In this document: positions 1 through 64,000 of the stretch, in pieces
Position numbering within the stretch: the first letter of the stretch is position 1
How the letters are laid out: each line of letters starts with the position of its first letter
DNA from: Thermoplasmata archaeon
Lineage (GTDB): Archaea > Thermoplasmatota > Thermoplasmata > Lutacidiplasmatales > UBA184
Direction: 5' to 3'
Assembly: GCA_028864975.1 (NCBI GenBank)
Contig: JAGWLG010000016.1
Location: forward strand, 1 to 64,000
Length of the DNA stretch: 64,000 nucleotides
Made by a program: the position numbers and the translations under genes
The notes under the pieces: model-generated
What the model was told of the DNA's origin: nothing
Databases searched by the model: none
What the model saw: only the letters and a program-made list of their open reading frames with translations

Positions 1-198
1 CTCCCGCCCCTCTGGCAGGACGCCGCCATGTTCCTCCCGGGGACCTATGCCGCCCAGCTCGCGAAAGGGACGCTCGGTCTCCTACAGGTAGCCCCGACCA
101 CAGGGGAGTATGTTTCGGACGCGGTCCTCCTTGCGGTGGTGGGGGCGATCGGCCTCCTGGTATCGCTCAAGCTCTACCGGTGGGGCGGCGAGAACTAG
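1..198 (+). CDS. C-terminal fragment of probable ABC-2 type transporter permease (5' truncated)
   Basis: Frame 1 reads LPPLWQDAAMFLPGTYAAQLAKG...DAVLLAVVGAIGLLVSLKLYRWGGEN* (TAG 196-198); resembles ABC-2 permease ends (LP.TYA, last TM, 'F/Y RW'). Not in ORF track. Confidence 0.6.
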   Translation, partial: LPPLWQDAAMFLPGTYAAQLAKGTLGLLQVAPTTGEYVSDAVLLAVVGAIGLLVSLKLYRWGGEN

Positions 199-302
199 GG
201 GAGTGGCGGGCACATCACACCCCCGGGGGCGACTTTATCTCTGCGGGGCGACGTGTGTACACTACGCCCCTGGGGGTCTTCCCGGGAAGGCGTCGGCCAT
301 CC

Positions 303-1082
303 ATGCAACCACCCGAACAAGGTCGGAGACTCTTGCACAGGAGGCGCGGGGTCACCCCCATCATCGCTACGGTCCTACTGCTCAGCCTGACGATGGTCCT
401 TGTCGGTGCGCTCTATTACTTCGTAAGGGTGCCCATGCCCCCGCAGTCCCCGTACGTCGGTTTCACCGTCCAGTGGAACGACACACAGGTCGAGTTGATC
501 GGGCAGGGCGACAACGCCCCGGGAGCGAGCCAGTGCCCCAGTTCGACGCATTATATCTGCTATGTTCGCGGGATGAGCATTGTCGTGAGCGAAGTAGCCT
601 CGCCCGCTCCCGTGACGTCGCTCATCAAGGTCGAGTTCTGGTGCAATAATACCATCGCAGCCGAAGCGCCCCTATTTGGGATCGAGTACTCTCACGCCGT
701 TGCCAATTCACCGCCAGGCGGCCCCACACCGAACCCGAACGGCGCCCAGACGTGTGGGAAGGGCGCCAGCCAGCCGTACATCGGGCCCGACGGTGGGGTC
801 TGCGCGGGATCCGTCACCGCGGGCGTCGGCGTGCCGCTCTACGACCTGGTCTACTACACTCCGACCGACAACTCCACCGGCATCATCGAAGCGGGAGATA
901 CGTTCACGGCCTACCTGGGCGGAGATTGTCTCGGACCCCAGGACAAGAGCCTGAACGATGACCATTACGGACCTCCCGCGTGGTGCAACAAGGAGGCCAA
1001 CTCCTGTGTCGTCGAGCTTTGGTACACGGGCAACCCCTCCGCGTTCATCGGGAGCTTCCCGCTCGATCCTGCGCCATCGTGA
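303..1082 (+). CDS. Archaeal type IV pilin-like protein (class III signal peptide)
   Basis: HRRRG|VTPIIATVLLLSLTMVLVGALYYF is a typical prepilin cleavage site plus hydrophobic helix; 8 Cys in globular domain. ATG 303 preferred over ORF start 180. Confidence 0.8.
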   Translation: MQPPEQGRRLLHRRRGVTPIIATVLLLSLTMVLVGALYYFVRVPMPPQSPYVGFTVQWNDTQVELIGQGDNAPGASQCPSSTHYICYVRGMSIVVSEVASPAPVTSLIKVEFWCNNTIAAEAPLFGIEYSHAVANSPPGGPTPNPNGAQTCGKGASQPYIGPDGGVCAGSVTAGVGVPLYDLVYYTPTDNSTGIIEAGDTFTAYLGGDCLGPQDKSLNDDHYGPPAWCNKEANSCVVELWYTGNPSAFIGSFPLDPAPS

Positions 1083-1134
1083 TCGCACCGCTCGTTCCTG
1101 CGCCCTGAACGGTTCGCTGCCACTCGGAGCGATA

Positions 1135-1623
1135 CTAGCGCCCGGACGAGTCCCCTCGGGGACGGAACCACTTGCCGGCGCGCGCCCCGGAGCTTCGATC
1201 GGCCGGTTCCTGGGCGTGGTGGGAAGAGACCTCCCAGCGGACCCCGTAAGCGTCCTCAAAAACGAGCAGGTCCGGGCGTCGGGTGACGACCTGGCCCCCC
1301 AGACCCCACACCAACCCCTCGAGACGCTGGAGCTCCCCTCCATCCCCCTCGAGCCCGATGTGCTGAAGACGCTCCCCAGGGATCACGCGCTCCTTCTCCT
1401 CCAGGGCGAGGACCAGCCCTTCCCGCGCGAGGACGCTGAGCCCAATCCTCGCGCCGGACCGAGTGGCCTCCTCCCATCCCTTCCCTGAGGGGAGCGTGAA
1501 CCATCCTTCGGGGGTCTCCACCTCCCGGAACGCGACCTCCAGGTCGAAGAGCCTTCGATAGAGCTCCTCCGCCTTGCGGAGCGAAGGAACGCGGAGGGAG
1601 ACGTGGTCCACGCGACGTAACAC
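1135..1623 (-). CDS. VOC/glyoxalase family protein
   Basis: VDHVSLRVPSLRKAEELYRRLFDL, LQHIGL, FEDAYGVRWEV match VOC motifs; GTG 1623 chosen within ORF 1135..1833. Confidence 0.75.
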   Translation of the reverse strand: MLRRVDHVSLRVPSLRKAEELYRRLFDLEVAFREVETPEGWFTLPSGKGWEEATRSGARIGLSVLAREGLVLALEEKERVIPGERLQHIGLEGDGGELQRLEGLVWGLGGQVVTRRPDLLVFEDAYGVRWEVSSHHAQEPADRSSGARAGKWFRPRGDSSGR

Positions 1624-1654
1624 GACGCTGCGCCAAGTCCTAGCGTTCAAAGCG

Positions 1655-4516
1655 CTAGCGGTGGGGCGGGTTTCGGTAGAACCGGTTGTCTGGTGCCCGC
1701 CCGGGCGATGAGGGACCCGTGCGGGAGACTGGGAGCCGCTCGACCTCTTTCGAGGCATCTTTGCCTGCTGCGCGATGGTTCCCTGCCCGTCGTCGTCCCC
1801 CCTTGGTCCGCAAGCGCCGCACCGACAAGACAACGACCAGGGCGAGGAGAAACACCCCCATCAGCAGGATGGGCCATGGAACTCCCAAAACCGGTCCGGT
1901 CAGGATGGACCAGGGCGATGCCGAGACCTGAACGGCCGCGCTGGCGCTGCTCAGCCTCCCGCCACTGTCCTGCACGGTCACCGTCACCACGTAGTTTCCC
2001 GCGTTGGCGTACGTATGGACGGTGCTGCCGGTCGCCGTGCTCCCAGAGCCGCTCCCGTCCCCGAAGTTCCAGAGGAAGGCGTAGGGGGATGTGCCGCCAG
2101 AGGGGAGGGCCGTGAAGCTTCCCTGCGTCCCGGGCGAGAGCTCAAGGGGTGCTTGGAGCTGGACGGCCAAGCTCGAAAGGGGTGGTCCCACGGTGATCCC
2201 CACGCTCTGCGTGCCCGTTTCGCCAAGCGAGTCCTGCACGGTGAGGTTCACCGTGTACGTCCTGCTCTGCGCGAACGTGTGAACGACCGTGACTCCTGTG
2301 CCGCTCGTAGCGTCCCCAAAGGACCAGGCGTAGGAGTACGGGGGGACGCCCCCTCCCGCGCTTCCCGTGAAGGCCACCGAGAGCGGGGCGACACCACGGG
2401 TCCGGTTGGCCAGGACCTGGGCGAAAACCGCCAGGTTCACATGCACCTGGGTCGAGGTCGCGGACTCAGAGCCGGCCGAGTCGGTGACCTCCAGAGTGAC
2501 AACGTAGATGCCGGGGGCCGAGAACGCATGCGTGACGTTCTGGGAAAGGGCGTTCGGAGAGAGGTCGCCCAGACTCCAGTTGTACAGGTAGGGCGGCCGC
2601 CCGCCGGTGGCCGAGCCCGCCAGGTTCACCTGGAGCGGAGCGGGTCCCACCGTGGGTGAGGCGCCCTCCACGGGAAGAAGCTGGCCGGCCGGGCCCAGGA
2701 CCTGGATGGGGAGGGAGCGCGAGGCGACGTGGCCCAGCGCATCCCGCACTTGGACCACCGCCGAGAACGACCCCGAGGAGTTGTAGACGTGCGAGGGGGC
2801 CCACGAAGCGGAGCCCGGGGAGCCGTCGCCGAAGCTCCAGGCGACCGAGTAGGGAGAAGCGCCGCCGGAGGCCGTTGAGGAGAGAGCGACCGATAGGGGC
2901 ACGACCCCCGAGATGGGGAACGCCGTCCCGGTGACCGCCAGCGGGCCGGGAGGAGGCGAAGAGCTCTGCACCTGGAGGACCGCGATGCTCTCCGAGGGCA
3001 TGCGCCACGTGAAGGGGAGGTGCGTGGGATAGGAGCGGAGCAGGGGGGTCGCCGAGGAGGCGTTCCACGTCAGGCTCGTGCCCGGCCCAGAAAGGACCTG
3101 AAGCCCCTCTTGCGAGAGGTTCAGCACGAGGGACCGGGTCGCGTTCGCGTTCACGACGAACAGGGAGAGCGTGGAGGCGTTCGAGCTGAGCAGCGTATAC
3201 TCCCCAAGACCGATGCTCGTGCTGGGCCCTACGGAAAAGTTGCCCGGAGGGAGCGTCGGATAGACCGAGGAGAACACCTGGTAGATGGTATGGACGGGGG
3301 TGTAGCTCGGGGGAAACCAGGAGCCGGGGTAGTCCCCCTGGAAGTCCCAGTAGACCATCGAGGGCTCTCCCACCGCGACGGCCTGCACCACCTCGGCGGA
3401 GACGAAGGGGACCATCGGGAACCCCGACATGTAGGCCGCGAGCGTCGTGCCCTCGGCCGCCCCGTACTCGCCCACCAAGAGGGAGATGCCGCAGCCGGGG
3501 CAGCTTGCGGCGATCGCCTGCTCGTCGCGCGGGACCCTCCAGAAGAGGCTGGAGGAAGAGTCGAGGCCCGAGAAGAACCCGGTCAGGCTCTCTCCGGTGT
3601 AGCCGCTCCCGTCAGGATAGACGTGGATGGCGACCGCGTTCACCCCGGGGGCCGCGAGGGTCGCATTGATCCAGTCCGTCTCCGACGTGCTCCCTGTTCC
3701 CACCCCCCCCAGGCCGATGACCGGAGTGGAACGGTCGATCGAGCGTATCGCGCGGACGTCACCCTCGACGACCTGGGTGTACTGAGCGAAGGTCGGCCCG
3801 CGGTCCTGCGAGGTCGTCCATGAGGTCCACGGAGTGTTGAAGTGCGTCCAGAGGGCAGGCTCGTTCCCGATCTCCCAGGCGTACGGGTGGAACCCCAGGG
3901 TCGTGCCGACGTAGGCGACCTCGGCCTTCACCTGCGAGGTGCTGTTGATCTCGGCCGGGAGGGAGAAGATGACCCGGAGGCTCAGGTTCTCGGCCATGGA
4001 GAGGAACGAGAGGGTCGAGAGCTGTGGTGTCGAGGTCGAGCCGTCGTCGTTGTAGATGACCCCGAGCCCGTGGTTCGCGAGGGGATCATACCGGTCGGTG
4101 TAGCCGCCCCCGGGCCATCGGACGAGCTGGGAGCCGGTCCGCGAGAGGTCGCGGGTCAGCGTCGCGTTCCAGGGGTCCAGGGGCCGGACATTCACCCCCC
4201 AGAACTCGGAGGAGAGGCTCGTCGAGGGTCGCGGGGCCCGCGTTTCGGGAACAGGAGCACCCTGAACCAACGGCCCTCCGCCTGGACGGTCAGTCCCTGG
4301 AGTCGATGGCGGAGAAGCTGGCGCGATGGGATGCACGAGGGGAACGGTCGGAAGCGAGAGCAGGACCGTGACGAGAAGCGTGCCCGCCGCGGAGGTACGA
4401 AGGACCGAGCGAACCCTACGACCCAGCAACGCTAGAGCTTCGCGGTCGGGTGAATTAAGGAGTGGGCCGGGCCGGGCACCCGAAGGAATGCGAACGGAGG
4501 TTCCTGGAATCGTCAC
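1655..4516 (-). CDS. Membrane-anchored clan GH-A glycoside hydrolase (GH39/44/51/79-like) with 4 PKD domains
   Basis: RWPGG, WEIGNEP (acid/base), VGEYG (nucleophile), C-terminal beta-sandwich, four WxFGD-type PKD repeats, TM + RRLR tail. Likely true start TTG 4429 (TATA at 4453-4458). Confidence 0.85.
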   Translation of the reverse strand: MTIPGTSVRIPSGARPGPLLNSPDREALALLGRRVRSVLRTSAAGTLLVTVLLSLPTVPLVHPIAPASPPSTPGTDRPGGGPLVQGAPVPETRAPRPSTSLSSEFWGVNVRPLDPWNATLTRDLSRTGSQLVRWPGGGYTDRYDPLANHGLGVIYNDDGSTSTPQLSTLSFLSMAENLSLRVIFSLPAEINSTSQVKAEVAYVGTTLGFHPYAWEIGNEPALWTHFNTPWTSWTTSQDRGPTFAQYTQVVEGDVRAIRSIDRSTPVIGLGGVGTGSTSETDWINATLAAPGVNAVAIHVYPDGSGYTGESLTGFFSGLDSSSSLFWRVPRDEQAIAASCPGCGISLLVGEYGAAEGTTLAAYMSGFPMVPFVSAEVVQAVAVGEPSMVYWDFQGDYPGSWFPPSYTPVHTIYQVFSSVYPTLPPGNFSVGPSTSIGLGEYTLLSSNASTLSLFVVNANATRSLVLNLSQEGLQVLSGPGTSLTWNASSATPLLRSYPTHLPFTWRMPSESIAVLQVQSSSPPPGPLAVTGTAFPISGVVPLSVALSSTASGGASPYSVAWSFGDGSPGSASWAPSHVYNSSGSFSAVVQVRDALGHVASRSLPIQVLGPAGQLLPVEGASPTVGPAPLQVNLAGSATGGRPPYLYNWSLGDLSPNALSQNVTHAFSAPGIYVVTLEVTDSAGSESATSTQVHVNLAVFAQVLANRTRGVAPLSVAFTGSAGGGVPPYSYAWSFGDATSGTGVTVVHTFAQSRTYTVNLTVQDSLGETGTQSVGITVGPPLSSLAVQLQAPLELSPGTQGSFTALPSGGTSPYAFLWNFGDGSGSGSTATGSTVHTYANAGNYVVTVTVQDSGGRLSSASAAVQVSASPWSILTGPVLGVPWPILLMGVFLLALVVVLSVRRLRTKGGRRRAGNHRAAGKDASKEVERLPVSRTGPSSPGRAPDNRFYRNPPHR
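4453..4458 (-). promoter_or_regulatory. Putative TATA box
   Basis: TTAATT on minus strand 24-29 nt before in-frame TTG 4429. Confidence 0.45.
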
Positions 4517-4567
4517 CCGAGGTTGCCCGCTTCGGCTAGGACACTACCTTCCGGGCTCGTCGGTGGC

Positions 4568-4957
4568 CTAAGGAGTTGTTGGTCGTGGAGCTCCCGTGAG
4601 ACGCGGGACCGCCCACTCCAACGAGAAGATCAACCCTGCGAAGAAGGCGAGCGTCGCGCCGACCAGGGCGATGAGGCTCCCGGTGAGGAATCCCCAGCCG
4701 ACGATGCCCAGCACGATCAGCGTGACCCCACCGACGATGCGCTCACCCGGAGTCCCCCGCGCGTAGTAGGTCATCACCCAGGTCAAGAGCCCCAGTACCC
4801 CGGCGAGGATGCCGAGCCCGATCCCCACGATCAGGCTCTGCGCGTGGGCGGTGACGACCGCATAGACCGCCCCAAGGATGAACGAGACGATCCCACCCAC
4901 GATGAGCAAGAGCCCGCCGACCGCGCCGAGCAACGAGGGTACAGCTTTTCGCTCCAT
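4568..4957 (-). CDS. Small 4-TM membrane protein, paralog of 59793..60194
   Basis: Four Gly-rich hydrophobic segments; aligns by eye with 59793..60194; TTAAA ~40 nt upstream. Confidence 0.75.
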   Translation of the reverse strand: MERKAVPSLLGAVGGLLLIVGGIVSFILGAVYAVVTAHAQSLIVGIGLGILAGVLGLLTWVMTYYARGTPGERIVGGVTLIVLGIVGWGFLTGSLIALVGATLAFFAGLIFSLEWAVPRLTGAPRPTTP

Positions 4958-5073
4958 GTGCGACCCGAGGACAGACGTTCACCTCGGGGAGCGGCTTTAA
5001 CCCCCTACTACCTCGAGCGCATGTCGTTACCGAAAGGTAACTATCGCCGTCCTTCACCTAAGGACCGGTGGGA

Positions 5074-8000
5074 TCAGGGCGGCGGAGGGTACTGCATGAC
5101 CGGTGGCACGCTCGAGCGCCTCCGGTGAATGATCACCACGACGACCACGGCGATCAGGGCCACCGCCGGCAGGACGAGCAGCAGTACCCCTAACGTGCCG
5201 AGCCCGAACCAGCCTGAGCTGCTCGTGGTCCCAGCTGACGAGACGGGGTAGATGTTGACCTCCGCGTGTCCGACGCCCGTGTGACCCGCGGAGTCCGTGA
5301 CGGTCAGGGTGACGTTCAGATGGCCAGGGGAGGTCGGCACGCAGGAGAAGCTCGCGGCGTTGCGAGAGGTGCATCCGCTCGGGAGCGAGGTCCAGGCGTA
5401 GGTGCCGTACGTCCCCGTTCCGCCCTGGACCGTGGACGAGAGCGTGAGCGTGCTCCCCAACCCAAGGGAGGAGGGGCTGGGCACGACCGTTACGCTGATC
5501 GAGGACGAGGAGGGTGTCCACACGTCAACTTCGGTGGTGGCCGAGGCGTGTGCTCCGATCGAATCCACGACCGAGACCGAGGCGTTGAAGTGTCCCGTGC
5601 CCGAAGGGGTGCATGAGATCGTGGAGGTGGTCCCCGAGCTGCAGCCGGACGGCAGCGAACTCCAGGCATACGGCCCGTACGGAGGAGTACCCCCGGACGG
5701 CGTGGCACTCAACGTGAAGGAGGAACCCAGCTCCAAGCTCAACTGGGGCGGTGAGACGGAGACGCTCAGGGCCGCGCTGCTCGAAGGCCAGACTGCAACC
5801 GCCGTCGTGGAGGATGCGGTGGACCCGGCGGAATCGCGGACCGTAACCGTCGTGTTGAAGTGGCCCGCGGCCGAGGGCGTGCAGGTCAGAGCCGAGGTCG
5901 AAGCGCCACCGCATCCTGTCGGAAGACCCGTCCAGGTGTAGGAGGAGTAGGTGCCGCTCCCCCCGAAGGCAGTCGCGGTGAGGGTGGTGGTGCCGCCGAG
6001 CGCGAAGGAGCGGGGCGCGGCCGAGAGCGAGACCGAGAGGGAGTTCGAGCCGGAGTTCCACACGTCGACCTCCGCGCTCCCGCTGCCGCTGTGCCCGAGG
6101 TCATCGGTCACGGTCGACGTCGCGTTCCAATGCCCGACCGCCGTCGGCGTGCAGATGTAGGAGGCGACCCACCGCGTCGCGCAACCCGTCGGCAGGTTCG
6201 TCCAGGAGTAGTTCACGTAGTTGCCGGTCCCTCCTCCAGGATAGGAGCTCAGCTGCACGCCATACCCGAGGGCAAGAGAGGTGGGGTTCGCGTTCGCCGA
6301 GACCGTCAGAGGAACGTAGGGGTTCCAGGCCGCCACGCTCACCTGGGCGGTGCCCGAAGCCCCGTTCGAGTCGTTCACCCAGAGCCAAGCCGTGTAGTTG
6401 CCAGGGGAGGTGTAAGTGTGCGTCGAGTTCTCCGTCGCCCCGCTCCCACCGTCACCGTACCTCCAGGCGAACGCGTACCCAGGAGTGCCGCCCGAGGCGT
6501 TGGAAAAGAAGTTCACGGTCAGCGGAACGTGTCCGGACGTGGGGTGGGCGGAAGCGGTCGCGGTTGGTGGGGGAGGAGAGGTCCCCTGAAGGACGATCTG
6601 GACCGTCGAGGTCGTCCGCTTCGTGACGGTGGCATTGGCGAACCCGTTCCCGACCAACGGCTTGTAGCCGGTACAGAAGATGGTCCCCGGCACGAGATTG
6701 TAGAAGGTGACCGTTCCCGCCGAATTGGTCCGGCCCCCTCGGCCCCCGATGTCCACGAAGGCGTTCGGCACGGAGTGCGAGCTGGAGTCGACCACGCTGA
6801 CGGTCAAGTTCCCGTCGTTCGTGTTCTCGTACGGGACCTGCGCGAACTCGGTCATGAGCCTCGTGTTCGTCCGGTTGTCGCCCCAGACTACGCCCGCGGT
6901 CCCCCAGGGGGTCAGCTTCGACCAGATCCAGTCGCCGCTCCAGAACCCGGAACCTGTCCCCACCACCGCGCTGGAGATCTGCTGCAGGGGGGACCAGCTG
7001 ACACCGTTGTCCGGGCTGTCCCGCTCGTAGACGTTCCATTGGGCGGTCGAAGGGTTGGCCCGCGTGTCGAGCCAGAAGATCGCGGTCTCCCCGGTGGCAG
7101 GGTCAGTCGCGATCGTGGGGGTCTGGAAGGTGGTCCCGCTCGGGGGGCTCCCCGAGAGGGTGACCGGCGTGGACCAGGACTTTCCCCAGTTGAACGTCTG
7201 GGAGAACATCACGGCCGTCGCCGCGCTGTTGAGGAAGACGATGTCGACCGCCGGCCCTTCTCCCCAGACCATCTGCCAGGTGATCGACCCACAGCCGGTG
7301 GGGGAGGATGCGGCCGCCTGCCAGCTCGCTCCGGAGTCGTTCGTGGTGATGAGCTGACAGACCCCGGGCTGGCTGGGGGTCGCCTGGTCGCCGACAAGCC
7401 AGTGCGTGTTGTCCAGCGCATCGGCGGAAGCGGTCGTGTCGCCGTTGCTGTAGAGCAGCACGACAGGATGGAACGTGAAGCCGTTCCATGCCGTGGACTC
7501 GTAGATGTTCGGACACACGTTCCCCGGGCAGGAATCGACGACGGAGACCACGGTCCCGTTCGGGGTGGACATGATCCAGTCCCGGTCCAGGAAGTTGTTC
7601 CCGGTGGTGGCCGAAGGGACCGAGACGACCGGTTGGCTGAGGTGTGTTCCGTTGTTCCACATCACCGTCGTGTAGGTGTTGTCGGGCGCGGTCGGACTCG
7701 GGTCAGCCCCGTACGAGAGCCACATCGTCCCGTTGGGGGATGCGGCGGTCTGGGCCACATCGAACTCGAACTGGGCGTTCGCGCAGGAGGTGTCCGTGCC
7801 GAGGTAGGGTCCCACGGCCGCCGTTCCCGTGAACGACGCACCGGAGTCGAGGGAGGAGCTCATGCCCACGGGCCCAAGGGGACATCCCGCGACGGCCTGG
7901 TCCTCCCAGGAGGCGGTCATGGCCCCCCAACGATTGATCGCGAACTCGGGCTCTCCAGCCGCCGCGCTCGGCCATCCGGGACTTGCGAGGACGTTCGTGG

Positions 8001-8196
8001 GTATCGCGCGGGTCCAGAAATGGGTCGGGAGGGAGGAGGCGAGGGGAACGAACCTTGAGTCGGGGACCGGGACCCCTCGATGCGCAGCAGCTCCGACCGC
8101 CGAGAACGGGACGGTCCCAAGGACCAGGACGGCCAAGATTAAGCCCACACGCACGGCGGTCGCTCTTGGGGGCAGTTCACCGCTCCGGGTCTTCAC
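5074..8196 (-). CDS. Surface protein: Asp-box (BNR/sialidase-like) propeller + PKD + 4 GLPxGC-type Ig-like domains + TM
   Basis: Asp-boxes SLDSGASF, TNDSGASW, TFNWGKSW, SPDNGVSW; PKD WRYGDG; W.xLP.GC...C repeats; TM then HRRRSSVPPVMQYPPPP. Confidence 0.85.
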   Translation of the reverse strand: MKTRSGELPPRATAVRVGLILAVLVLGTVPFSAVGAAAHRGVPVPDSRFVPLASSLPTHFWTRAIPTNVLASPGWPSAAAGEPEFAINRWGAMTASWEDQAVAGCPLGPVGMSSSLDSGASFTGTAAVGPYLGTDTSCANAQFEFDVAQTAASPNGTMWLSYGADPSPTAPDNTYTTVMWNNGTHLSQPVVSVPSATTGNNFLDRDWIMSTPNGTVVSVVDSCPGNVCPNIYESTAWNGFTFHPVVLLYSNGDTTASADALDNTHWLVGDQATPSQPGVCQLITTNDSGASWQAAASSPTGCGSITWQMVWGEGPAVDIVFLNSAATAVMFSQTFNWGKSWSTPVTLSGSPPSGTTFQTPTIATDPATGETAIFWLDTRANPSTAQWNVYERDSPDNGVSWSPLQQISSAVVGTGSGFWSGDWIWSKLTPWGTAGVVWGDNRTNTRLMTEFAQVPYENTNDGNLTVSVVDSSSHSVPNAFVDIGGRGGRTNSAGTVTFYNLVPGTIFCTGYKPLVGNGFANATVTKRTTSTVQIVLQGTSPPPPTATASAHPTSGHVPLTVNFFSNASGGTPGYAFAWRYGDGGSGATENSTHTYTSPGNYTAWLWVNDSNGASGTAQVSVAAWNPYVPLTVSANANPTSLALGYGVQLSSYPGGGTGNYVNYSWTNLPTGCATRWVASYICTPTAVGHWNATSTVTDDLGHSGSGSAEVDVWNSGSNSLSVSLSAAPRSFALGGTTTLTATAFGGSGTYSSYTWTGLPTGCGGASTSALTCTPSAAGHFNTTVTVRDSAGSTASSTTAVAVWPSSSAALSVSVSPPQLSLELGSSFTLSATPSGGTPPYGPYAWSSLPSGCSSGTTSTISCTPSGTGHFNASVSVVDSIGAHASATTEVDVWTPSSSSISVTVVPSPSSLGLGSTLTLSSTVQGGTGTYGTYAWTSLPSGCTSRNAASFSCVPTSPGHLNVTLTVTDSAGHTGVGHAEVNIYPVSSAGTTSSSGWFGLGTLGVLLLVLPAVALIAVVVVVIIHRRRSSVPPVMQYPPPP

Positions 8197-8268
8197 GGGC
8201 TCCGTGCTCCACCCCCCTTACGATGCTACAGCGTCGCACGGACGTTCCTGACTATTTCCTTCTTCGCC

Positions 8269-9258
8269 ATGATGGGACGCAAGAGGAGGGATCGGATGCC
8301 AGGAGGTACGATGCCCCGCGGGGCACGGTCGGGGGAGAGGTCGCCTGTGACTCCCCTCGAAGTGCTCCTGGAACGGACGAAAGGTCCGCCGTTTCCCCTG
8401 CCTCCCTTGCTGCGTGGATGGTACGGTCCTCTGCGGCTCCAAGCTCGTCGTGGTCGGCCTTGCGTCTACGCGAACCTCGCGTGCACCCTTGACGGAGTGG
8501 CCTCGTTCGGTGGACGCGGCTCCGGAGGCAGCGACATCACCGGGCCTTTCCCTCCGGACCGCATGGTGATGGGGCTCCTGCGGGCGGTAGCCGATGCGGT
8601 GGTCGTCGGCGCCGGGACCTTTCGAGCGATCCCCCATCACCGCTGGATCGCCTCCCAGATCTATCCACGCCTTGCGGGGACCTTCGCGAGGCTTCGGACC
8701 GACCTCGGGCTTCCACCGTACCCTGTGAACGTCATCGTGAGCGCGAGCGGAGAACTCGATCTCGGGCTGCCCGTCTTCCACACCCCTGGGCTCAAGGTCC
8801 TCGTGGTCACGACTCGCGCTGGTGAGGCTCGCCTCACCGCCCGTAGATGGCCGGAGGGGCCCGAGGTGTGGGCCGGGGGTGAAGGTCCGACGTTGCGTGC
8901 GAGGACGGTCCTACGCGCGATCTCGCGACACGGCCCGCTTCGCCGGGTCCTTCTCGAAGGAGGGCCCCATCTCCTGGGGAAGTTCCTCAAGGAAGGGCTC
9001 CTGGATGACCTGTTCCTGACCGTGGCACCTCAGGTCGGCGGTCGCTCCGACGCGGCGCGGCGAGTTTCCCTCGTCGAGGATGCGGCCTTCGGACCCGACC
9101 GACCGCTCTGGGCCGAGCTCCGTTCGGTCCGGAGCTCCCGCGACCACCTCTTCTTGAGATACGCCACGAACTCGGGTGGGCGCAGGGGAGGATGGACGGG
9201 CGCGGTCCCCTCGGGTGCGCCCCCAACACGAGGTCCGAAGGGCCCTCCTAGGGGCTAA
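8269..9258 (+). CDS. RibD C-terminal / dihydrofolate-reductase-like pyrimidine reductase family protein
   Basis: VYANLACTLDG, LRAVADAVVVGAGT, VLLEGGPHL, LLDDLFLTVAP; no deaminase domain. Start uncertain. Confidence 0.85.
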   Translation: MMGRKRRDRMPGGTMPRGARSGERSPVTPLEVLLERTKGPPFPLPPLLRGWYGPLRLQARRGRPCVYANLACTLDGVASFGGRGSGGSDITGPFPPDRMVMGLLRAVADAVVVGAGTFRAIPHHRWIASQIYPRLAGTFARLRTDLGLPPYPVNVIVSASGELDLGLPVFHTPGLKVLVVTTRAGEARLTARRWPEGPEVWAGGEGPTLRARTVLRAISRHGPLRRVLLEGGPHLLGKFLKEGLLDDLFLTVAPQVGGRSDAARRVSLVEDAAFGPDRPLWAELRSVRSSRDHLFLRYATNSGGRRGGWTGAVPSGAPPTRGPKGPPRG

Positions 9259-9276
9259 GTGGGAGGCCGCCCCCCC

Positions 9277-10593
9277 ATGGCGATGGGCGAGGGTCCTCCT
9301 GTCGAAGGGCCCAAGCTCCGAAGGGCCATCGGACCGCGTCATGCCTTCGCCCTGTACGTGAGCTCGGTGCTGGGGACCGGGATCCTCGTCCTACCGGGGC
9401 TGGCCGGGCAGATCGCGGGACCCGGCTCGCTCATCGCCTGGGGCGTGTTGGCCCTGGCGAGCCTTCCGTTCGCGATCACCTTCGCCTCGCTCTCGGCCCG
9501 TTCGCCGGAATCGGGGGGCGTCTACGCGTTCACCCGCGAGGCTCTGGGCCGCGGGGTCGCGACCTCCACCGGCTGGCTCTTCGGACTGTGGGCCCTCGCC
9601 GGCGTGCCCGCGGTCGCGCTCATCGCCGCCTCCTACGTCGCGTACGCGTTCCCGCTCGGACGGCCTCTCACTTTCGCGCTCGGTTTCGCGATCGTCGCGG
9701 TCGCCTACCTGATCAACTATCGCGGGATCGTGCTCAGCAGCCGGGTCCAGCTCGGGGCCATCGTCGCCGTTGTGGCGTTGCTGGCGACGGTGGTGATCCT
9801 CGCCCTTCCCCACGTTCGAGCGTCCAACTTCGAGCCGTTCCTGCCGAACGGCCTGCTTCCGGTCGGCACGGCCGCCTCCCTGATCTTCTGGTCCTTCTTG
9901 GGCTACGAGAACGTCTCGAACGTCGCAGAAGAGTTCGAGGACCCTGCGCGCGACTTTCCTCGGGCCGTCGCGTTGAGCGTGGTCGTGGTCGGGGCGTTCT
10001 ACTTCGCCGTCGCTTTTGTGACGGTGGGGACCCGCGCCTACGCCGCCGGAGGGAGCGTCGCGCCCTTCGCGGCCATCCTCGGGCACGCCCTGGGCCCCTA
10101 CGCCGCCGATGGGACTGCGCTGCTCGCGGTGGGGATCGTCTTCGCCGTCGTCAACGCTTACACGACGGGGATGTCCCGCGTCGCCTTTGCGGTGGCCTGC
10201 GATGGCGGATACCCGTCGTGGCTCGCCCATCTGGACCCCAAGACGCGAGCGCCTGGCCGAGCGCTCTTGGCCATCCTGGGATGTTCCGGGGCCTCCTTCG
10301 TCGTCTTCTACCTGGTGAACGCCACGCTCACGACCGCCCTGCTGACCGCGAGCGGAGCCGCGATCCTGGTCTATGTGTTCGGTTCACTTTCGGGTCTGCG
10401 GATACGCCCTCCCGTAGGCCAGAAGGGCCACCGCCCCTGGTGGCCGCCCGCCATCTCGCTCGTGCTGTCGCTCATCATCCTCCCCTTTGTCGGCCCGCTC
10501 GCGCTGGTGGCCGTGGGCGTCGCGGCGATGGGGTACCTTTACTCCTTTCTCCGAGGTCGGAGGGGCGCATCGGTTCCCCCTGGCCGACGATAG
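9277..10593 (+). CDS. APC-family amino acid permease, YjeH-like exporter
   Basis: SSVLGTGILVLPGLAG, PESGGVY, FWSFLGYE; ~12 TM segments; similar by eye to the E. coli YjeH N-terminus. Confidence 0.88.
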   Translation: MAMGEGPPVEGPKLRRAIGPRHAFALYVSSVLGTGILVLPGLAGQIAGPGSLIAWGVLALASLPFAITFASLSARSPESGGVYAFTREALGRGVATSTGWLFGLWALAGVPAVALIAASYVAYAFPLGRPLTFALGFAIVAVAYLINYRGIVLSSRVQLGAIVAVVALLATVVILALPHVRASNFEPFLPNGLLPVGTAASLIFWSFLGYENVSNVAEEFEDPARDFPRAVALSVVVVGAFYFAVAFVTVGTRAYAAGGSVAPFAAILGHALGPYAADGTALLAVGIVFAVVNAYTTGMSRVAFAVACDGGYPSWLAHLDPKTRAPGRALLAILGCSGASFVVFYLVNATLTTALLTASGAAILVYVFGSLSGLRIRPPVGQKGHRPWWPPAISLVLSLIILPFVGPLALVAVGVAAMGYLYSFLRGRRGASVPPGRR

Positions 10594-10667
10594 CCCTCGG
10601 GCGGGCGCTGTGGTGAGAGGCCCGACCGAGAGCGCCGGGTTCCGGCGTCTGCGCCATCGAAGGAGGG

Positions 10668-10673
10668 TTATAC
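10668..10673 (+). promoter_or_regulatory. Putative TATA box of the GH25 gene (leaderless transcript)
   Basis: TTATAC ~25 nt upstream of ATG 10695 in a GC-rich background. Confidence 0.55.
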
Positions 10674-10694
10674 CGGGCTGCCGTTGAGAGGGGC

Positions 10695-13226
10695 ATGGGC
10701 CACCGCGGCGGCGCGCCGTGTGGGGTACCTCGAGCGGTCCACCGGGAACCTCGGGACCTCTTCGTCGGCGTCGTGGTGCTCGTGGGGGTCGTCGCTCTCC
10801 TGGTCCTTCCGGGGGCGTTGGCCGCCCCTTCGGTGCGCGTCGCTACCCCCTCGCCCGTTCCGGCGTTCCACGGGGGGACCTCGTCCGTCCTGGGGTCTCC
10901 TCGAACTCCTCTCACCCGACTGAACGGGGTCGACGTGTCCAGCTACCAGGGCGGGATCAATTGGAACAGCGTCGCATCGGACGGGATCGTCTTTGCCTTC
11001 ACCAAGGCGACCCAGGGCGACTACTACATCGACTCGACCTTCGCTCCGAACGAGCAGAACGGGCACGCGGCCGGGGTCTACGTGGGCGGCTACGACTTCG
11101 CTGACCCGGTCAACGTCGGGGCCGTGACGGAGGCCAACTATTTCGACAGCGTCGCGGGTCCCTACTTCAAGACCGGGTTCCTCTATCCTGCCCTCGACCT
11201 CGAGCAGGGATGCGGGACGCTCAGCGTCACCGCGCTCTCCGACTGGACGAACACGTGGATGAGGACGGTCCAGTCCTACATCTCCGCCCACGGGTTCAAC
11301 ATCGTTCCGATCGTCTACATGAACAGCAACTACGCCAACAACTGTGTCGATTCCTCGGTGGCCCAGTGGCACCTCTGGATCGCCGACTACTGCGGGGGAT
11401 GCAACCCGAGCACCGGGGTCTTCCCATACTGGAACTTCTACCAGTACTACGACTGCGGGTCCATCTCCGGGATCGGAGGCTGCGTCGATGTCGACTGGTT
11501 CGGCGGGGACCTCTCCGCGCTCCAGGGAGGCTTCGTCTTCGGTACGCCCCCCCTGACCGCGAGCTACTCGGTGGTGGACCGCACCACGGGGAAATCCCTC
11601 TACTGCGGCGATAGCTTCGCCTCGGGCGACACGATCCAGTTCACGGGTAGCGCTTCGGGAGGCTCGCCGGGGTACTCGTTCGCGTGGGACTTCGGGGACG
11701 GAACGACCGGTTCCGGGAACCCCGTCAATCACGTTTACAACATGGTGGGGACGGTGAATCCCATCCTCACGGTCACGGACTCCAAGGGGGCGACCGCCAA
11801 GTCTGGGAGCGGGTGCGATTTCACGGTCACCGGGACCCCGGTGACCTTCTACACCCAGCCCCCCGGCGCGGCGACGATCCTCCTGGCGGGGAACCCGTAC
11901 ACGAACGGGCAGTCGACGATCCTCGTGCCGGGTCACAGCTATTCGCTGACCTTCGGCGCCTCCCCGTCCTACATCTTCTCCGGATGGAACTGGACGGGAG
12001 GGGTCACGATCTCTTCGCCGCTCTCCACATCGACGACGCTCACCGTCACGAGCACCACGCCTGCGACGGTCACCGTCTCGTTCGTGACCCGGAGCTCGAT
12101 CTACTTCCTGAGCTCTCCCAACGACAAGGCCTCGGTCGAGATCGGGGGGAGCATCTACAACAGCGGGCAGAACGTGACCGCCTCCGTCGGCACCCCGTAC
12201 CCCCTGCTCGCCCTTCCGAACCCTGGCTACGTCTTCGTCCAATGGCAGGTCACGGGGACCGGCATCCAGGTCCAGTCTCCCGACCAAGCTTCCACGAACC
12301 TGACGGTCCTTTCCGCTGCATCCTCGACGCTGACGGAGGTCGTCCTCTGGAACGTGCCGAAGGCTCCGACGGACCTGAACGTGATCGGGGCAACGAGCTC
12401 GTCGCTCACGCTCACTTGGGATCCGCCCCCCGGTGACCTCAGCGGCTACACCCTGGGGAGCAGCACGGGGGCGAGCCCCCCCAGTGGGATCGGCGGATTC
12501 CAGCTGACCTCCTTCGGAGGAGCGGGAAGCTCCTACGTCTTCACCGGGCTCGAGCCCCAGACGAAGTACTGGTTGTCGCTGGCAGGGGTGAACTCCACGG
12601 GGCAAGGTGGCTGGAGCGCCTGGACCTGGGGGACCACCCTCGCTCTCCCGCAGCCCCCATCGGACCTGGTCGTGGACCGCCGCGGGAGCACCTGGGCCTA
12701 CCTCTCGTGGCTGACACCGACCGGGGGGGCCTCGATCGGAAGCTATACTCTGAACTGTTCCACGAGTACCCCCGGGGCCTCCGACCGGATCGTCCCCGAA
12801 ATCCCCACAAGTTCGACCGTCTACAACGCGACGGGGTTGACGGCAGGTGCGCATTATTCGTGCTTCCTGGTCTCGGTCTCAGGGGCGTACACGAGCCCGC
12901 CCTCCAACGACGCCGCCTTCACGCTCACCGGAGGAGCCGCCCCGCCTCCCTCGAACGGTGGCGGAGCTTGGTGGGAGGGCGTGGGGGCCTGGCTCCGGGG
13001 GACGCTCCGACCCCCGTTCGTCCTCGGCTGGGCGCTGGTCGCCGGGGCCGTGGTCGCCGCGGTGGGACTGCTCCTCTTGCGCAAGGGACGACATCACGGC
13101 GATGAGGACGACGCCGCGCTCGCGGAGGCTTTGGCCCGCCCCGAGCCTCCCGGCACGGTGGAACCGACCGGAAGTACGACCAAGGAACTCGAGGAGACTC
13201 GCCCGGGGCCCCCTGCCGGAAGCTGA
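10695..13226 (+). CDS. Membrane-anchored GH25 muramidase (lysozyme) with PKD, Ig-like and 2 FN3 domains
   Basis: GVDVSSYQG, FAFTKATQG, GGYDFA, PALDLEQ (DxE), WNFYQY...G.ISGIGGCVDVDWF are GH25 motifs; PKD WDFGDG; FN3 (PTDL..LTWDPP; PSDL..LSW); C-terminal TM. Confidence 0.9.
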   Translation: MGHRGGAPCGVPRAVHREPRDLFVGVVVLVGVVALLVLPGALAAPSVRVATPSPVPAFHGGTSSVLGSPRTPLTRLNGVDVSSYQGGINWNSVASDGIVFAFTKATQGDYYIDSTFAPNEQNGHAAGVYVGGYDFADPVNVGAVTEANYFDSVAGPYFKTGFLYPALDLEQGCGTLSVTALSDWTNTWMRTVQSYISAHGFNIVPIVYMNSNYANNCVDSSVAQWHLWIADYCGGCNPSTGVFPYWNFYQYYDCGSISGIGGCVDVDWFGGDLSALQGGFVFGTPPLTASYSVVDRTTGKSLYCGDSFASGDTIQFTGSASGGSPGYSFAWDFGDGTTGSGNPVNHVYNMVGTVNPILTVTDSKGATAKSGSGCDFTVTGTPVTFYTQPPGAATILLAGNPYTNGQSTILVPGHSYSLTFGASPSYIFSGWNWTGGVTISSPLSTSTTLTVTSTTPATVTVSFVTRSSIYFLSSPNDKASVEIGGSIYNSGQNVTASVGTPYPLLALPNPGYVFVQWQVTGTGIQVQSPDQASTNLTVLSAASSTLTEVVLWNVPKAPTDLNVIGATSSSLTLTWDPPPGDLSGYTLGSSTGASPPSGIGGFQLTSFGGAGSSYVFTGLEPQTKYWLSLAGVNSTGQGGWSAWTWGTTLALPQPPSDLVVDRRGSTWAYLSWLTPTGGASIGSYTLNCSTSTPGASDRIVPEIPTSSTVYNATGLTAGAHYSCFLVSVSGAYTSPPSNDAAFTLTGGAAPPPSNGGGAWWEGVGAWLRGTLRPPFVLGWALVAGAVVAAVGLLLLRKGRHHGDEDDAALAEALARPEPPGTVEPTGSTTKELEETRPGPPAGS

Positions 13227-13569
13227 GCGCTCGTTCCAGACTTCGCGCCGACCCTCGGTGCGCGACGGGAGGCCCCCGCACGGAGCTCCTTCAGTGCAAC
13301 CCCCACCCGGCGCCCCGAGAGGTCTTTCCCGTTCCGAGCCCATCTTCAGGGGGGGCGATGACCCACGTGCCGACCATCTGGCAATGGAGGAGACAGGCCG
13401 TGAAGGGGGATGGTCATCGAGCGGAAAGGGTCCTGCTCGAGTGGCCGTCCATGGACTCGAGCGGATTGCGCCATCGGGTTCCGCGAGCCGACCGGATTGC
13501 GGGGGTGACGGTCCTTGAGGACTCGCGGCTCCTCCTGGAGCGCTGGGTCGAGCGAGATCGGGGACCACC

Positions 13570-16500
13570 GTGGTGGCCAGAACGCTCATTTACCACATGA
13601 TTGGATGCGCACCCATGTACCACGGGCATCGCTCGCGGGTCCACCCCTCCAACGATGAGATCGCCACGGCTAGGAAGCTCTACAGGTCCGTGAGGGGGCC
13701 GCTCGGCCCACGAGGTTGCGCCCTCGCGTCGCTCGTGGTCCTTCTCATGGGGATCCCCCTCCTTCCGACCGCCACCGACGTCGGGGGCGCCGTGCGATCC
13801 CCTAGCGGCCACCTTGGCGACCCTACCTCGGCGGCTCTGATCGTCAAGGGGCCCGCCTCGCTGCTCGACGGACGCGCGGCGTCCACCGCCTCGACTCTGA
13901 CCTCTCTGCCCTCCTCCTCCCCCTCTGGCTCCTCCTCGTCCGTCCCTCGATCCGGCCCTTCCGCCTCGACCCCACCCGCCTCCTCTGGCTCCCCCCTTAC
14001 GGCGAGCGGTGGTTCGGTCGCTTCCGCGACACCCTCCCCCACGTCGAGCGCGGGAACCGAGCTCCTCCAAGGAGCTCAACGCTCGCTCGAACAAGGACAG
14101 GGGCCGGCCCGGGGCACCGCGTGGAACTGTGGTCAGCCCGCGGGAGGGGGGAGCGAGAGCTGTGCCGCCAGCTCTGGGTCTTCCGCCGACGTCCTCTCGG
14201 CCCCTTCGAACCCCAGTTGGGCCTTGCTCGGGACCCCCTCCCCCCGTTTGGGGGCGACAATGGCCTTCGACCAGGCGGACAACGAGGTCGTCCTGTTCGG
14301 CGGCGAGAACTCGGCGGCGCAGGGGGACACGTGGACCTTCCGCGCGGGCAGCTGGAGCCCGGTGGTCACGCCGGTAGAACCGACCCCTCGCGGGTACGCC
14401 AGCATGGCGTACGATGTGGCCGACGGGTACGTCCTCCTCTTCGGCGGGGTCGCCCCAGGGGCCGGGTACCTTCAGGACACCTGGACGTTCAGTGCGGGCT
14501 CTTGGACCAAGCTCGCCTCCGCGACCTCTCCCGGGGTCCGCATCGCCGCCTCGATGTCCTACGACGCGGCCGACGGATACCTGGTGCTCTTCGGCGGGAA
14601 GGGGTGTTCCACCGCGAGCAGTTGTGCGGCGACAGACCTTCAGGACACCTGGAAGTTCGTCGGTGGGGTCTGGGCGGAGCTCTTCCCCGCAAGCTCCCCC
14701 GGGATCCGGGAGTTCTCGATGGTGGGGTACGACGCTTACGACGGTTACGTGCTTCTCTTCGGAGGATATGGGTGCACGACCGGGAGCTCTTGCTCGGAGG
14801 GGCTCCTGCAGGACACTTGGTCCTACAAGGCCGGGACCTGGAGCTTGGTCACCGGGAGCACGCCCCCGGGAACGCGGGAGGCCGCGGCGCTCGCTTACGA
14901 CCCCACGATGAGCGGGCTCATCTTGGTCGGGGGGGACGGCTGCAGCACGGGGAACGCGTGCGCATCGTACTACCTCCAGGACACCTGGCTGTACCTCAAG
15001 GGGGCGTGGTCGCAGCTTACGCCGAACGCGGTCCCTGGGATCCGGGACCTGATGCCCATGGCCTACGATGGCGTGGACGGTTATCTCCTCCTGTTCGGCG
15101 GGCTCGGCTGTTCCGATGCCTCCTCTCCGTGCCCGATCTCCTACCTCCAGGACAGCTGGGTCTTCGCGGCGGGCACCTGGACCGAGCTCACCTCCCCCTC
15201 CTCCTCTCCCGGGGTCCGGGGGATCGCGACGCTGGCCTACGACCCTATTGACGGCTACGTGCTCCTCTTTGGCGGGTATGGCTGCGTCGTCGGGAGCACG
15301 TGCACCGCGGGGGATCTCGGGGACACCTGGACGTTCCAGGCCGGGACCTGGACCGAGCTCTTCCCGAACCCGTCGCCGGGGGCCCGGGACGGGTCGGCGC
15401 TGGTCTACGACGCGGCCGACGGGTACATGTTGCTCTTCGGGGGATACGGTTGCAACACGGGGAGCACCTGCACGCTCGCCGACCAGCAGGACACCTGGAC
15501 GTGGGCGGGAGGAAGTTGGACGCAGCTCGCGCCGCCAGCTCCTCCGGGGGCGCGCGTCGCGCCCGCGATGAGCTACGACCCCACCGATGGCTACGTCCTC
15601 CTGTTCGGAGGGTACGGTTGCACGACCGGAAATACCGGTTGCACGTCGTTCCTTTCGGACACCTGGGACTTCCGAGGGGGAACGTGGACCCAGCTCGCGC
15701 GCATCGGTCCCCCACAGCGCTACATCGCGTCGATCGCCGACGACGCGGCGGACGGCTACGTCGTCCTGTTCGGGGGTCTGGGATGCGAGAACTATCCCAC
15801 CTGCTCCGCGTACGGGGAGCTCGCGGACACCTGGCGCTACGCGGGGAGCGGGAACTGGGTGAACATGACCTCGACGGCGGGGGGGCCACCGCCCGCGCGA
15901 GACGGGGCCGGCATGGCCTTCGACACGGCGGACAACTATCTCCTCCTCTTCGGCGGCTTCAGCACGACAGGGTCCGACCTCTCGGACAGTTGGAAGTTCC
16001 TAGGGGGCAGCTGGACCGCGCTCTCCCCGACCCTCGCCCCCGGCGTACGACGCTACACCGAGATGGCCTACGACGGGCATGACGGGTTCCTCCTCCTCCT
16101 CGGGGGCAACGGCTGCACCTTCGGCACGTCGTGCGCCGTGAACTGGATGCAGGACTCCTGGGCGTATGGGGCCCCGCTGACGAGCGCTATGGTCGTCGCC
16201 TCTTCCGCGAGCCGCGACGTGGGTCAATCGGTGACCTTCACCGCCGGGGCGACCGGCGGCGGGAGCGGCTCCTACCAGTTCCTATGGGCAGGGCTCCCCC
16301 CTGGGTGCGTTCCGACCTCGCCCGCCCCCGGGGTCACCTGCGCACCCACGACCGCCGGGACCTTCCAGGTCAGCACGGTGGCCGAGGACTCCACTGGAGC
16401 GCCGCAGGCGACCAGCGGGACCCTCGCGTTCATGGTCTACAGCGACCCGACAGCCGCTGCGTCGGGATCGACCCCTTCCATCGACCTCGGCCAGTCGGCG

Positions 16501-19500
16501 ACCTTCACCCTTTCCACCTCGGGAGGGTCGGGAGGCGATGGCTACGCCTGGAACGGCCTCCCCACAGGCTGTTCCTCCTCGGCGGGCCTTTCCGACACCT
16601 GCACGCCCGCGCTCGCCTCCGCCGAGGGGGCCTGGTCGGTCTCCGCGACGGTCACGGACTCGAACGGGTACTCGGTCAGCTCTGGGGGGGTCGCCCTCAC
16701 CGTCGACTCCGACCCTTCGGTCGCGGCCCCCTCCGAGAGCCGCACCGCGCTCGACGTGGGACAGGTCCTGAGCCTCTCGACCACGGTGTCGGGAGGTTCG
16801 GGAGGATATGCCTTCACCTGGTCGGGACTCCCGACTGGATGCAGCTCGGTGAATGCTCCGTCCCTGAGCTGCTCTCCGAGCGCGGCGGGGGCCTTCTCTT
16901 CGATCTCGGTCAGCGCGCTGGACTCGAACGGGGTGATGGGCGGCTCGCCCATTGCGGCGTCGATCACGGTGTCGGCCTCACTCGTGGTCCCGACACCCAC
17001 CTCGTCACCCGGGACCCTGGACCTCGGGCAATCGACCACGCTCGCGCTCTCCCCCTCGGGGGGCCGGGCGCCGTACACGATCAGTTGGTTCGGCGTACCC
17101 ACCGGATGCACGGCGAGCGGGACGAGCTTCCTTTGCACGCCGACGGCCACGGGAACGTACTCAGTCTACGCGACGGATGCTGACAGCAACGGCGCCACGG
17201 TGACGAGCGGCGCGGTCACGGTCAATGTGCTCGCCGACCCCCAGATCGTGAGCTTGGCCTCGAACCGTTCGGCCACCGACCTGGGGACCGGATTCACGAT
17301 CACCGTCCAAGCCATCGACGGCACGGGAAGCTACTCCTACACGTGGACCGGGCTCCCGCTCGGTTGTGTCGTCCCTGGCCTTTCGACGATCACCTGCAAG
17401 CCGACCGTCGTGGGTCCCTTCACGCTCAGGGTCTACGTCAACGACAGCACCGGGACGTCGACCAGCCAGACGCTCGCCCTGATGGTCGACAGCGACCCAA
17501 CGACGACCGCGCCAACGGCGAGCCCTACCTCCCCGATCGACGCGGGATCGAAGGTCGTCTTCCAGACCACCGCGAGCGGCGGGAGCGGAGGCTACAGCTA
17601 CACCTGGGTCGGGCTCCCGTCGGCAAGCTGCCCCGTGGCCATCGGGTCCTCGCTCGAGTGCGACACACTAGGAGTCGGCAACTACTCGGCCTCCGCGCTC
17701 GTCCGCGACTCGAACGGGGTCGGTTACGCGAGCGGCGCGCTCGCCTTCACGGTCCTCCGCGACCCGGTGCTCTCGAATGTCGTCGCGAACCGGACCGCCA
17801 TCGACGTGGGGGCGCGAGTGATCTTCAACGCGACGGCCTACCGGGGGCAGGGTCCGTACAGCTACGACTGGTCCGGTCTCCCGGCGGGGTGCTCGAGCGC
17901 GAACACCGCGATGCTTTCCTGCCTCGCGACGGGGAGCGGGAGCTTCAGCGTGGGGGTCTCGGTGGCCGACGCCGTGGGGGGATCCGCGAGCAGCACCACG
18001 CTCGGCTACGTCGTCTACCCCGACCCCTCGCTCTCCTCGCCCAGCGCGAGCGCGACGACCCTCGACTTGGGACAGTCGGTCGCCTTCTCGACGACCCTCT
18101 CTGGAGGGTCGGGGGGCTTCTCCTTCACGTGGAGCGGGCTCCCCGGCACGTGCTCCGGGACGGGCGGGTCCAGCCCCTCCTGCACCACGACCGCGGCGGG
18201 GAACTTCTCCATCATGGTCTCGGGCAAGGACTCGGCGGGGGCCTGGACCTCGAGCACTTCCCTCGCCGTGAGGGTCCTCAAGGACCCCGGCGTGACGACC
18301 CCGACCGCCGTCCCGTCGGCGGTGGACATGGGCGAGAGCACGACCTTCTTCGGATACGGGTGGGGAGGGGAAGCCCCCTACACCTATTCCTGGTCCGGGC
18401 TCCCCGCGGGGTGCACCTCGTCGAGCGCGGCCAGCCTGAGCTGCACGCCCACCTCGGCCGGAGGCTACACCGTGCAGGTGACGGTGACGGATGCGCTCGT
18501 CGTCTCCGCGACGAGCCCGACCCTCACGTTCACCGTGTCGGTCGCCCTGGTGGTCTCCCCCGTGACCTTGAGCCCCGGGTCCATCGATGACGGGCAGTCG
18601 ACCACCTTTTCGACCTCGGCCTCCGGGGGGGTGGCGCCGTACGTCTACGCCTGGGCCGGACTCCCTTCAGGGTGCCTGAGCGCGAACACCGCCTCGATCC
18701 TCTGCACGCCGTCCCCGTCGACCTCCGGCACGTTCTCCATCGTAGCCTCGGTGCGGGACGCCCATGGGATGAACGTGAGCTCGAGCCTGGCCTCTCTGAC
18801 CGTTCTCGCGGCGGTGGCGGTGGGCGCCCTCACAGCGACGCGGGGTTCCCTCGATGTTGGCCAGGCGACGACCCTCTCGGCGACGGCGGCTGGGGGGACG
18901 GGGGTCTACAGCTACACCTGGTCCGGCCTACCGACCGGCTGCGGGAGCGTGAACTCGGCCACGCTCACCTGCACGCCCACCGGGTCGGGCACCTTCGCCA
19001 GCGTGGGCGTCCGGGCCACGGACACGAACGGCCAGGGCTCCTCGAGCTCGCCACTCTCCCTCGTGGTCGCTCCTGACCCCACCATCTCGATCCCCACCGC
19101 GACGCTCTCTGCCCTCGATGTGGGGCAGACGACCACGCTCACCGTGTCAACCACGTCGGGAAGCGGTGGCCCCGTCTACGCGTGGGTCGGGTTGCCGGTG
19201 GGTTGCCCGAGCGCCAACGCGTTGAGCGTGGCCTGTACGCCCGCTTCGGGCGGGACCGGGACCTTCACCGTGAAGGCCTCGGTCGTCGACTCGAACGGCG
19301 ACAATATCTCCTCCGGACCGCTGACGCTCTACGTCTACCCCGCGCTCGGCGGCGCAAGCCTCACCGCCACCCGAGGTTCCTTGGACGTGGGAGAGAGCAC
19401 GACCCTCACCGCCTCCTCCACCGGAGGGTCGGGGGGCCTCATCTACGCTTGGAGCGGGCTCCCCAGCGGCTGCCCGGGAGGGAACGTGCCGACGGTCGCT

Positions 19501-21843
19501 TGCGTGCCCACGTCCCCCGGCTCGGTGAGCGTCAGCGTCGCGATCACGGACTCGAGCGGAGCGTCGGTGAGCGCCGGTGTCACGCTCACGGTCTACGCGG
19601 ACCCGACCGTCACCACACCCGTGGCGACGCGCGTCAGCTTGGACCTGGGGCAGAGCACGACGCTCTCCTCCGTCTCGACCCCAGGCAGCGGCTCGCCGGT
19701 CTACGCTTGGCTCGGGCTCCCGTCAGGGTGCTTGAGCGCGAGCGTGCTCACCCTGAGCTGCACCCCCGCATCCGCCGGGACCTTCCTCGTTACGGTCTCG
19801 GTCCAGGACTCGGACGGGATGAACGTCTCCTCGGGAGGACTGACGCTCACGGTCGCTCCCGCGTTGGGGACCCCGGGGCTTTCGGCGAGCCGCAGCGCGG
19901 TCGACGTCGGAGAATCCACCTCGCTCCTGGCCTCCGCTTCCGGGGGGAGCGGCGGTTACTCCTACACCTGGACTGGGCTTCCCTCGGGATGCGTCTCGAT
20001 CAACAACCCTACGCTCGGCTGCACGCCGAGCGCCGCTGGGACCTTCACGGCCGTTCTGGACGTCAGCGATTCGAACGGTGCCTCCTCGTCGGCCTCGATC
20101 GCCATCGCGGTCTCTCCCGCGCTCACCGCCGCGGTCCCGACCTCCTCGCTCGGGGGAGTGGACACGAACCAGAGCGCTACCTTGGCCGCCCACGCCGGCG
20201 GCGGGCTCGCTCCTCTGGTCCTCTCCTGGTGGGGCCTCCCCACGGGATGCCTCTCGAGCAATGCGGTGAACCTCGTCTGTGTCCCGAGGTCGTCGGGAAC
20301 CTACCTGGTCTCCTACACCGTCGCGGACGCGAACGGGCAGAACGTGAGCTCGGCGTCGCTGACCCTCGTCGTGACCCCTGCTCCGTCCACCCCGCTCCTC
20401 GCGGCCTCGCTGACGGCGCTCGACCTGGGGCAGGCGGCGGTGATCACGGCGGCCGTGTCCGGTGGGGCCCTGCCCCTCTCCTACGGCTGGACCGGGCTCC
20501 CGACCGGCTGTGCGTCCGTCGATTCCAGTTCGCTCACCTGCTCGCCCACTGCGACAGGGACCTTCTCCGTCGGGCTCGCTGTCGCCGACGCGAACGGGGC
20601 GACCTCCGCCGCCGTCCCGATCACGGTGACCGCCTTCGCCGCCCCCACGGTGGGGGCCCCTTCGGCCTCCCGCGTCTCGCTCGATGACGGGGAAGGGACG
20701 AACCTCTCGGTGGCCGCCTCCTCCGGGGGCGGCCCGCTCTCCCTCACCTGGTGGGGCCTGCCCTCGGGTTGTGCGAGCTCGAACGCGACCGCGATCTCCT
20801 GTGTTCCCGCCTCCTTGGGCACGTTCACCGTCTGGGTCGAGGCGGTGGACGCCCGTGGCGTCCTCGTACAGGGCCCGCCGCTCGTGCTCACCGTGGACGC
20901 TGCGCTGGGCTCGGCAGCGATCACGGCCTCCTCCTCCGCCTTCGACCTGGGAGCGCCGCTCACCCTGGGAGCCTCGGTGAGCGGAGGGAGCGGAAGCTTC
21001 GCCTACGACTGGACCGGGCTCCCGCCAGGGTGCGTGGCCGCGAGTTCGGCGACGCTCACGTGCACGCCCACCCGCGTGGGGTCCTTCACGGTCCAGGTCG
21101 GGGTCGCCGACGGGAACGGGGCCCGCACGTCCGCGTCCCAAGCCCTTCGGGTCTACGCGGCGCTCGAGGTGAACCTGACCGCCACGCCGCTCTCCGCGAG
21201 CGAGGGCACCACGCTGACGTTCTCGTCCTCGGTCTCCGGAGGGACCGGGACGATCAGTTACGCTTGGTTCCTGAACGGCACGCTCCAACCCGGAGCGGCA
21301 GGGCGGAACTTCACCGTCCCGAACGCCCACCCTGGAACGTACCAGGTCGCGCTCAAGGTCGCCGATGGATCAGGGAGCCAGGTGCTCTCGACCACGGTCT
21401 CGGTCGCCGTGAGCTCCACCAGCCCTCCCCCCACCCCCTCCCCCGCGCCCGCGTCGCCCTCGCTCCTGGGTGGGCACGAGCCCGACGCCATCGTGGTGCT
21501 CTTGTTCATCCTGATCGCGATCACCCTCACGATGGCGATCATCATGATGGGAGGACGGAAGCGACGGCGAGTGAGCGCCATCCTGCCTCCGATGGCTTCG
21601 GAGACGACCGCCCCCGAGCCCGGCTCGGCGGCCGCCGCCCCGGAGCCCACCGTGACCCCTCTGCCCTCGACACCCCAGGTCATTGTGGTGACGGGAGGGC
21701 CCGCACCCGTCCCGGGGGCCCAGGCGCCGCCTCTTCCACCCCCCGCGCCGGAGCCCCCCGCGCCCCCCACCTACGCGCCGCCCTCTCCACCCTCACCACC
21801 CTTGCCCAGGGGAGCTGAGGAGTACTCCGAGGACAAGGAGTAG
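13570..21843 (+). CDS. Giant surface protein (2757 aa): 12 Kelch-like repeats + 19 GLPxGC Ig-like domains + PKD-like domain + TM + Pro-rich tail
   Basis: 12 copies of (M/L)AYD..DG..LLFGG...DTW; 19 W.GLP.GC...C units; TM IVVLLFILIAITLTMAIIM then GGRKRRR. Start may be ATG ~13615. Confidence 0.9.
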   Translation: MVARTLIYHMIGCAPMYHGHRSRVHPSNDEIATARKLYRSVRGPLGPRGCALASLVVLLMGIPLLPTATDVGGAVRSPSGHLGDPTSAALIVKGPASLLDGRAASTASTLTSLPSSSPSGSSSSVPRSGPSASTPPASSGSPLTASGGSVASATPSPTSSAGTELLQGAQRSLEQGQGPARGTAWNCGQPAGGGSESCAASSGSSADVLSAPSNPSWALLGTPSPRLGATMAFDQADNEVVLFGGENSAAQGDTWTFRAGSWSPVVTPVEPTPRGYASMAYDVADGYVLLFGGVAPGAGYLQDTWTFSAGSWTKLASATSPGVRIAASMSYDAADGYLVLFGGKGCSTASSCAATDLQDTWKFVGGVWAELFPASSPGIREFSMVGYDAYDGYVLLFGGYGCTTGSSCSEGLLQDTWSYKAGTWSLVTGSTPPGTREAAALAYDPTMSGLILVGGDGCSTGNACASYYLQDTWLYLKGAWSQLTPNAVPGIRDLMPMAYDGVDGYLLLFGGLGCSDASSPCPISYLQDSWVFAAGTWTELTSPSSSPGVRGIATLAYDPIDGYVLLFGGYGCVVGSTCTAGDLGDTWTFQAGTWTELFPNPSPGARDGSALVYDAADGYMLLFGGYGCNTGSTCTLADQQDTWTWAGGSWTQLAPPAPPGARVAPAMSYDPTDGYVLLFGGYGCTTGNTGCTSFLSDTWDFRGGTWTQLARIGPPQRYIASIADDAADGYVVLFGGLGCENYPTCSAYGELADTWRYAGSGNWVNMTSTAGGPPPARDGAGMAFDTADNYLLLFGGFSTTGSDLSDSWKFLGGSWTALSPTLAPGVRRYTEMAYDGHDGFLLLLGGNGCTFGTSCAVNWMQDSWAYGAPLTSAMVVASSASRDVGQSVTFTAGATGGGSGSYQFLWAGLPPGCVPTSPAPGVTCAPTTAGTFQVSTVAEDSTGAPQATSGTLAFMVYSDPTAAASGSTPSIDLGQSATFTLSTSGGSGGDGYAWNGLPTGCSSSAGLSDTCTPALASAEGAWSVSATVTDSNGYSVSSGGVALTVDSDPSVAAPSESRTALDVGQVLSLSTTVSGGSGGYAFTWSGLPTGCSSVNAPSLSCSPSAAGAFSSISVSALDSNGVMGGSPIAASITVSASLVVPTPTSSPGTLDLGQSTTLALSPSGGRAPYTISWFGVPTGCTASGTSFLCTPTATGTYSVYATDADSNGATVTSGAVTVNVLADPQIVSLASNRSATDLGTGFTITVQAIDGTGSYSYTWTGLPLGCVVPGLSTITCKPTVVGPFTLRVYVNDSTGTSTSQTLALMVDSDPTTTAPTASPTSPIDAGSKVVFQTTASGGSGGYSYTWVGLPSASCPVAIGSSLECDTLGVGNYSASALVRDSNGVGYASGALAFTVLRDPVLSNVVANRTAIDVGARVIFNATAYRGQGPYSYDWSGLPAGCSSANTAMLSCLATGSGSFSVGVSVADAVGGSASSTTLGYVVYPDPSLSSPSASATTLDLGQSVAFSTTLSGGSGGFSFTWSGLPGTCSGTGGSSPSCTTTAAGNFSIMVSGKDSAGAWTSSTSLAVRVLKDPGVTTPTAVPSAVDMGESTTFFGYGWGGEAPYTYSWSGLPAGCTSSSAASLSCTPTSAGGYTVQVTVTDALVVSATSPTLTFTVSVALVVSPVTLSPGSIDDGQSTTFSTSASGGVAPYVYAWAGLPSGCLSANTASILCTPSPSTSGTFSIVASVRDAHGMNVSSSLASLTVLAAVAVGALTATRGSLDVGQATTLSATAAGGTGVYSYTWSGLPTGCGSVNSATLTCTPTGSGTFASVGVRATDTNGQGSSSSPLSLVVAPDPTISIPTATLSALDVGQTTTLTVSTTSGSGGPVYAWVGLPVGCPSANALSVACTPASGGTGTFTVKASVVDSNGDNISSGPLTLYVYPALGGASLTATRGSLDVGESTTLTASSTGGSGGLIYAWSGLPSGCPGGNVPTVACVPTSPGSVSVSVAITDSSGASVSAGVTLTVYADPTVTTPVATRVSLDLGQSTTLSSVSTPGSGSPVYAWLGLPSGCLSASVLTLSCTPASAGTFLVTVSVQDSDGMNVSSGGLTLTVAPALGTPGLSASRSAVDVGESTSLLASASGGSGGYSYTWTGLPSGCVSINNPTLGCTPSAAGTFTAVLDVSDSNGASSSASIAIAVSPALTAAVPTSSLGGVDTNQSATLAAHAGGGLAPLVLSWWGLPTGCLSSNAVNLVCVPRSSGTYLVSYTVADANGQNVSSASLTLVVTPAPSTPLLAASLTALDLGQAAVITAAVSGGALPLSYGWTGLPTGCASVDSSSLTCSPTATGTFSVGLAVADANGATSAAVPITVTAFAAPTVGAPSASRVSLDDGEGTNLSVAASSGGGPLSLTWWGLPSGCASSNATAISCVPASLGTFTVWVEAVDARGVLVQGPPLVLTVDAALGSAAITASSSAFDLGAPLTLGASVSGGSGSFAYDWTGLPPGCVAASSATLTCTPTRVGSFTVQVGVADGNGARTSASQALRVYAALEVNLTATPLSASEGTTLTFSSSVSGGTGTISYAWFLNGTLQPGAAGRNFTVPNAHPGTYQVALKVADGSGSQVLSTTVSVAVSSTSPPPTPSPAPASPSLLGGHEPDAIVVLLFILIAITLTMAIIMMGGRKRRRVSAILPPMASETTAPEPGSAAAAPEPTVTPLPSTPQVIVVTGGPAPVPGAQAPPLPPPAPEPPAPPTYAPPSPPSPPLPRGAEEYSEDKE
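14250..16170 (+). repeat. 12 tandem Kelch-like repeats (intragenic)
   Basis: Counted in translation; DNA-level similarity such as ggacacctggacgtt / acctggaccgagctc recurs. Confidence 0.85.
16190..21170 (+). repeat. 19 tandem ~90-aa GLPxGC Ig-like repeats (intragenic stalk)
   Basis: Unit D.G.S.T....SGG...Y.Y.W.GLP.GC......L.C.P...G.F.V.V...DSNG counted 19 times. Confidence 0.85.
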
Positions 21844-21962
21844 GACCGGCCCGACCCCGAGAGGGACGACTCGACCGGAGCGGACGGAAGGCCCTTGGTT
21901 TATCTCGAGGAGGCGACTACCGAAGGATCGTTGTCCGCCGATAGCTCGCGGACCGCCGCACC

Positions 21963-23057
21963 ATGACAGAATTGCCTCCGGAAGCCCGCCGCGCGGTGGG
22001 TCTCCTCCCGGGAGAGACGCTGGCAAGTTCTTGGCCCGCCGCCCACCAGCGACCTGGGGCCCCGAGCGGGTCGGAGGGCTTCCTCGTGGTGACCTCGAAC
22101 CGACTGCTCTTCCTCCAAGAGGCCGGAGGGAGGCTCTCGAAGAGCTACCAGCCGGTCCCCGGACTCAGCTGGCCCCTCGCGACCCTGGGGGAGGTCCGGG
22201 TCGAGGAGAACCGAGGCAGGATGTCCTCGACCTCCTGGCTCTTGGTGCAGGGCGAATACTTCTCGGTGGGAAAGGGAGGGGCCCAGGAGAACTCGAGGGC
22301 GCGCTGGTTCCTCGAGCAAGCGCGCTCCCGCGCCGCCCGACCCCCTCCCTCGAGCCCGGCCCCGGTCACCCCAGGAACCTTGGCCCCGGTTGCGCCCTCG
22401 CCCCCGCCGCAGTCGGTGCCCTCGGCCCCCAGTGTCCCCCTTCAACGGCCCCCGACCGCCCCGAACGTTGTTGCGGCGGTCTCGGCGACGGCCGGGGCCC
22501 CCGCGCAGCCTTCCTTCGTCCGGGAGCCCACCCCACACGCCGCCCTCTCTGAGCCCCCCAGAGCGGAGTCGGCCCACGGCCTCTCTGTCCCCGGATTCCC
22601 CACCTGGCCCATGGTGCCGATCACCATCGTGGAGACCCCGGAGCCCAGCAAGTTCTGGAGCATCGTGGGGTCCTCCGGGGTCGAGCGCGACAAGATGCTC
22701 GTGTTCTGCACCGAATCTCCCGGGGAGCTCTCCGCCTCGTATGGGCTCGCGGGCGCGACCCTGTGGCGCATTGCGAGCAGCGAGGGCGAAGGGAAGGTGA
22801 AGCCCGGAGACGTGGACCGACTGGGGCTCTTGATCGAGGACCACTTCGCCCAGGCAAGCGGGCAAGCCGTGGTCCTCAAGGGCCTCGACCGGATCATCGA
22901 GGAGGCGGGGTTCCGCGGCGCTAGGCGGCTGCTCGAGGTGGCGCGCGAGGTCGCTGAGAAGACCCGGGGTGCGGTGATCGTCCACGTCGACCCCATCCTC
23001 GTCGGCCCGAAGGAGATCCACCAGCTCGAGGAGGACGGCAAGGTCCTCAAGCTCTGA
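21963..23057 (+). CDS. DUF835-domain protein with N-terminal PH-like domain and Pro-rich linker
   Basis: N-term LLPGE...EGFLVVTSNRLLF (bacterial PH-like); C-term MLVFCTESP..LW...VVLKGLDRII...AVIVHVDP...EIHQLEE (DUF835). Confidence 0.75.
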   Translation: MTELPPEARRAVGLLPGETLASSWPAAHQRPGAPSGSEGFLVVTSNRLLFLQEAGGRLSKSYQPVPGLSWPLATLGEVRVEENRGRMSSTSWLLVQGEYFSVGKGGAQENSRARWFLEQARSRAARPPPSSPAPVTPGTLAPVAPSPPPQSVPSAPSVPLQRPPTAPNVVAAVSATAGAPAQPSFVREPTPHAALSEPPRAESAHGLSVPGFPTWPMVPITIVETPEPSKFWSIVGSSGVERDKMLVFCTESPGELSASYGLAGATLWRIASSEGEGKVKPGDVDRLGLLIEDHFAQASGQAVVLKGLDRIIEEAGFRGARRLLEVAREVAEKTRGAVIVHVDPILVGPKEIHQLEEDGKVLKL

Positions 23058-23097
23058 AGGGCCGGGAGAACCTTGGAGCGCGTGGGGCGCGCGGCCG

Positions 23098-23508
23098 CTA
23101 GGCGAAAACCCCGGTGGGCCGCAGGAACCGTATGACGTAGCCGTCGGGGTCGTTGAGCATGAACGCGGTCCCGTACGGCCGCTTGGAGAGCCTCGACTCG
23201 ATCTCCGCCTTGGCCTTCTTCGCCCGCTCGTAGATCCTCTCGACGGGTCTAAGCTCTACGGTCACGATGACACCCGCGCCGAGGGGGGTGCTGACCCACT
23301 TCGCATAGTCGTCGTACTGACCGGCCATTCGGTCCTTGGGTATCCTCCCGAGGGCAATGACCGCATCGCCGATCCCGACCCCCGCGTAATCCGCCTTGCC
23401 GTCGTCGCCCTCCCACTTCCATCTCACCTGGAAGCCGAGGGCTTCGTAGAACTTCACCGACCGGTCGACGTCCTTGACGTTCAGCATCACGCTCATCGCC
23501 GCCTTCAT
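23098..23508 (-). CDS. VOC/glyoxalase family protein
   Basis: VMLNVKDVDRSVKFYEALGF ... PYG.AFMLNDPDGYVIRF. Confidence 0.85.
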   Translation of the reverse strand: MKAAMSVMLNVKDVDRSVKFYEALGFQVRWKWEGDDGKADYAGVGIGDAVIALGRIPKDRMAGQYDDYAKWVSTPLGAGVIVTVELRPVERIYERAKKAKAEIESRLSKRPYGTAFMLNDPDGYVIRFLRPTGVFA

Positions 23509-23560
23509 GGGTCCTCGTGGAAGGGACGGACGCGCGGGGGGAGATAGTGAATGCGTCCAG

Positions 23561-23582
23561 GCCCCCGGGCGGGCCCGGGGGC
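23561..23582 (-). terminator. Perfect 10-bp inverted repeat just downstream of 23595..27476
   Basis: GCCCCCGGGC-GG-GCCCGGGGGC; function as terminator is inferred from position only. Confidence 0.35.
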
Positions 23583-23594
23583 GAGCGGAGAGGC

Positions 23595-26500
23595 TCAGCG
23601 CGGGGGCGGGGGCGGTGGTGGGGGCCAGGAGGGAGGGGTGGGAGTGAACATTGGACCGTAAGGAGGGGGCACGCTCGCGCGCCGTCGCTTCCTCGCGAGG
23701 AGGACCGCGACGACGATACCCACGATGGCGACGGCCAGGACCGCCAGCACGAGAGGGCTCGTGAGCAGACCGACCAGGTCCCCAGCTCCTCCGTTCGATG
23801 GGGCGGGGGTGATGGTCACCTGGGCAGACCCTTGGGCGCTTTCACGACCCGTGGCCGTCACGGAGACGGTGATCGTCGCGGTGACCGTCGACGAAGGCGA
23901 TGGGGCGGTGAGCTGCGCATCGAGCTTCCCGGCGGTGTCGGTAGCGCCGGAAGCAGGGGTGATGGTGCCCTGGTCCACCGTGAGGGCTAGGGTTGCTCCC
24001 GAGATGGGGGCGCCGCTCCCATCCGTCACCGAGACCACAACGGCGACGGTTCCGCCCGCCGAGATCGTGTTCGGGGTGGGGGTGACCACGACGGCCATCG
24101 GGAGCACAACATACAGACGAAGCGTGCCACTTCCAGTGGTGTAACCGGGCTCGGACGCGTGGGCGGTCAGGGTTACCGTGGTCGCGGAGGAAGGGGACGG
24201 TGCGGTCAGAAGGAGGTCGACGGTCCCGTTCGTGGGGGTCGTCGCCCCCATCAGGCTGAGGGAGCCGGAGGTGACCGAGAAGGACTCAGAGGCGCCGGCG
24301 ACAGGGGACCCCGCGCTCTCCAAAAGGGCATGGACGGCCACCGTGCTCCCGGCGACCGCCTCGTAGCTGGCGGCGGAGAGGTTGAGCAAGAGCGGCGGCG
24401 CAGGGTCGATCTGCACCGTCGCGGTGAGCGTCGTCGGCGCGTACCCGCTCTTCGAGAGCGCGACCGAGATCGTGTCGGTCGAAGGAGATGCGACGCTCGA
24501 CACGGTGAGGTTCGTGAACGCCGCGCCGGCGGCGGTAGAGGACGTTGAAGGAGGAGAGAAGGTCCCTCCCAGGCTGTCGGTGAAGGTCGCCGTGGCTCCC
24601 TGGATGGGGGTGCCGGAGGAGACGATGGCCACGGTGATCGCGGCGGGGAGACCCGCGGTCGTCGCTCCCGAAGGGACCGACACGCTCCCGGTGAGCACCG
24701 GCTGGTCGACGACCGCGGCGTAGACGCCTCCCGGATGCGCAAGGCTCGCCGAGGCGTTGGCCCACACATCCAGTGTAAGGGGGACCGAGGTCGCCGGGAG
24801 GGTGAAGTTCGACCAGACGCTGCCCCCCACATTGGTGGTACCGGAGGCGGGGGAGAAGAGATCGCCCTTCTGATCGGCGAAGGCGACCGTGGCTCCCGCC
24901 ACGGCACCGCTGGTATCCGTGACGGAAGCATGGACCGTGACATGGGACCCCGGATTGCCGGGGTTCGGGGTAACCGAGAGCGCGACCGAGAGCGTCGGCT
25001 CAGGGTCCAAGGTCAGCGTCGCGGTCCCGTTGTTCCCCGGGTGCCCTGGGGCGGTCGCGGCCGCGTCCACCGTGTCGGAGGTGGGGGTAGTCACCGAGGG
25101 GGTGGTGAAGTTCGCATAGGCATACCCCGCCGCGTCGGTCGTCGTGGAGGCGGGGGTGAAGGAACTCCCGCTCGTGTCCGAGAACCCGACGTTGGCCCCA
25201 GAGACCGGGGACCCGCTGGGGAGCGAGACGTAGGCAACAGCGGCGACGGTGCTGCCACCCACAACGGAAGCCGAGGGGGTCGGGGTGAGCGTGACCTGCA
25301 GAGGAAGCGGGTCGATGGTGATCACGGCCGTCCCTGACCCGGGGTTGTACCCCCCTGCGGTGGCCGACGCGGTGATTGTGTCGGAAGTTGCCGCGAGGAC
25401 GGTGGGAGCGGTGAAGTTCGTCCAGGCGTTGCCGTTGGCCCCGACGGTGACGGGGTTGGGGGAGAAGCTGTCCGTGAGGGTGTCCGAGAAGCTCACGGAA
25501 GCCCCGGGGACCGGGACGCCGGCGGATGTCACGCTCGCTATGACGGCGACTGTCGAGCCGGAGGTCGCCGAGCTCGAGGGTGTGGTCGTGACCGAGACCG
25601 AGAGGGTCGGGGTGCCGCTCGGGTTGTAGATGGCTTCGAGCGGGGAACTCCCGTTCATGGCGACATTCGTGAGCGCGCTCATGGACGAGGCGAACATCCC
25701 CTGCCAGTGCGAGAAGGTGTAGCCGGTGACGCTCGCAGGGACCGAGATGTTGTGCACCGTTCCGCGGGTCCAGTACTCGGTCGACGGGAGGGCGGTCGAG
25801 ACGCCGTCCACCGTCGCGGTCACTCCGGCGATGTTCGCCGAGAGGTCCAGCCAGGCGAGCTGCCCCACGTAGAGGTCCTCGTTCATGTTCCCCGTGACCC
25901 CATTGCGGAAGTCGGTCCAGACCGAGAAGTCCCCGGCGGGGCTCCAGAAGGTGTTCTCGTAGTCCCCCATGAACGCTGACCAGACCGTCGGGTTGCCGCT
26001 GACCGAGGAGACCCGGACGTTCCGCGCGAAGGTCTGCCCTCCATCCTTCGAGACCGCGACGGTGGTGTCGACGTAGAAGTCCCCGGGGACGTACCTCCGG
26101 TCCAGGAACTCGACGTAGACCGTGCCGTTCTTCCCGACGGCCAGCTGGGGGAACCAGTGGTCCGCTCCGTCGCTGGGGTCATTGTTGACCGAGATGGGGG
26201 AGCTCCAGCTAGAGCCGTAGTTCGTGGAGCGGAGCAGACGGATCTGAAGAGAGCTCACGTTCTCCGTGTAGACGATGTAGAGGTCGCCCTTGTACGGGCT
26301 TCCCGCAGAGGTGTCGCCAAAGATCTGGGGGAAGCAGTTCATCCGACCCACCCCCCCGATCGCGGGGAACCCAGAGCTTCCGGCCGGAGCACACGTGATC
26401 GACCCCAGGTTGGCCTCGGCGGAGAAGGCCCCGCCGGGGGCCGTGGCCCGCGAGAACTCGAGGTCAGAGCCGGTCGCTCCTCCCTCCCATACCACATCCA

Positions 26501-27476
26501 CTCCGCCCGAGGAGTCGACGGCCAGGCCCGCGGCGACCATGTTCTGGTCCGAGGCGGAGTTGATGTGCGTGGGCCCCACCCACGAGGCCCCCTTGGTCGT
26601 GGAGTACCAGTAATCGATGTACGCCGTCGTGGAGCTGTAGTTCATCACGTCGATGGAGACGGTCCCGGTGCTCGGGTCGACCCCCATCCACTCCTTGTCC
26701 ACCCAGTACGACCCAAAGTCCTGCTCCACGCGAACGTAGTTCCACGTGAGCCCCCCATCGGCAGAGTGAGCGACGAAGAGCCCTCCGTTGGTGGCGACGC
26801 TCCCGGAGCATCGGCCGGTCTGGGCAGTGGGGTACCCCAGGCCGGCGAAGTAGGCGGTACCGTCCGGCGCGAAGAACACGTTGGTGTCCCCGCCGAAGCA
26901 GGGGTGTCCGCCTGCGAAGGTCGTGTTCATCGCGGCGGGCCGATAATGCCAGGTGAGACCTCCGTTCGTGGAGGTGAACTCGCTGGCCCAAGAGCCCGAG
27001 GATCCTGTCGCGGCGGTGTCATAGTCGTTACCGGAGACGATGATGTCGAGCGGGTTGGTGGGGTTGACGGCGATCCCCGGTTCGTTCTGGGGCGTCGGGT
27101 CCCAGGTCGCCTGATAATTGATCCCGATCTTCGGGCTCACCTGCGGGGTCGCCCCTGGGGAGATCTCGGGGCCCGTGCGGAAGTTCGACGGGAGGTTCGC
27201 GAGGGGGTCGAAAGGACGAGGAGGAGCGCCCTTCGAAGCGAGAGCGGGGAGCGAGGTCCGCGCCAACGCTCCGGCGACAGTCGCGGGATGGACGCTGGCG
27301 ACCGAGGAAGGGGCGGTCGCCTGAAGGTCCGGGGGCAGCAGCATGGCGGCTGCTGACATGAGCAGAAGTGCCACCACGAGGTCCTGGCGGACACCCTTAC
27401 GCGGCTTTTTCGGAACCTCTGGGCGATGCGCGCAAGGACCACGTCGGTGGCTAGACACGGTCGACCGAGCAAGCAC
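23595..27476 (-). CDS. Surface protein: Asp-box (exo-sialidase-like) propeller + Ig-like (Big_1-like) stalk + TM + poly-Pro tail
   Basis: QNEPGIAVNP, Asp-boxes STNGGLTW, SADGGLTW, STTKGASW, STNYGSSW, SKDGGQTF, DKEWM, GDY; repeated V.GA.V.F.D..G.F.P...TT...G units; tail VPPPYG...PPPPPPPPR. Start uncertain. Confidence 0.85.
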   Translation of the reverse strand: MLARSTVSSHRRGPCAHRPEVPKKPRKGVRQDLVVALLLMSAAAMLLPPDLQATAPSSVASVHPATVAGALARTSLPALASKGAPPRPFDPLANLPSNFRTGPEISPGATPQVSPKIGINYQATWDPTPQNEPGIAVNPTNPLDIIVSGNDYDTAATGSSGSWASEFTSTNGGLTWHYRPAAMNTTFAGGHPCFGGDTNVFFAPDGTAYFAGLGYPTAQTGRCSGSVATNGGLFVAHSADGGLTWNYVRVEQDFGSYWVDKEWMGVDPSTGTVSIDVMNYSSTTAYIDYWYSTTKGASWVGPTHINSASDQNMVAAGLAVDSSGGVDVVWEGGATGSDLEFSRATAPGGAFSAEANLGSITCAPAGSSGFPAIGGVGRMNCFPQIFGDTSAGSPYKGDLYIVYTENVSSLQIRLLRSTNYGSSWSSPISVNNDPSDGADHWFPQLAVGKNGTVYVEFLDRRYVPGDFYVDTTVAVSKDGGQTFARNVRVSSVSGNPTVWSAFMGDYENTFWSPAGDFSVWTDFRNGVTGNMNEDLYVGQLAWLDLSANIAGVTATVDGVSTALPSTEYWTRGTVHNISVPASVTGYTFSHWQGMFASSMSALTNVAMNGSSPLEAIYNPSGTPTLSVSVTTTPSSSATSGSTVAVIASVTSAGVPVPGASVSFSDTLTDSFSPNPVTVGANGNAWTNFTAPTVLAATSDTITASATAGGYNPGSGTAVITIDPLPLQVTLTPTPSASVVGGSTVAAVAYVSLPSGSPVSGANVGFSDTSGSSFTPASTTTDAAGYAYANFTTPSVTTPTSDTVDAAATAPGHPGNNGTATLTLDPEPTLSVALSVTPNPGNPGSHVTVHASVTDTSGAVAGATVAFADQKGDLFSPASGTTNVGGSVWSNFTLPATSVPLTLDVWANASASLAHPGGVYAAVVDQPVLTGSVSVPSGATTAGLPAAITVAIVSSGTPIQGATATFTDSLGGTFSPPSTSSTAAGAAFTNLTVSSVASPSTDTISVALSKSGYAPTTLTATVQIDPAPPLLLNLSAASYEAVAGSTVAVHALLESAGSPVAGASESFSVTSGSLSLMGATTPTNGTVDLLLTAPSPSSATTVTLTAHASEPGYTTGSGTLRLYVVLPMAVVVTPTPNTISAGGTVAVVVSVTDGSGAPISGATLALTVDQGTITPASGATDTAGKLDAQLTAPSPSSTVTATITVSVTATGRESAQGSAQVTITPAPSNGGAGDLVGLLTSPLVLAVLAVAIVGIVVAVLLARKRRRASVPPPYGPMFTPTPPSWPPPPPPPPR

Positions 27477-27567
27477 CTCCGTAAAAAGTGCTTGTCGGGT
27501 GGCTCATGGCCCCGCGTCGCCCTGCGACGCCCGAAGCGAGGTATACGCCGTGCGCCTCTTCATCGGC

Positions 27568-28578
27568 ATGCGCCACACGGCCCTCGTACGGGAGCTGTTG
27601 AGGTCGGGGGAACCCTCCATTCGATGGCGAACGCTCGTTCGCGTGCTCGGGGAGTCGCCTCGAACCCCTCGGGTCCGGGCCCTCGAGCGGGCCGTTCGGG
27701 CTTCCGCGCGCGTCCGAGCCCTGCTCTCCCACGCTTGGGCCCCGTACCGAGAGAACACGGCCCGTAGCGTCTACTACAAGTGGCAGGGGGTCCAGTGGGC
27801 CCTGGCCTCCCTCGCGGACGTCGGCCATCCTCGGGGAGACCGCAACCTCGGGGAGCTCCGGGACCGCATGCAAGGGCTCTGGACCCGTCCGTCCTTTCGA
27901 CGTACCTACACGACGCGGACGAAGCTCGGCGGGTATGGCCGGCCCGCGGTGCCGGTGGTCCGAGGCCGTGCCCGACGGTGCGCCTCCCAGCAAGGCAACG
28001 CGCTGCTTTCGATCTGCCGGCTCGGACTCTGCGATGACGGGACGAAGGAGCTCGCCTCCTTGCTGGTCGGATGGCAATGGCCCGACGGAGGGTGGAACTG
28101 CGACCGCGACCCGGGGGCCGACACGTCCTCGTTCATGGAGACACTGACCCCCATGCGAGGGCTCGCCGCTTTCGCGAAGGAGACCGGGGACATTCGCGCT
28201 AAGCAGGCCGCGCGACGAGCGGCAGAGGTCTTCCTCGAGAGGAGGCTCTTCCGTCGGCGATCGGACGGACGCATCATTCGACCCGAGTTCTGTCTCCTCC
28301 ACTATCCCCTTTACTACCACTATGACCTCCTCGGCGGGCTCAAAGGCCTGGCGGAGCTCGGGCTCCTCTCGGACCCGCGGTGTCGCGAGGCCCTGGACCT
28401 TCTCGAGAGCAAGGAGCTGCCGACGGGTGGGTGGCCGGCCGAGGCCCGCTACTACCGCGTCTCGGAGGTCTTCCGGCCGGGCAGCGAGTTCGTCGACTGG
28501 GGCCCCGTGTCGGGGTCGAAGATGAACGAGTGGGTCACGACGGATGCGCTCTACGTCCTTCGAGAGGCAGGGCGCTAA
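27568..28578 (+). CDS. Prenyltransferase/squalene-cyclase-repeat (alpha/alpha barrel) protein of unknown function
   Basis: QW-like motif WQWPDGGWNC and GGW repeat, YPLYYHYDLL; no DxDD. ATG 27568 within ORF 27343..28578. Confidence 0.72.
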   Translation: MRHTALVRELLRSGEPSIRWRTLVRVLGESPRTPRVRALERAVRASARVRALLSHAWAPYRENTARSVYYKWQGVQWALASLADVGHPRGDRNLGELRDRMQGLWTRPSFRRTYTTRTKLGGYGRPAVPVVRGRARRCASQQGNALLSICRLGLCDDGTKELASLLVGWQWPDGGWNCDRDPGADTSSFMETLTPMRGLAAFAKETGDIRAKQAARRAAEVFLERRLFRRRSDGRIIRPEFCLLHYPLYYHYDLLGGLKGLAELGLLSDPRCREALDLLESKELPTGGWPAEARYYRVSEVFRPGSEFVDWGPVSGSKMNEWVTTDALYVLREAGR

Positions 28579-28686
28579 CCTCCCTCCTCGACCTGGCCAC
28601 GCTGATTCGTGGGCCCTCGCGCGCGTCCACGACCAGCGCGGAGTTTCCGGACGCAATCTCCTTGAGCGCACCGAATTGGCAGGAAC

Positions 28687-29616
28687 GTGCCCGTGCCCTC
28701 CTCCGGACGCGCGACCAAGGCTCGGAAGTCGGACGTCGGGATCGTCAGCGCACTTCCCGAGCTGCGCCGTGTCTCCCCGGACGAGCGGGAACTGCAGGGT
28801 GCTCTGGAGACGCGAGGGCTTGTTGCCCGTCGTGTTGCATGGGACGCCACGAAGGTCGACTGGTCAAACTTTCGGCTCCTTGTCGTCCGCTCCACGTGGA
28901 ACTACGTCCAACAGCGTGAGCGGTTCCTGCGCTGGGCGGAGAGGGCCCACCATGTGTCCGCCCTCTGGAACCCTTTGCGAACTCTTCGCTGGAACACCGA
29001 GAAGACCTACTTGCAGGACCTCGAACGGGCAGGGGTTGCGGTCATCCCTACACGTTGGGTCCGGGCGGACGAAGCCCTCGACCTCGCTTCGATCCGTCGG
29101 GCGACCCGTTGGGGCCGGCTGGTGGTGAAGCCGACGGTGTCGGCAGGGGGATGGAGGACCTACCTCGTGGGGAGCGGCGATGAGGCACGCATCGAGCGTA
29201 GGGTCCTTCGCTCAAGACCTAGGGTGGACCTCATGGTCCAGCCCTACCTGCGCTCGGTCGAGACCGTAGGGGAGATCGCTCTGATCTTCCTCGACGGCAA
29301 GTTCTCTCACGCGATCCGCAAGGAGCCGTTCTTGTCGGCCTCGAGGGTCTCGTTCGTCCCGCCGCGAGCCTACCCGAACGGCCGACAGAAGGCGCTGGGC
29401 CGGGCCGTGCTGAGAGCCGCGCCCGATAGGACGCTCTACGCCCGCGTCGACCTTCTGCGTGATGACGACGGCCGGTGGTGCGTCGGCGAGGCCGAGCTCA
29501 CCGAACCCTACCTCTATCTCACGACGAGACCTGGTGCGGTCGAGGCGCTCGCCGCGGCGATCGAGCGCCGTCTCGATAGCGCAGTCAAGGAGAACACGAC
29601 CAAACCGTCGACATAG
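28687..29616 (+). CDS. RimK/glutathione synthetase-like ATP-grasp ligase
   Basis: WD...VDW..F.L.VVRSTWNY, WNTEKTYL, VVKPTVSAGG, MVQPYL, GEIALIF, YARVD, EAELTEP. Confidence 0.82.
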   Translation: MPVPSSGRATKARKSDVGIVSALPELRRVSPDERELQGALETRGLVARRVAWDATKVDWSNFRLLVVRSTWNYVQQRERFLRWAERAHHVSALWNPLRTLRWNTEKTYLQDLERAGVAVIPTRWVRADEALDLASIRRATRWGRLVVKPTVSAGGWRTYLVGSGDEARIERRVLRSRPRVDLMVQPYLRSVETVGEIALIFLDGKFSHAIRKEPFLSASRVSFVPPRAYPNGRQKALGRAVLRAAPDRTLYARVDLLRDDDGRWCVGEAELTEPYLYLTTRPGAVEALAAAIERRLDSAVKENTTKPST

Positions 29617-29698
29617 GGTCGGTGAAGGAAAGATTAACGGAGGACCGAGATACCGTCACGCCCCAGGCACGCCGACGGGTGGGCTAGGGTCCAAACCG

Positions 29699-30985
29699 AT
29701 GTGCGACGAATGCTCCTCCGAATCCGAGTGTCGACACCCGACCTGTGCTTCCCAGGGGAACTCTTGCGCGTGCCGACTCCAGGGTCCCACGAAGTGCCCG
29801 ACCTGCGGGCATGAATGTACCCCGTGGTGGTGGGGCATGGGGGTTGCCGAGGGCCCCGACTGGGTCCGGGACTTCCTGGGAGGAGTCGGGACGGAGAGCC
29901 CCGGGTTCGAGGAGTACCCCGCGACGAAGGCCCAGATCCTGGCTGCGTGGTCCTCGCGCATGCAGGATATCCTGTCGGACGGGGAAGCGACCCTGGACGA
30001 CCCGCAGTGGCTCTCCACGCACCTGCCGGAGGGGACGTTCCAGGACCCGGGGGAGGTCTTCCTCGCGCTCTGCCCAGTGATCACCGGTCCCGCACTGGAC
30101 GGTACTCGATGGGTGGGGAGCTCGCCGGTCGCGGCCCTGGCCAACGGGCAGCGTCTCGTGGTCCCCTCCGGACAGGTCGCGTTCCTCGTAGGCCCCGGTG
30201 GGCGGGTGCTCGACGCGTTGTCGCCGGGAGAGCATGTCATTTCTCCCTCCACCGTGCCGCAAGCCGCCTCGGCGTCCCGTCCGCCTGCACCCGGGACCCG
30301 ACGCTGCTCCTTCCATGCGTCCCCCCTGTTCTGTTACGCGGGGGACCTTGTCGGCGAGGTTCAGCACGCGACGCGTCCCCCGCCCGTACCCCCTGCGATG
30401 TTCCACGCCACCGTCCACTTCAGCTTGAGCGACCCCGCCAAGGTCGCCCGTTCCCCGGCGGCGAAGGAGCTCCAGAACTCGAGCCCGACCCCCGCTCGCA
30501 TGCTGTCGGCCGTTCTCGGTCCCCTGCTCGAAGGGCTCGACGCGTCGACCGTCAGCAACCACGCCAAGGTGGAGGCGTTGATACGCTCTGGACTCGATGG
30601 GGCAGGGCTCGGCGTGCGCTCCCTGACGTTCGCACCCCTTGGACCGTACGGGATGCCTGCGCAGGCCGTCCTGGGGAGACCGCCGGGGATGTCGGCGGGA
30701 CCCTCCGGGGGCATGCCTGCCGGCATTCCCCCCGAGGTGCTGGCCCGAATGCCCCCGCAGGCCCGCGCGATGATGGAAGAGAGGATGAGGGCGGCCATGG
30801 CCGCCCGGGCGGCGTCCGATGTTGGAGGAGCCCGCGGGGCGTCCGCTTCGCGACCTGGCCCCGGCTCGATGTACCCGGGAGCTCTGCCGGCAGGGCTCGT
30901 CGCCTGCCCGAGCTGCCAAGCTCCGAACCCGGTGACGATGACCGCCTGCCGCGCGTGCGGGAGACCTCTCGGCCCGACCCACTGA
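29699..30985 (+). CDS. Multidomain protein: Cys-rich N-terminus + DUF2795-like + SPFH-like + C-terminal zinc ribbon
   Basis: 9 Cys in first ~40 aa; YPATKAQIL...LPEGTFQDPGEV; GQRLVVPSGQVAFLV..G...D...PG.H; CPSC..N.....CRACG. ATG 29699 within ORF 29459..30985. Confidence 0.7.
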   Translation: MCDECSSESECRHPTCASQGNSCACRLQGPTKCPTCGHECTPWWWGMGVAEGPDWVRDFLGGVGTESPGFEEYPATKAQILAAWSSRMQDILSDGEATLDDPQWLSTHLPEGTFQDPGEVFLALCPVITGPALDGTRWVGSSPVAALANGQRLVVPSGQVAFLVGPGGRVLDALSPGEHVISPSTVPQAASASRPPAPGTRRCSFHASPLFCYAGDLVGEVQHATRPPPVPPAMFHATVHFSLSDPAKVARSPAAKELQNSSPTPARMLSAVLGPLLEGLDASTVSNHAKVEALIRSGLDGAGLGVRSLTFAPLGPYGMPAQAVLGRPPGMSAGPSGGMPAGIPPEVLARMPPQARAMMEERMRAAMAARAASDVGGARGASASRPGPGSMYPGALPAGLVACPSCQAPNPVTMTACRACGRPLGPTH

Positions 30986-31056
30986 CCTGGCCGCCCGCTC
31001 GGCCATCTCAGGGCCTTGGTGCCGGGTTCGGGCCCACCGCGCTAGGGGGCTCCCCG

Positions 31057-32790
31057 TCAGGGCCGGTAAGGGGGCGGAGGAGGGGGAGGGGCCGGTGGAC
31101 CAGGAGGGAACGGGGGAGGAGCGACCGCGGGGGAAGGCGGAGGGGGCGCAAGCGACGGTGGCGGTGTCATGGGGCTGGAAGTAGATGGAGGCAAGGCCGA
31201 GGTCGCCGGGGGTGGGGCGTGGCGGGCCCTGACCCGCCAGAGAAGGAGCACGACGACCAGGGCCACGACCACGATGGCCACGCCCGCCAGGATGTAGACC
31301 CCAGCGCTCCCGAGCCCGGCGATGCCGCCCGTGACCGTGAGCGAGGTGCTTGCAGTGGCGCTCTGCCCTTTCGAGTCGGTCGCATAGACGGTGATCGAGT
31401 ACGCCCCCGCGGTCGAGGGGGTGCAGCTCAGGCTCGCGGTGTTCGACGAGGTGCACCCGGGCGGGAGCCCTGTGTAGGAGTAACTGAGGGCTCCAGAACC
31501 TCCGGAGGCCGAGACCGATAGGGTCGTGGTCCCACCCACGCTCACGGTGGCCGGGCTCGCGCCGAAGGAGGCGATGACCGGTCCGTTGCCCAAGCTCCCG
31601 TTCGGAGAGAGGATCGACAGGGTCCCATACTCCTGGTTCCCGACGTACACCGCCCCCGTACCCGCATCGTATCGCACGGCGTTCGGCTCGGTCCCGACCG
31701 GGGGGGTGGCCACGACCGCGTTCGTCGCGTCCGAGATGACGCTCACGTCGTTCCCGACCCAGTTCGCCACGATGACCTCGCTCGTGGCCGCGTCGAAGCC
31801 GAGGGCCATCGGGCTGACACCCACGGCGACCGAGGTCATGACCCGGTTGGTCGTGTCGGAGATCACGGTCACGTTGTTGGAGATGTCCTCCGCGACGAAG
31901 ACCTCGCCCTTCCCCGGGTCGTAGGCCACCTCTTGGGGAGCGTTGGGCCCCACCGAGATGGTCGACACCAGCGCGTTCGTGGCGTCCGAGACCACGCTCA
32001 CGCTGCCCGCCGAACAGGGAGGGGTCTGACAGCTCGAGCCCGAAACGAAGAGCTCGCTCTTCCCCGAGTCATACGCGAGCCCCTGCACGTACGTTCCCAC
32101 ATCGACGGTGGCTGTGACCGTGTTCGTGGCGTCCGAGATCACGCTCACGTTGTAGGTGGCCTGCTGCAGCACGAACACCTCCCCCTTCCCCGGGTCGTAC
32201 GCAAGAAAGCCGGGCGGGTTCCCGATCGGGATCGACCTCACGACCGAACCGGTCGCAGCGTTCACCACCATGACATTGAGGCCGACCCCCACGAAGTACT
32301 CCCCCTTGGCCGTGTCGAAGGCGACCCCGCTCGCGCTACGTCCGAGCGAGACCGTCGAGGTCACGTGGTTGGTCGTGTCGGAGACGACGCTCATCAGACC
32401 GGAGCCGTTCTCGTCCGCCTCGAAGATGTCGCCCTGGGCCGGGTCGTAGGCGAGGTCGTCCGGAACCGCGGTGCACCCCGAGGGGATCCAGTTGCCCGGC
32501 TTCAGCGTGTTGTTGCAAAGGTCGAGGGTGTCGACCACGCCCCACGAGTTGGCGCGGGGTCGAAGGGCGTCGCTGGTCGATGCCGCGTGCGAACGCACGA
32601 TCGTTCCGCCCGAAAGGGGGGTCGAGCCCAACACGACCCATCCTGCGCTAAGCGCGACGAAAGTCAGGAAGAGGACCACGCCCTGTCGAAGGACAGTGCA
32701 GGACCGGCCCTCACGAACTCGTCCTGTCGAGGTCCGGCCGGGAAGGTTCGTCGCATGGAGGGCTTGTGAGGTGCTGGTGTGTTCCATCAT
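31057..32790 (-). CDS. Surface protein: YVTN/YncE propeller + GLPxGC domain + TM + Pro-rich tail
   Basis: Repeated P..LAYD.GKGEVFV.....NVSVISD.TN.V...V.VG; YTGLPPGC...C; TM; tail ends PPPPPPPYRP. Confidence 0.88.
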   Translation of the reverse strand: MMEHTSTSQALHATNLPGRTSTGRVREGRSCTVLRQGVVLFLTFVALSAGWVVLGSTPLSGGTIVRSHAASTSDALRPRANSWGVVDTLDLCNNTLKPGNWIPSGCTAVPDDLAYDPAQGDIFEADENGSGLMSVVSDTTNHVTSTVSLGRSASGVAFDTAKGEYFVGVGLNVMVVNAATGSVVRSIPIGNPPGFLAYDPGKGEVFVLQQATYNVSVISDATNTVTATVDVGTYVQGLAYDSGKSELFVSGSSCQTPPCSAGSVSVVSDATNALVSTISVGPNAPQEVAYDPGKGEVFVAEDISNNVTVISDTTNRVMTSVAVGVSPMALGFDAATSEVIVANWVGNDVSVISDATNAVVATPPVGTEPNAVRYDAGTGAVYVGNQEYGTLSILSPNGSLGNGPVIASFGASPATVSVGGTTTLSVSASGGSGALSYSYTGLPPGCTSSNTASLSCTPSTAGAYSITVYATDSKGQSATASTSLTVTGGIAGLGSAGVYILAGVAIVVVALVVVLLLWRVRARHAPPPATSALPPSTSSPMTPPPSLAPPPPSPAVAPPPFPPGPPAPPPPPPPYRP

Positions 32791-35700
32791 GGTCCGGGGA
32801 GAGGGGGAGGCGGCGGGGCTGGAGGGTTCTCCGTCGGCAGAGGGGGAGGGCTCGCGCCGGGTCCGGGAGATGGTGCACTCGGAGCGGGAGGGGTCTTGGG
32901 TGCAGTTCCCGAGTCCGGCGTCCCCGCGGCGGGGGCATCGTCCGTCTTCCCCGGGGCCGTCTCACCGGCGGGAGATGCGGGCGCGGAGCCTTGGGACGAG
33001 GTAGAGGAACGGGGGCGTCGGGGTCGGCGGAGTCCGAGTACGACCAAGACCGCGCCCAAGACGATCGCGCCCCCGAGCACTAGGAGGATCCACAAGGTCG
33101 GCCCTTGGAACAGCGTTGAAGCTGTGGAGGAAGCCGAGGACACCACGAGGGACGTCGCGACGGTGACCGAGGAGCCCGCGCTGTCCGAGACCGCGGCGGA
33201 GATCGAGAACGTTCCACTCGCGCTGGGGGCACACGAGACGTTGGCCCCGCTGGAAGGACAGCCGGAGGGTAGACCTGTCCAGACCACCGAGTAGGGGGCG
33301 AGCCCTCCGGAGACCTCCACCTTCCAGTCGACCGACCCGCCCGTGGCCGTCGAGGTCGGGGTCTCGACAAGGTAGGCATGGAGAGGGGCGGGCCCCACCG
33401 AGACCGACACGTTGGCTCCGGTCGAGTCGCCTTGGGAGTCGTTCGCCCAGACCTGGGCCGTGTAGCGACCGGAGGCGGCGTAGGTGTGCTGCGCGCTCGC
33501 GCCCACCCCGTGGGTCCCGTCTCCGAAGCTCCAGGCGAAGACGACCGGAGGCGCCCCTCCTTGGGCCGTCGCCTGGAAGGTCGTGGAGAAGGGAGCCGCC
33601 CCGGTGCTGGGCGTCGCTTGCGCGCTGACCGAGAGCGCCGCAGGGGCCGTCAGCACGCTCAGGGCGAGCGAGGCCGACTTGGCGACGATGCCGTTCGCGT
33701 CCGTGACGGTCACGTTGATCGCGAAGTTCCCCGGGGCGTTCGGGGTGCAGACGAGCAAAAGCGTGGAGGCGGATGGGCATCCTGGAGGGAGCCCCTTCCA
33801 CACTTCCACCAACGGAGAGGTCCCACCCTCGACGACCTGGGTGAGGGTCAGAGTGGAACCCATGACGGCGGGGTCCGGGCTGGCGACCGGGACCGCCAGC
33901 GTGGGTGCAGGGCCCACGACCACGGTGATCGGGGAGGTCGAAAGCGAGACCCCGTTCGAGTCCGTGACGTTGAGCGAGATGCTGTAGGTCCCTGGCGATG
34001 GGAAGTGGCAGGTCAGCACCTCGTCCGAGCCGCTGCAGACCCCCGCGCCCACGCCCCTCCAGAGGTCGGTGTAGGTCCCGGTGCCGCCCGAGGCGTTCGT
34101 CCACAGCGTGAACGATTGTTCGACGTCGACCTGGGTACGGTCCGCTCGAAGGGTCGGTCCGAGCACGAGCGCGGGGTCGACGGTCAGGGCCACGATCCCT
34201 CCGGCGAGCTCGGGGACCCCCCCGCTGGTGTTCGCCTCGTTGAAGATGGTGTAATTCCCCGCCGCCGTCGGAACGCAGGAGATCTTCGTTCCCATGAGGC
34301 CCGTGCAACCCGCCGGGAGGTTCTCCCAGGACTCGAGGACGGCTCCCGCGCCGCCCCCGCTGACCGAGGCGGAGAGCTGGACCGATTGCTGTGTCGCGTC
34401 CACGCTGGTCCGGTTGGCGATCGCTGGACCGGAGACGTTGAGGACCGGAACGGAGATGTTGAGGGCCGGTGCGAAGCACCAGGTGTCCTGGTAGGCGGTC
34501 GAGCCTCCAATGCCGCCGTAGAGGAGCGCGTACCCGTCGGACGGGCTCGCGTCATAGGTCATGGCCGCGAGGTACCGGGCCATAGGATAGGGTGCCGTGT
34601 TCTGTACGCTCCAGGCGCCGCCCGCGAGGTAGAACGCCTGGCCGGTCTGACCCCCCACGAGGAGTGTCTTGTTGTCCCGGGGGTCGAAGGTCATCGACGG
34701 ATAGGCGATGACGACGCCCGTACAGCTCGGCTGGCACACCGCGGTCCAAGTGTCGTTGGAGAGGTCGAAGCGCCACGTGTCGTCCAGGGCGGTCGAGACG
34801 CCCCGCCCACCGTAGACGATCGCCCCGTGCTCGTTGCGGTCCCAGGTCGAGGCCGCGGCGGCCCGGGCCGGAGGGGAGGTGGCTGGGGTTTCCTGCGTCC
34901 AGGTCCCGTGCAGGAACGTCCAGGTCCCGGCGGTCGGATTCCCTGAGAGGTCGTTGCCGCCGAAGAGGACCAGAGGCCCTCCGGGGAAGGAGGGGGCGAG
35001 CGAAGGGAAGAAGAGCGCCGGGGGCGAGGTCGAGGGGGTGATGTTCGTCCAGGCCCCTCCTTGGAACGCCCAGGTGTCGGAAGCGAGGTGGCCGGTGAGA
35101 AGGTCCACTCCTCCGTACAGGATGGCCTCCCCGTCGGCCGCATCGTAGGCCATCGTGGACCCGAAGCGAGAGGGCGGAGAGTTCGATGCCGAGACGATGG
35201 ACGGGGTGATGTTCGTCCAGGTCCCGTCCCGGTAGGTCCAGGTGGTCGGGAACAGGTCGTTCGTACCCGGAGTGAAGGCCACAACGTAGCCATCGGCGGC
35301 GTCGTCAGCCATCACCGTGAGGTCCGGGGTGGGGGGCAGGGACCCGGGGGGACCGAACTGGATCGACCAGGTGCCCGTCTTCCACGCCCAGAGGTTCGGG
35401 ATCGGGCCCAACGTGAAGTTCAACTCGCCCCACAGGAGCGTCTCCCCGGAGGGGTCCGCGGCGGCGGAGAGGAAGGAGCCGCCATACGGTAGTGGCGTCA
35501 GGGGGGACCAGGACGTGGTCGGGACCGGGGGCGTGAACACCCACATGTCCGAGTACTCTCCGCCGTTCGGAGCGAGCCCGCCCATGAGGGTGTCAGGTCC
35601 GGGGTTCCCCGCGATGGCGGCGAAGGCCCGGGCCCCTGGCGAAGGGACCTCCAGGTAGGTCAGGTTGTACCACCCCGTCGCGTTGAACATCCACGTGGCA

Positions 35701-36656
35701 TTGGTGAAGGACGGGCCGAAGTCGCCGCCGAAGAGCACGTCGTCGGACCCGGGAAAGTCAAAGCCCAGCGTGGCCCCGAAGAGCGGCCCAGGGGTGACTG
35801 GGCCACAGGAGCCCTGTAAGCAGAGCTGCGTCCAGCCCGTGGCGAGACTGAAGGACCAGGTGTCGCCCATCACGGTCCAGGCCCCCGCCTCGACCTCGAG
35901 GCCCCCGTACAGGATGACCCCACTCCCAAAGGATGTGGCGAGCGAGGACCACTCCCGCGGGGCCGGAGTGTTGTAGGGAGTGATGGACAGGGGGGTCAGG
36001 TTCTCCCACGCCCCCGCGGCGCTGAGACCCCAGGTGTCCCCCAGGACGTACCCTCCGGCCGAGACCCCTCCGAAGAGGACCATCAGGTGGTCGGCGGGGT
36101 CGTAGGCCATCACGGCAGAGTAGCGCGGGACCGGCGCGGTCGGGGAAGGAAGCACGGCCCAGGCCTGGGTGGTGGCGTCGTAGGTCCAGGTATCACCCTC
36201 CACCCCTCCGTTATCGGTGTACCCGCCGAAGATGACGGTCGCGCTAAGGTCCGGGTCGTAGGCCATGCTCGCCGCGAACCGGGTCGCCGGCGCCCCGACG
36301 AGCCCCCAGGTGCCGGAGACGGCCGTCGAGGAGGGCCTGGAAGAGAGCGAAGAGGAGAAGGATGAGGCGGTCGGAGGGAACGCCATCGATGCGGGCCAGC
36401 CGGGGGGGCGCACCATCCCGGAGGTCCCCTGCGCGGGCGGTCGGACGACCTTGGAGAGCGCGGCAGAGACTGGGCTTCCCGGAACGGGAAGGTTCTCCCC
36501 TGGGGCGAGAGCCCTCGGGGAGAAGTGGCCGGGCTCCCTTGGGAGGGCTACGGCCGCAAATGCGTGACCGGCCGGGGTCGCGCCAGGCAGAAGGAGCAGC
36601 GACAGGACGCCGAGTACAAGGAGCAGCGCGGGTCGTGCAGCGCGCATGCCGCTCAT
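32787..36656 (-). CDS. Surface protein: ~12 Kelch-like repeats + 4 GLPxGC-type domains + PKD + TM + Pro-rich tail
   Basis: MAYD...LFGG...DTW repeats; WSFGDG PKD; TM then RRPRRPR; ATGA overlaps with both neighbours. Confidence 0.88.
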   Translation of the reverse strand: MSGMRAARPALLLVLGVLSLLLLPGATPAGHAFAAVALPREPGHFSPRALAPGENLPVPGSPVSAALSKVVRPPAQGTSGMVRPPGWPASMAFPPTASSFSSSLSSRPSSTAVSGTWGLVGAPATRFAASMAYDPDLSATVIFGGYTDNGGVEGDTWTYDATTQAWAVLPSPTAPVPRYSAVMAYDPADHLMVLFGGVSAGGYVLGDTWGLSAAGAWENLTPLSITPYNTPAPREWSSLATSFGSGVILYGGLEVEAGAWTVMGDTWSFSLATGWTQLCLQGSCGPVTPGPLFGATLGFDFPGSDDVLFGGDFGPSFTNATWMFNATGWYNLTYLEVPSPGARAFAAIAGNPGPDTLMGGLAPNGGEYSDMWVFTPPVPTTSWSPLTPLPYGGSFLSAAADPSGETLLWGELNFTLGPIPNLWAWKTGTWSIQFGPPGSLPPTPDLTVMADDAADGYVVAFTPGTNDLFPTTWTYRDGTWTNITPSIVSASNSPPSRFGSTMAYDAADGEAILYGGVDLLTGHLASDTWAFQGGAWTNITPSTSPPALFFPSLAPSFPGGPLVLFGGNDLSGNPTAGTWTFLHGTWTQETPATSPPARAAAASTWDRNEHGAIVYGGRGVSTALDDTWRFDLSNDTWTAVCQPSCTGVVIAYPSMTFDPRDNKTLLVGGQTGQAFYLAGGAWSVQNTAPYPMARYLAAMTYDASPSDGYALLYGGIGGSTAYQDTWCFAPALNISVPVLNVSGPAIANRTSVDATQQSVQLSASVSGGGAGAVLESWENLPAGCTGLMGTKISCVPTAAGNYTIFNEANTSGGVPELAGGIVALTVDPALVLGPTLRADRTQVDVEQSFTLWTNASGGTGTYTDLWRGVGAGVCSGSDEVLTCHFPSPGTYSISLNVTDSNGVSLSTSPITVVVGPAPTLAVPVASPDPAVMGSTLTLTQVVEGGTSPLVEVWKGLPPGCPSASTLLLVCTPNAPGNFAINVTVTDANGIVAKSASLALSVLTAPAALSVSAQATPSTGAAPFSTTFQATAQGGAPPVVFAWSFGDGTHGVGASAQHTYAASGRYTAQVWANDSQGDSTGANVSVSVGPAPLHAYLVETPTSTATGGSVDWKVEVSGGLAPYSVVWTGLPSGCPSSGANVSCAPSASGTFSISAAVSDSAGSSVTVATSLVVSSASSTASTLFQGPTLWILLVLGGAIVLGAVLVVLGLRRPRRPRSSTSSQGSAPASPAGETAPGKTDDAPAAGTPDSGTAPKTPPAPSAPSPGPGASPPPLPTENPPAPPPPPLPGP

Positions 36657-39600
36657 GCTCCAGAGCCTCCCTGCGCAGAGCCGCCCTGCGGGGAAGGAAC
36701 CGTAGCGGGGGCGGATGCGGGCCCGGGAGAGGGAGGGGACGAGGGGGCGGCTTCTCCTGCGGCCTCACCGCGAGCGGCTCCCGCGGAGGGGCTTGCGGGC
36801 GGGGAGGGAGGGGTGGCCGCGGGCCCTTCAGCGCTCCGCTCCCCACTCTCGGCCGGAGCGGCTTCGGGCTTGGAGGAGGATCCGCCGGATCTGCCCCGGC
36901 GCGGGCGCCACCACCAGACGGCGACGTTGGCCGCAGCCACCGCCGCAAGCCCGACGAGCAACAGGAGCTCCAGGAGGAAGGCGCTCAGGCCGAGACCGGG
37001 GGACGACACCACGGTGATCTTGATCGAGCCCGCGGCCGAGATCCCCTGGGCATCGGTGATCACGACCGTGACCCAATAGGTGCCTGCCGAGGGGAACGTG
37101 CAGGAGAGCGAGCTCACGGCGGAGGAAGCGCATCCGCTCGGCAGCCCTCCCCACGCGAAGGTGTAGGGGGAGACCCCGGCTTGCCCCGAGGCTGACAGGC
37201 GGACCGAGGAGCCTGCGACGACCGGGCTCGCGCTTGCCGAGAGGGTCGAGAGGGCGAGGCGAGGAAGGACCTCGATCGCGACCGGGCGCTCCGAGACGGA
37301 CCCGCCCCGGGCGTCCTCGACCGTCACCCCGACGGAGTAGTTCCCCGGAGCGGAGGGGGTGCAGACGAGGAGCGGGGTGCTGACGGAGGTGCAGCCCGGA
37401 GGAACGCCGGACCAGAAGTACGAGAAGGAGGAGTTCCCCACGGCTCCCCCTCCCGGAGCGGCGAAGCTCTCGGACATCCCGACCTCGATCGGCGTCCGCG
37501 AGGCGTTCACGGCCCCCGCCGCGGGGGGCGCGACGACCTGGAACTCGAGCGTGGGGCTCGTGGCCGTCGAACCGCGACTGTCCGTGACCCGGAGCGAGAT
37601 GCCGTAGCTCCCTGCGGCGGCGGGAGTACAGTTCACCGACGGAGCGTTGAGGGAAACACAGCCGGGCGGAAGGCCTGACCAGAAGTACTGGAGGGGCCCG
37701 TTCACGGACTCGGCCGTCGCACGGAAGGTCACGGGGGCCCCCGAGTCAACGGAAGGAGGGCTGGCAGAGATCGGTCCCACGGCGGTCAGGGTGAGGAAGG
37801 CCGTGGAGAGGTTCTGCCAGGGGAGGCCGGGGTCCCCGTTCTTCGTCTCTCCCACGAGGGTGGCCACGCCCGAGGACGAGACCGCGAGCCGCACCTGGGT
37901 CAAGTTCCCCCAGGCAAGGTCGCGCACGAGCGCCGCGGAGGACCCATCGACCAGGTAGACGAGGACGCCGTCCGGGGCCTGCCCGGCGACCACCCAGGTG
38001 CCGCCCGATAGGGCGACCTGAAGCGTCGAGAGGTTCTCTGGGAGCGAGACGTTCGAGAGGACCTGCCCTGCGGGGTCGTCCACCTGGAGCAGGGTCGTGG
38101 AGTTGTTCCGATAGAGGAAGGCGAGGTCCCCAGGGCTCCCCGCGACGTGCGTGACGTAGGAGAGATTGAACCCGCGCACCGTGGGGACCGTCCAGGGCGA
38201 CCCGCTCGTCATGTTGATGACCGAGTAGTTCCCGTCGACGCCCCGCATCGCGACGAGCCCGCTCGGGCAGTCGAAGGAGACGATGTTCCCCCCGAGCGGA
38301 GCACTCACCTGCGCAAGGACGGAGCCGCTCGAGAGGTCCTGCTCGACGAGGGTGCCTCCGTGTCCAAGCAGGGAAGGAGCGTCCAGGTGCACGACCCGCG
38401 TGTCCGTGCCGCACGCACCCGCGGTATAGGAGAGCGGGAACGCTCCGGTCGAGAGCGTTGTCGCGGGGCCCCAGGTCCGGCTCGTCGGGTCGAAGCGCGC
38501 GGCCTGGAGCTCAAGGCTCGCGACCTGCGCTGGCCCGGCGACCGTCGTCCCGGCATCGGGGAGCGCGTCCCAGAGGGCGAGGAGAGCTCCTCCGCCCAAG
38601 TTGACGACGCGAGGGTTGAAGGCGACCTCCCCCGGCGGGAGCGGGAGATTCTCCGGGCTCACGGTGCGGTTCGCGGGGTCGATCTGAAGGAGCCCCAGCG
38701 TGAGCCCCAGGTTGCGGGGCTTCGAGACGTTGTCCGTACCGTAGAGCAGTGCGTCGGTGGCGGACCCTCCGGCCATGTCGAAGGTCCCCCCGGGGTAGAT
38801 GTCGTTCATGAGGGGCCCTTCGGTCGAACCCGGGACCCAACGCAGCGACTGGTAGCCGGAGATGTTGTAGTAGCGGGGGCCGACGACGAAGGAATTGCTC
38901 GACGCGCCCGCCGCGGGCCCGGTCGCTATGCCCGGGGTCGGGTTGCCTTCGGACCAGATGACCCCGGACCAAAGGTTGTCCGTCCAGCTCCAGAAGAGGA
39001 CGCTCACGGTAACGAAGATCGTTCCGATGAGCTGCATCCCCCGAAGGTTGGGCTGGACGTTCTGGAGGTAGATGTCGAACTCGAGGGTACCCCCCATGCT
39101 GATGCTCGCCACCAGGAGCGAGAACCCGAGCGCGATCGAGATCGCGAGCGAGATCAGGGCCTGGACCTTCTGGAGGACGACAGGTAACCAGCCCAGGAAG
39201 CACCCCGTGGGGCAGACCGGAGAGGGGTTCGTCTGATTGAAGAAGAGCCCGATCGTCGCGCCTAGCGAGACCGCGATGGTCATCGTGAACCCGACAGTGC
39301 CGAGCGGGCCCAGGCTGATCCCGTAGATCGGGAACGTGACCGACGCCTTGATCACGACCCCCATCGAGATCGAGAAGTTGGTGAGCACCAAGCTCCCCAC
39401 CTGGGTGAGCCCGTTGTAGTACTGTTCGAACTGGAACTTGGCCTGGGCCGTGAAGCTCTCGGTGATCGTGAAAGAGATGCCCGCGACCTTCCCTAACGGG
39501 AATTGGATCGAGGCCCCCGCCGTCAACGTAACTTTGCCGAAGGAGCTGATCGAGAGCGCGACGTTCGCCCGGGGGATGATCGAGGCCGTGCCCGCGACCG

Positions 39601-42034
39601 GGTCCGGTAAGGTCGCGCCGGTCAAGGCGGCGATGTTCATCGAAAGTGTCGCGTTGATGAAGTAGGTCGCGTTGAACGCGAGGATCTGCCCGTGCCCACC
39701 CTGTTGGCCCCAGGAGAGCGTGGTGATGGTCGCGGTGGTGGCCGCCATGAGCGCCGGGATCCCCTCCAGGAGGGGCTGGAGCATGCTGCCAGGGTCGACC
39801 GCGCCGTACTGGCCAGAGAGCCCGACCGGGAAGTTGGCCAGATGGTGCTTGCCGTAGGTCGCGTTCAGGTCCAGGGTCTCGTAGACCGTCGCGCACGCGC
39901 TCGAGCTTCCCGCAGGACCGAGCTGTACGCTGAACTCGATCGAATCGTCCAGGGGGAGTGCGGAGAGCTCGGACGGGGTGAAGGTGGCATAGTCGACCCA
40001 GACCCCATCCCAGTAGACCGCGGCGATGGGAAGGTTGGCGTGCTCCTGCACCAAGACCGCCTCCGCGTCGATCGCGACCCACGCGGAAGGGCTCGAGGGA
40101 CTGTACGCCTCCGCCCAGGTGGCGACCCCGAAGTTGTCGGTCAGGTCGTTGATGCCGACCGGGTCGAGGAGGCCTAGGTCGACCCCCTTCCACCAAACAG
40201 GGTAGCGGTCGTAGTAATGGGTGATCAGGGGCGAGGGGTTGACGATGAGGGGGTCCCACCCTGAGATCCCTTGCTCCCCCGCGCTGTCGGTCACCGCGAC
40301 GGAGACGTTGAAGAAGTTGCCATGCGGGCCGGGACAGCTCGTGGAGAAGGTGGGGACGCAGATGACCCGGCTGTGCAGGTTGTCGAAGATCGTGTTGACC
40401 GAGCACCCCACGGGGTAGAACCCTCCCTGCCAGGTTCGGTTGTACCATACGAAGCGCCCGGTTCCGCCGATGACGGTAACGTTGAGGGAGAGGGTATGCC
40501 CCTGCGCGACGGGGTCCGGGTTGGCATAGATCTCAGGAGTGACCGGCAGCCAGAAGCGCCAGGTATCCTGCAGCTCGTCCACGAAGCAGTAGCCCACCAC
40601 GGGGCAGTCGGCGCCTCCGAAGAGGATCACGCAGCCGTGGGGCGGGGTAGGAGCTCCGCAGTCCGAGGGGTTGGGGTCGTAGGACATCAAGGGCTCGACC
40701 CGCTGGTCCGGCTGGGGTTTCGGGCCGGTCCCCAGTCCCGCGAAGGAGGTCACGTCGATCCATGCGCTACTGATGGGCTGCACCTGGTCCCCATAGTAGG
40801 ACCATGTGGTGTTCTCCGCCGACGCGTTGGAGTAGGCCCCTCCGAAGAGGAGGAGGAAACGGTTGGCCTCGTCAAAGGCGTAGCCCGCGTCCTGAAGGTC
40901 CAGGAGCTGGTTGGAGCAGAACCCGGCGGAGGGAGGACACCCCGGCCCGAGGGTCGCCCACCCGCTGGGGGTCATCTCGTAGGTCGCGAACCCGTATCCC
41001 CCGCACGGCGCGGGTCCGCTCCAGGGGACGTTCGGCGGAGCAAAGCAGATCTGGGGGGTCACCAGGACGGCGTGGCCGAGGACAGGGTCGTAGAAGATGT
41101 CCTGAGTTCCGACCACGTTCATCCGACCCGCGATCGGTCCCGCGGCCACCGAGATGTCCTCCCAGCCGTGGAAGGACGGCATGTACTCCCATGTCGTCTG
41201 GAGGGACTCGACCTCGACGCAAGGGATGCCGCACTGCCAGCTTTGATTGGCCGGGATCCCAGAGACCGCGAGCAGGCAAGGGGAGAGCGTGAGGCAATCC
41301 GAGCCGTTCGGGTCGTAGATCAGTCCGAGCGCGGTCCACGGTCCGTGCATCATGGTCACGCTCGCTGACTCGTTCGTCCAAGCGCCGGCAGCGTACTGCC
41401 ACTCGTACTCCGAGGCGTTGGCCCGCCCCATCATCAGCACGAGGCATCCGCTCGTGCCGACGAAGCAGGAGGTTCCCGGGGTTTCCGGGTCGAAGACCAT
41501 CGTGGGGCTAGGAGCGTTGAAGGGCGTGAGCGGTGGGGAGGCGATGGCGAGCTTGGTCCACTGACCTGCGGAGAACGTCCACGTCTCGTCGGCCCCCGTC
41601 GTCCAGTTCCAGGTCACGAGGACGAGATAGCCGTCGGCCCTGTCGTAGGCCATGGTCCCCAGTCCCGAAGCAGAGTCGGGGGGGGCGTGGAGCGGGGAAA
41701 CGGGTTGCCAGGGGCTCGAGGAGGAGATGAGCGGCATCCCGACCCCCTGGGTCCCGACACATGCGGGGAGCCATCCCGTGGGATAGGTGCACCCGTCCGA
41801 TGTGGTGGTGCGGGCGGAGGGACCCGAGGACGACGCGTCCGCTCCTCCACTCCCCGATGAAGCGTGGGATCTCCCATTGTTGGCGAGTCCTTGCTCGTTC
41901 GGCAAGGAGGACCCGGAGGCCTGGACCGCGGGAGCGAGCCCGGGGAGCAGCAGCAGGACCACCGCGGTCACCGCGACCGAGGCGAGCATGGTCCGTCGCG
42001 AGCGACCTTTCGGCGTGTCCCGCCCTCCGTTCAT
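36653..42034 (-). CDS. Large surface protein: Kelch-like N-terminus, amphipathic beta-rich core, propeller-like region, GLPxGC domains, TM
   Basis: TMAYDRADG...DETW and ILFGG...DTW; long alternating-hydrophobic stretch; WSGLPPGC, WSGVPPGC, WGGLPSGC; TM then WWWRPRR. Confidence 0.85.
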   Translation of the reverse strand: MNGGRDTPKGRSRRTMLASVAVTAVVLLLLPGLAPAVQASGSSLPNEQGLANNGRSHASSGSGGADASSSGPSARTTTSDGCTYPTGWLPACVGTQGVGMPLISSSSPWQPVSPLHAPPDSASGLGTMAYDRADGYLVLVTWNWTTGADETWTFSAGQWTKLAIASPPLTPFNAPSPTMVFDPETPGTSCFVGTSGCLVLMMGRANASEYEWQYAAGAWTNESASVTMMHGPWTALGLIYDPNGSDCLTLSPCLLAVSGIPANQSWQCGIPCVEVESLQTTWEYMPSFHGWEDISVAAGPIAGRMNVVGTQDIFYDPVLGHAVLVTPQICFAPPNVPWSGPAPCGGYGFATYEMTPSGWATLGPGCPPSAGFCSNQLLDLQDAGYAFDEANRFLLLFGGAYSNASAENTTWSYYGDQVQPISSAWIDVTSFAGLGTGPKPQPDQRVEPLMSYDPNPSDCGAPTPPHGCVILFGGADCPVVGYCFVDELQDTWRFWLPVTPEIYANPDPVAQGHTLSLNVTVIGGTGRFVWYNRTWQGGFYPVGCSVNTIFDNLHSRVICVPTFSTSCPGPHGNFFNVSVAVTDSAGEQGISGWDPLIVNPSPLITHYYDRYPVWWKGVDLGLLDPVGINDLTDNFGVATWAEAYSPSSPSAWVAIDAEAVLVQEHANLPIAAVYWDGVWVDYATFTPSELSALPLDDSIEFSVQLGPAGSSSACATVYETLDLNATYGKHHLANFPVGLSGQYGAVDPGSMLQPLLEGIPALMAATTATITTLSWGQQGGHGQILAFNATYFINATLSMNIAALTGATLPDPVAGTASIIPRANVALSISSFGKVTLTAGASIQFPLGKVAGISFTITESFTAQAKFQFEQYYNGLTQVGSLVLTNFSISMGVVIKASVTFPIYGISLGPLGTVGFTMTIAVSLGATIGLFFNQTNPSPVCPTGCFLGWLPVVLQKVQALISLAISIALGFSLLVASISMGGTLEFDIYLQNVQPNLRGMQLIGTIFVTVSVLFWSWTDNLWSGVIWSEGNPTPGIATGPAAGASSNSFVVGPRYYNISGYQSLRWVPGSTEGPLMNDIYPGGTFDMAGGSATDALLYGTDNVSKPRNLGLTLGLLQIDPANRTVSPENLPLPPGEVAFNPRVVNLGGGALLALWDALPDAGTTVAGPAQVASLELQAARFDPTSRTWGPATTLSTGAFPLSYTAGACGTDTRVVHLDAPSLLGHGGTLVEQDLSSGSVLAQVSAPLGGNIVSFDCPSGLVAMRGVDGNYSVINMTSGSPWTVPTVRGFNLSYVTHVAGSPGDLAFLYRNNSTTLLQVDDPAGQVLSNVSLPENLSTLQVALSGGTWVVAGQAPDGVLVYLVDGSSAALVRDLAWGNLTQVRLAVSSSGVATLVGETKNGDPGLPWQNLSTAFLTLTAVGPISASPPSVDSGAPVTFRATAESVNGPLQYFWSGLPPGCVSLNAPSVNCTPAAAGSYGISLRVTDSRGSTATSPTLEFQVVAPPAAGAVNASRTPIEVGMSESFAAPGGGAVGNSSFSYFWSGVPPGCTSVSTPLLVCTPSAPGNYSVGVTVEDARGGSVSERPVAIEVLPRLALSTLSASASPVVAGSSVRLSASGQAGVSPYTFAWGGLPSGCASSAVSSLSCTFPSAGTYWVTVVITDAQGISAAGSIKITVVSSPGLGLSAFLLELLLLVGLAAVAAANVAVWWWRPRRGRSGGSSSKPEAAPAESGERSAEGPAATPPSPPASPSAGAARGEAAGEAAPSSPPSPGPASAPATVPSPQGGSAQGGSGA

Positions 42035-42207
42035 CTAGGGTCCTTCTAGGACGCCCGTGCCCCTGCGGGATGGTCCCCAGGTGGCGCGTCCGCCCTGACC
42101 AGTAAGGGTTCACCTCGGTCTTAGATGAATGTCCAGAAGAAATGAACAAAAGTGCCAGCGGCGCCGGCCTCCCCCCTTGGCACGAGAAGGAATGCCGGTG
42201 GGGAGAG

Positions 42208-43224
42208 TTACGTCCTATCCTTTCGGAAAGTGAGGGACCGAGCGGGACGCCGCACCTGCGGCACAAGGGCGCGTTGTCGATGGCGGGAAGAACGCCGGTC
42301 TGGTCTCGGAAGCGAGGCCCGGTGCCGGGCGATGTACGGGAGCAGGGCCTCGAAGCGGTCGGAGACCCCGTCGACGAGCTCCATCTGGGACATCAGGAGA
42401 CCCGGCATCTCTGCGATGGACTCGGCGAGGTGGGTGACCATCGATAAGTTCGGTAGGATGAGCCGGTAGATCTCGAACTCGACCCAGACCCCGGCGTAGG
42501 TCATCCAGGGGTCGAGCTCGCGGATGACCGCTGAGCGCGAGGCGTCCTTCGAGGGTCCCGGAGCATAGGCGACCAGGAGCTCCGCCATGAGCCCGTGGTC
42601 CAGGGCCCGGTAGTTCATCCTCGGGAAGGTCATGAGCGCCCCTCCTGCGACGAGCTTCGCGACACGTCGTTTGAGCGTGCGGATGGGAACGCGCAGGTCC
42701 TCCGAAAGCGCACGGTAGGAGCCAAAGCCGTCCGGGACAAGGTGGGCGATGAGCTCCCACTCCGCTTCGTTCATCCGGACCCCGCAGGGGGGGTGATGCA
42801 CGAGCGTGTAGGTCCCCCGCGGGCACCCGGCGACCTGGTCGATCTCTGAGAGCAAGTGCTGCATCCCCGCGTCGTCCACGGCGACCAGTCCGAGACCCAA
42901 GAGAGGACCGTGGAAGTTCTCGAAGAAGACGACGCCGGCGACCTCGCTCAGTCGCTCGATCACCTGGTGCCGGCGAGGACCTTGAGGGGTCTGGAGCGTG
43001 TAGGACCCGGAGACGAGGCCCAGGGCCGAGGGGTTGACGTAGACCCGGATCCCCTGGAGGAAGCCCGCCCGCGTCATGCGGAGGACCCGGTTGCGGACCG
43101 TGCCGGCCGAAACGCCGAGCTTCCGGGCGAGGGTCCGGTGGGATGAGGTCAGCTTCGGATTGGCCGGCCAGATGGTCCCTCCCTGGACCAGTTCCCGCAG
43201 GAGACGGATGTCCAGACGGTCCAT
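42208..43224 (-). CDS. Lrp/AsnC-family regulator with two wHTH-containing halves
   Basis: MDRLDIRLLREL...LARKLGVSAGTVRNRV and second MNEAEWELIAHL...YRALSEDLRVPIRTLKRRV. Confidence 0.82.
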   Translation of the reverse strand: MDRLDIRLLRELVQGGTIWPANPKLTSSHRTLARKLGVSAGTVRNRVLRMTRAGFLQGIRVYVNPSALGLVSGSYTLQTPQGPRRHQVIERLSEVAGVVFFENFHGPLLGLGLVAVDDAGMQHLLSEIDQVAGCPRGTYTLVHHPPCGVRMNEAEWELIAHLVPDGFGSYRALSEDLRVPIRTLKRRVAKLVAGGALMTFPRMNYRALDHGLMAELLVAYAPGPSKDASRSAVIRELDPWMTYAGVWVEFEIYRLILPNLSMVTHLAESIAEMPGLLMSQMELVDGVSDRFEALLPYIARHRASLPRPDRRSSRHRQRALVPQVRRPARSLTFRKDRT

Positions 43225-43425
43225 GCATCCCCGTAGGATCCTCGAGAGAGGCCCCTGAGGTCACGCCAGGTACGTTCCGACCTAAAGCTTCCTGGCGAGG
43301 AGCTTCAGGAGCTCGTGCCCGTGAGAACCGCGTTTGCGCGTCATCGTCCGCACTTCTTGAGAGCGGAGCGTAAGAGGGTCCTTGAGGCTCAAGATGTCAA
43401 GCCTCTGGACCTTCCCACCCTCTCA

Positions 43426-44445
43426 TCACGAGGGGAGAGCGCGGGCCTCGATCAGGTCGAACCCGCGGTCCGTGGTGAGGACACGGGAGAGCGAGAACCC
43501 ACCCGCTCCCAGGAGGGTGCGCCACTCCCGCTCGGTGCGTTCACGCCCTCCGTTCATCACCATCATCATCAGGTCGCGCCAGAGCACGGGTGCGGTGGCG
43601 TGCTGCTCTGGGAGGACGCTTTCGACCAGCAAGAGGGTACCTTCCGAGCCCATCGCCCTACGGCAGTTCGCGAGCAAGAGACGGGCCTTGTCATCGGGCC
43701 AGTCGTGGAGGATCCTCGACATCACGTAGAGGTCTCCTCCGGGGGGGATGAACTCAAGAGCCGAGCCTGCACGGATCTCGCATCGGTCCGCCACGCCAGC
43801 TCGCTCGAGGGTTTCGGGGGCGTGCTCAACGACCCCTGGAAGGTCGAAGAGGATGCCGCGCAGCTTGAGATGGGAGCGAAGCGTCCGAGCGAGGAGGTCC
43901 CCCACCCCGCCACCCACGTCGACCATCACGTGGTAACGCTCCAGTTCGTACCCCTCGACCGCCTCCGCCGCGGCCGTAACCGTCCCGGCCATGGCACGGT
44001 TGAACGTCCCTCCTGCGTCCGGATGCCGTGCGTAGTAGTCGAAACAACCCATCCCGAACAGGTGGTCGAATGCGGTCTCGCCCGTTCGGACGGTGTGGAG
44101 CAGGTCCCCGAAGGCCCGGTACGAGTCTTCGCCTTGGAACAGGGCGAAGTCGTTCATGGACGCAGGGGCGTCGGTCCTCAGGAGCTCCCCCACCTCGGCG
44201 AGGCCCACGCGGCCCGACGCATCCATGGTGAAGACCCCGAACGGCACGAGCGCTCTCAGAACGCGCCGCAGTGGGTCCGGCTCGGCCCCCACTTCCTTCG
44301 CCAGCACCGTCACGTCCTTGGGTCCCGAGGCGAGGTGATCGGGGACACGCAATCTTGCCACCACGTAGATGGCCTGCGTCACCCGGTACCCGCTGGCGAG
44401 CCGGAGGAGGGTGGCCCGAGGCGGTTCGTTCGATCCCAAGGTCAT
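43426..44445 (-). CDS. SAM-dependent O-methyltransferase (Methyltransf_2 with dimerisation domain)
   Basis: VDVGGGVG, FDLP, GDLYVMSRILHDW, GGRERTE; N-terminal dimerisation helix-turn-helix. ATG 44445. Confidence 0.9.
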   Translation of the reverse strand: MTLGSNEPPRATLLRLASGYRVTQAIYVVARLRVPDHLASGPKDVTVLAKEVGAEPDPLRRVLRALVPFGVFTMDASGRVGLAEVGELLRTDAPASMNDFALFQGEDSYRAFGDLLHTVRTGETAFDHLFGMGCFDYYARHPDAGGTFNRAMAGTVTAAAEAVEGYELERYHVMVDVGGGVGDLLARTLRSHLKLRGILFDLPGVVEHAPETLERAGVADRCEIRAGSALEFIPPGGDLYVMSRILHDWPDDKARLLLANCRRAMGSEGTLLLVESVLPEQHATAPVLWRDLMMMVMNGGRERTEREWRTLLGAGGFSLSRVLTTDRGFDLIEARALPS

Positions 44446-44496
44446 GCCACTTGCACCGCTCCGCGACACTTCAACGTGCCGTCGGGGCTGGAGGCG

Positions 44497-45387
44497 CTAC
44501 TCCAACGCCTCAAGCACACGGCGGCGCCATAGCGTGGGGTGTTGCTCAGGGTCGGTCCGGATCCGGATCGTACGGACATCAGAACGGACTCGAGGCTGGT
44601 AGGTCGGCCATAGCCTGACCAAGGCGCGATGGAGGACGCGAACGGTCTTCTCGGGGCCCGGAAAGTGAAAGGGAGTGGGAGCGTGCGGCGTCCCGCGGAC
44701 GCGCTCGCGGCGAAGGCAGTTCCGAATGGGTGGGTCGAGCCAGAGGATGGTGACCGGCGCTCCGGAAGCGAAGAGACGTTCCTGAATGGGCACGCGGTGT
44801 GGTCCCACTCCAGAGAACTCGAGGATCGCACTCATCCCCTGGCGAGCCCCCACGAGGAACATCTCGAGCGCGTGCATCTCCGCCCGCAAACTCCCATCCC
44901 CGACCATGCGACGGAAGTCGCTGAGGGAGTGGAAAGGAAAGCCAGTGATCCTCGAGAGCCAGCGCCCGCCGGTCGTCTTTCCGGCGCCGGGGACACCGAT
45001 CAAGAGGATCTTGCGGGCGTGGATCCCTCTGTCGAGCGCTGGAGGGGAGAGAGATGGCCGGCGAGACCGCGCCCTCCCGGCCGAGGCAGCGGTCCACCAG
45101 AGAGCTCGAGAGGTCGTGATTGCTCTTCCAAGTCCTTCTCGCCGAGAGGAATCTGTGCGGGCTCGACCATCCCAGAAAGAAGATGGAGGGCGGTGCTCGC
45201 GCGATCCGCCAAGGTTTCCACTCGCGACCGCGAGATTCGCCTCGGCGAAGGAGCCCACTCCGAGATACGCACAGATCAATCGGCGGAGCAGATGATCATA
45301 GGTCTCCCCCGGACGACGCACCGCATCGAGCCGAGCCTTCGTGCTCGTCTTGATCCGCAGTGTGACCCACGCGCGCCGTCTCGCCAT
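44497..45387 (-). CDS. RHH-like DNA-binding domain fused to P-loop (adenylate kinase/AAA_17-like) kinase
   Basis: N-term VTLRIKTSTKARLDAVRRPGETYDHLLRRLI; Walker A IGVPGAGKTT, ILEFSG, LWLDPP...RERVR; one stop-free frame. Confidence 0.65.
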   Translation of the reverse strand: MARRRAWVTLRIKTSTKARLDAVRRPGETYDHLLRRLICAYLGVGSFAEANLAVASGNLGGSREHRPPSSFWDGRARTDSSRREGLGRAITTSRALWWTAASAGRARSRRPSLSPPALDRGIHARKILLIGVPGAGKTTGGRWLSRITGFPFHSLSDFRRMVGDGSLRAEMHALEMFLVGARQGMSAILEFSGVGPHRVPIQERLFASGAPVTILWLDPPIRNCLRRERVRGTPHAPTPFHFPGPEKTVRVLHRALVRLWPTYQPRVRSDVRTIRIRTDPEQHPTLWRRRVLEALE

Positions 45388-45473
45388 GCCGAGAGGAGTC
45401 CGACCGACCGCATGAACCCCGGCCGAACTGGGTGAAAGGTTCAATGCACCGACCGCCGGGCGGGGGAGTTCCG

Positions 45474-45731
45474 CTACCTGGCGTACACGGACGAACGGTG
45501 ACCCACCTTCAGGACCAAAACCCGAAGGCGGAGCTCCTCGATATCGACGATAACTCGAAAGTCACCGACCCGAAGGCGGTACGCATCGAATCCAACCAAT
45601 CGCCGGAGATGGCGATGCGGGACCACTGAGAGCGACCCCACTTTGGTGAAGATCCGCCTCGCGACAACACGATCGAGCTTCGCGAGCTCCCTTTCGGCGG
45701 ACTCCGACCAGATGACCTGGTACCGGGTCAC
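45474..45731 (-). CDS. relE: RelE/ParE-family toxin (RelE/StbE mRNA interferase type)
   Basis: YQVIWSESAERELAKL, YRLRVGDFRVI, VLKVGHRSSVY; GTGA overlap with upstream antitoxin. Confidence 0.9.
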   Translation of the reverse strand: MTRYQVIWSESAERELAKLDRVVARRIFTKVGSLSVVPHRHLRRLVGFDAYRLRVGDFRVIVDIEELRLRVLVLKVGHRSSVYAR

Positions 45732-45958
45732 AGGCTCAGCCTTTCGCGCACCTGATCGTGCGTGCGGAGTCTCCCGGCTCGAATCTCCGCTCGGGCGGCC
45801 CGGATCTCTCTCTTCGTCTGAGCGTCGAGCTCTCGAAGGTCCTCGAGCAGATTCCGGAGGACCTCGTTGTACGTCTCCCGCGGGTGAGTCTTTCTTCGGT
45901 TCAACTCGGCCCGCATGGCCAGGTCAACCTGGATCGTGGTAACGGACAAACGGTGCAT
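45728..45958 (-). CDS. Putative RHH-type antitoxin
   Basis: TTIQVD...ELNRRKTHPRETYNEVLRNLLE then EIRAARAEIRAGRLRTHDQV; directly upstream of and overlapping relE. Confidence 0.8.
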   Translation of the reverse strand: MHRLSVTTIQVDLAMRAELNRRKTHPRETYNEVLRNLLEDLRELDAQTKREIRAARAEIRAGRLRTHDQVRERLSL

Positions 45959-46110
45959 CTCTCCCAAACTCGTTCGGCGGCAATAGATAACCACTACGGG
46001 CTATTAGAGGCTATAGGAAGCCATAGATGAGGGCCGACGCTAGCCACCATCCCTCGCCGGCGCAAAAGCACCGGGAGACCCGGATAGCGAGTTCGCCGGG
46101 GGGCCAGCTT

Positions 46111-46785
46111 CTACGTGGGAACGAGCGGCTGACCGACCGAGAAACTGAAGGTGATCGTGTTTCCCGGGCCGAAGTCCGTGTCCTCCACACCAATGATGGT
46201 GTAGGTCCCGGCCGGTCCACCGAAGGTGCAGGTCCCCGCCACCGCGTCATATCCGTCGGTAGGGCTCGAACAGAGGACTCCGCGGTACTCGGCCCAGGCA
46301 CAGGCGGTCTCGTTGGTGCACTGTCCGTTCACCGCGGCCACGCCCCCGGTGGGGCCCCGGACCGGGACCTGCCAGCTCACCTTCACCGTACCGAACGACG
46401 TGGTGTTGATCGTGGACCAGCCGAACCCCCAACCGTTACGGGAGGGCCAAGGATGCAGGACGATCGTTCCGGACCCGGATTGACGAACGACCGGCACCTC
46501 GATCAGGACCACGAGCACGAGGACCACGACCACGATCGCCGCGACCACGATCAGGACACGCTTGCGACGCTGCTTGAGCGCGGGCCCGGAGTCCGGGTCG
46601 TCATCGGTCGGGAGGAAAGGGGAGCGGAGCCCAGCGGTCGGAAAGTTCCCCAGCGATGGAGAACCCGGGGGTGAAGGGGAGGAGCTGATCGGATCGAACT
46701 GAGGGCCTGCGGGGAAGTCACTCGCGGGAGGTTGCCATGGAAGCTCTCCGCCAGGGGGCGTGTAGGGGGGAGTACCTGCCGTCAC
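46111..46785 (-). CDS. Bitopic membrane protein, Pro-rich N-terminus, 4-Cys extracellular domain
   Basis: KQRRKR then VLIVVAAIVVVVLVLVVLI; ATTAAAT ~35 nt upstream of GTG. Confidence 0.7.
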   Translation of the reverse strand: MTAGTPPYTPPGGELPWQPPASDFPAGPQFDPISSSPSPPGSPSLGNFPTAGLRSPFLPTDDDPDSGPALKQRRKRVLIVVAAIVVVVLVLVVLIEVPVVRQSGSGTIVLHPWPSRNGWGFGWSTINTTSFGTVKVSWQVPVRGPTGGVAAVNGQCTNETACAWAEYRGVLCSSPTDGYDAVAGTCTFGGPAGTYTIIGVEDTDFGPGNTITFSFSVGQPLVPT

Positions 46786-46883
46786 CTTTTCCCGACAGGG
46801 TCACCGAAGCGGGCAGATTTAATCCTCCCTCTCGGGCCGCGGCGACCTTCACGCCTGCACACCCAGGAGCAGTGAGCTTGGCT

Positions 46884-47327
46884 CTATCCAGGCGGCGATT
46901 CGGAAGAAGCCCGCTCTCGTCGACTCCGCACCGGCACCAGGAGATGCCATTCCTTCTCGCTGCGGTAGTATTCCAGCTGAGGGCGCTCGGGGTCGGTGGC
47001 GTAGGCCTTGACCATCTGCGGGAAGTTCTTCGCGAAGGCCGCGACCTTCGCCTCTTCCCCGAGGAGCTTCCGTCGGACATACGTACCTCCCGGTAGAGTA
47101 CCGGTCTCGATCTGCATCGTCAGAGGTTCGTCGGTACTGACCTGCTCAACACAGGCATAGTACTCTTCTCCGCCCTCGACGGGCCGGAAGGCTCCGTAGA
47201 AATGTCGGCCCTTGAGCGTGGGAAGTTTCGATTCGAGCAGGTCAAAGGCGGCTGGGGGTCCCGCGCCCCGCATGTCGGCTCTCACGCGAAGCACGGGCAT
47301 GTCCTTGCGTTCGACGAAGGAGTCCAT
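46884..47327 (-). CDS. GyrI-like small-molecule-binding domain protein
   Basis: RHFYG, YYACV, TLPGGTY, RPQLEYYRSE; ATG 47327 avoids overlap with the thiolase. Confidence 0.75.
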   Translation of the reverse strand: MDSFVERKDMPVLRVRADMRGAGPPAAFDLLESKLPTLKGRHFYGAFRPVEGGEEYYACVEQVSTDEPLTMQIETGTLPGGTYVRRKLLGEEAKVAAFAKNFPQMVKAYATDPERPQLEYYRSEKEWHLLVPVRSRRERASSESPPG

Positions 47328-47427
47328 GGCTTCCTCGTTACGGAAGGATGGCGACACGAATGAGCCCTTCGGGACATGGGTCCGCCAAGAGCGGGCTTCA
47401 TAGTCCACGACCCGTTGGGTGCCCCCC

Positions 47428-48678
47428 ATGACCGACGTCTTCCTTGCCCCCGGAGTCCGCACACCCTTCGTCAAAGCGGGCGGGGTGTACGCTCAACGAT
47501 CGTCGCTGGACCTCTCCGTCCCTGTCGTGAAGGCGATGGTCGCGAAGGCTCGACCGGATCTCTTCTCCTGGGGTCAGGTGATCCCCGACGCCACCATCTC
47601 GAACATCGCGCGCGAGCTCATCTTCGAAGCCGGGCTCGATCCGACCATCCCGGCCTACGCGACAGTGATGGCATGTTCCTCGAGCTTCATCGGGTCCTTG
47701 CAGCTCGCGGGCATGATCGGGAAGGGCGGGGCCCACCTCGCTCTTGCGGGGGGGGTCGATAGCATGAGCCACTTCCCGATCGCGCTCAAGTACAAGATCG
47801 CGGAGAAGCTCGTGGGCCTCTTCGCGAAGGACCCCTCCGCCGCGATGGAGACCTTCGGGCAGCTCAGCCTGGACGACTTCTACCTGCCGGTCACCGGCTG
47901 GGCGAACCGCGTCAGTGGTCGCACCATGGGCGACCACATGGAGGAGACCGCGAAGGAGATGGGGCTCACCCGCGAGGAGCAGGACCACCGCGCCCTTCTG
48001 AGCCACCAGGGAGCCATCCGCGGGCAGGACACGGGTTTCTACACGGACCTCCTCGTCCCGTTCGGCGGGGTCGATCACGACACCTTCCCTCGACGGGACA
48101 CGTCCATGGAGAAGCTCGCAAAGCTCTCCCCGGTCTTCGACAAATCCGGCAAGGGCACGATCACCGCTGGGAACTCCTCTCCCCTGACGGACGGGGCGGC
48201 GGGGGTTTGGATCGGGGACGAGGAGGGTCTTGGCCGGCTCGGGGCCAAGCCCACGGTCCGACTTGTCGATTGGCAAGTGGGCGCCGTGGACTTCCGGGTC
48301 GATGGAATGCTCATGGCGCCGGCCCGGGCGATCCCTCGGCTCCTTGCGCGCCACCAACTGCGTGCCGATCAGATCGCCCTCTGGGAGATCCACGAGGCGT
48401 TCGCGGCGCAGGTAGTCGCCAACATCAAAGCGGTCATGGACCCGAAGTACCGCAAGGAGAAGGCTGGGGTCGATTTCGACCTCGGGACCTTCCCTTCCGA
48501 TCGTGTCAATCCCCACGGAGGGTCCGTGGCGCTCGGACACCCCTTCGCGGCCACGGGGGCACGGATCCTGAGCCAGGCGTCCAAGGAACTTGCCTCCTTG
48601 CCGGGGGGGTCGAAGGCCATCGTCTCGGTTTGCGCCGACGGGGGACAGGGCACCGTCGCCCTCTTGGAACGCGTGTAA
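47428..48678 (+). CDS. Acetyl-CoA C-acyltransferase (thiolase), FadI/TFE-beta type
   Basis: MACSSS (nucleophile Cys), AGNSSPLTDGA, HEAF, GHPFAATG, CADGGQG. Confidence 0.93.
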   Translation: MTDVFLAPGVRTPFVKAGGVYAQRSSLDLSVPVVKAMVAKARPDLFSWGQVIPDATISNIARELIFEAGLDPTIPAYATVMACSSSFIGSLQLAGMIGKGGAHLALAGGVDSMSHFPIALKYKIAEKLVGLFAKDPSAAMETFGQLSLDDFYLPVTGWANRVSGRTMGDHMEETAKEMGLTREEQDHRALLSHQGAIRGQDTGFYTDLLVPFGGVDHDTFPRRDTSMEKLAKLSPVFDKSGKGTITAGNSSPLTDGAAGVWIGDEEGLGRLGAKPTVRLVDWQVGAVDFRVDGMLMAPARAIPRLLARHQLRADQIALWEIHEAFAAQVVANIKAVMDPKYRKEKAGVDFDLGTFPSDRVNPHGGSVALGHPFAATGARILSQASKELASLPGGSKAIVSVCADGGQGTVALLERV

Positions 48679-48754
48679 CGGGCTCCGAGCGGGAGTCTCG
48701 CGGTCCCGGCAGTGCGGCCGGGTCTACCGAGCGCCTCGAGCGGACCCTCGACAA

Positions 48755-48779
48755 GGGGTTTCCGTGGTCCGGAAACCCC
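48755..48779. terminator. Perfect 10-bp inverted repeat after thiolase (terminator or operator)
   Basis: GGGGTTTCCG-TGGTC-CGGAAACCCC, between the thiolase stop and the promoter of the next gene. Confidence 0.4.
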
Positions 48780-48878
48780 CAGGGTTTGTTGGACTTTCTC
48801 CGCGCTGGCCAGCTACGCATCGGGCGTGCGCGCGTCTAAGTACGAGGGGCCGGTCAAATCCGACGAGGTGTGCTCAGC

Positions 48879-49322
48879 ATGAAACCCGCACCAGTCCTCT
48901 ACGGCCTCGTCTGGACGACCTTCCTGCAGATCCTGATCATCCTCCTCCCCCTCCCTTCCTCGAACATCATCTTGGGGGTCCACATCGCCCTAGGCCTCGC
49001 GGTCGCTGCCCTTGCGGGCACGGCCTACCGCCTCGTTCGGTCGACGGGGTGTCCGAAGCGCATCCGTCGTATCGCGAAGTCCACGTCGATCCTGGCCTCG
49101 ATCCAGGTCCTCCTCGGTATCGGGGAAGGCTCTACGATCGCGTTCAAGTCGAGCCCCGCACTTCAGAACGCGGTCCTCGCCATCCACTTGGTCTTCGCGC
49201 TCGCCATCCTGGCCCACACCGCATCGCAGGCGACTTCGTTCGACATGTGGGAAGAGCGGGAGATCGGTGCTCCCGCGGTAAGCTCTTCACCCGTCAAGGT
49301 CGGCACCGCGACCCCGAGCTGA
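48879..49322 (+). CDS. Small 4-TM membrane protein with His in TM segments
   Basis: Four hydrophobic segments with HIALG and HLVFALAILAH; SD-like GAGGTG at 48865-48870. Confidence 0.7.
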   Translation: MKPAPVLYGLVWTTFLQILIILLPLPSSNIILGVHIALGLAVAALAGTAYRLVRSTGCPKRIRRIAKSTSILASIQVLLGIGEGSTIAFKSSPALQNAVLAIHLVFALAILAHTASQATSFDMWEEREIGAPAVSSSPVKVGTATPS

Positions 49323-49389
49323 GGCCAGGGACGCGGAGGGGCGACCTCCCCCCGCCGAGCGCCCGCGGGACGCGTCGACGTAGACACGC

Positions 49390-52300
49390 CTACGCGTCGG
49401 GCTGCGAGGGGCCGTCCCCCGCACCGTCGGGGGAAGGTCCCTCCCCGAACGAGGGTTCCTCGGCGTCGGGCTTGGGGGTCTCGCTCTCTTCCGACCAGGG
49501 CTGCTCCCCTGAGGGCTCGGGCGGAGCCGCGGTCCCGGCCCCCGCGTCCGCCGACGCGGCCGACGCGCCGCCCGACTCGGAGGAACTGTCCTGAGCGGCG
49601 CTCGGTTCCGAGGCGGGAGCGGCCTCGTCGGAGGCCTTGGCCGACCCCACGTCGCTCGCGGGGGCGGGGCGCTTCTTTCTCTGTCGGAGGTAGAGGAGGG
49701 CAAGAAGGGCTGCGAGCACTGCCAAGAGCGCGATGGCCCCGAGGAGACCGTAGCCCACGTTCGACGGCGCACCGAGCACGGTGGGAGCGGGGGCCTTGAC
49801 CACGACCTGGACCGAGGCCGCCGAGGACGCCCCGAGCGAGTCGTTCGCCCAGACCCACGCGGTGAAGGTCCCCGCCTTCCCGTAGACATGGGAGGGCGAA
49901 GCACCCGTCGCGTGCGTCCCGTCGCCGAAGTTCCAGGCGTACCGCACCGTCCCACTGCCACCTTGGTAGGAGGCGACCAGCGAGACCGCCGAACCGGAGA
50001 TCGGAGCGGAGGTGGCGAGGTCGACGCTCGCCGTGAGCGCGGGGACGACGACCAACGTCGTGACCGCCGACCGGGCGCTCCCTCCGAGGGCGTCCGAAAC
50101 GGTCACGTAGACCGGGAACGACCCTGAAGCGGTGGGGGCTCCCGCGACCGACCCCGCGGTCGCGACGACCCCGCTCGGCAGCCCGTGCCACGAGTAGGTG
50201 TAGGGCCCACGACCTCCGGTGGCCGTGGCGCTCGCCTGGAGCGCGATCCCCACTTCGCTCGCCGCGGGCCACGAGGGGGCCGAGACGGAAGGGGCCAAGA
50301 GAATCGAGACCACGATCGAGGCGACGTCGCTGCGCCCCGAAGCATCCCGCAGGGTCGCGGTCACCGTGTAGTTCCCCGAAGTCGAAGGCGCACAGGCGAG
50401 GACCGTGGAAGCGCTCTCCGCGCATCCCAGTCCGAGGGCGGAGACGCTCCAGGAGACCACGTCGGATCCCGTCCCGACCGCGACCACGCTCGTGGTGATG
50501 TTGAGGCGCTGACCCGCCTCGACCGAAGAGGGGCTCGCTGCGAGCGGAGCCAGAGCGGGGTCGGCGACCACGCTGACGCTCACGGCCGCCGAAGTGCCCG
50601 AGGTCCAGCCGTTCGCGTCCACGACGCTCGCCGAGACCGAGAGGGTCCCGACCGTCGCGAGGACGCAGGTGGCCACGGGGCCGCTGGTCCCGGTGCACCC
50701 GGAGGAGGGGAGCCCGCTCCACACGAAGCTGGCGTACGCGGGCACGCCCCCGGCCGCCGCGGCCTGGAACATGACGGACGCTCCCGCGTCGACCACGCTG
50801 GCGTTGGCCGCGACCGAGCTCACCACCGGGTCCTCGAGGATGGCGAAAGTGAAGGCGGCGCTCACGGCGCTCACGCCGTTCGAGTCGGTCGCGCGCACGG
50901 ACACCGAGTGGAGTCCGCTCGCGGGCGCCACGCACGAGATGGTGGCCGTCGTGCCCGTGCATCCCGCCGGGAGCCCGGTCCAGGCGTAGGTGGTGATCCC
51001 GCCGCTCCCGGGAGCCGACACGGAGGTCGCGAAGGCCAGGGATTGACCCACGTCGGCAGCGCTGTTCGCCGTGCCGTTGACCTGAAGCGTGGGGGTCGCG
51101 AGCACGGGGTCAGCGTAGACGGTGAACGCGCTCGGCGCGACCGACCCGGCGGTCCACCCTTGGGCGTCAGTGACCTGGACTGAGAGCGTGAGGGTCCCGA
51201 CGTCCGCGGTCGCCAGGGTGCAATGCGGGGTCGCCGTCGCGACGCCACTGCAGACGGAGGGGAGCCCGCTCCAGACGTAGCTCGCATAGGGCCCGGTCCC
51301 TCCGGACGCGACCGCGGAGAAGACGACGAACTGCCCCACGTCCCCCGATGTCGGGGCCGCCCCCGGCATCGCGACCGAAACGTCGGGGTCGAGCGTGAGC
51401 ACGAACGGTGCGCTCGTGGCCATCTCGCCGTTGGAATCGGTCCCGCTCACGACAAGGCTGTACACCCCCACCGCGGTGGGAGCGCAGGAGATGGAAGCGC
51501 CAGCCCCGCTGCACGTCGCGGGAAGGCCGCTCCAAGCGAACGCGATGATCCCGCCGCTCCCAGGCGCCGAGACCGACGTCGCGACCACGAGGGCCTGTCC
51601 GGCGTCGAGGACCGCGGAAGCCGTTCCGTTGACCGTCGAAGACGGGGTCGCGAGCGCCGGGTCCGCATAGACCGTGAACGAGAGCGCGGAGGTCGATCCC
51701 GTCGTCCAGCCTTGGGAGTCCGTGACGGCGACCGAGATCGTCAAGGTCCCGACATCGGCCGCCACGAACGTGCAGCTGGGGCTGGCCGTTGCGGTCGCCG
51801 TGCAGGAGGTGGGAAGCCCCGTCCACAGGAACGTGGCGTACGGGCTGGTGCCACCGGAGGGGGCGGCGGTGAAGGAGACGGTCTGCCCCACATCGCCCGA
51901 CCCTGTGATGGCGGAGGTCGTCGCCGCGGGGACCGAGGGGTCCGAGTTGATGGTGAGGGAGAAAGCGGGACTGACCGCGGTGACCCCGTTCGTGTCCGTC
52001 ACGCTGACGGAAACGGTGTAGGTCCCCGCTACGGAGGCGGTGCACGCGACGGCCGCTCCGGTCCCGGTGCACCCTGAGGGTAGTCCGCTCCAGGCGTAGC
52101 TCGAGATCCCTCCGCTCCCGGAAGAGGAGAGCGTGGTGGCGAACGACAGGGCCTGTCCCAGGTCGGCCACACCCGAAGCGGTGCCGTTCACGGTCAGCGT
52201 GGGCGTGGTCAAAGCAGGGTCGGCGTAAGCCGTGAAAGCGAGGGCGGCGAGGGTGTGGACCGTCCAACCTGTCGCGTCGGTCGCACTTCCGCTCACGGAG

Positions 52301-55300
52301 AGCGTCCCTGAGGCCGCGAACGTGCAGGTCGCGGCCGCCGTCGTCGTGCCGGCGCAACCAGTGGCGGGCAACCCCGTCCAGGTGAAGGACGAGTACGGCG
52401 CTGCGCCTCCGACGGGCACGAGCTGGAAGGTCGAGGTCTGTCCCACATCGGCGGAGCTCGTGGACGCGGCCGGAGCCGCCATCGAGGGGTCCGCGCCGAC
52501 GACGAACGTGAGAGGCGCGCTCGTAGCCCGCACGCCGTTCGTGTCCGTGGTGCTGGCGGACACCGTGAAGGTCCCTGCCGCGGTGAGAGCGCTGCAGGAG
52601 ATCGAGAGCCCTGTGCCCGAGCACCCACCGGGCAGCCCGGACCATGCCTCGGCGCTCAATCCCCCGCTTCCCGAGGAAGCGACCGTCGTCGCGAAGGTGG
52701 CGGCCTCTCCCACATCGGCCAGGGTCGCCGAGGTGGTGTTCACGGTCGAGGTCGGCGTCGTGAGCGCGGGGTCGGCATAGACAGTGAACGACAGGGCCGC
52801 GCTCGAGACCGAGGTGACCCCGTTCGAGTCGGTGACCCGGGCGGTCAGGGAGAGCGCGCCCGCCGAGGACAGGGTGCAGGTGACCGTGGAGAGCGAGGCG
52901 GAGGAGCATCCCCCGGGCAGCCCTCCCCAGCTGTAGGAGACGTAGGTGCCGGTCCCGAACGATCCGCCCGTGGAGAACTGGACGGTCTGTCCCACGTCAG
53001 CCGAGTTCGTGGGAGATCCGGCCGGGCTAGCGACCGGGGTGCTGGCGATCGGGGGCTGATTCACGGTGAGCGCGGCCTGAGACCAGACCTGAGAAGAGGA
53101 CGAGTCCGTGTCATTGATCCAGACACTGACGGAGCCCGAATTCCCGGGGCGGCAGATGAGCTCCAGCGGTCCGGGGACCGTCGGGCCGAACGGGTGGGTG
53201 CCGCATGCGAACCCTCCGGAGGGGGATGCGCCCGAGCTGGGGGAGTCCCCGCCAGAGCCCGCCGCGACGACCGAGCCTGTGAGCGCGAAGGTCTGTCCGA
53301 CGTCGACCGAGGTCAGAGGTCCGCCCACCCCGAAGGTCAGCGTCCTGACCTGGTTGTTGATCGGGCTCGTGATGTAGAGCTCGTGGTTGCTGGGAACATA
53401 GGTGGCACCCAGGGCAAGGCCGCCCCCCGAACCCCCGCCGACCGCGACGTTGAGGTAGAGGCGGTGCGTGGACGAAGTGATGAACGCCACGGTGGTCGTG
53501 TCGTAGGAGACGCACGCCACGTCCCCGGTGTATCCGTCGAAGGCACAGGAGGTGGGTTCGTTTCCGACACCACCGACGGTCCCGACGTTCGAGCTTCCGC
53601 TGTAGATGGAGACGGAGTTGCCGAGCGTGTTGGGGACGTAGACCTCGTGGTCGATGGGGTCGTAGTCCGGGTACCCCGGGTCGTTCCCCGTGCTGGCGTA
53701 ACCCGTGTAAGCACCGGACGAATCGGCGAGCCAGAGCATGTTGTACCCGGGGTCCGTGTAGTACATGTCGCGGTTCGAGGGATTGTACACGACCCCGGCG
53801 ATCGACGCACTTCCCTGCTGGAACCCCGCCTGGACGACGAGGGAGTTCGGGTCGATCCACTGGAAGTTGCCGTAGGGTCCCGCCTGGCCCACCAGGTTGA
53901 GCCACCCGTTCGCCGGGTCGTAGTCGATGTAGTAGTAGCAGTTCCATCCGGAGTTGATGGAGGAGAGCGTGGTCCCGGAGATGATCACGAGGGCCCCGCT
54001 GGTGGCCCCGACGCATGGGTCGATCGCGTAGATCTTGCCGTTCGCCGGGTCGTAGGTGATCCCGATGGGTTGGTTGAGCCCCCCGATCGTCGTGACGACC
54101 GAGTTGGTCGAAGTATCGATGATGGTGATCGAGTTCCCCTGGTTGTTGGTCACATACAGGTAGCCGTTCTGGGAGTCGTAGGCCGAGTAATCGGGGTAGC
54201 TCCCCACGCCGACCGAGCTCTGGGGGAAGGTCGGCTGCGCGAGCCCGATCCCACCCACGGCGAGCTCGGTGGAGATGATCGTCACCACGTTCGAGGAGGA
54301 GACGATGTCGAACACGTCCCCGTTGGCGCTGTTGTAGACCATGGACGAGCAGTCCCCCGCGGCGGTAAGGTTGACCGCGGCGATCGCGTCCGAGCTTGCG
54401 GACACCGCGTTCACCCAGGGGTCCGAAGCGAAGCCACCGGCTTGGCAGACGAACCACTGTTGGTCCGCGGGGTCGTAGACAGGCGCCCCGGGGTCGTGGA
54501 ACCCGGCCCAGGTCGCGGCGATCGAGGTCCCCGAGATGATCGAGACGTTGCTGGAGTAGTAGTTTGGTACCAGGACCTGACCGTTCGTGGGGTCCACCGC
54601 GAGACCGTCGGGGGTGTTGCCGACGTTGATGTAGGAGACCGCGGAGGTGGACGGGTTGATCTCTGCCACACGGGTCCCGATGAGGGCCACGTAGAGCATC
54701 CCGTTGTGGGAATCGTAAGCGGCCCTGTACGTGAGGGCCGAAACGGAGATGGAGGTTCCCACGGCGAGCGTCGCCGCATTGACCACGCCCACGGAAGCTG
54801 CGCCCGTGTCTGTCAAGTAGACCATTCCGTTCGCCGGGTCGTAGGCCGCGCCGTGGCCACTGGCGGAGACCGAGCCGGCGATGGTGTTGGTGACCGGGTT
54901 CACGGTGTCCAGCGTCGACCCGAGCGGAGCGAAGATCAGGTCCTGCGCGGGGTCCCACGCCGGGGCCGAGCACCCGGAGGGGAGGGTGGTGGAGCCCACC
55001 ATCGCACCGGTCGTACCGTTGTAGGCGTAGAGCCCGGTTCCTTCGCAGTCGTAAAAGTTCCCCGTGATGGGGTCGAAGACCGCCCCCGCTGAGTACCCGT
55101 TCAGTCCGAAGGAGCCGAGCACGGCACCCGGTTCCGCGACGGGGCCTGAGGTCGAGCTGGCAGCGGGCAGCCCGGGAACTTGGAGGGAACCCCGCGCGGT
55201 CGAGGCCCCGGAGCGTGCGTCACCCGAGGGAGCATAGGAGCTGGTCGAAGGACCGTAGGTGAGCGACCCCCCCTGCGTCGCGGAGGCCGTGGCGGCGACC

Positions 55301-55617
55301 GCGGGAGAGGGCCGAGCGGAGGGTGGGAGAGCCTCAGGATGGTAGAGAGGAGTCGAGGGAGAGAACGTGGGCGAAGCAGGAGTCGGGCCTGAAGAGAAAG
55401 TGGGAGCCCGGCCCGGCATGGGAGCCGTCAAGGCACTCGAGAGGACAGAGGAAGACCCTGAGGGCAGCCCCGCGCGATGCGAGGGGAGGCTTGACGAGGC
55501 CGAAGCGGCTGCTCCAAGGAGCGGGAGCCCTCCGACCACGAGAACGAAAAGGAGGAGGCCGAGAAGGATTGGCGACAGGGTTTTCGCGGAGAGGGGCCAG
55601 GCCAGGCGGGTGTTCAT
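49390..55617 (-). CDS. Giant surface protein (2075 aa): two YVTN/YncE propellers + ~11 GLPxGC-type domains + PKD + TM + acidic tail
   Basis: AYDPANGMVY/IY repeats; W.GLP..C...C units; WNFGDG PKD; TM then RQRKKR. Confidence 0.9.
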   Translation of the reverse strand: MNTRLAWPLSAKTLSPILLGLLLFVLVVGGLPLLGAAASASSSLPSHRAGLPSGSSSVLSSALTAPMPGRAPTFSSGPTPASPTFSPSTPLYHPEALPPSARPSPAVAATASATQGGSLTYGPSTSSYAPSGDARSGASTARGSLQVPGLPAASSTSGPVAEPGAVLGSFGLNGYSAGAVFDPITGNFYDCEGTGLYAYNGTTGAMVGSTTLPSGCSAPAWDPAQDLIFAPLGSTLDTVNPVTNTIAGSVSASGHGAAYDPANGMVYLTDTGAASVGVVNAATLAVGTSISVSALTYRAAYDSHNGMLYVALIGTRVAEINPSTSAVSYINVGNTPDGLAVDPTNGQVLVPNYYSSNVSIISGTSIAATWAGFHDPGAPVYDPADQQWFVCQAGGFASDPWVNAVSASSDAIAAVNLTAAGDCSSMVYNSANGDVFDIVSSSNVVTIISTELAVGGIGLAQPTFPQSSVGVGSYPDYSAYDSQNGYLYVTNNQGNSITIIDTSTNSVVTTIGGLNQPIGITYDPANGKIYAIDPCVGATSGALVIISGTTLSSINSGWNCYYYIDYDPANGWLNLVGQAGPYGNFQWIDPNSLVVQAGFQQGSASIAGVVYNPSNRDMYYTDPGYNMLWLADSSGAYTGYASTGNDPGYPDYDPIDHEVYVPNTLGNSVSIYSGSSNVGTVGGVGNEPTSCAFDGYTGDVACVSYDTTTVAFITSSTHRLYLNVAVGGGSGGGLALGATYVPSNHELYITSPINNQVRTLTFGVGGPLTSVDVGQTFALTGSVVAAGSGGDSPSSGASPSGGFACGTHPFGPTVPGPLELICRPGNSGSVSVWINDTDSSSSQVWSQAALTVNQPPIASTPVASPAGSPTNSADVGQTVQFSTGGSFGTGTYVSYSWGGLPGGCSSASLSTVTCTLSSAGALSLTARVTDSNGVTSVSSAALSFTVYADPALTTPTSTVNTTSATLADVGEAATFATTVASSGSGGLSAEAWSGLPGGCSGTGLSISCSALTAAGTFTVSASTTDTNGVRATSAPLTFVVGADPSMAAPAASTSSADVGQTSTFQLVPVGGAAPYSSFTWTGLPATGCAGTTTAAATCTFAASGTLSVSGSATDATGWTVHTLAALAFTAYADPALTTPTLTVNGTASGVADLGQALSFATTLSSSGSGGISSYAWSGLPSGCTGTGAAVACTASVAGTYTVSVSVTDTNGVTAVSPAFSLTINSDPSVPAATTSAITGSGDVGQTVSFTAAPSGGTSPYATFLWTGLPTSCTATATASPSCTFVAADVGTLTISVAVTDSQGWTTGSTSALSFTVYADPALATPSSTVNGTASAVLDAGQALVVATSVSAPGSGGIIAFAWSGLPATCSGAGASISCAPTAVGVYSLVVSGTDSNGEMATSAPFVLTLDPDVSVAMPGAAPTSGDVGQFVVFSAVASGGTGPYASYVWSGLPSVCSGVATATPHCTLATADVGTLTLSVQVTDAQGWTAGSVAPSAFTVYADPVLATPTLQVNGTANSAADVGQSLAFATSVSAPGSGGITTYAWTGLPAGCTGTTATISCVAPASGLHSVSVRATDSNGVSAVSAAFTFAILEDPVVSSVAANASVVDAGASVMFQAAAAGGVPAYASFVWSGLPSSGCTGTSGPVATCVLATVGTLSVSASVVDANGWTSGTSAAVSVSVVADPALAPLAASPSSVEAGQRLNITTSVVAVGTGSDVVSWSVSALGLGCAESASTVLACAPSTSGNYTVTATLRDASGRSDVASIVVSILLAPSVSAPSWPAASEVGIALQASATATGGRGPYTYSWHGLPSGVVATAGSVAGAPTASGSFPVYVTVSDALGGSARSAVTTLVVVPALTASVDLATSAPISGSAVSLVASYQGGSGTVRYAWNFGDGTHATGASPSHVYGKAGTFTAWVWANDSLGASSAASVQVVVKAPAPTVLGAPSNVGYGLLGAIALLAVLAALLALLYLRQRKKRPAPASDVGSAKASDEAAPASEPSAAQDSSSESGGASAASADAGAGTAAPPEPSGEQPWSEESETPKPDAEEPSFGEGPSPDGAGDGPSQPDA
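50610..53050 (-). repeat. Two-domain (A-B) super-repeat in Ig-like stalk
   Basis: Four copies of DP.L.TP...VN.T....D.G....FAT..S..GSGG alternate with S.DVGQ...F...GG..PY.S/TF.W.GLP units. Confidence 0.75.
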
Positions 55618-55639
55618 GCGCGCCGCACCGGTAAGGGGT

Positions 55640-55645
55640 CTTATG
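55640..55645 (-). promoter_or_regulatory. Putative TATA box
   Basis: CATAAG on minus strand 23-28 nt before ATG 55617. Confidence 0.4.
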
Positions 55646-55770
55646 GGTTGCCCCTCGGCACGAGGCCCCTTCGACGGTCTCCGTGGTTCTCGTGAGCCTT
55701 CCAGCGGGCGACCGTCCCCCGTGCCTCTTCGCGCTGGTCAGCGTGATGTGGTGAGGGCGCGGAGGGAGAG

Positions 55771-56079
55771 GTGATGGGACGGGTCCGGGCCGAGTCTCAC
55801 GTCGACTTCGAGGCGCGCGTCGTCGAGGCGGTCCGGGAGATCCCCTTCGGACGGGTGTGCACCTACGGGGACATCGACCGGAGGGCGCCGCGGCGTGTGG
55901 GCGCCATCCTGGCGACGACTTTGGAGGACATTCCCTGGCATCGGGTTGTCCGCGCGGACGGCACCCTGGCCATGGGAAGGAGGCAAGAAGAGCTCCTCCT
56001 CCAAGAGGGCGTACCGATAAGCCACGGCCGCGTGGACCTGGCGCGCGCGAGATACTCGGCCGGTAGACTCGATAGATAG
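55771..56079 (+). CDS. Alkyltransferase-like protein (MGMT DNA-binding family, Atl1/YbaZ type)
   Basis: IPFGRVCTYGDI, PRRVG, IPWHRVV (Trp replaces catalytic Cys), LLLQEG. Confidence 0.85.
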   Translation: MMGRVRAESHVDFEARVVEAVREIPFGRVCTYGDIDRRAPRRVGAILATTLEDIPWHRVVRADGTLAMGRRQEELLLQEGVPISHGRVDLARARYSAGRLDR

Positions 56080-56101
56080 GAACCGTTGCGCGCTAGGGTT
56101 C

Positions 56102-56728
56102 TCAAGCCCGCTCAGCCATGTCCTTCTTGGCCCGCCCGGCGGGACAGAACGGCGTGAGGGTGGGGTTCGAGGGGCTCTTGGGTTTCTCTACGATGCGTTG
56201 GACGGGCCCGAGCTCCTTCTCGAGCCGCTGGAAGATCTCGCTCACCTCCGCGATGTCCTCCACCGTCAGGACCTCTCGCGCCATGGGGAAGAGCATCGTG
56301 TCCTCCCGCTCCATGTGGTCGTCCAAGAGCTGGTGCACCCCCTGGGTCTCACGCAGCAAGGCCGGATGGGCGGACGGATCCTCCGGATCGCTGCCCAACC
56401 GCTCTCCCACCCTGTGCAGGGTGGTGCGGTGGGCGCGCAGCGCTTGATGCTCGGACAGGAAGACCGAGAGCGGTCCGCCGTCCGACCCGATATGCCGGGC
56501 GAGGACCGGGAAGAGCCCTTGCTCCTCCCTTCCTCCATGCTTCTCCTCGACGTCGTCCGCAAGAAAGTTCACGAAAGAGGACACGCGCTGAGGGTCGAGA
56601 GTGGGCGAGCCCTGCGAGCGCGGTGCCGGCTGGAGCTCCTCGAGGAAGGCCCGGATCCGGTCCCGGAAGATCCAGTGCTCCTCGATGAGCACCCCCAAGG
56701 GGTCGTAGTCCTTCGACGCACGGAACAC
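56102..56728 (-). CDS. Hemerythrin (HHE cation-binding) domain protein
   Basis: EEH, HGGREEQGLFP, SEH, HMEREDTMLFP. Confidence 0.85.
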   Translation of the reverse strand: MFRASKDYDPLGVLIEEHWIFRDRIRAFLEELQPAPRSQGSPTLDPQRVSSFVNFLADDVEEKHGGREEQGLFPVLARHIGSDGGPLSVFLSEHQALRAHRTTLHRVGERLGSDPEDPSAHPALLRETQGVHQLLDDHMEREDTMLFPMAREVLTVEDIAEVSEIFQRLEKELGPVQRIVEKPKSPSNPTLTPFCPAGRAKKDMAERA

Positions 56729-57020
56729 GGGCTAACGGAGGACCGCGAGAATCTTGCCATCGCGACCGAACCGGTGAGGTGCCATTGAAGGGAAGGCCAA
56801 CCGCCAGGACACCAGAGAGCGAGCGAGACACCATCAGCGTCGGTCGGGGGCTCCTTTCCCCGACCCGAAGGAGCCCCCCCACCGCCACCTGGTTCCCGTA
56901 CAGGGCCTAGGGTAGACCGAGATGTGGGAGAAGCTCTGTCCCGCACGCGCTCCCCAGGAGCACGGACGGACGACGGCGCCAAGTACTCGTCCCGGCGAGC
57001 GCTGCCTCGCATCCATCCCC

Positions 57021-57025
57021 TTAAG
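57021..57025 (+). promoter_or_regulatory. Putative TATA box of the SDR gene
   Basis: TTAAG inside palindrome CCCCTTAAGGGG, ~25 nt before ATG 57050. Confidence 0.45.
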
Positions 57026-57049
57026 GGGTAGATGGGACCCAAGGCGAAC

Positions 57050-57916
57050 ATGCCCTCCAAGGTGATCCTGTTGACCGGGGGGAACTCCGGCATCGGGAAG
57101 GCGGCCGCGATCGAGCTTGCTCGGTCCGGCGCCGAACTGACGCTCGTCTGCCGAGACCGAGAACGTGCAGAGAAGGCCCGTGGGGACATCCTGCGCTCGA
57201 GCGGAGCGAGGTCGCTCGACCTGATCCTCGCGGACCTGACCCTGCTGTCGGAGGCCCAACGTGTGGCCAAGGAGTTCACCTCCACGCACGCGCGCTTGGA
57301 CGTCCTGGTCAACAACGCGGGGAGCAACTTCCCGGAGTATGCGGAGACCTCCGAGGGCCTCGAGAGGACGATGGCGCTGAACTATTACGCGCCCTGGGCG
57401 TTGACGCAGGGCCTCCTACCGCTCCTCCGGAGCTCAGCGCCCTCCCGCGTGGTGAACGTCGCCTCGGTGGCGCACTTCAGCGGACGGCTCGACCTCAACA
57501 ATCCGAACGGCAAGGGGGACATGGGAGTCGGAGGGCTCGGCGCCTACTCCCGCTCCAAGCTCGCCCTGGTCCTCTACACCTACGAGCTCGCTCGGCGCCT
57601 GAAGGGCAGCGGGGTCACGGTGAACTGTCTGCACCCTGGGGCGGTACGGACCCACATCTGGGCCCACGCGGGGAGGTACCGGATCCTCGTCCAGTTCGCT
57701 TCCCTCTTCATGCTGAGCCCGAAAGCGGGCGCTCGCACGCTGGTCTTCCTCGCCACCTCTCCCGAGGTCGAGGGGGTATCGGGCACGTACTTCGAGAAGT
57801 GCCGGGAGAAGACGTCCTCCGCCCGGTCCCGCGACCCCAAGCTCGCCGTCGACCTGTGGGAACTGACCGAGCGCGTTGTTAAAGCAGGCCGCTTCCCGCC
57901 CCCCGCCGCCCCCTAG
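57050..57916 (+). CDS. SDR oxidoreductase (retinol dehydrogenase/WWOX-like)
   Basis: TGGNSGIG, LVNNAG, NVAS, YSRSK, LHPGAVRT; ATG 57050 preferred from TATA spacing (ORF starts 57032). Confidence 0.93.
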   Translation: MPSKVILLTGGNSGIGKAAAIELARSGAELTLVCRDRERAEKARGDILRSSGARSLDLILADLTLLSEAQRVAKEFTSTHARLDVLVNNAGSNFPEYAETSEGLERTMALNYYAPWALTQGLLPLLRSSAPSRVVNVASVAHFSGRLDLNNPNGKGDMGVGGLGAYSRSKLALVLYTYELARRLKGSGVTVNCLHPGAVRTHIWAHAGRYRILVQFASLFMLSPKAGARTLVFLATSPEVEGVSGTYFEKCREKTSSARSRDPKLAVDLWELTERVVKAGRFPPPAAP

Positions 57917-58185
57917 GGTGCGGATGTTCGTGCAGGGTGAGCGACGAGCTCGTCGATCTGCCCGTAGAGGAAGGGGAGTTCGGGAGCATCCCCTCCCGAA
58001 CAATAGAGCGTCCCCGAGGCATACGCCGTGAAGGTCGCCCCCGCGTAGCGCACACGCCAGATCTCGGACTGGCCTCGAACATCGTGGTCGCGGAGCCCTC
58101 CGCACCGCAAGAGGAGGTGGAGGATCTCCTCCGACCTCGCCCTCGGGACCTCGCGCCACGTGCGGTGGGGCAGGGTGGAGCCCAT
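57913..58185 (-). CDS. Small protein resembling the TBP-like N-terminal domain of RNase HIII (DUF3378-like)
   Basis: WRVRYAGATFTAYASGTLYCSG resembles RNase HIII N-domain 'FAVK...VITAY.SGKVLFQG'; stop overlaps the SDR stop at CTAG. Confidence 0.6.
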   Translation of the reverse strand: MGSTLPHRTWREVPRARSEEILHLLLRCGGLRDHDVRGQSEIWRVRYAGATFTAYASGTLYCSGGDAPELPFLYGQIDELVAHPARTSAP

Positions 58186-58207
58186 GGGGTCGATGCTGAG
58201 GCCTTCG

Positions 58208-58804
58208 CTACGGGCCAAGCGTCGGCGCGAAGTAGGTCTCCGTCCCCTGGATGTTCGCGGTCTCGCCGGCCCACGTACTGATTCCGAAAGTGAACGTCTC
58301 CCCGGGGGTCGTCGGGAAGGTGAAGCCCCCCGTGGAGGTCGCCGTTTGGTAGATGGTGACCCGGGTCCCGTTCAGGAGGAAGAGGTTCACGGCACTTCCC
58401 CCGAGGGTCGCGTAGCTGAAGGTCACGCTGCCCGCGTGGGTGAACGTCATCGTTCGATTGTAGGCCGAGTACCCGCCGGGGTCGACGATCGAGAAGGAGA
58501 AGTTGAGCTGGTGCGAGACCGGGACCGCGGCCTCGACCGCGAAGAGCGTGGAAGAGAGAACCACTGCGACGACGAACCCTATCGTGAGCCAGGTCATGGC
58601 GCTGAGCCTTGCGAGCCCGCGAGCAGGAGGCTTCGCCGCGGGGGGCGCTCCCCCTGGGGGGCCGCCCGCCGGCGGGGCGAGTCCCCTAGGTCCCGGGACG
58701 GCCAGTGCTTGGGTATGCGGTAAGGGGCGGCGACAGCTCGGGCAGAAGTTGAACCCCGGGCCTAGCGGGGCCCGACAGTAAGGGCAGTGGCCGCCAGCCG
58801 CCAT
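58208..58804 (-). CDS. Zinc-ribbon domain bitopic membrane protein
   Basis: CPYC.......FCPSC, Pro/Gly linker, one TM, beta-rich C-terminal domain. Confidence 0.8.
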   Translation of the reverse strand: MAAGGHCPYCRAPLGPGFNFCPSCRRPLPHTQALAVPGPRGLAPPAGGPPGGAPPAAKPPARGLARLSAMTWLTIGFVVAVVLSSTLFAVEAAVPVSHQLNFSFSIVDPGGYSAYNRTMTFTHAGSVTFSYATLGGSAVNLFLLNGTRVTIYQTATSTGGFTFPTTPGETFTFGISTWAGETANIQGTETYFAPTLGP

Positions 58805-58920
58805 GGGCTCTCCGAATCAGAACGCGAGGGTACTTCCCTGTTTCGATGGCGCGGACGCCGAGCGAGAGGCTCTTGCGGGCCCACCTTTGAGGGGGGGCCC
58901 TCCGCCACCGGAGCGAGAGC

Positions 58921-59760
58921 TTAGCTCGTCGAGCTCGGGGCAACGGTGGGTTCCGGCTTGGAGACCACGGCCGCTCGGCCGCGGTAGAGCGCCAGGAGCC
59001 CGACGGCGATGGCCCAGAGAAGGACAGGGAAGGCGACTACCCGTTCGAGCCCGCCCTCACCGAGCCCGAAGAAGGCCCCGTGGGTCAGGATGTTCTGGAT
59101 GTAGAAGGCGAGGGCGACCACCGAGAGCACTCCAAGGCCGAGCGTCACCAACGCGTAGCGGCCCCACGACCGGTCCCCCCACATCGCGATCCCCATCGCG
59201 GTCAGTCCTAGGTTCGCCCACCCGAACGTCCAGACCGAGAAGAAGTCGTGTGCCTGTCCGCCCATGGCCGTGCTCGACTCCGTGAAGATGCCGATGCAGA
59301 CCGCGCCTAACGACCCCAGGGTCAGGAGCCAGGCAGCAGGGTAGGTGCGTCCGTTCCGAGGGAAGACCTGGTAGAGGGCCACGATCCCGAAGACCGCGAG
59401 GATCCCCAGGACCATGACCGAGCCGTTGAAGATCCAGTCGTACCCCCAGTAATAGGAGGTCCCGTTGAACACGTGGTTGCCGTTGACCCCCAGATCGCTG
59501 ATCGTGTTGGAGCCGGGTCCGACGGCAAGGTACCCCGGCCTCAGCGCCTGTTCCACCGCCATCGCGATGAAGAACTGCACGCCCCCGACGACCAGGGCGA
59601 GGGCGCCCAGGCGGATGCGGAGGCTCTTCCAGGAAGGCTCTGCGGGTCGCTCGTCAGCTACCGCCTCCGCGTTAGGAGTTCCGAAAGGCCCCAAGGTCCG
59701 ATCGCCCACCCCATCGGGGGGTCTCCTACTTAGGGATGGAGGTCCACGCACCGAGGGCAC
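58921..59760 (-). CDS. DUF998-like multi-TM membrane protein
   Basis: PGY....NTISDLG, FNGS, G.CIGIF.E, HDFFS; ~5 TM. True start probably downstream of 59760. Confidence 0.78.
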   Translation of the reverse strand: MPSVRGPPSLSRRPPDGVGDRTLGPFGTPNAEAVADERPAEPSWKSLRIRLGALALVVGGVQFFIAMAVEQALRPGYLAVGPGSNTISDLGVNGNHVFNGTSYYWGYDWIFNGSVMVLGILAVFGIVALYQVFPRNGRTYPAAWLLTLGSLGAVCIGIFTESSTAMGGQAHDFFSVWTFGWANLGLTAMGIAMWGDRSWGRYALVTLGLGVLSVVALAFYIQNILTHGAFFGLGEGGLERVVAFPVLLWAIAVGLLALYRGRAAVVSKPEPTVAPSSTS

Positions 59761-59792
59761 GGAGCTCGTGAGGAGTCCCTACCCGTGCGAGC

Positions 59793-60194
59793 TCAGGTCC
59801 AGCGCACTCCGCGCCGGAAGAACGCATGGCGGGAGGAGGAGAGGGCCTGGAGAGCGAACATCAGACCGCCCACAAGGACCAGGAGCGCGCCCACGATGGC
59901 CAGGATCGCTCCCGATAGGACGAGGAGGCCCACCAGCCCGATGACCAGGAGGGCGATGGCCCCCGCCATGGGGATGCGGCCCAGGAAATGCCCGCGCGTG
60001 TAACGCGTCAGGACGAGCGCAAGGACCCCGAGAACGAGCGCTGCGATCCCCGTCGCGGTACCTCCGACCAGCCCCACGCTCGAGGAGGCGGCCGGGGGGC
60101 TGGCGACCCCTGCGATGAGGGCGATCGCGCCCCCGATGATGAGGAAGAACGCGCCCAAACGACAGAGGAGGGACACGAGGAATCGAGCGACCAT
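59793..60194 (-). CDS. Small 4-TM membrane protein, paralog of 4568..4957
   Basis: SLL..G..LI.GG, L.L..T.Y.RG, L.G..IA.VGA.L shared with 4568..4957. Confidence 0.75.
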   Translation of the reverse strand: MVARFLVSLLCRLGAFFLIIGGAIALIAGVASPPAASSSVGLVGGTATGIAALVLGVLALVLTRYTRGHFLGRIPMAGAIALLVIGLVGLLVLSGAILAIVGALLVLVGGLMFALQALSSSRHAFFRRGVRWT

Positions 60195-60306
60195 GGCACG
60201 GATGGTCTTTCATCGACCGGGAGGGTTTTCTTTCCTCCCTAACTCGAGGGAAACGGGTTCCCACCTCCGGCGCCCCGGCGAAGCCGCCCCATCCGCGAAA
60301 GGGCCC

Positions 60307-61020
60307 TCAGAGGGCGACCTCTCCCACCACCGAAGCCCCCCCGGTCCCGTAGGCAGAGAGCAAGGCGCCGCTGAGAGGGGAAGCAGACCATATGCTGATC
60401 GTGTCCTGAGCGCCCACGGCCACGCTCGAGCCCCCGGTGTTCCAAGTGCTCCCGCCGGCGCCGGAGGGGAAGGTCGCGATAGGTAACCCCGCGGCGTTCT
60501 CCAAGACCAGGAACCAGCCGCTCGTGGGGGAAGGACAGGCGATCGCGCTCCCCGAACGGCACTGCGCGACCGAGGGAGCCGCCTGAGAAGCGAGGAGTAA
60601 CGTCCCGTTCTTCAGGGAGAATCCGACCTGGGAGGTGGACAGGGTCGCGGTGACCGCCTCGATCGTGACGTTCGCAAAGTGGACCGCGCCGTTCGACGAG
60701 GTCGCGAGCGTCGGGGGGCCGAAGGCCAGGCTCGAGGTGAGGCCGACGGGAGGGACAAGGGGCGAGATCAACGAGAATAGCACGACCAACAGGACGATCG
60801 GTACGACCACGAAGAGCACGACGAGGAGGGCAACGATCGCCACGACCGTGCTGTCGTGATGTGAGGGCGGGGCGGGGGGCGGTCCCACCGGGACGAGGAG
60901 GTAGGCCACGGTCGGGGGAGGTGGAGGCGGGGGGAGAGGAGGAGGAGGCGGCGGAGCCTGCGAGCCCGCCGGCGAAGAGGTCGGCGCAGCAGAGGAGGAA
61001 GGAAGGGGGGCGTCGGTCAC
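60307..61020 (-). CDS. Bitopic membrane protein with poly-Pro N-terminus and pilin-like extracellular domain
   Basis: PPPPPPLPPPPPPP, long TM, beta-rich domain with 2 Cys; pilin likeness is inference. Confidence 0.7.
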   Translation of the reverse strand: MTDAPLPSSSAAPTSSPAGSQAPPPPPPLPPPPPPPTVAYLLVPVGPPPAPPSHHDSTVVAIVALLVVLFVVVPIVLLVVLFSLISPLVPPVGLTSSLAFGPPTLATSSNGAVHFANVTIEAVTATLSTSQVGFSLKNGTLLLASQAAPSVAQCRSGSAIACPSPTSGWFLVLENAAGLPIATFPSGAGGSTWNTGGSSVAVGAQDTISIWSASPLSGALLSAYGTGGASVVGEVAL

Positions 61021-61078
61021 CAGCCACCCTACGCCTTCGCGAGAACTTCTTTCCTCCGTTCCGCGGAAAGCCCCCCGC

Positions 61079-61801
61079 TCATGCGGGGGCCTCGAGCAAG
61101 GAGAGCCAACCTTCCAGGCTCATCGGTCTCCTCGGCTGGAGCATCAGGACCGCATGAGGGATCTCTCGCTCGTCGGCGAACTCCAGCCACTGGGCCTGCC
61201 CGTGGCCAAAGGGAAGAGGATGGAGGTCGGTCTTCAAGGCCGCCTCGAGGACCTCGCGGGGGTCGAAGAGCTGGAAGGTCCGCTCCAGCCCCAGCTTGCG
61301 GTCCTCGACCTTCTGGACCCCGTTGCCCCGCTTGAAAGCGAGGAGCAGGACCCCGTCGTCCCCCAGGACCCGTTCGAACTCGGGTAGGACCACCGTCAGG
61401 AAGGTCCGTCGGGCGATGTGCTGGATCACGGCGACGCAGAGCACGGCATCGAAGGACCCGTCCTTGAACGGCAGCGAGGACTCGAGATCAACGGCCGCGA
61501 AGTCGGAGCTCGAGGCCGACCGCGCGTGGGCCTTGTGGACGCTCTCCGGGACGAGGTCGATCCCAACGACCCGGCATCCCTTTCGTACCAGGTAGTCCAC
61601 GTCCCGGGGCATCGGGCCGCAACCGGCCGCCAGCACCCGCGGGCCGGCGAGCCGCGAGGCGAAGAAATCCAGGAGATCGCTCGGGGAAGGAACCTCCGGA
61701 ACGTTCGTCAGGACCCATCGGGGAAAGTCCTCTCCGATGCGGTCCCAGGCATCTCCCTGGAGCCGGTAGAACTGTCGAGCCTCCGTCTTGAGTTCGCTCA
61801 T
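61079..61801 (-). CDS. Class I SAM-dependent methyltransferase
   Basis: VLAAGCGP, VVGIDL, AVDL, LPFKDGSFDAVLC.AVIQH, VLGDDGVL. Confidence 0.85.
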   Translation of the reverse strand: MSELKTEARQFYRLQGDAWDRIGEDFPRWVLTNVPEVPSPSDLLDFFASRLAGPRVLAAGCGPMPRDVDYLVRKGCRVVGIDLVPESVHKAHARSASSSDFAAVDLESSLPFKDGSFDAVLCVAVIQHIARRTFLTVVLPEFERVLGDDGVLLLAFKRGNGVQKVEDRKLGLERTFQLFDPREVLEAALKTDLHPLPFGHGQAQWLEFADEREIPHAVLMLQPRRPMSLEGWLSLLEAPA

Positions 61802-62241
61802 GTTCGCCGTCCCTCCTCGTTCTGTTCACCTTCGAACCGCCCCCCGCACGCCTCAACCAAGGTCCCTCACGAACGGATGCCTCACGAGTTGGAGGGACAC
61901 TTCTCCCCCTCGGGGGGCCCGTCCCTCCCTTCCGTGAAGGGCGGGAAGAGCTCCGATGACCGATGCTGCTACATCCTCGGGTTCGGCCTTGAAGGGGCCC
62001 TTCCCGGGGGGTCAGGAGGTGACCGGGACGGTGACGAGGGCTCTCGGAGCTCGCGCACGGTCAAGAGGGGGGTCGAAGGGGGCGACGCGGAATCCAAATA
62101 GGGGGACACCCCATACGTATCGGTACGTAGGTCAGGCCCCGGGACCCCTTGTTCTCCCTGGCGGCAACGACCTCTCCTTTTGAAGGCCGTCCGGCCCTCG
62201 ACCGGGGCCGACGGGAGGGGGGTCTGGCCTCGGGTCAGGCC

Positions 62242-64000
62242 ATGCTTCCTAGAAGAGCGAGCTCGCACGCGAGCGCCCGGAACCGCCGAGACCGACCGCG
62301 AACGCACGCTCGATCCGCTGCGACCCGAGCCCCTCGCCGGTGGGGTCGAGCCACGATGGCGCTCGCCTTCCTGGTCCTCGCCTCGCTCGGCGCCACGATC
62401 TTCCTAGCAGCGGGGAGCTCGCACCTCCCCTGGTCTCCGCGTGGCAGCGATTCCCCTGCCGTCCACGTTTCGCCCGAGCTCGTCGAGGGTTCGGGGAACT
62501 TGTCCGTCGTTCTGGACACGACCACCCCGTCCGTCGATCTGGGCGAGACGATCACCCTCTCGGCCCAGGTTTCGGGGGGGACGCTCCCGTACACCTGCAA
62601 ATGGAGCTCGAGCGACGAGCTGACGAAGGTCGGTTCCTGCACCGGTTGGTCGTTCGTCTCCAACGCGACCGGCACCGTGGCCATCGGTCTCAGCGCGACG
62701 GACGCCTTGGGCAAGCGAGGGCAGGCGACGCCGCTCTCTATCACCGTGGCCAGTCCGCTATCCCTTGACCTCGGCCCCGGGCCCTTGCAGGGTGACGCTG
62801 GGATAAGGCTCCGGATCCCTTCGACGGTCGCCAACGGCACGGGGACGGCGACCTGTTCGTGGTGGTTGGACCAGCAGCTCGTGGCGAGCGCCACCAGCTG
62901 CATCGCGTTCGAGCTCACCGTGAACTCCGGGGGGCAGCACACGCTCCAGGGGACCGCGACGGACTCCGCCACCCCGCCCGCGAGCGCCCGGGCGACCCTC
63001 CTGCTCGACATCCGCCCGGCCTTGACGGTCGTGCTCGCGCCCTCGGACCCGCACCCCACGCTCCGGGAGCTCATTACCATCTCCGCGACCGTTAGCGGTG
63101 GATCGCCCCCGACCGATGTGGAGTGGTCGATCAACGGGACTCCCGAGGTGGGGACCGCGCTGACGTTCCAGTTCGAGACCGATCATGCCGGGACCTACGC
63201 GTTCACCGCGAGCATCACCGATGCAGTGGGGGGCTCCGTGTCGAGCCCACCGCTCGCGATCCAGGTCGGAGGGACCCCCTCGGCCACCACTTCTCCACCT
63301 CCTTCGAATTCATTGCCTCCCGCTCCCGGCCTCCTACTCGGGCCTCTTGCGATCGTGGCGCTCGCAGGAGTGGCCGTCGCGCTCTTCCTCGGCGCACGAC
63401 GATTGCGGGGGGAGCGGCTCTCAACTTCGCAGGGGAGGGCGGGCGCCCCGCCTCCTCCTTCGGGTGTCTCGCCCGGTCCTCGCTCCCTCCTAGGTCCGAC
63501 CGTCCCGCCTGCAGCCCTGGCCTCTCCGCCTCCTCCCCCTCCTCCCGCGGTTCCGCCTCCCCCACCACCGTCCACCTCCGCCCCTGTAGCCCCGAGAACG
63601 GTCGCGGTCCACCCGACGCGTGCCCCCACGTCGAAGGTCTCCCGGCCGATCCCCCCTGCTTCCAAGGATCGGCCCCCAAAGGTCGAACCGACGATCGCGT
63701 CGCGGGCACCCACCCCGCAGAGTTTCCCCCGGGTCGAAGCGGATTCGCTCGCGCCCAAGACGGCGTCCGGCAGCCTCGCTGGGACACCTCCATCGCCCGC
63801 AACGACCTCTACTTCTGCGGGAGCTCCGAGAAGGCCGGGGCTCCTGTCGCAGGGGAAGGTCGGTCCAGTTCCCTCCGCCGAGCCTTCGAAGGTCGGGCCA
63901 AGGAGCCCCTCCCTCGAGGTCCCCCCTAAGCCCCGACCCGAGCCAGGTCGACCCGGGTCAGGCCGACCGTCCCGCGCGCGCACGTCGACCGAGGTCAAGG
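62242..64000 (+). CDS. Surface protein with ~3 PKD-like domains, TM and >190-aa Pro-rich tail (3' truncated by window end)
   Basis: Hand-translated from ATG 62242 (alt ATG 62356): MALAFLVLASLG signal, SGG..PY.CKW, G.Y.FT.S.TD..G, TM LLLGPLAIVALAGVAVALFLG + RRLR, no stop before 64000. Missing from ORF track. Confidence 0.8.
   Translation, partial: MLPRRASSHASARNRRDRPRTHARSAATRAPRRWGRATMALAFLVLASLGATIFLAAGSSHLPWSPRGSDSPAVHVSPELVEGSGNLSVVLDTTTPSVDLGETITLSAQVSGGTLPYTCKWSSSDELTKVGSCTGWSFVSNATGTVAIGLSATDALGKRGQATPLSITVASPLSLDLGPGPLQGDAGIRLRIPSTVANGTGTATCSWWLDQQLVASATSCIAFELTVNSGGQHTLQGTATDSATPPASARATLLLDIRPALTVVLAPSDPHPTLRELITISATVSGGSPPTDVEWSINGTPEVGTALTFQFETDHAGTYAFTASITDAVGGSVSSPPLAIQVGGTPSATTSPPPSNSLPPAPGLLLGPLAIVALAGVAVALFLGARRLRGERLSTSQGRAGAPPPPSGVSPGPRSLLGPTVPPAALASPPPPPPPAVPPPPPPSTSAPVAPRTVAVHPTRAPTSKVSRPIPPASKDRPPKVEPTIASRAPTPQSFPRVEADSLAPKTASGSLAGTPPSPATTSTSAGAPRRPGLLSQGKVGPVPSAEPSKVGPRSPSLEVPPKPRPEPGRPGSGRPSRARTSTEVK

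Follow-up and report, generated by a model that had tools for sequence, protein, structure and literature searches.

To our knowledge, there is little evidence of archaea attacking bacteria; it amounts to one assayed GH25 enzyme, that of Aciduliprofundum boonei, and a few haloarchaeal peptidases. As summarised in a later survey, the purified A. boonei enzyme kills Bacillaceae (Metcalf et al., 2014, eLife, PMC4241558, in PMC12352652); the protein (UniProt B5ID12) is 574 aa long and joins GH25 to Amidase_6 and two SH3_3 wall-binding domains. The survey itself (Strock et al., 2025, PLoS Biol, PMC12352652) retained only proteins that pair a catalytic domain with a cell-wall-binding domain, and named Thermoplasmatota as a phylum rich in peptidoglycan hydrolase genes. 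Its enzymes (e.g. Woldo, Halogranum salarium) carry secretion signals, cut peptidoglycan and are proposed to be antibacterial, the genes being patchily distributed and enriched on plasmids and small contigs, and the characterised examples being soluble M23 peptidases. Two further comparisons are structural: cellosyl of Streptomyces coelicolor (PDB 1JFX) and fungal GH25 enzymes (6ZMV, 2X8R) are small, soluble, secreted single-domain proteins, and a Methanosarcina surface-layer protein (YVTN propeller plus PKD, PDB 1L0Q) combines a signal, a head, an Ig-like/PKD stalk and a C-terminal anchor.

The gene described here (product P0001; Table 1) resembles each of these in part. Like the A. boonei enzyme, P0001 has intact catalytic residues, comes from a Thermoplasmata host without peptidoglycan and is inherited within its lineage. 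It differs in its length, its PKD/B-repeat/FN3 stalk and its long tail, and in having no second catalytic or wall-binding domain: Amidase_6 and SH3_3 are absent by Pfam, and the A. boonei Amidase_6-SH3 segment has no phmmer match among the ORFs of this genome. Assay data exist for the A. boonei enzyme; P0001 is known from sequence and model. The original prediction had set contact-dependent action here against a diffusible antibiotic; taken as a contrast with A. boonei, this fails, since the A. boonei product (1725-bp gene) also has a predicted signal-like segment and C-terminal hydrophobic anchor by hydropathy. P0001 shares archaeal origin, a predicted secretion signal and a predicted action on peptidoglycan with the surveyed enzymes, but it is a predicted anchored glycosidase from a multi-copy chromosomal family that keeps its synteny within the genus and evolves under purifying selection. 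With only PKD, Flg_new_2 and fn3 domains beside GH25, the family would be missed under the criterion of Strock et al., which demands a wall-binding domain, and our literature search found no published description of it. Cellosyl and the fungal enzymes have the fold and catalytic residues of P0001 at ~30% identity, without its C173/C217 pair, stalk or anchor, and the 1L0Q-type surface proteins carry a propeller or structural head where P0001 has a peptidoglycan hydrolase.

Table 1. Features of the GH25 gene and its putative promoter, numbered from the first nucleotide of the window.
Feature	Position	Strand	Basis
Whole gene (P0001), 843-aa predicted type-I membrane-anchored GH25 muramidase	10695..13226	+	ORF, Pfam, codon bias
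Putative archaeal promoter: purine-rich BRE-like AAGGAGGG, then TATA-like TTATA (10668-10672)	10660..10672	+	Sequence
Predicted Sec-type signal peptide, residues 1-43: basic n-region, hydrophobic core 22-40, A41-L42-A43 before A44	10695..10823	+	Hydropathy, sequence
Pro/Ser-rich linker, residues 44-74	10824..10916	+	Sequence; low-confidence in model, poorly conserved
GH25 catalytic head, residues 75-285	10917..11549	+	Pfam, PDB phmmer, alignment, model, Foldseek
PKD domain, residues 295-375, conserved C304/C374 pair	11577..11819	+	Pfam, Foldseek
Two InlB-type B-repeat (Flg_new_2) beta-sandwich domains, residues ~380-552	11832..12350	+	Pfam PF18998, two stretches
Two fibronectin type III domains, residues ~555-745 (boundary of the second estimated)	12357..12929	+	Pfam PF00041, two stretches, E 3.7e-21
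Predicted single C-terminal TM helix, residues 775-795, then basic patch RKGRH	13017..13079	+	Hydropathy peak 2.47
Predicted cytoplasmic tail, residues 796-843 (48 aa), acidic, Pro-rich, plus stop codon	13080..13226	+	Sequence

The reading frame begins with the start codon that comes first downstream of an in-frame stop, and its GC3 (0.86) resembles that of other genes in the window, by which we mean the whole 64-kb stretch of DNA analysed. We rejected an antisense 728-aa ORF (10668-12854, minus strand) as an artefact of high GC content; the domain matches and codon bias all lie in the plus frame. The TATA box that had been noted as the gene's own corresponds to the TTATA pentamer, which stands 23-27 nt before the ATG and occurs only twice on the plus strand of the window; a similar AAGG plus TAAAATA element lies upstream of the orthologues in two congeneric genomes (G001 and G002; G000 denotes the present genome, G001-G003 its congeners, G042 A. 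boonei and C54 the contig encoding P0001). The spacing of this putative element from the ATG points to an mRNA with no leader or almost none. The same strand carries an amino-acid permease gene 100 nt upstream, and we considered an operon with it; this was rejected because the permease neighbour is not conserved and the lysozyme gene has its own TATA-like element. The gene's neighbours encode the permease, giant Kelch/PKD surface proteins and a DUF835 protein, with no holin or phage structural genes, and the window holds no tRNA genes. A phage or prophage endolysin was rejected on this lack of phage context and on the length and anchored architecture of the protein, which are unlike those of endolysins.

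The catalytic head matches the GH25 Pfam profile PF01183 in full (E 3.5e-33 and 116 bits, with the cut-off at 27; profile positions 1-180 of 180 over residues 79-260; 120 bits in the whole-genome scan). The motifs first read from the sequence as intact, the aspartate of DVS and a DxE pair, proved to be so: D80 (GVDVS) and D168/E170 (LDLEQ) align with D9, D98 and E100 of cellosyl (phmmer E 1e-25), and these residues, D265 and the aromatic residues of the groove are invariant in an alignment of 79 sequences. An AlphaFold model of residues 60-380 (pLDDT 93.8) gives the head the GH25 beta/alpha-barrel fold, superposing in Foldseek on solved GH25 lysozymes with TM 0.82-0.84 (0.82 for 1JFX, 0.83-0.84 for 6ZMV/2X8R), rmsd 2.2-2.9 A and probability 1.00. 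For GH25 in CAZy, lysozyme is the only recorded activity that we know of. Given this complete catalytic set and the modelled fold, the most likely action of the head is to hydrolyse the MurNAc-beta-1,4-GlcNAc linkage in bacterial peptidoglycan. Extra cysteine pairs had also been pointed out, and the mature protein does contain ten cysteines, or five possible pairs, among them C233/C236 and C254/C263, which are group-specific features of the head, and C304/C374 of the PKD domain, conserved at ~90% within the archaeal clade. C173/C217 occurs in 100% of this clade and 0% of sequences outside it, and adjoins the catalytic Glu.

Downstream of the head, Pfam and hydropathy recover the order originally read from the sequence (PKD, Ig-like, two FN3, TM), the Ig-like part resolving into two Flg_new_2/InlB B-repeats. 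The Pfam PKD match spans residues 306-369, and the modelled domain matches in Foldseek both the PKD domain of ColG (TM 0.87) and 1L0Q. A second unstructured linker, rich in Pro, Ser and Gly (residues 746-772), precedes the predicted membrane helix. The signal peptide and TM calls come from a hydropathy scan, which is a heuristic, and the signal cleavage site is deduced from sequence; the predicted topology agrees with the earlier suggestion of a C-terminally anchored stalk that holds the enzyme outside the cell. From typical domain sizes and domain counts we estimate that a stalk of five Ig-like domains would place the head roughly 15-25 nm outside the membrane; it may not project beyond an S-layer, if one is present and of similar height. 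A single-sequence AlphaFold model of the full-length protein has a pLDDT of 36. Pfam found no recognised cell-wall-binding domain (LysM, SH3, PG_binding) in P0001, so any binding to peptidoglycan has to be provided by the head or the Ig-like domains. The stalk contains all six N-x-S/T sequons of the protein, no more than its composition predicts (7.4 +/- 2.3), and we therefore do not propose a heavily glycosylated stalk.

The anchored layout itself is widespread in this lineage. A heuristic search for a signal, a single C-terminal TM, an R/K patch and a low-complexity tail retrieved ~126 of the 1306 long ORFs in the genome; such ORFs are spread over 12 contigs or more, this contig carries nine, and the window encodes eight anchored surface proteins besides P0001. 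Some of these neighbours have Kelch-propeller heads, which probably serve binding, and comparable Pro-rich tails. By hydropathy P0001 fits this typical layout (signal, head, Ig-like stalk, TM, basic patch, tail), and on sequence grounds we read the anchor as the lineage's default for exported proteins, with no special adaptation to the lysozyme. Being generic, the anchor says little about a 'contact' mechanism specific to this enzyme.

The gene is native to the archaeon, vertically inherited and under purifying selection. Its source is a metagenome bin of 124 contigs (~90% complete, 1.9% estimated contamination), whose 16S scores 1488 bits with the archaeal model against 1095 with the bacterial one, and which is placed in the same class, Thermoplasmata, as the A. 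boonei genome. GH25 genes are present in 3/3 congeneric genomes and in 5/5 genomes of a second genus. It is thus extremely improbable that bacterial DNA was mis-binned or chimerically joined here, even if GH25 is typically bacterial and the bin is fragmented and slightly contaminated: three congeneric bins and several confamilial ones have orthologues, with synteny partly kept (G001 retains the downstream DUF835 and Big_1 neighbours), close relatives named 'Candidatus Thermoplasmatota archaeon' sit on contigs as long as 596 kb, the tetranucleotide composition of C54 correlates with that of the genome at 0.993, and the flanking genes have the lineage-specific anchored layout found across contigs. 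The archaeal assignment, and with it a contig neither bacterial nor chimeric, on both of which the first reading of the sequence depended, thus holds. For the head dN/dS is ~0.25, with dS near saturation between G000 and G001-G003, and it is 0.22 between G001 and G002, where divergence is low; linker 44-74 (0.5-0.7) and the fast-evolving cytoplasmic tail (0.57-0.74) have higher values.

The genome encodes four old GH25 paralogues, including P0001, which fall in four subclades (support 99-100) of one clade (support 99), and all members of this clade that can be assigned to a genome belong to the same archaeal family. The C-terminal TM and basic patch are found in all three paralogues whose C-terminus is complete (C54, C97, C15b), the fourth being cut by a contig end, and in 17/18 of the closest relatives listed (P0002-P0019); they are absent from the bacterial relatives listed. 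Phylogeny had been proposed as a route to the donor. It yields a well-supported archaeal clade on a weak backbone (support 22-26), and we name no donor. The nearest named bacteria, at ~39-44% identity, are Planctomycetota (Botrimarina; a triple-GH25 protein in a PVC-like context) and Verrucomicrobiota (Pedosphaera), neighbouring clades also contain Asgard and Thermoplasmatales sequences, and a related-locus search of genome contigs returned only one match, a distant one from Actinomycetota. The A. boonei type falls in a separate, well-supported clade; the AU test does not reject a joint clade, and so a common archaeal origin (p 0.74, for groups defined after the tree had been seen).

Based on these data, we can propose how the protein might work. 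A Sec-type signal would export it, and the single C-terminal helix, with its positive-inside basic patch and short cytoplasmic tail, would retain it in the archaeon's own membrane, while the PKD domain, two B-repeats and two FN3 domains hold the head away from that membrane. Searches of the genome for peptidoglycan synthesis genes found no PBP transpeptidase and only one weak Mur-ligase-like match; with no sign of synthesis in the archaeon itself, the substrate must be foreign. The head would then cut peptidoglycan within reach of the surface, whether it belongs to Gram-positive neighbours or damaged cells or has been shed as wall material; the outer membrane shields Gram-negative walls. Tethering would keep the enzyme and its products beside the producer cell, and the payoff would lie in opening or weakening neighbouring bacteria, either as antagonism or for access to their contents. 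The enzyme probably enables the cell to cut into the walls of bacteria next to it, and may lyse them on contact. Taken as a whole, this reading, of a native archaeal surface-anchored muramidase for which neighbour lysis is likelier than feeding on wall sugars, is one that we hold with moderate confidence.

One competing account of the biology is nutritional, the enzyme trimming peptidoglycan debris (necromass) at the surface for the uptake of sugars and peptides. Tethered exoenzymes limit diffusive loss, a permease gene lies just upstream, and a nutritive role was raised for the A. boonei enzyme by Metcalf et al. However, a muramidase alone gives disaccharide-peptides, for which further enzymes are needed, and searches of the ~90%-complete genome found no MurQ, NagA, bona fide NagB or GH3/NagZ for amino-sugar salvage, and no Amidase_2; these searches used bacterial marker models, and archaeal alternative pathways are possible. 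The permease is also not kept as a neighbour at the orthologous G001-G003 loci. We therefore regard a mainly nutritional role as unlikely, and the wall-sugar scavenging that the original prediction had offered beside lysis finds no support. The absence of the standard salvage genes, together with the three further anchored GH25 paralogues and a protein with two LysM domains and NlpC/P60/Amidase_6 (encoded on C64), makes neighbour lysis the likelier of the two.

Equally unlikely, in our view, is that the anchor is a way-station from which the enzyme is shed by proteolysis of a linker or carried off on budded vesicles, to act in effect as a diffusible or vesicle-borne antibacterial. Thermoplasmata bud vesicles, a type-I anchored protein would coat the outside of such a vesicle, and both unstructured linkers could be cut. 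Yet P0001 has no recognisable protease site or sortase-type signal, its ~48-aa tail differs from a short PGF-CTERM-type end, and the retention of TM, patch and tail in each paralogue whose C-terminus is complete, and in 17 of the 18 closest relatives listed, goes beyond what a disposable export signal would need. A use of the head away from peptidoglycan, as a glycan-binding adhesin or on another beta-1,4-linked amino-sugar polymer, appears much less probable still. It could draw on the propeller heads of the neighbouring anchored proteins, on the clade's own C173/C217 pair and on Pfam scores of 85-124 bits in this clade against 145-185 for the A. boonei type, but the four catalytic acids and the aromatic groove are invariant, the head is under purifying selection, and its fold matches active lysozymes of a family not known to have any activity but that of a lysozyme.

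The preferred reading of a surface-anchored muramidase can be taken further, as a tentative and rather doubtful extension. Arrays of anchored muramidases, adhesin-like propellers and the LysM-NlpC/P60 enzyme might together form a contact-dependent bacteriolytic surface on which Gram-positives are gripped and opened at contact, the paralogues possibly being tuned to different wall chemotypes. If true, this would point to a grazing or predatory lifestyle in archaea, so far undocumented.

In summary, uncultured Thermoplasmata carry a conserved, multi-copy, chromosomally inherited family of predicted anchored GH25 proteins, which offers a concrete handle for work on archaeal-bacterial conflict by co-culture or enrichment. 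If its members are active and displayed, the family would be a source of disulfide-stabilised muramidase heads for enzyme studies, and archaea might as a rule deliver such enzymes bound to the cell, given that the A. boonei enzyme has a predicted anchor as well. Under the same premise, attack on peptidoglycan would be a stable trait of this lineage, and not an occasional, horizontally acquired weapon.

Our analysis suggests that P0001, the predicted 843-aa protein with a GH25 head, is a real, native archaeal muramidase that is probably active and probably anchored at the cell surface. The original gene call (10695–13226, + strand) was recovered with identical ends: the start is the earliest available start codon downstream of an in-frame stop, and the third-position GC content of 0.86 matches that of other genes in the window (68% GC overall). 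A long antisense ORF over the gene was rejected as the usual high-GC artefact. The TATA box originally proposed for the gene also has a counterpart, with TTATA lying 23–27 nt upstream of the ATG, preceded by the purine-rich AAGGAGGG. This placement, the rarity of the pentamer (two occurrences in total on the + strand of the 64-kb window), and a similar AAGG/TAAAATA element upstream of the orthologues make it plausible that the gene has its own promoter, and its mRNA is perhaps leaderless.

The GH25 domain is full length (see table), and its closest solved structure is cellosyl, a Streptomyces GH25 lysozyme (1JFX; E 1e-25). As the original prediction had it, the family motifs are intact: GVDVS aligns with the catalytic D9 of cellosyl and LDLEQ with D98/E100. 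In a 79-sequence alignment, D80, D168, E170 and D265 of the P0001 head are invariant, as are Y133, Y208, W228 and Q250. An AlphaFold model of residues 60–380, built with an alignment, reached a pLDDT of 93.8 (36 for the single full-length sequence) and matched solved GH25 lysozymes with TM 0.82–0.84 and rmsd 2.2–2.9 Å, while its second domain matched the PKD domain of ColG (TM 0.87).

Membrane segments were called by a simple hydropathy scan rather than a trained predictor. One hydrophobic segment (residues 22–40) comes after basic residues and leads into A-L-A/A, and another (residues 775–795) runs directly into RKGRH, beyond which lies an acidic tail of 48 aa that is rich in proline; these are predicted to be a Sec signal and a type-I anchor at the C-terminus. 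Such a topology would place the GH25 head outermost, with five Ig-like domains as its stalk. All six N-glycosylation sequons fall in the stalk, a number not above composition expectation.

Features of the P0001 locus, its paralogues and related loci
Feature	Location	Strand	Remarks
GH25, full-length	P0001 residues 79–260		Pfam E 3.5e-33, 116 bits vs cut-off 27
PKD domain	P0001 residues 306–369		Pfam
InlB-type B-repeat (Flg_new_2) x2	P0001 residues ~380–552		Pfam
fn3 x2	P0001 residues ~555–745		Pfam
Giant anchored surface proteins	window 1655–8196, 13570–21843, 23595–27476, 31057–42034, 49390–55617		953–2757 aa
DUF835-domain protein	window 21963–23057	+	364 aa, downstream of P0001
GH25 + PKD paralogue	C97:83339–85951	-	anchored layout
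GH25 + PKD paralogue	C15:3–1472	-	cut by contig end
GH25 + PKD paralogue	C15:4433–7240	+	anchored layout
LysM protein (C64)	L048:3361–6630	-	1089 aa
Close relative of G001 orthologue	L022:1076–3637	+	G019 contig C243 (8.2 kb)
A. boonei-type GH25 gene (G042)	L038:2311–4035	-	1725 bp
C-terminal GH25 protein (G027)	L026:345–5156	+	~1600 aa
C-terminal GH25 protein (G025)	L027:544–5364	+	~1600 aa
Triple-GH25 protein P0097	L045:10001–15028	+	1675 aa

This layout is not peculiar to the lysozyme. Large surface proteins form an island in the window, and at least eight besides P0001 have the same order of parts: a signal, then a head, PKD/Ig domains and a single C-terminal TM, with a basic patch and a proline-rich tail behind it. 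Kelch-propeller heads occur in several of them. The giant proteins carry Kelch-propeller or unknown heads, with membrane-proximal PKD domains, RRRR-type patches and proline-rich cytoplasmic tails predicted for them. In a crude scan of G000, the genome bin of the window, about 126 of 1306 long ORFs, over many contigs and amounting to roughly 12% of genome length, had the anchored layout. Judging from these sequences, genome-wide and in the window, the C-terminal anchor is how the lineage normally displays what it exports, and a GH25 head would have been grafted onto this scheme. This makes the tethering of P0001 credible, and argues against its being a contact-killing device specific to the lysozyme.

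Several lines of evidence point to a native gene of archaeal origin, and the bacterial or chimeric contig that the original prediction had considered was not what we found. The contig C54 is 72 kb long, the window being its first 64 kb, and belongs to a 3.6-Mb bin of 124 contigs (89.6% complete, 1.9% contamination) whose sole 16S gene scores 1488 bits with the archaeal model vs 1095 with the bacterial one. The GC content of C54 is typical of G000, and its tetranucleotide correlation with the genome is 0.993 (0.994 for the 16S contig). Close relatives of P0001 carry the name 'Candidatus Thermoplasmatota archaeon', and the contigs that encode them reach 596 kb. Among sampled relatives, all three same-genus genomes and all five of a second genus in the family carry GH25 genes; within the class they occur in 15 of 301 genomes, restricted to four families. 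The locus is orthologous in the congeneric genome G001, since the downstream DUF835 and Big_1 neighbours are kept there; the intervening giant gene is a different one, and conservation does not extend to the permease upstream. The DUF835 protein is syntenic with the GH25 gene in G002 as well, and we know of no functional link between the two. A further gene, on contig C243 of bin G019, has a dS of only 0.08 from the G001 orthologue despite the assignment of that bin to another genus; given the 7% contamination and 260 contigs of the bin, C243 is probably mis-binned.

G000 encodes four GH25 proteins (one on C54, one on C97, two on C15), each with PKD-type stalk domains. The C-terminal TM, basic patch and tail are present in all three with a complete C-terminus and in 17 of the 18 closest relatives listed (P0002–P0019); the listed bacterial relatives (Verrucomicrobiota-type autotransporter-repeat proteins and others) lack this anchor. 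In trees of the GH25 domain (222 and 131 sequences; FastTree and IQ-TREE), P0001-type sequences form one clade (support 100, SH-like, and 99, respectively), and all members placeable in a genome belong to P0001's archaeal family. The four paralogues sit in four different subclades, each common to other genera, which points to old duplications. The dN/dS ratio is ~0.25 for the P0001 head against G001 and G002; these two, which have diverged little from each other, give 0.22 across the entire gene. Faster evolution is seen in the signal, linker and tail. The extra cysteine pairs noted originally are among ten cysteines of the mature protein. C173/C217, which adjoin the catalytic Glu, occur in all members of the archaeal clade and in none outside; C304/C374 of the PKD domain are ~90% conserved inside it, and C233/C236 and C254/C263 are limited to the P0001 orthologue group.

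A phylogeny was suggested originally as a way to find the donor; we name none. The nearest named bacteria are Botrimarina (Planctomycetota), together with a triple-GH25 protein, and Pedosphaera (Verrucomicrobiota), at ~39–44% identity. The triple-GH25 protein, P0097, groups with the Botrimarina lysozyme, has three tandem GH25 domains and bacterial neighbours (S6-SSB-L9 genes, Hc1, PilZ), and counts as one of the closest relatives from bacteria. A second archaeal clade holds the A. boonei-type enzymes, two further Thermoplasmata families, ~1600-aa proteins with C-terminal GH25, and a cluster with Asgard names. Backbone support between the two archaeal clades is weak (22–26); a tree joining them was slightly better and not rejected (AU p 0.74), in a test whose groups were picked after the tree was seen and with many rows unlabelled, so the archaeal genes may derive from one acquisition or from several. 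The ~1600-aa proteins of G027 and G025, from a sister family in the same order as G000, have GH25 at the extreme C-terminus and an N-terminal hydrophobic segment only, and are a different mounting of the same enzyme. The Asgard-named cluster (P0144, with P0252–P0257; 830-aa GH25 proteins from MAGs named by NCBI as Promethearchaeota, Heimdallarchaeota, Hodarchaeota and Thorarchaeota) groups with Thermoplasmata sequences, so GH25 genes may be shared among several archaeal phyla.

The original prediction contrasted a tethered enzyme here with a diffusible one in A. boonei. We take the GH25 gene of G042, a genome placed in the same class as G000, as that of A. boonei, because its length equals the 1725 bp given by Metcalf et al. 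(PMC4241558), and the class accordingly as Thermoplasmata. Its 574-aa product differs from P0001 in combining GH25 with Amidase_6 and two SH3_3 domains. By hydropathy it too has an N-terminal hydrophobic segment, predicted to be a signal, and a second at 549–567, followed by KRK and seven residues from the end; that paper mentions neither a signal peptide nor a transmembrane segment. The predicted C-terminal segment leaves the contrast unsupported: a membrane anchor may also hold the archaeal lysozyme that was assayed, and GH25s of Thermoplasmata may commonly be displayed bound to the cell.

As for the substrate, no PBP transpeptidase was found in G000, and the one weak Mur-ligase-like match was to a family that archaeal control genomes also match. 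The organism thus appears to lack peptidoglycan synthesis, and the substrate of P0001 should be foreign. At least five genes of G000 are peptidoglycan-directed, the four GH25 genes and one whose product, a second kind of such enzyme, combines two LysM domains with one of the NlpC/P60/Amidase_6 type; the latter gene adjoins that of a 1037-aa PKD protein. Of the benefits to be weighed, the original prediction included the scavenging of bacterial walls. Bacterial marker models found no MurQ, NagA, bona fide NagB, GH3/NagZ, Amidase_2 or M23 in the 90%-complete G000, and this result favours the weakening or opening of neighbouring bacteria over wall-sugar salvage.

Peptidoglycan hydrolases of archaea, GH25 enzymes included, are already known (PMC4241558, PMC12352652), and our literature search found no description of stalk-anchored Thermoplasmata GH25 proteins. 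A 2025 survey retained only proteins with both catalytic and wall-binding domains (PMC12352652); unlike these, the P0001 family has no wall-binding domain by Pfam. The arms-race weapon genes that Strock et al. describe there are patchy and plasmid-borne, whereas genes of the P0001 family sit on the chromosome, keep synteny within the genus and evolve under purifying selection. The family resembles a stable lifestyle trait more than an arms-race weapon.
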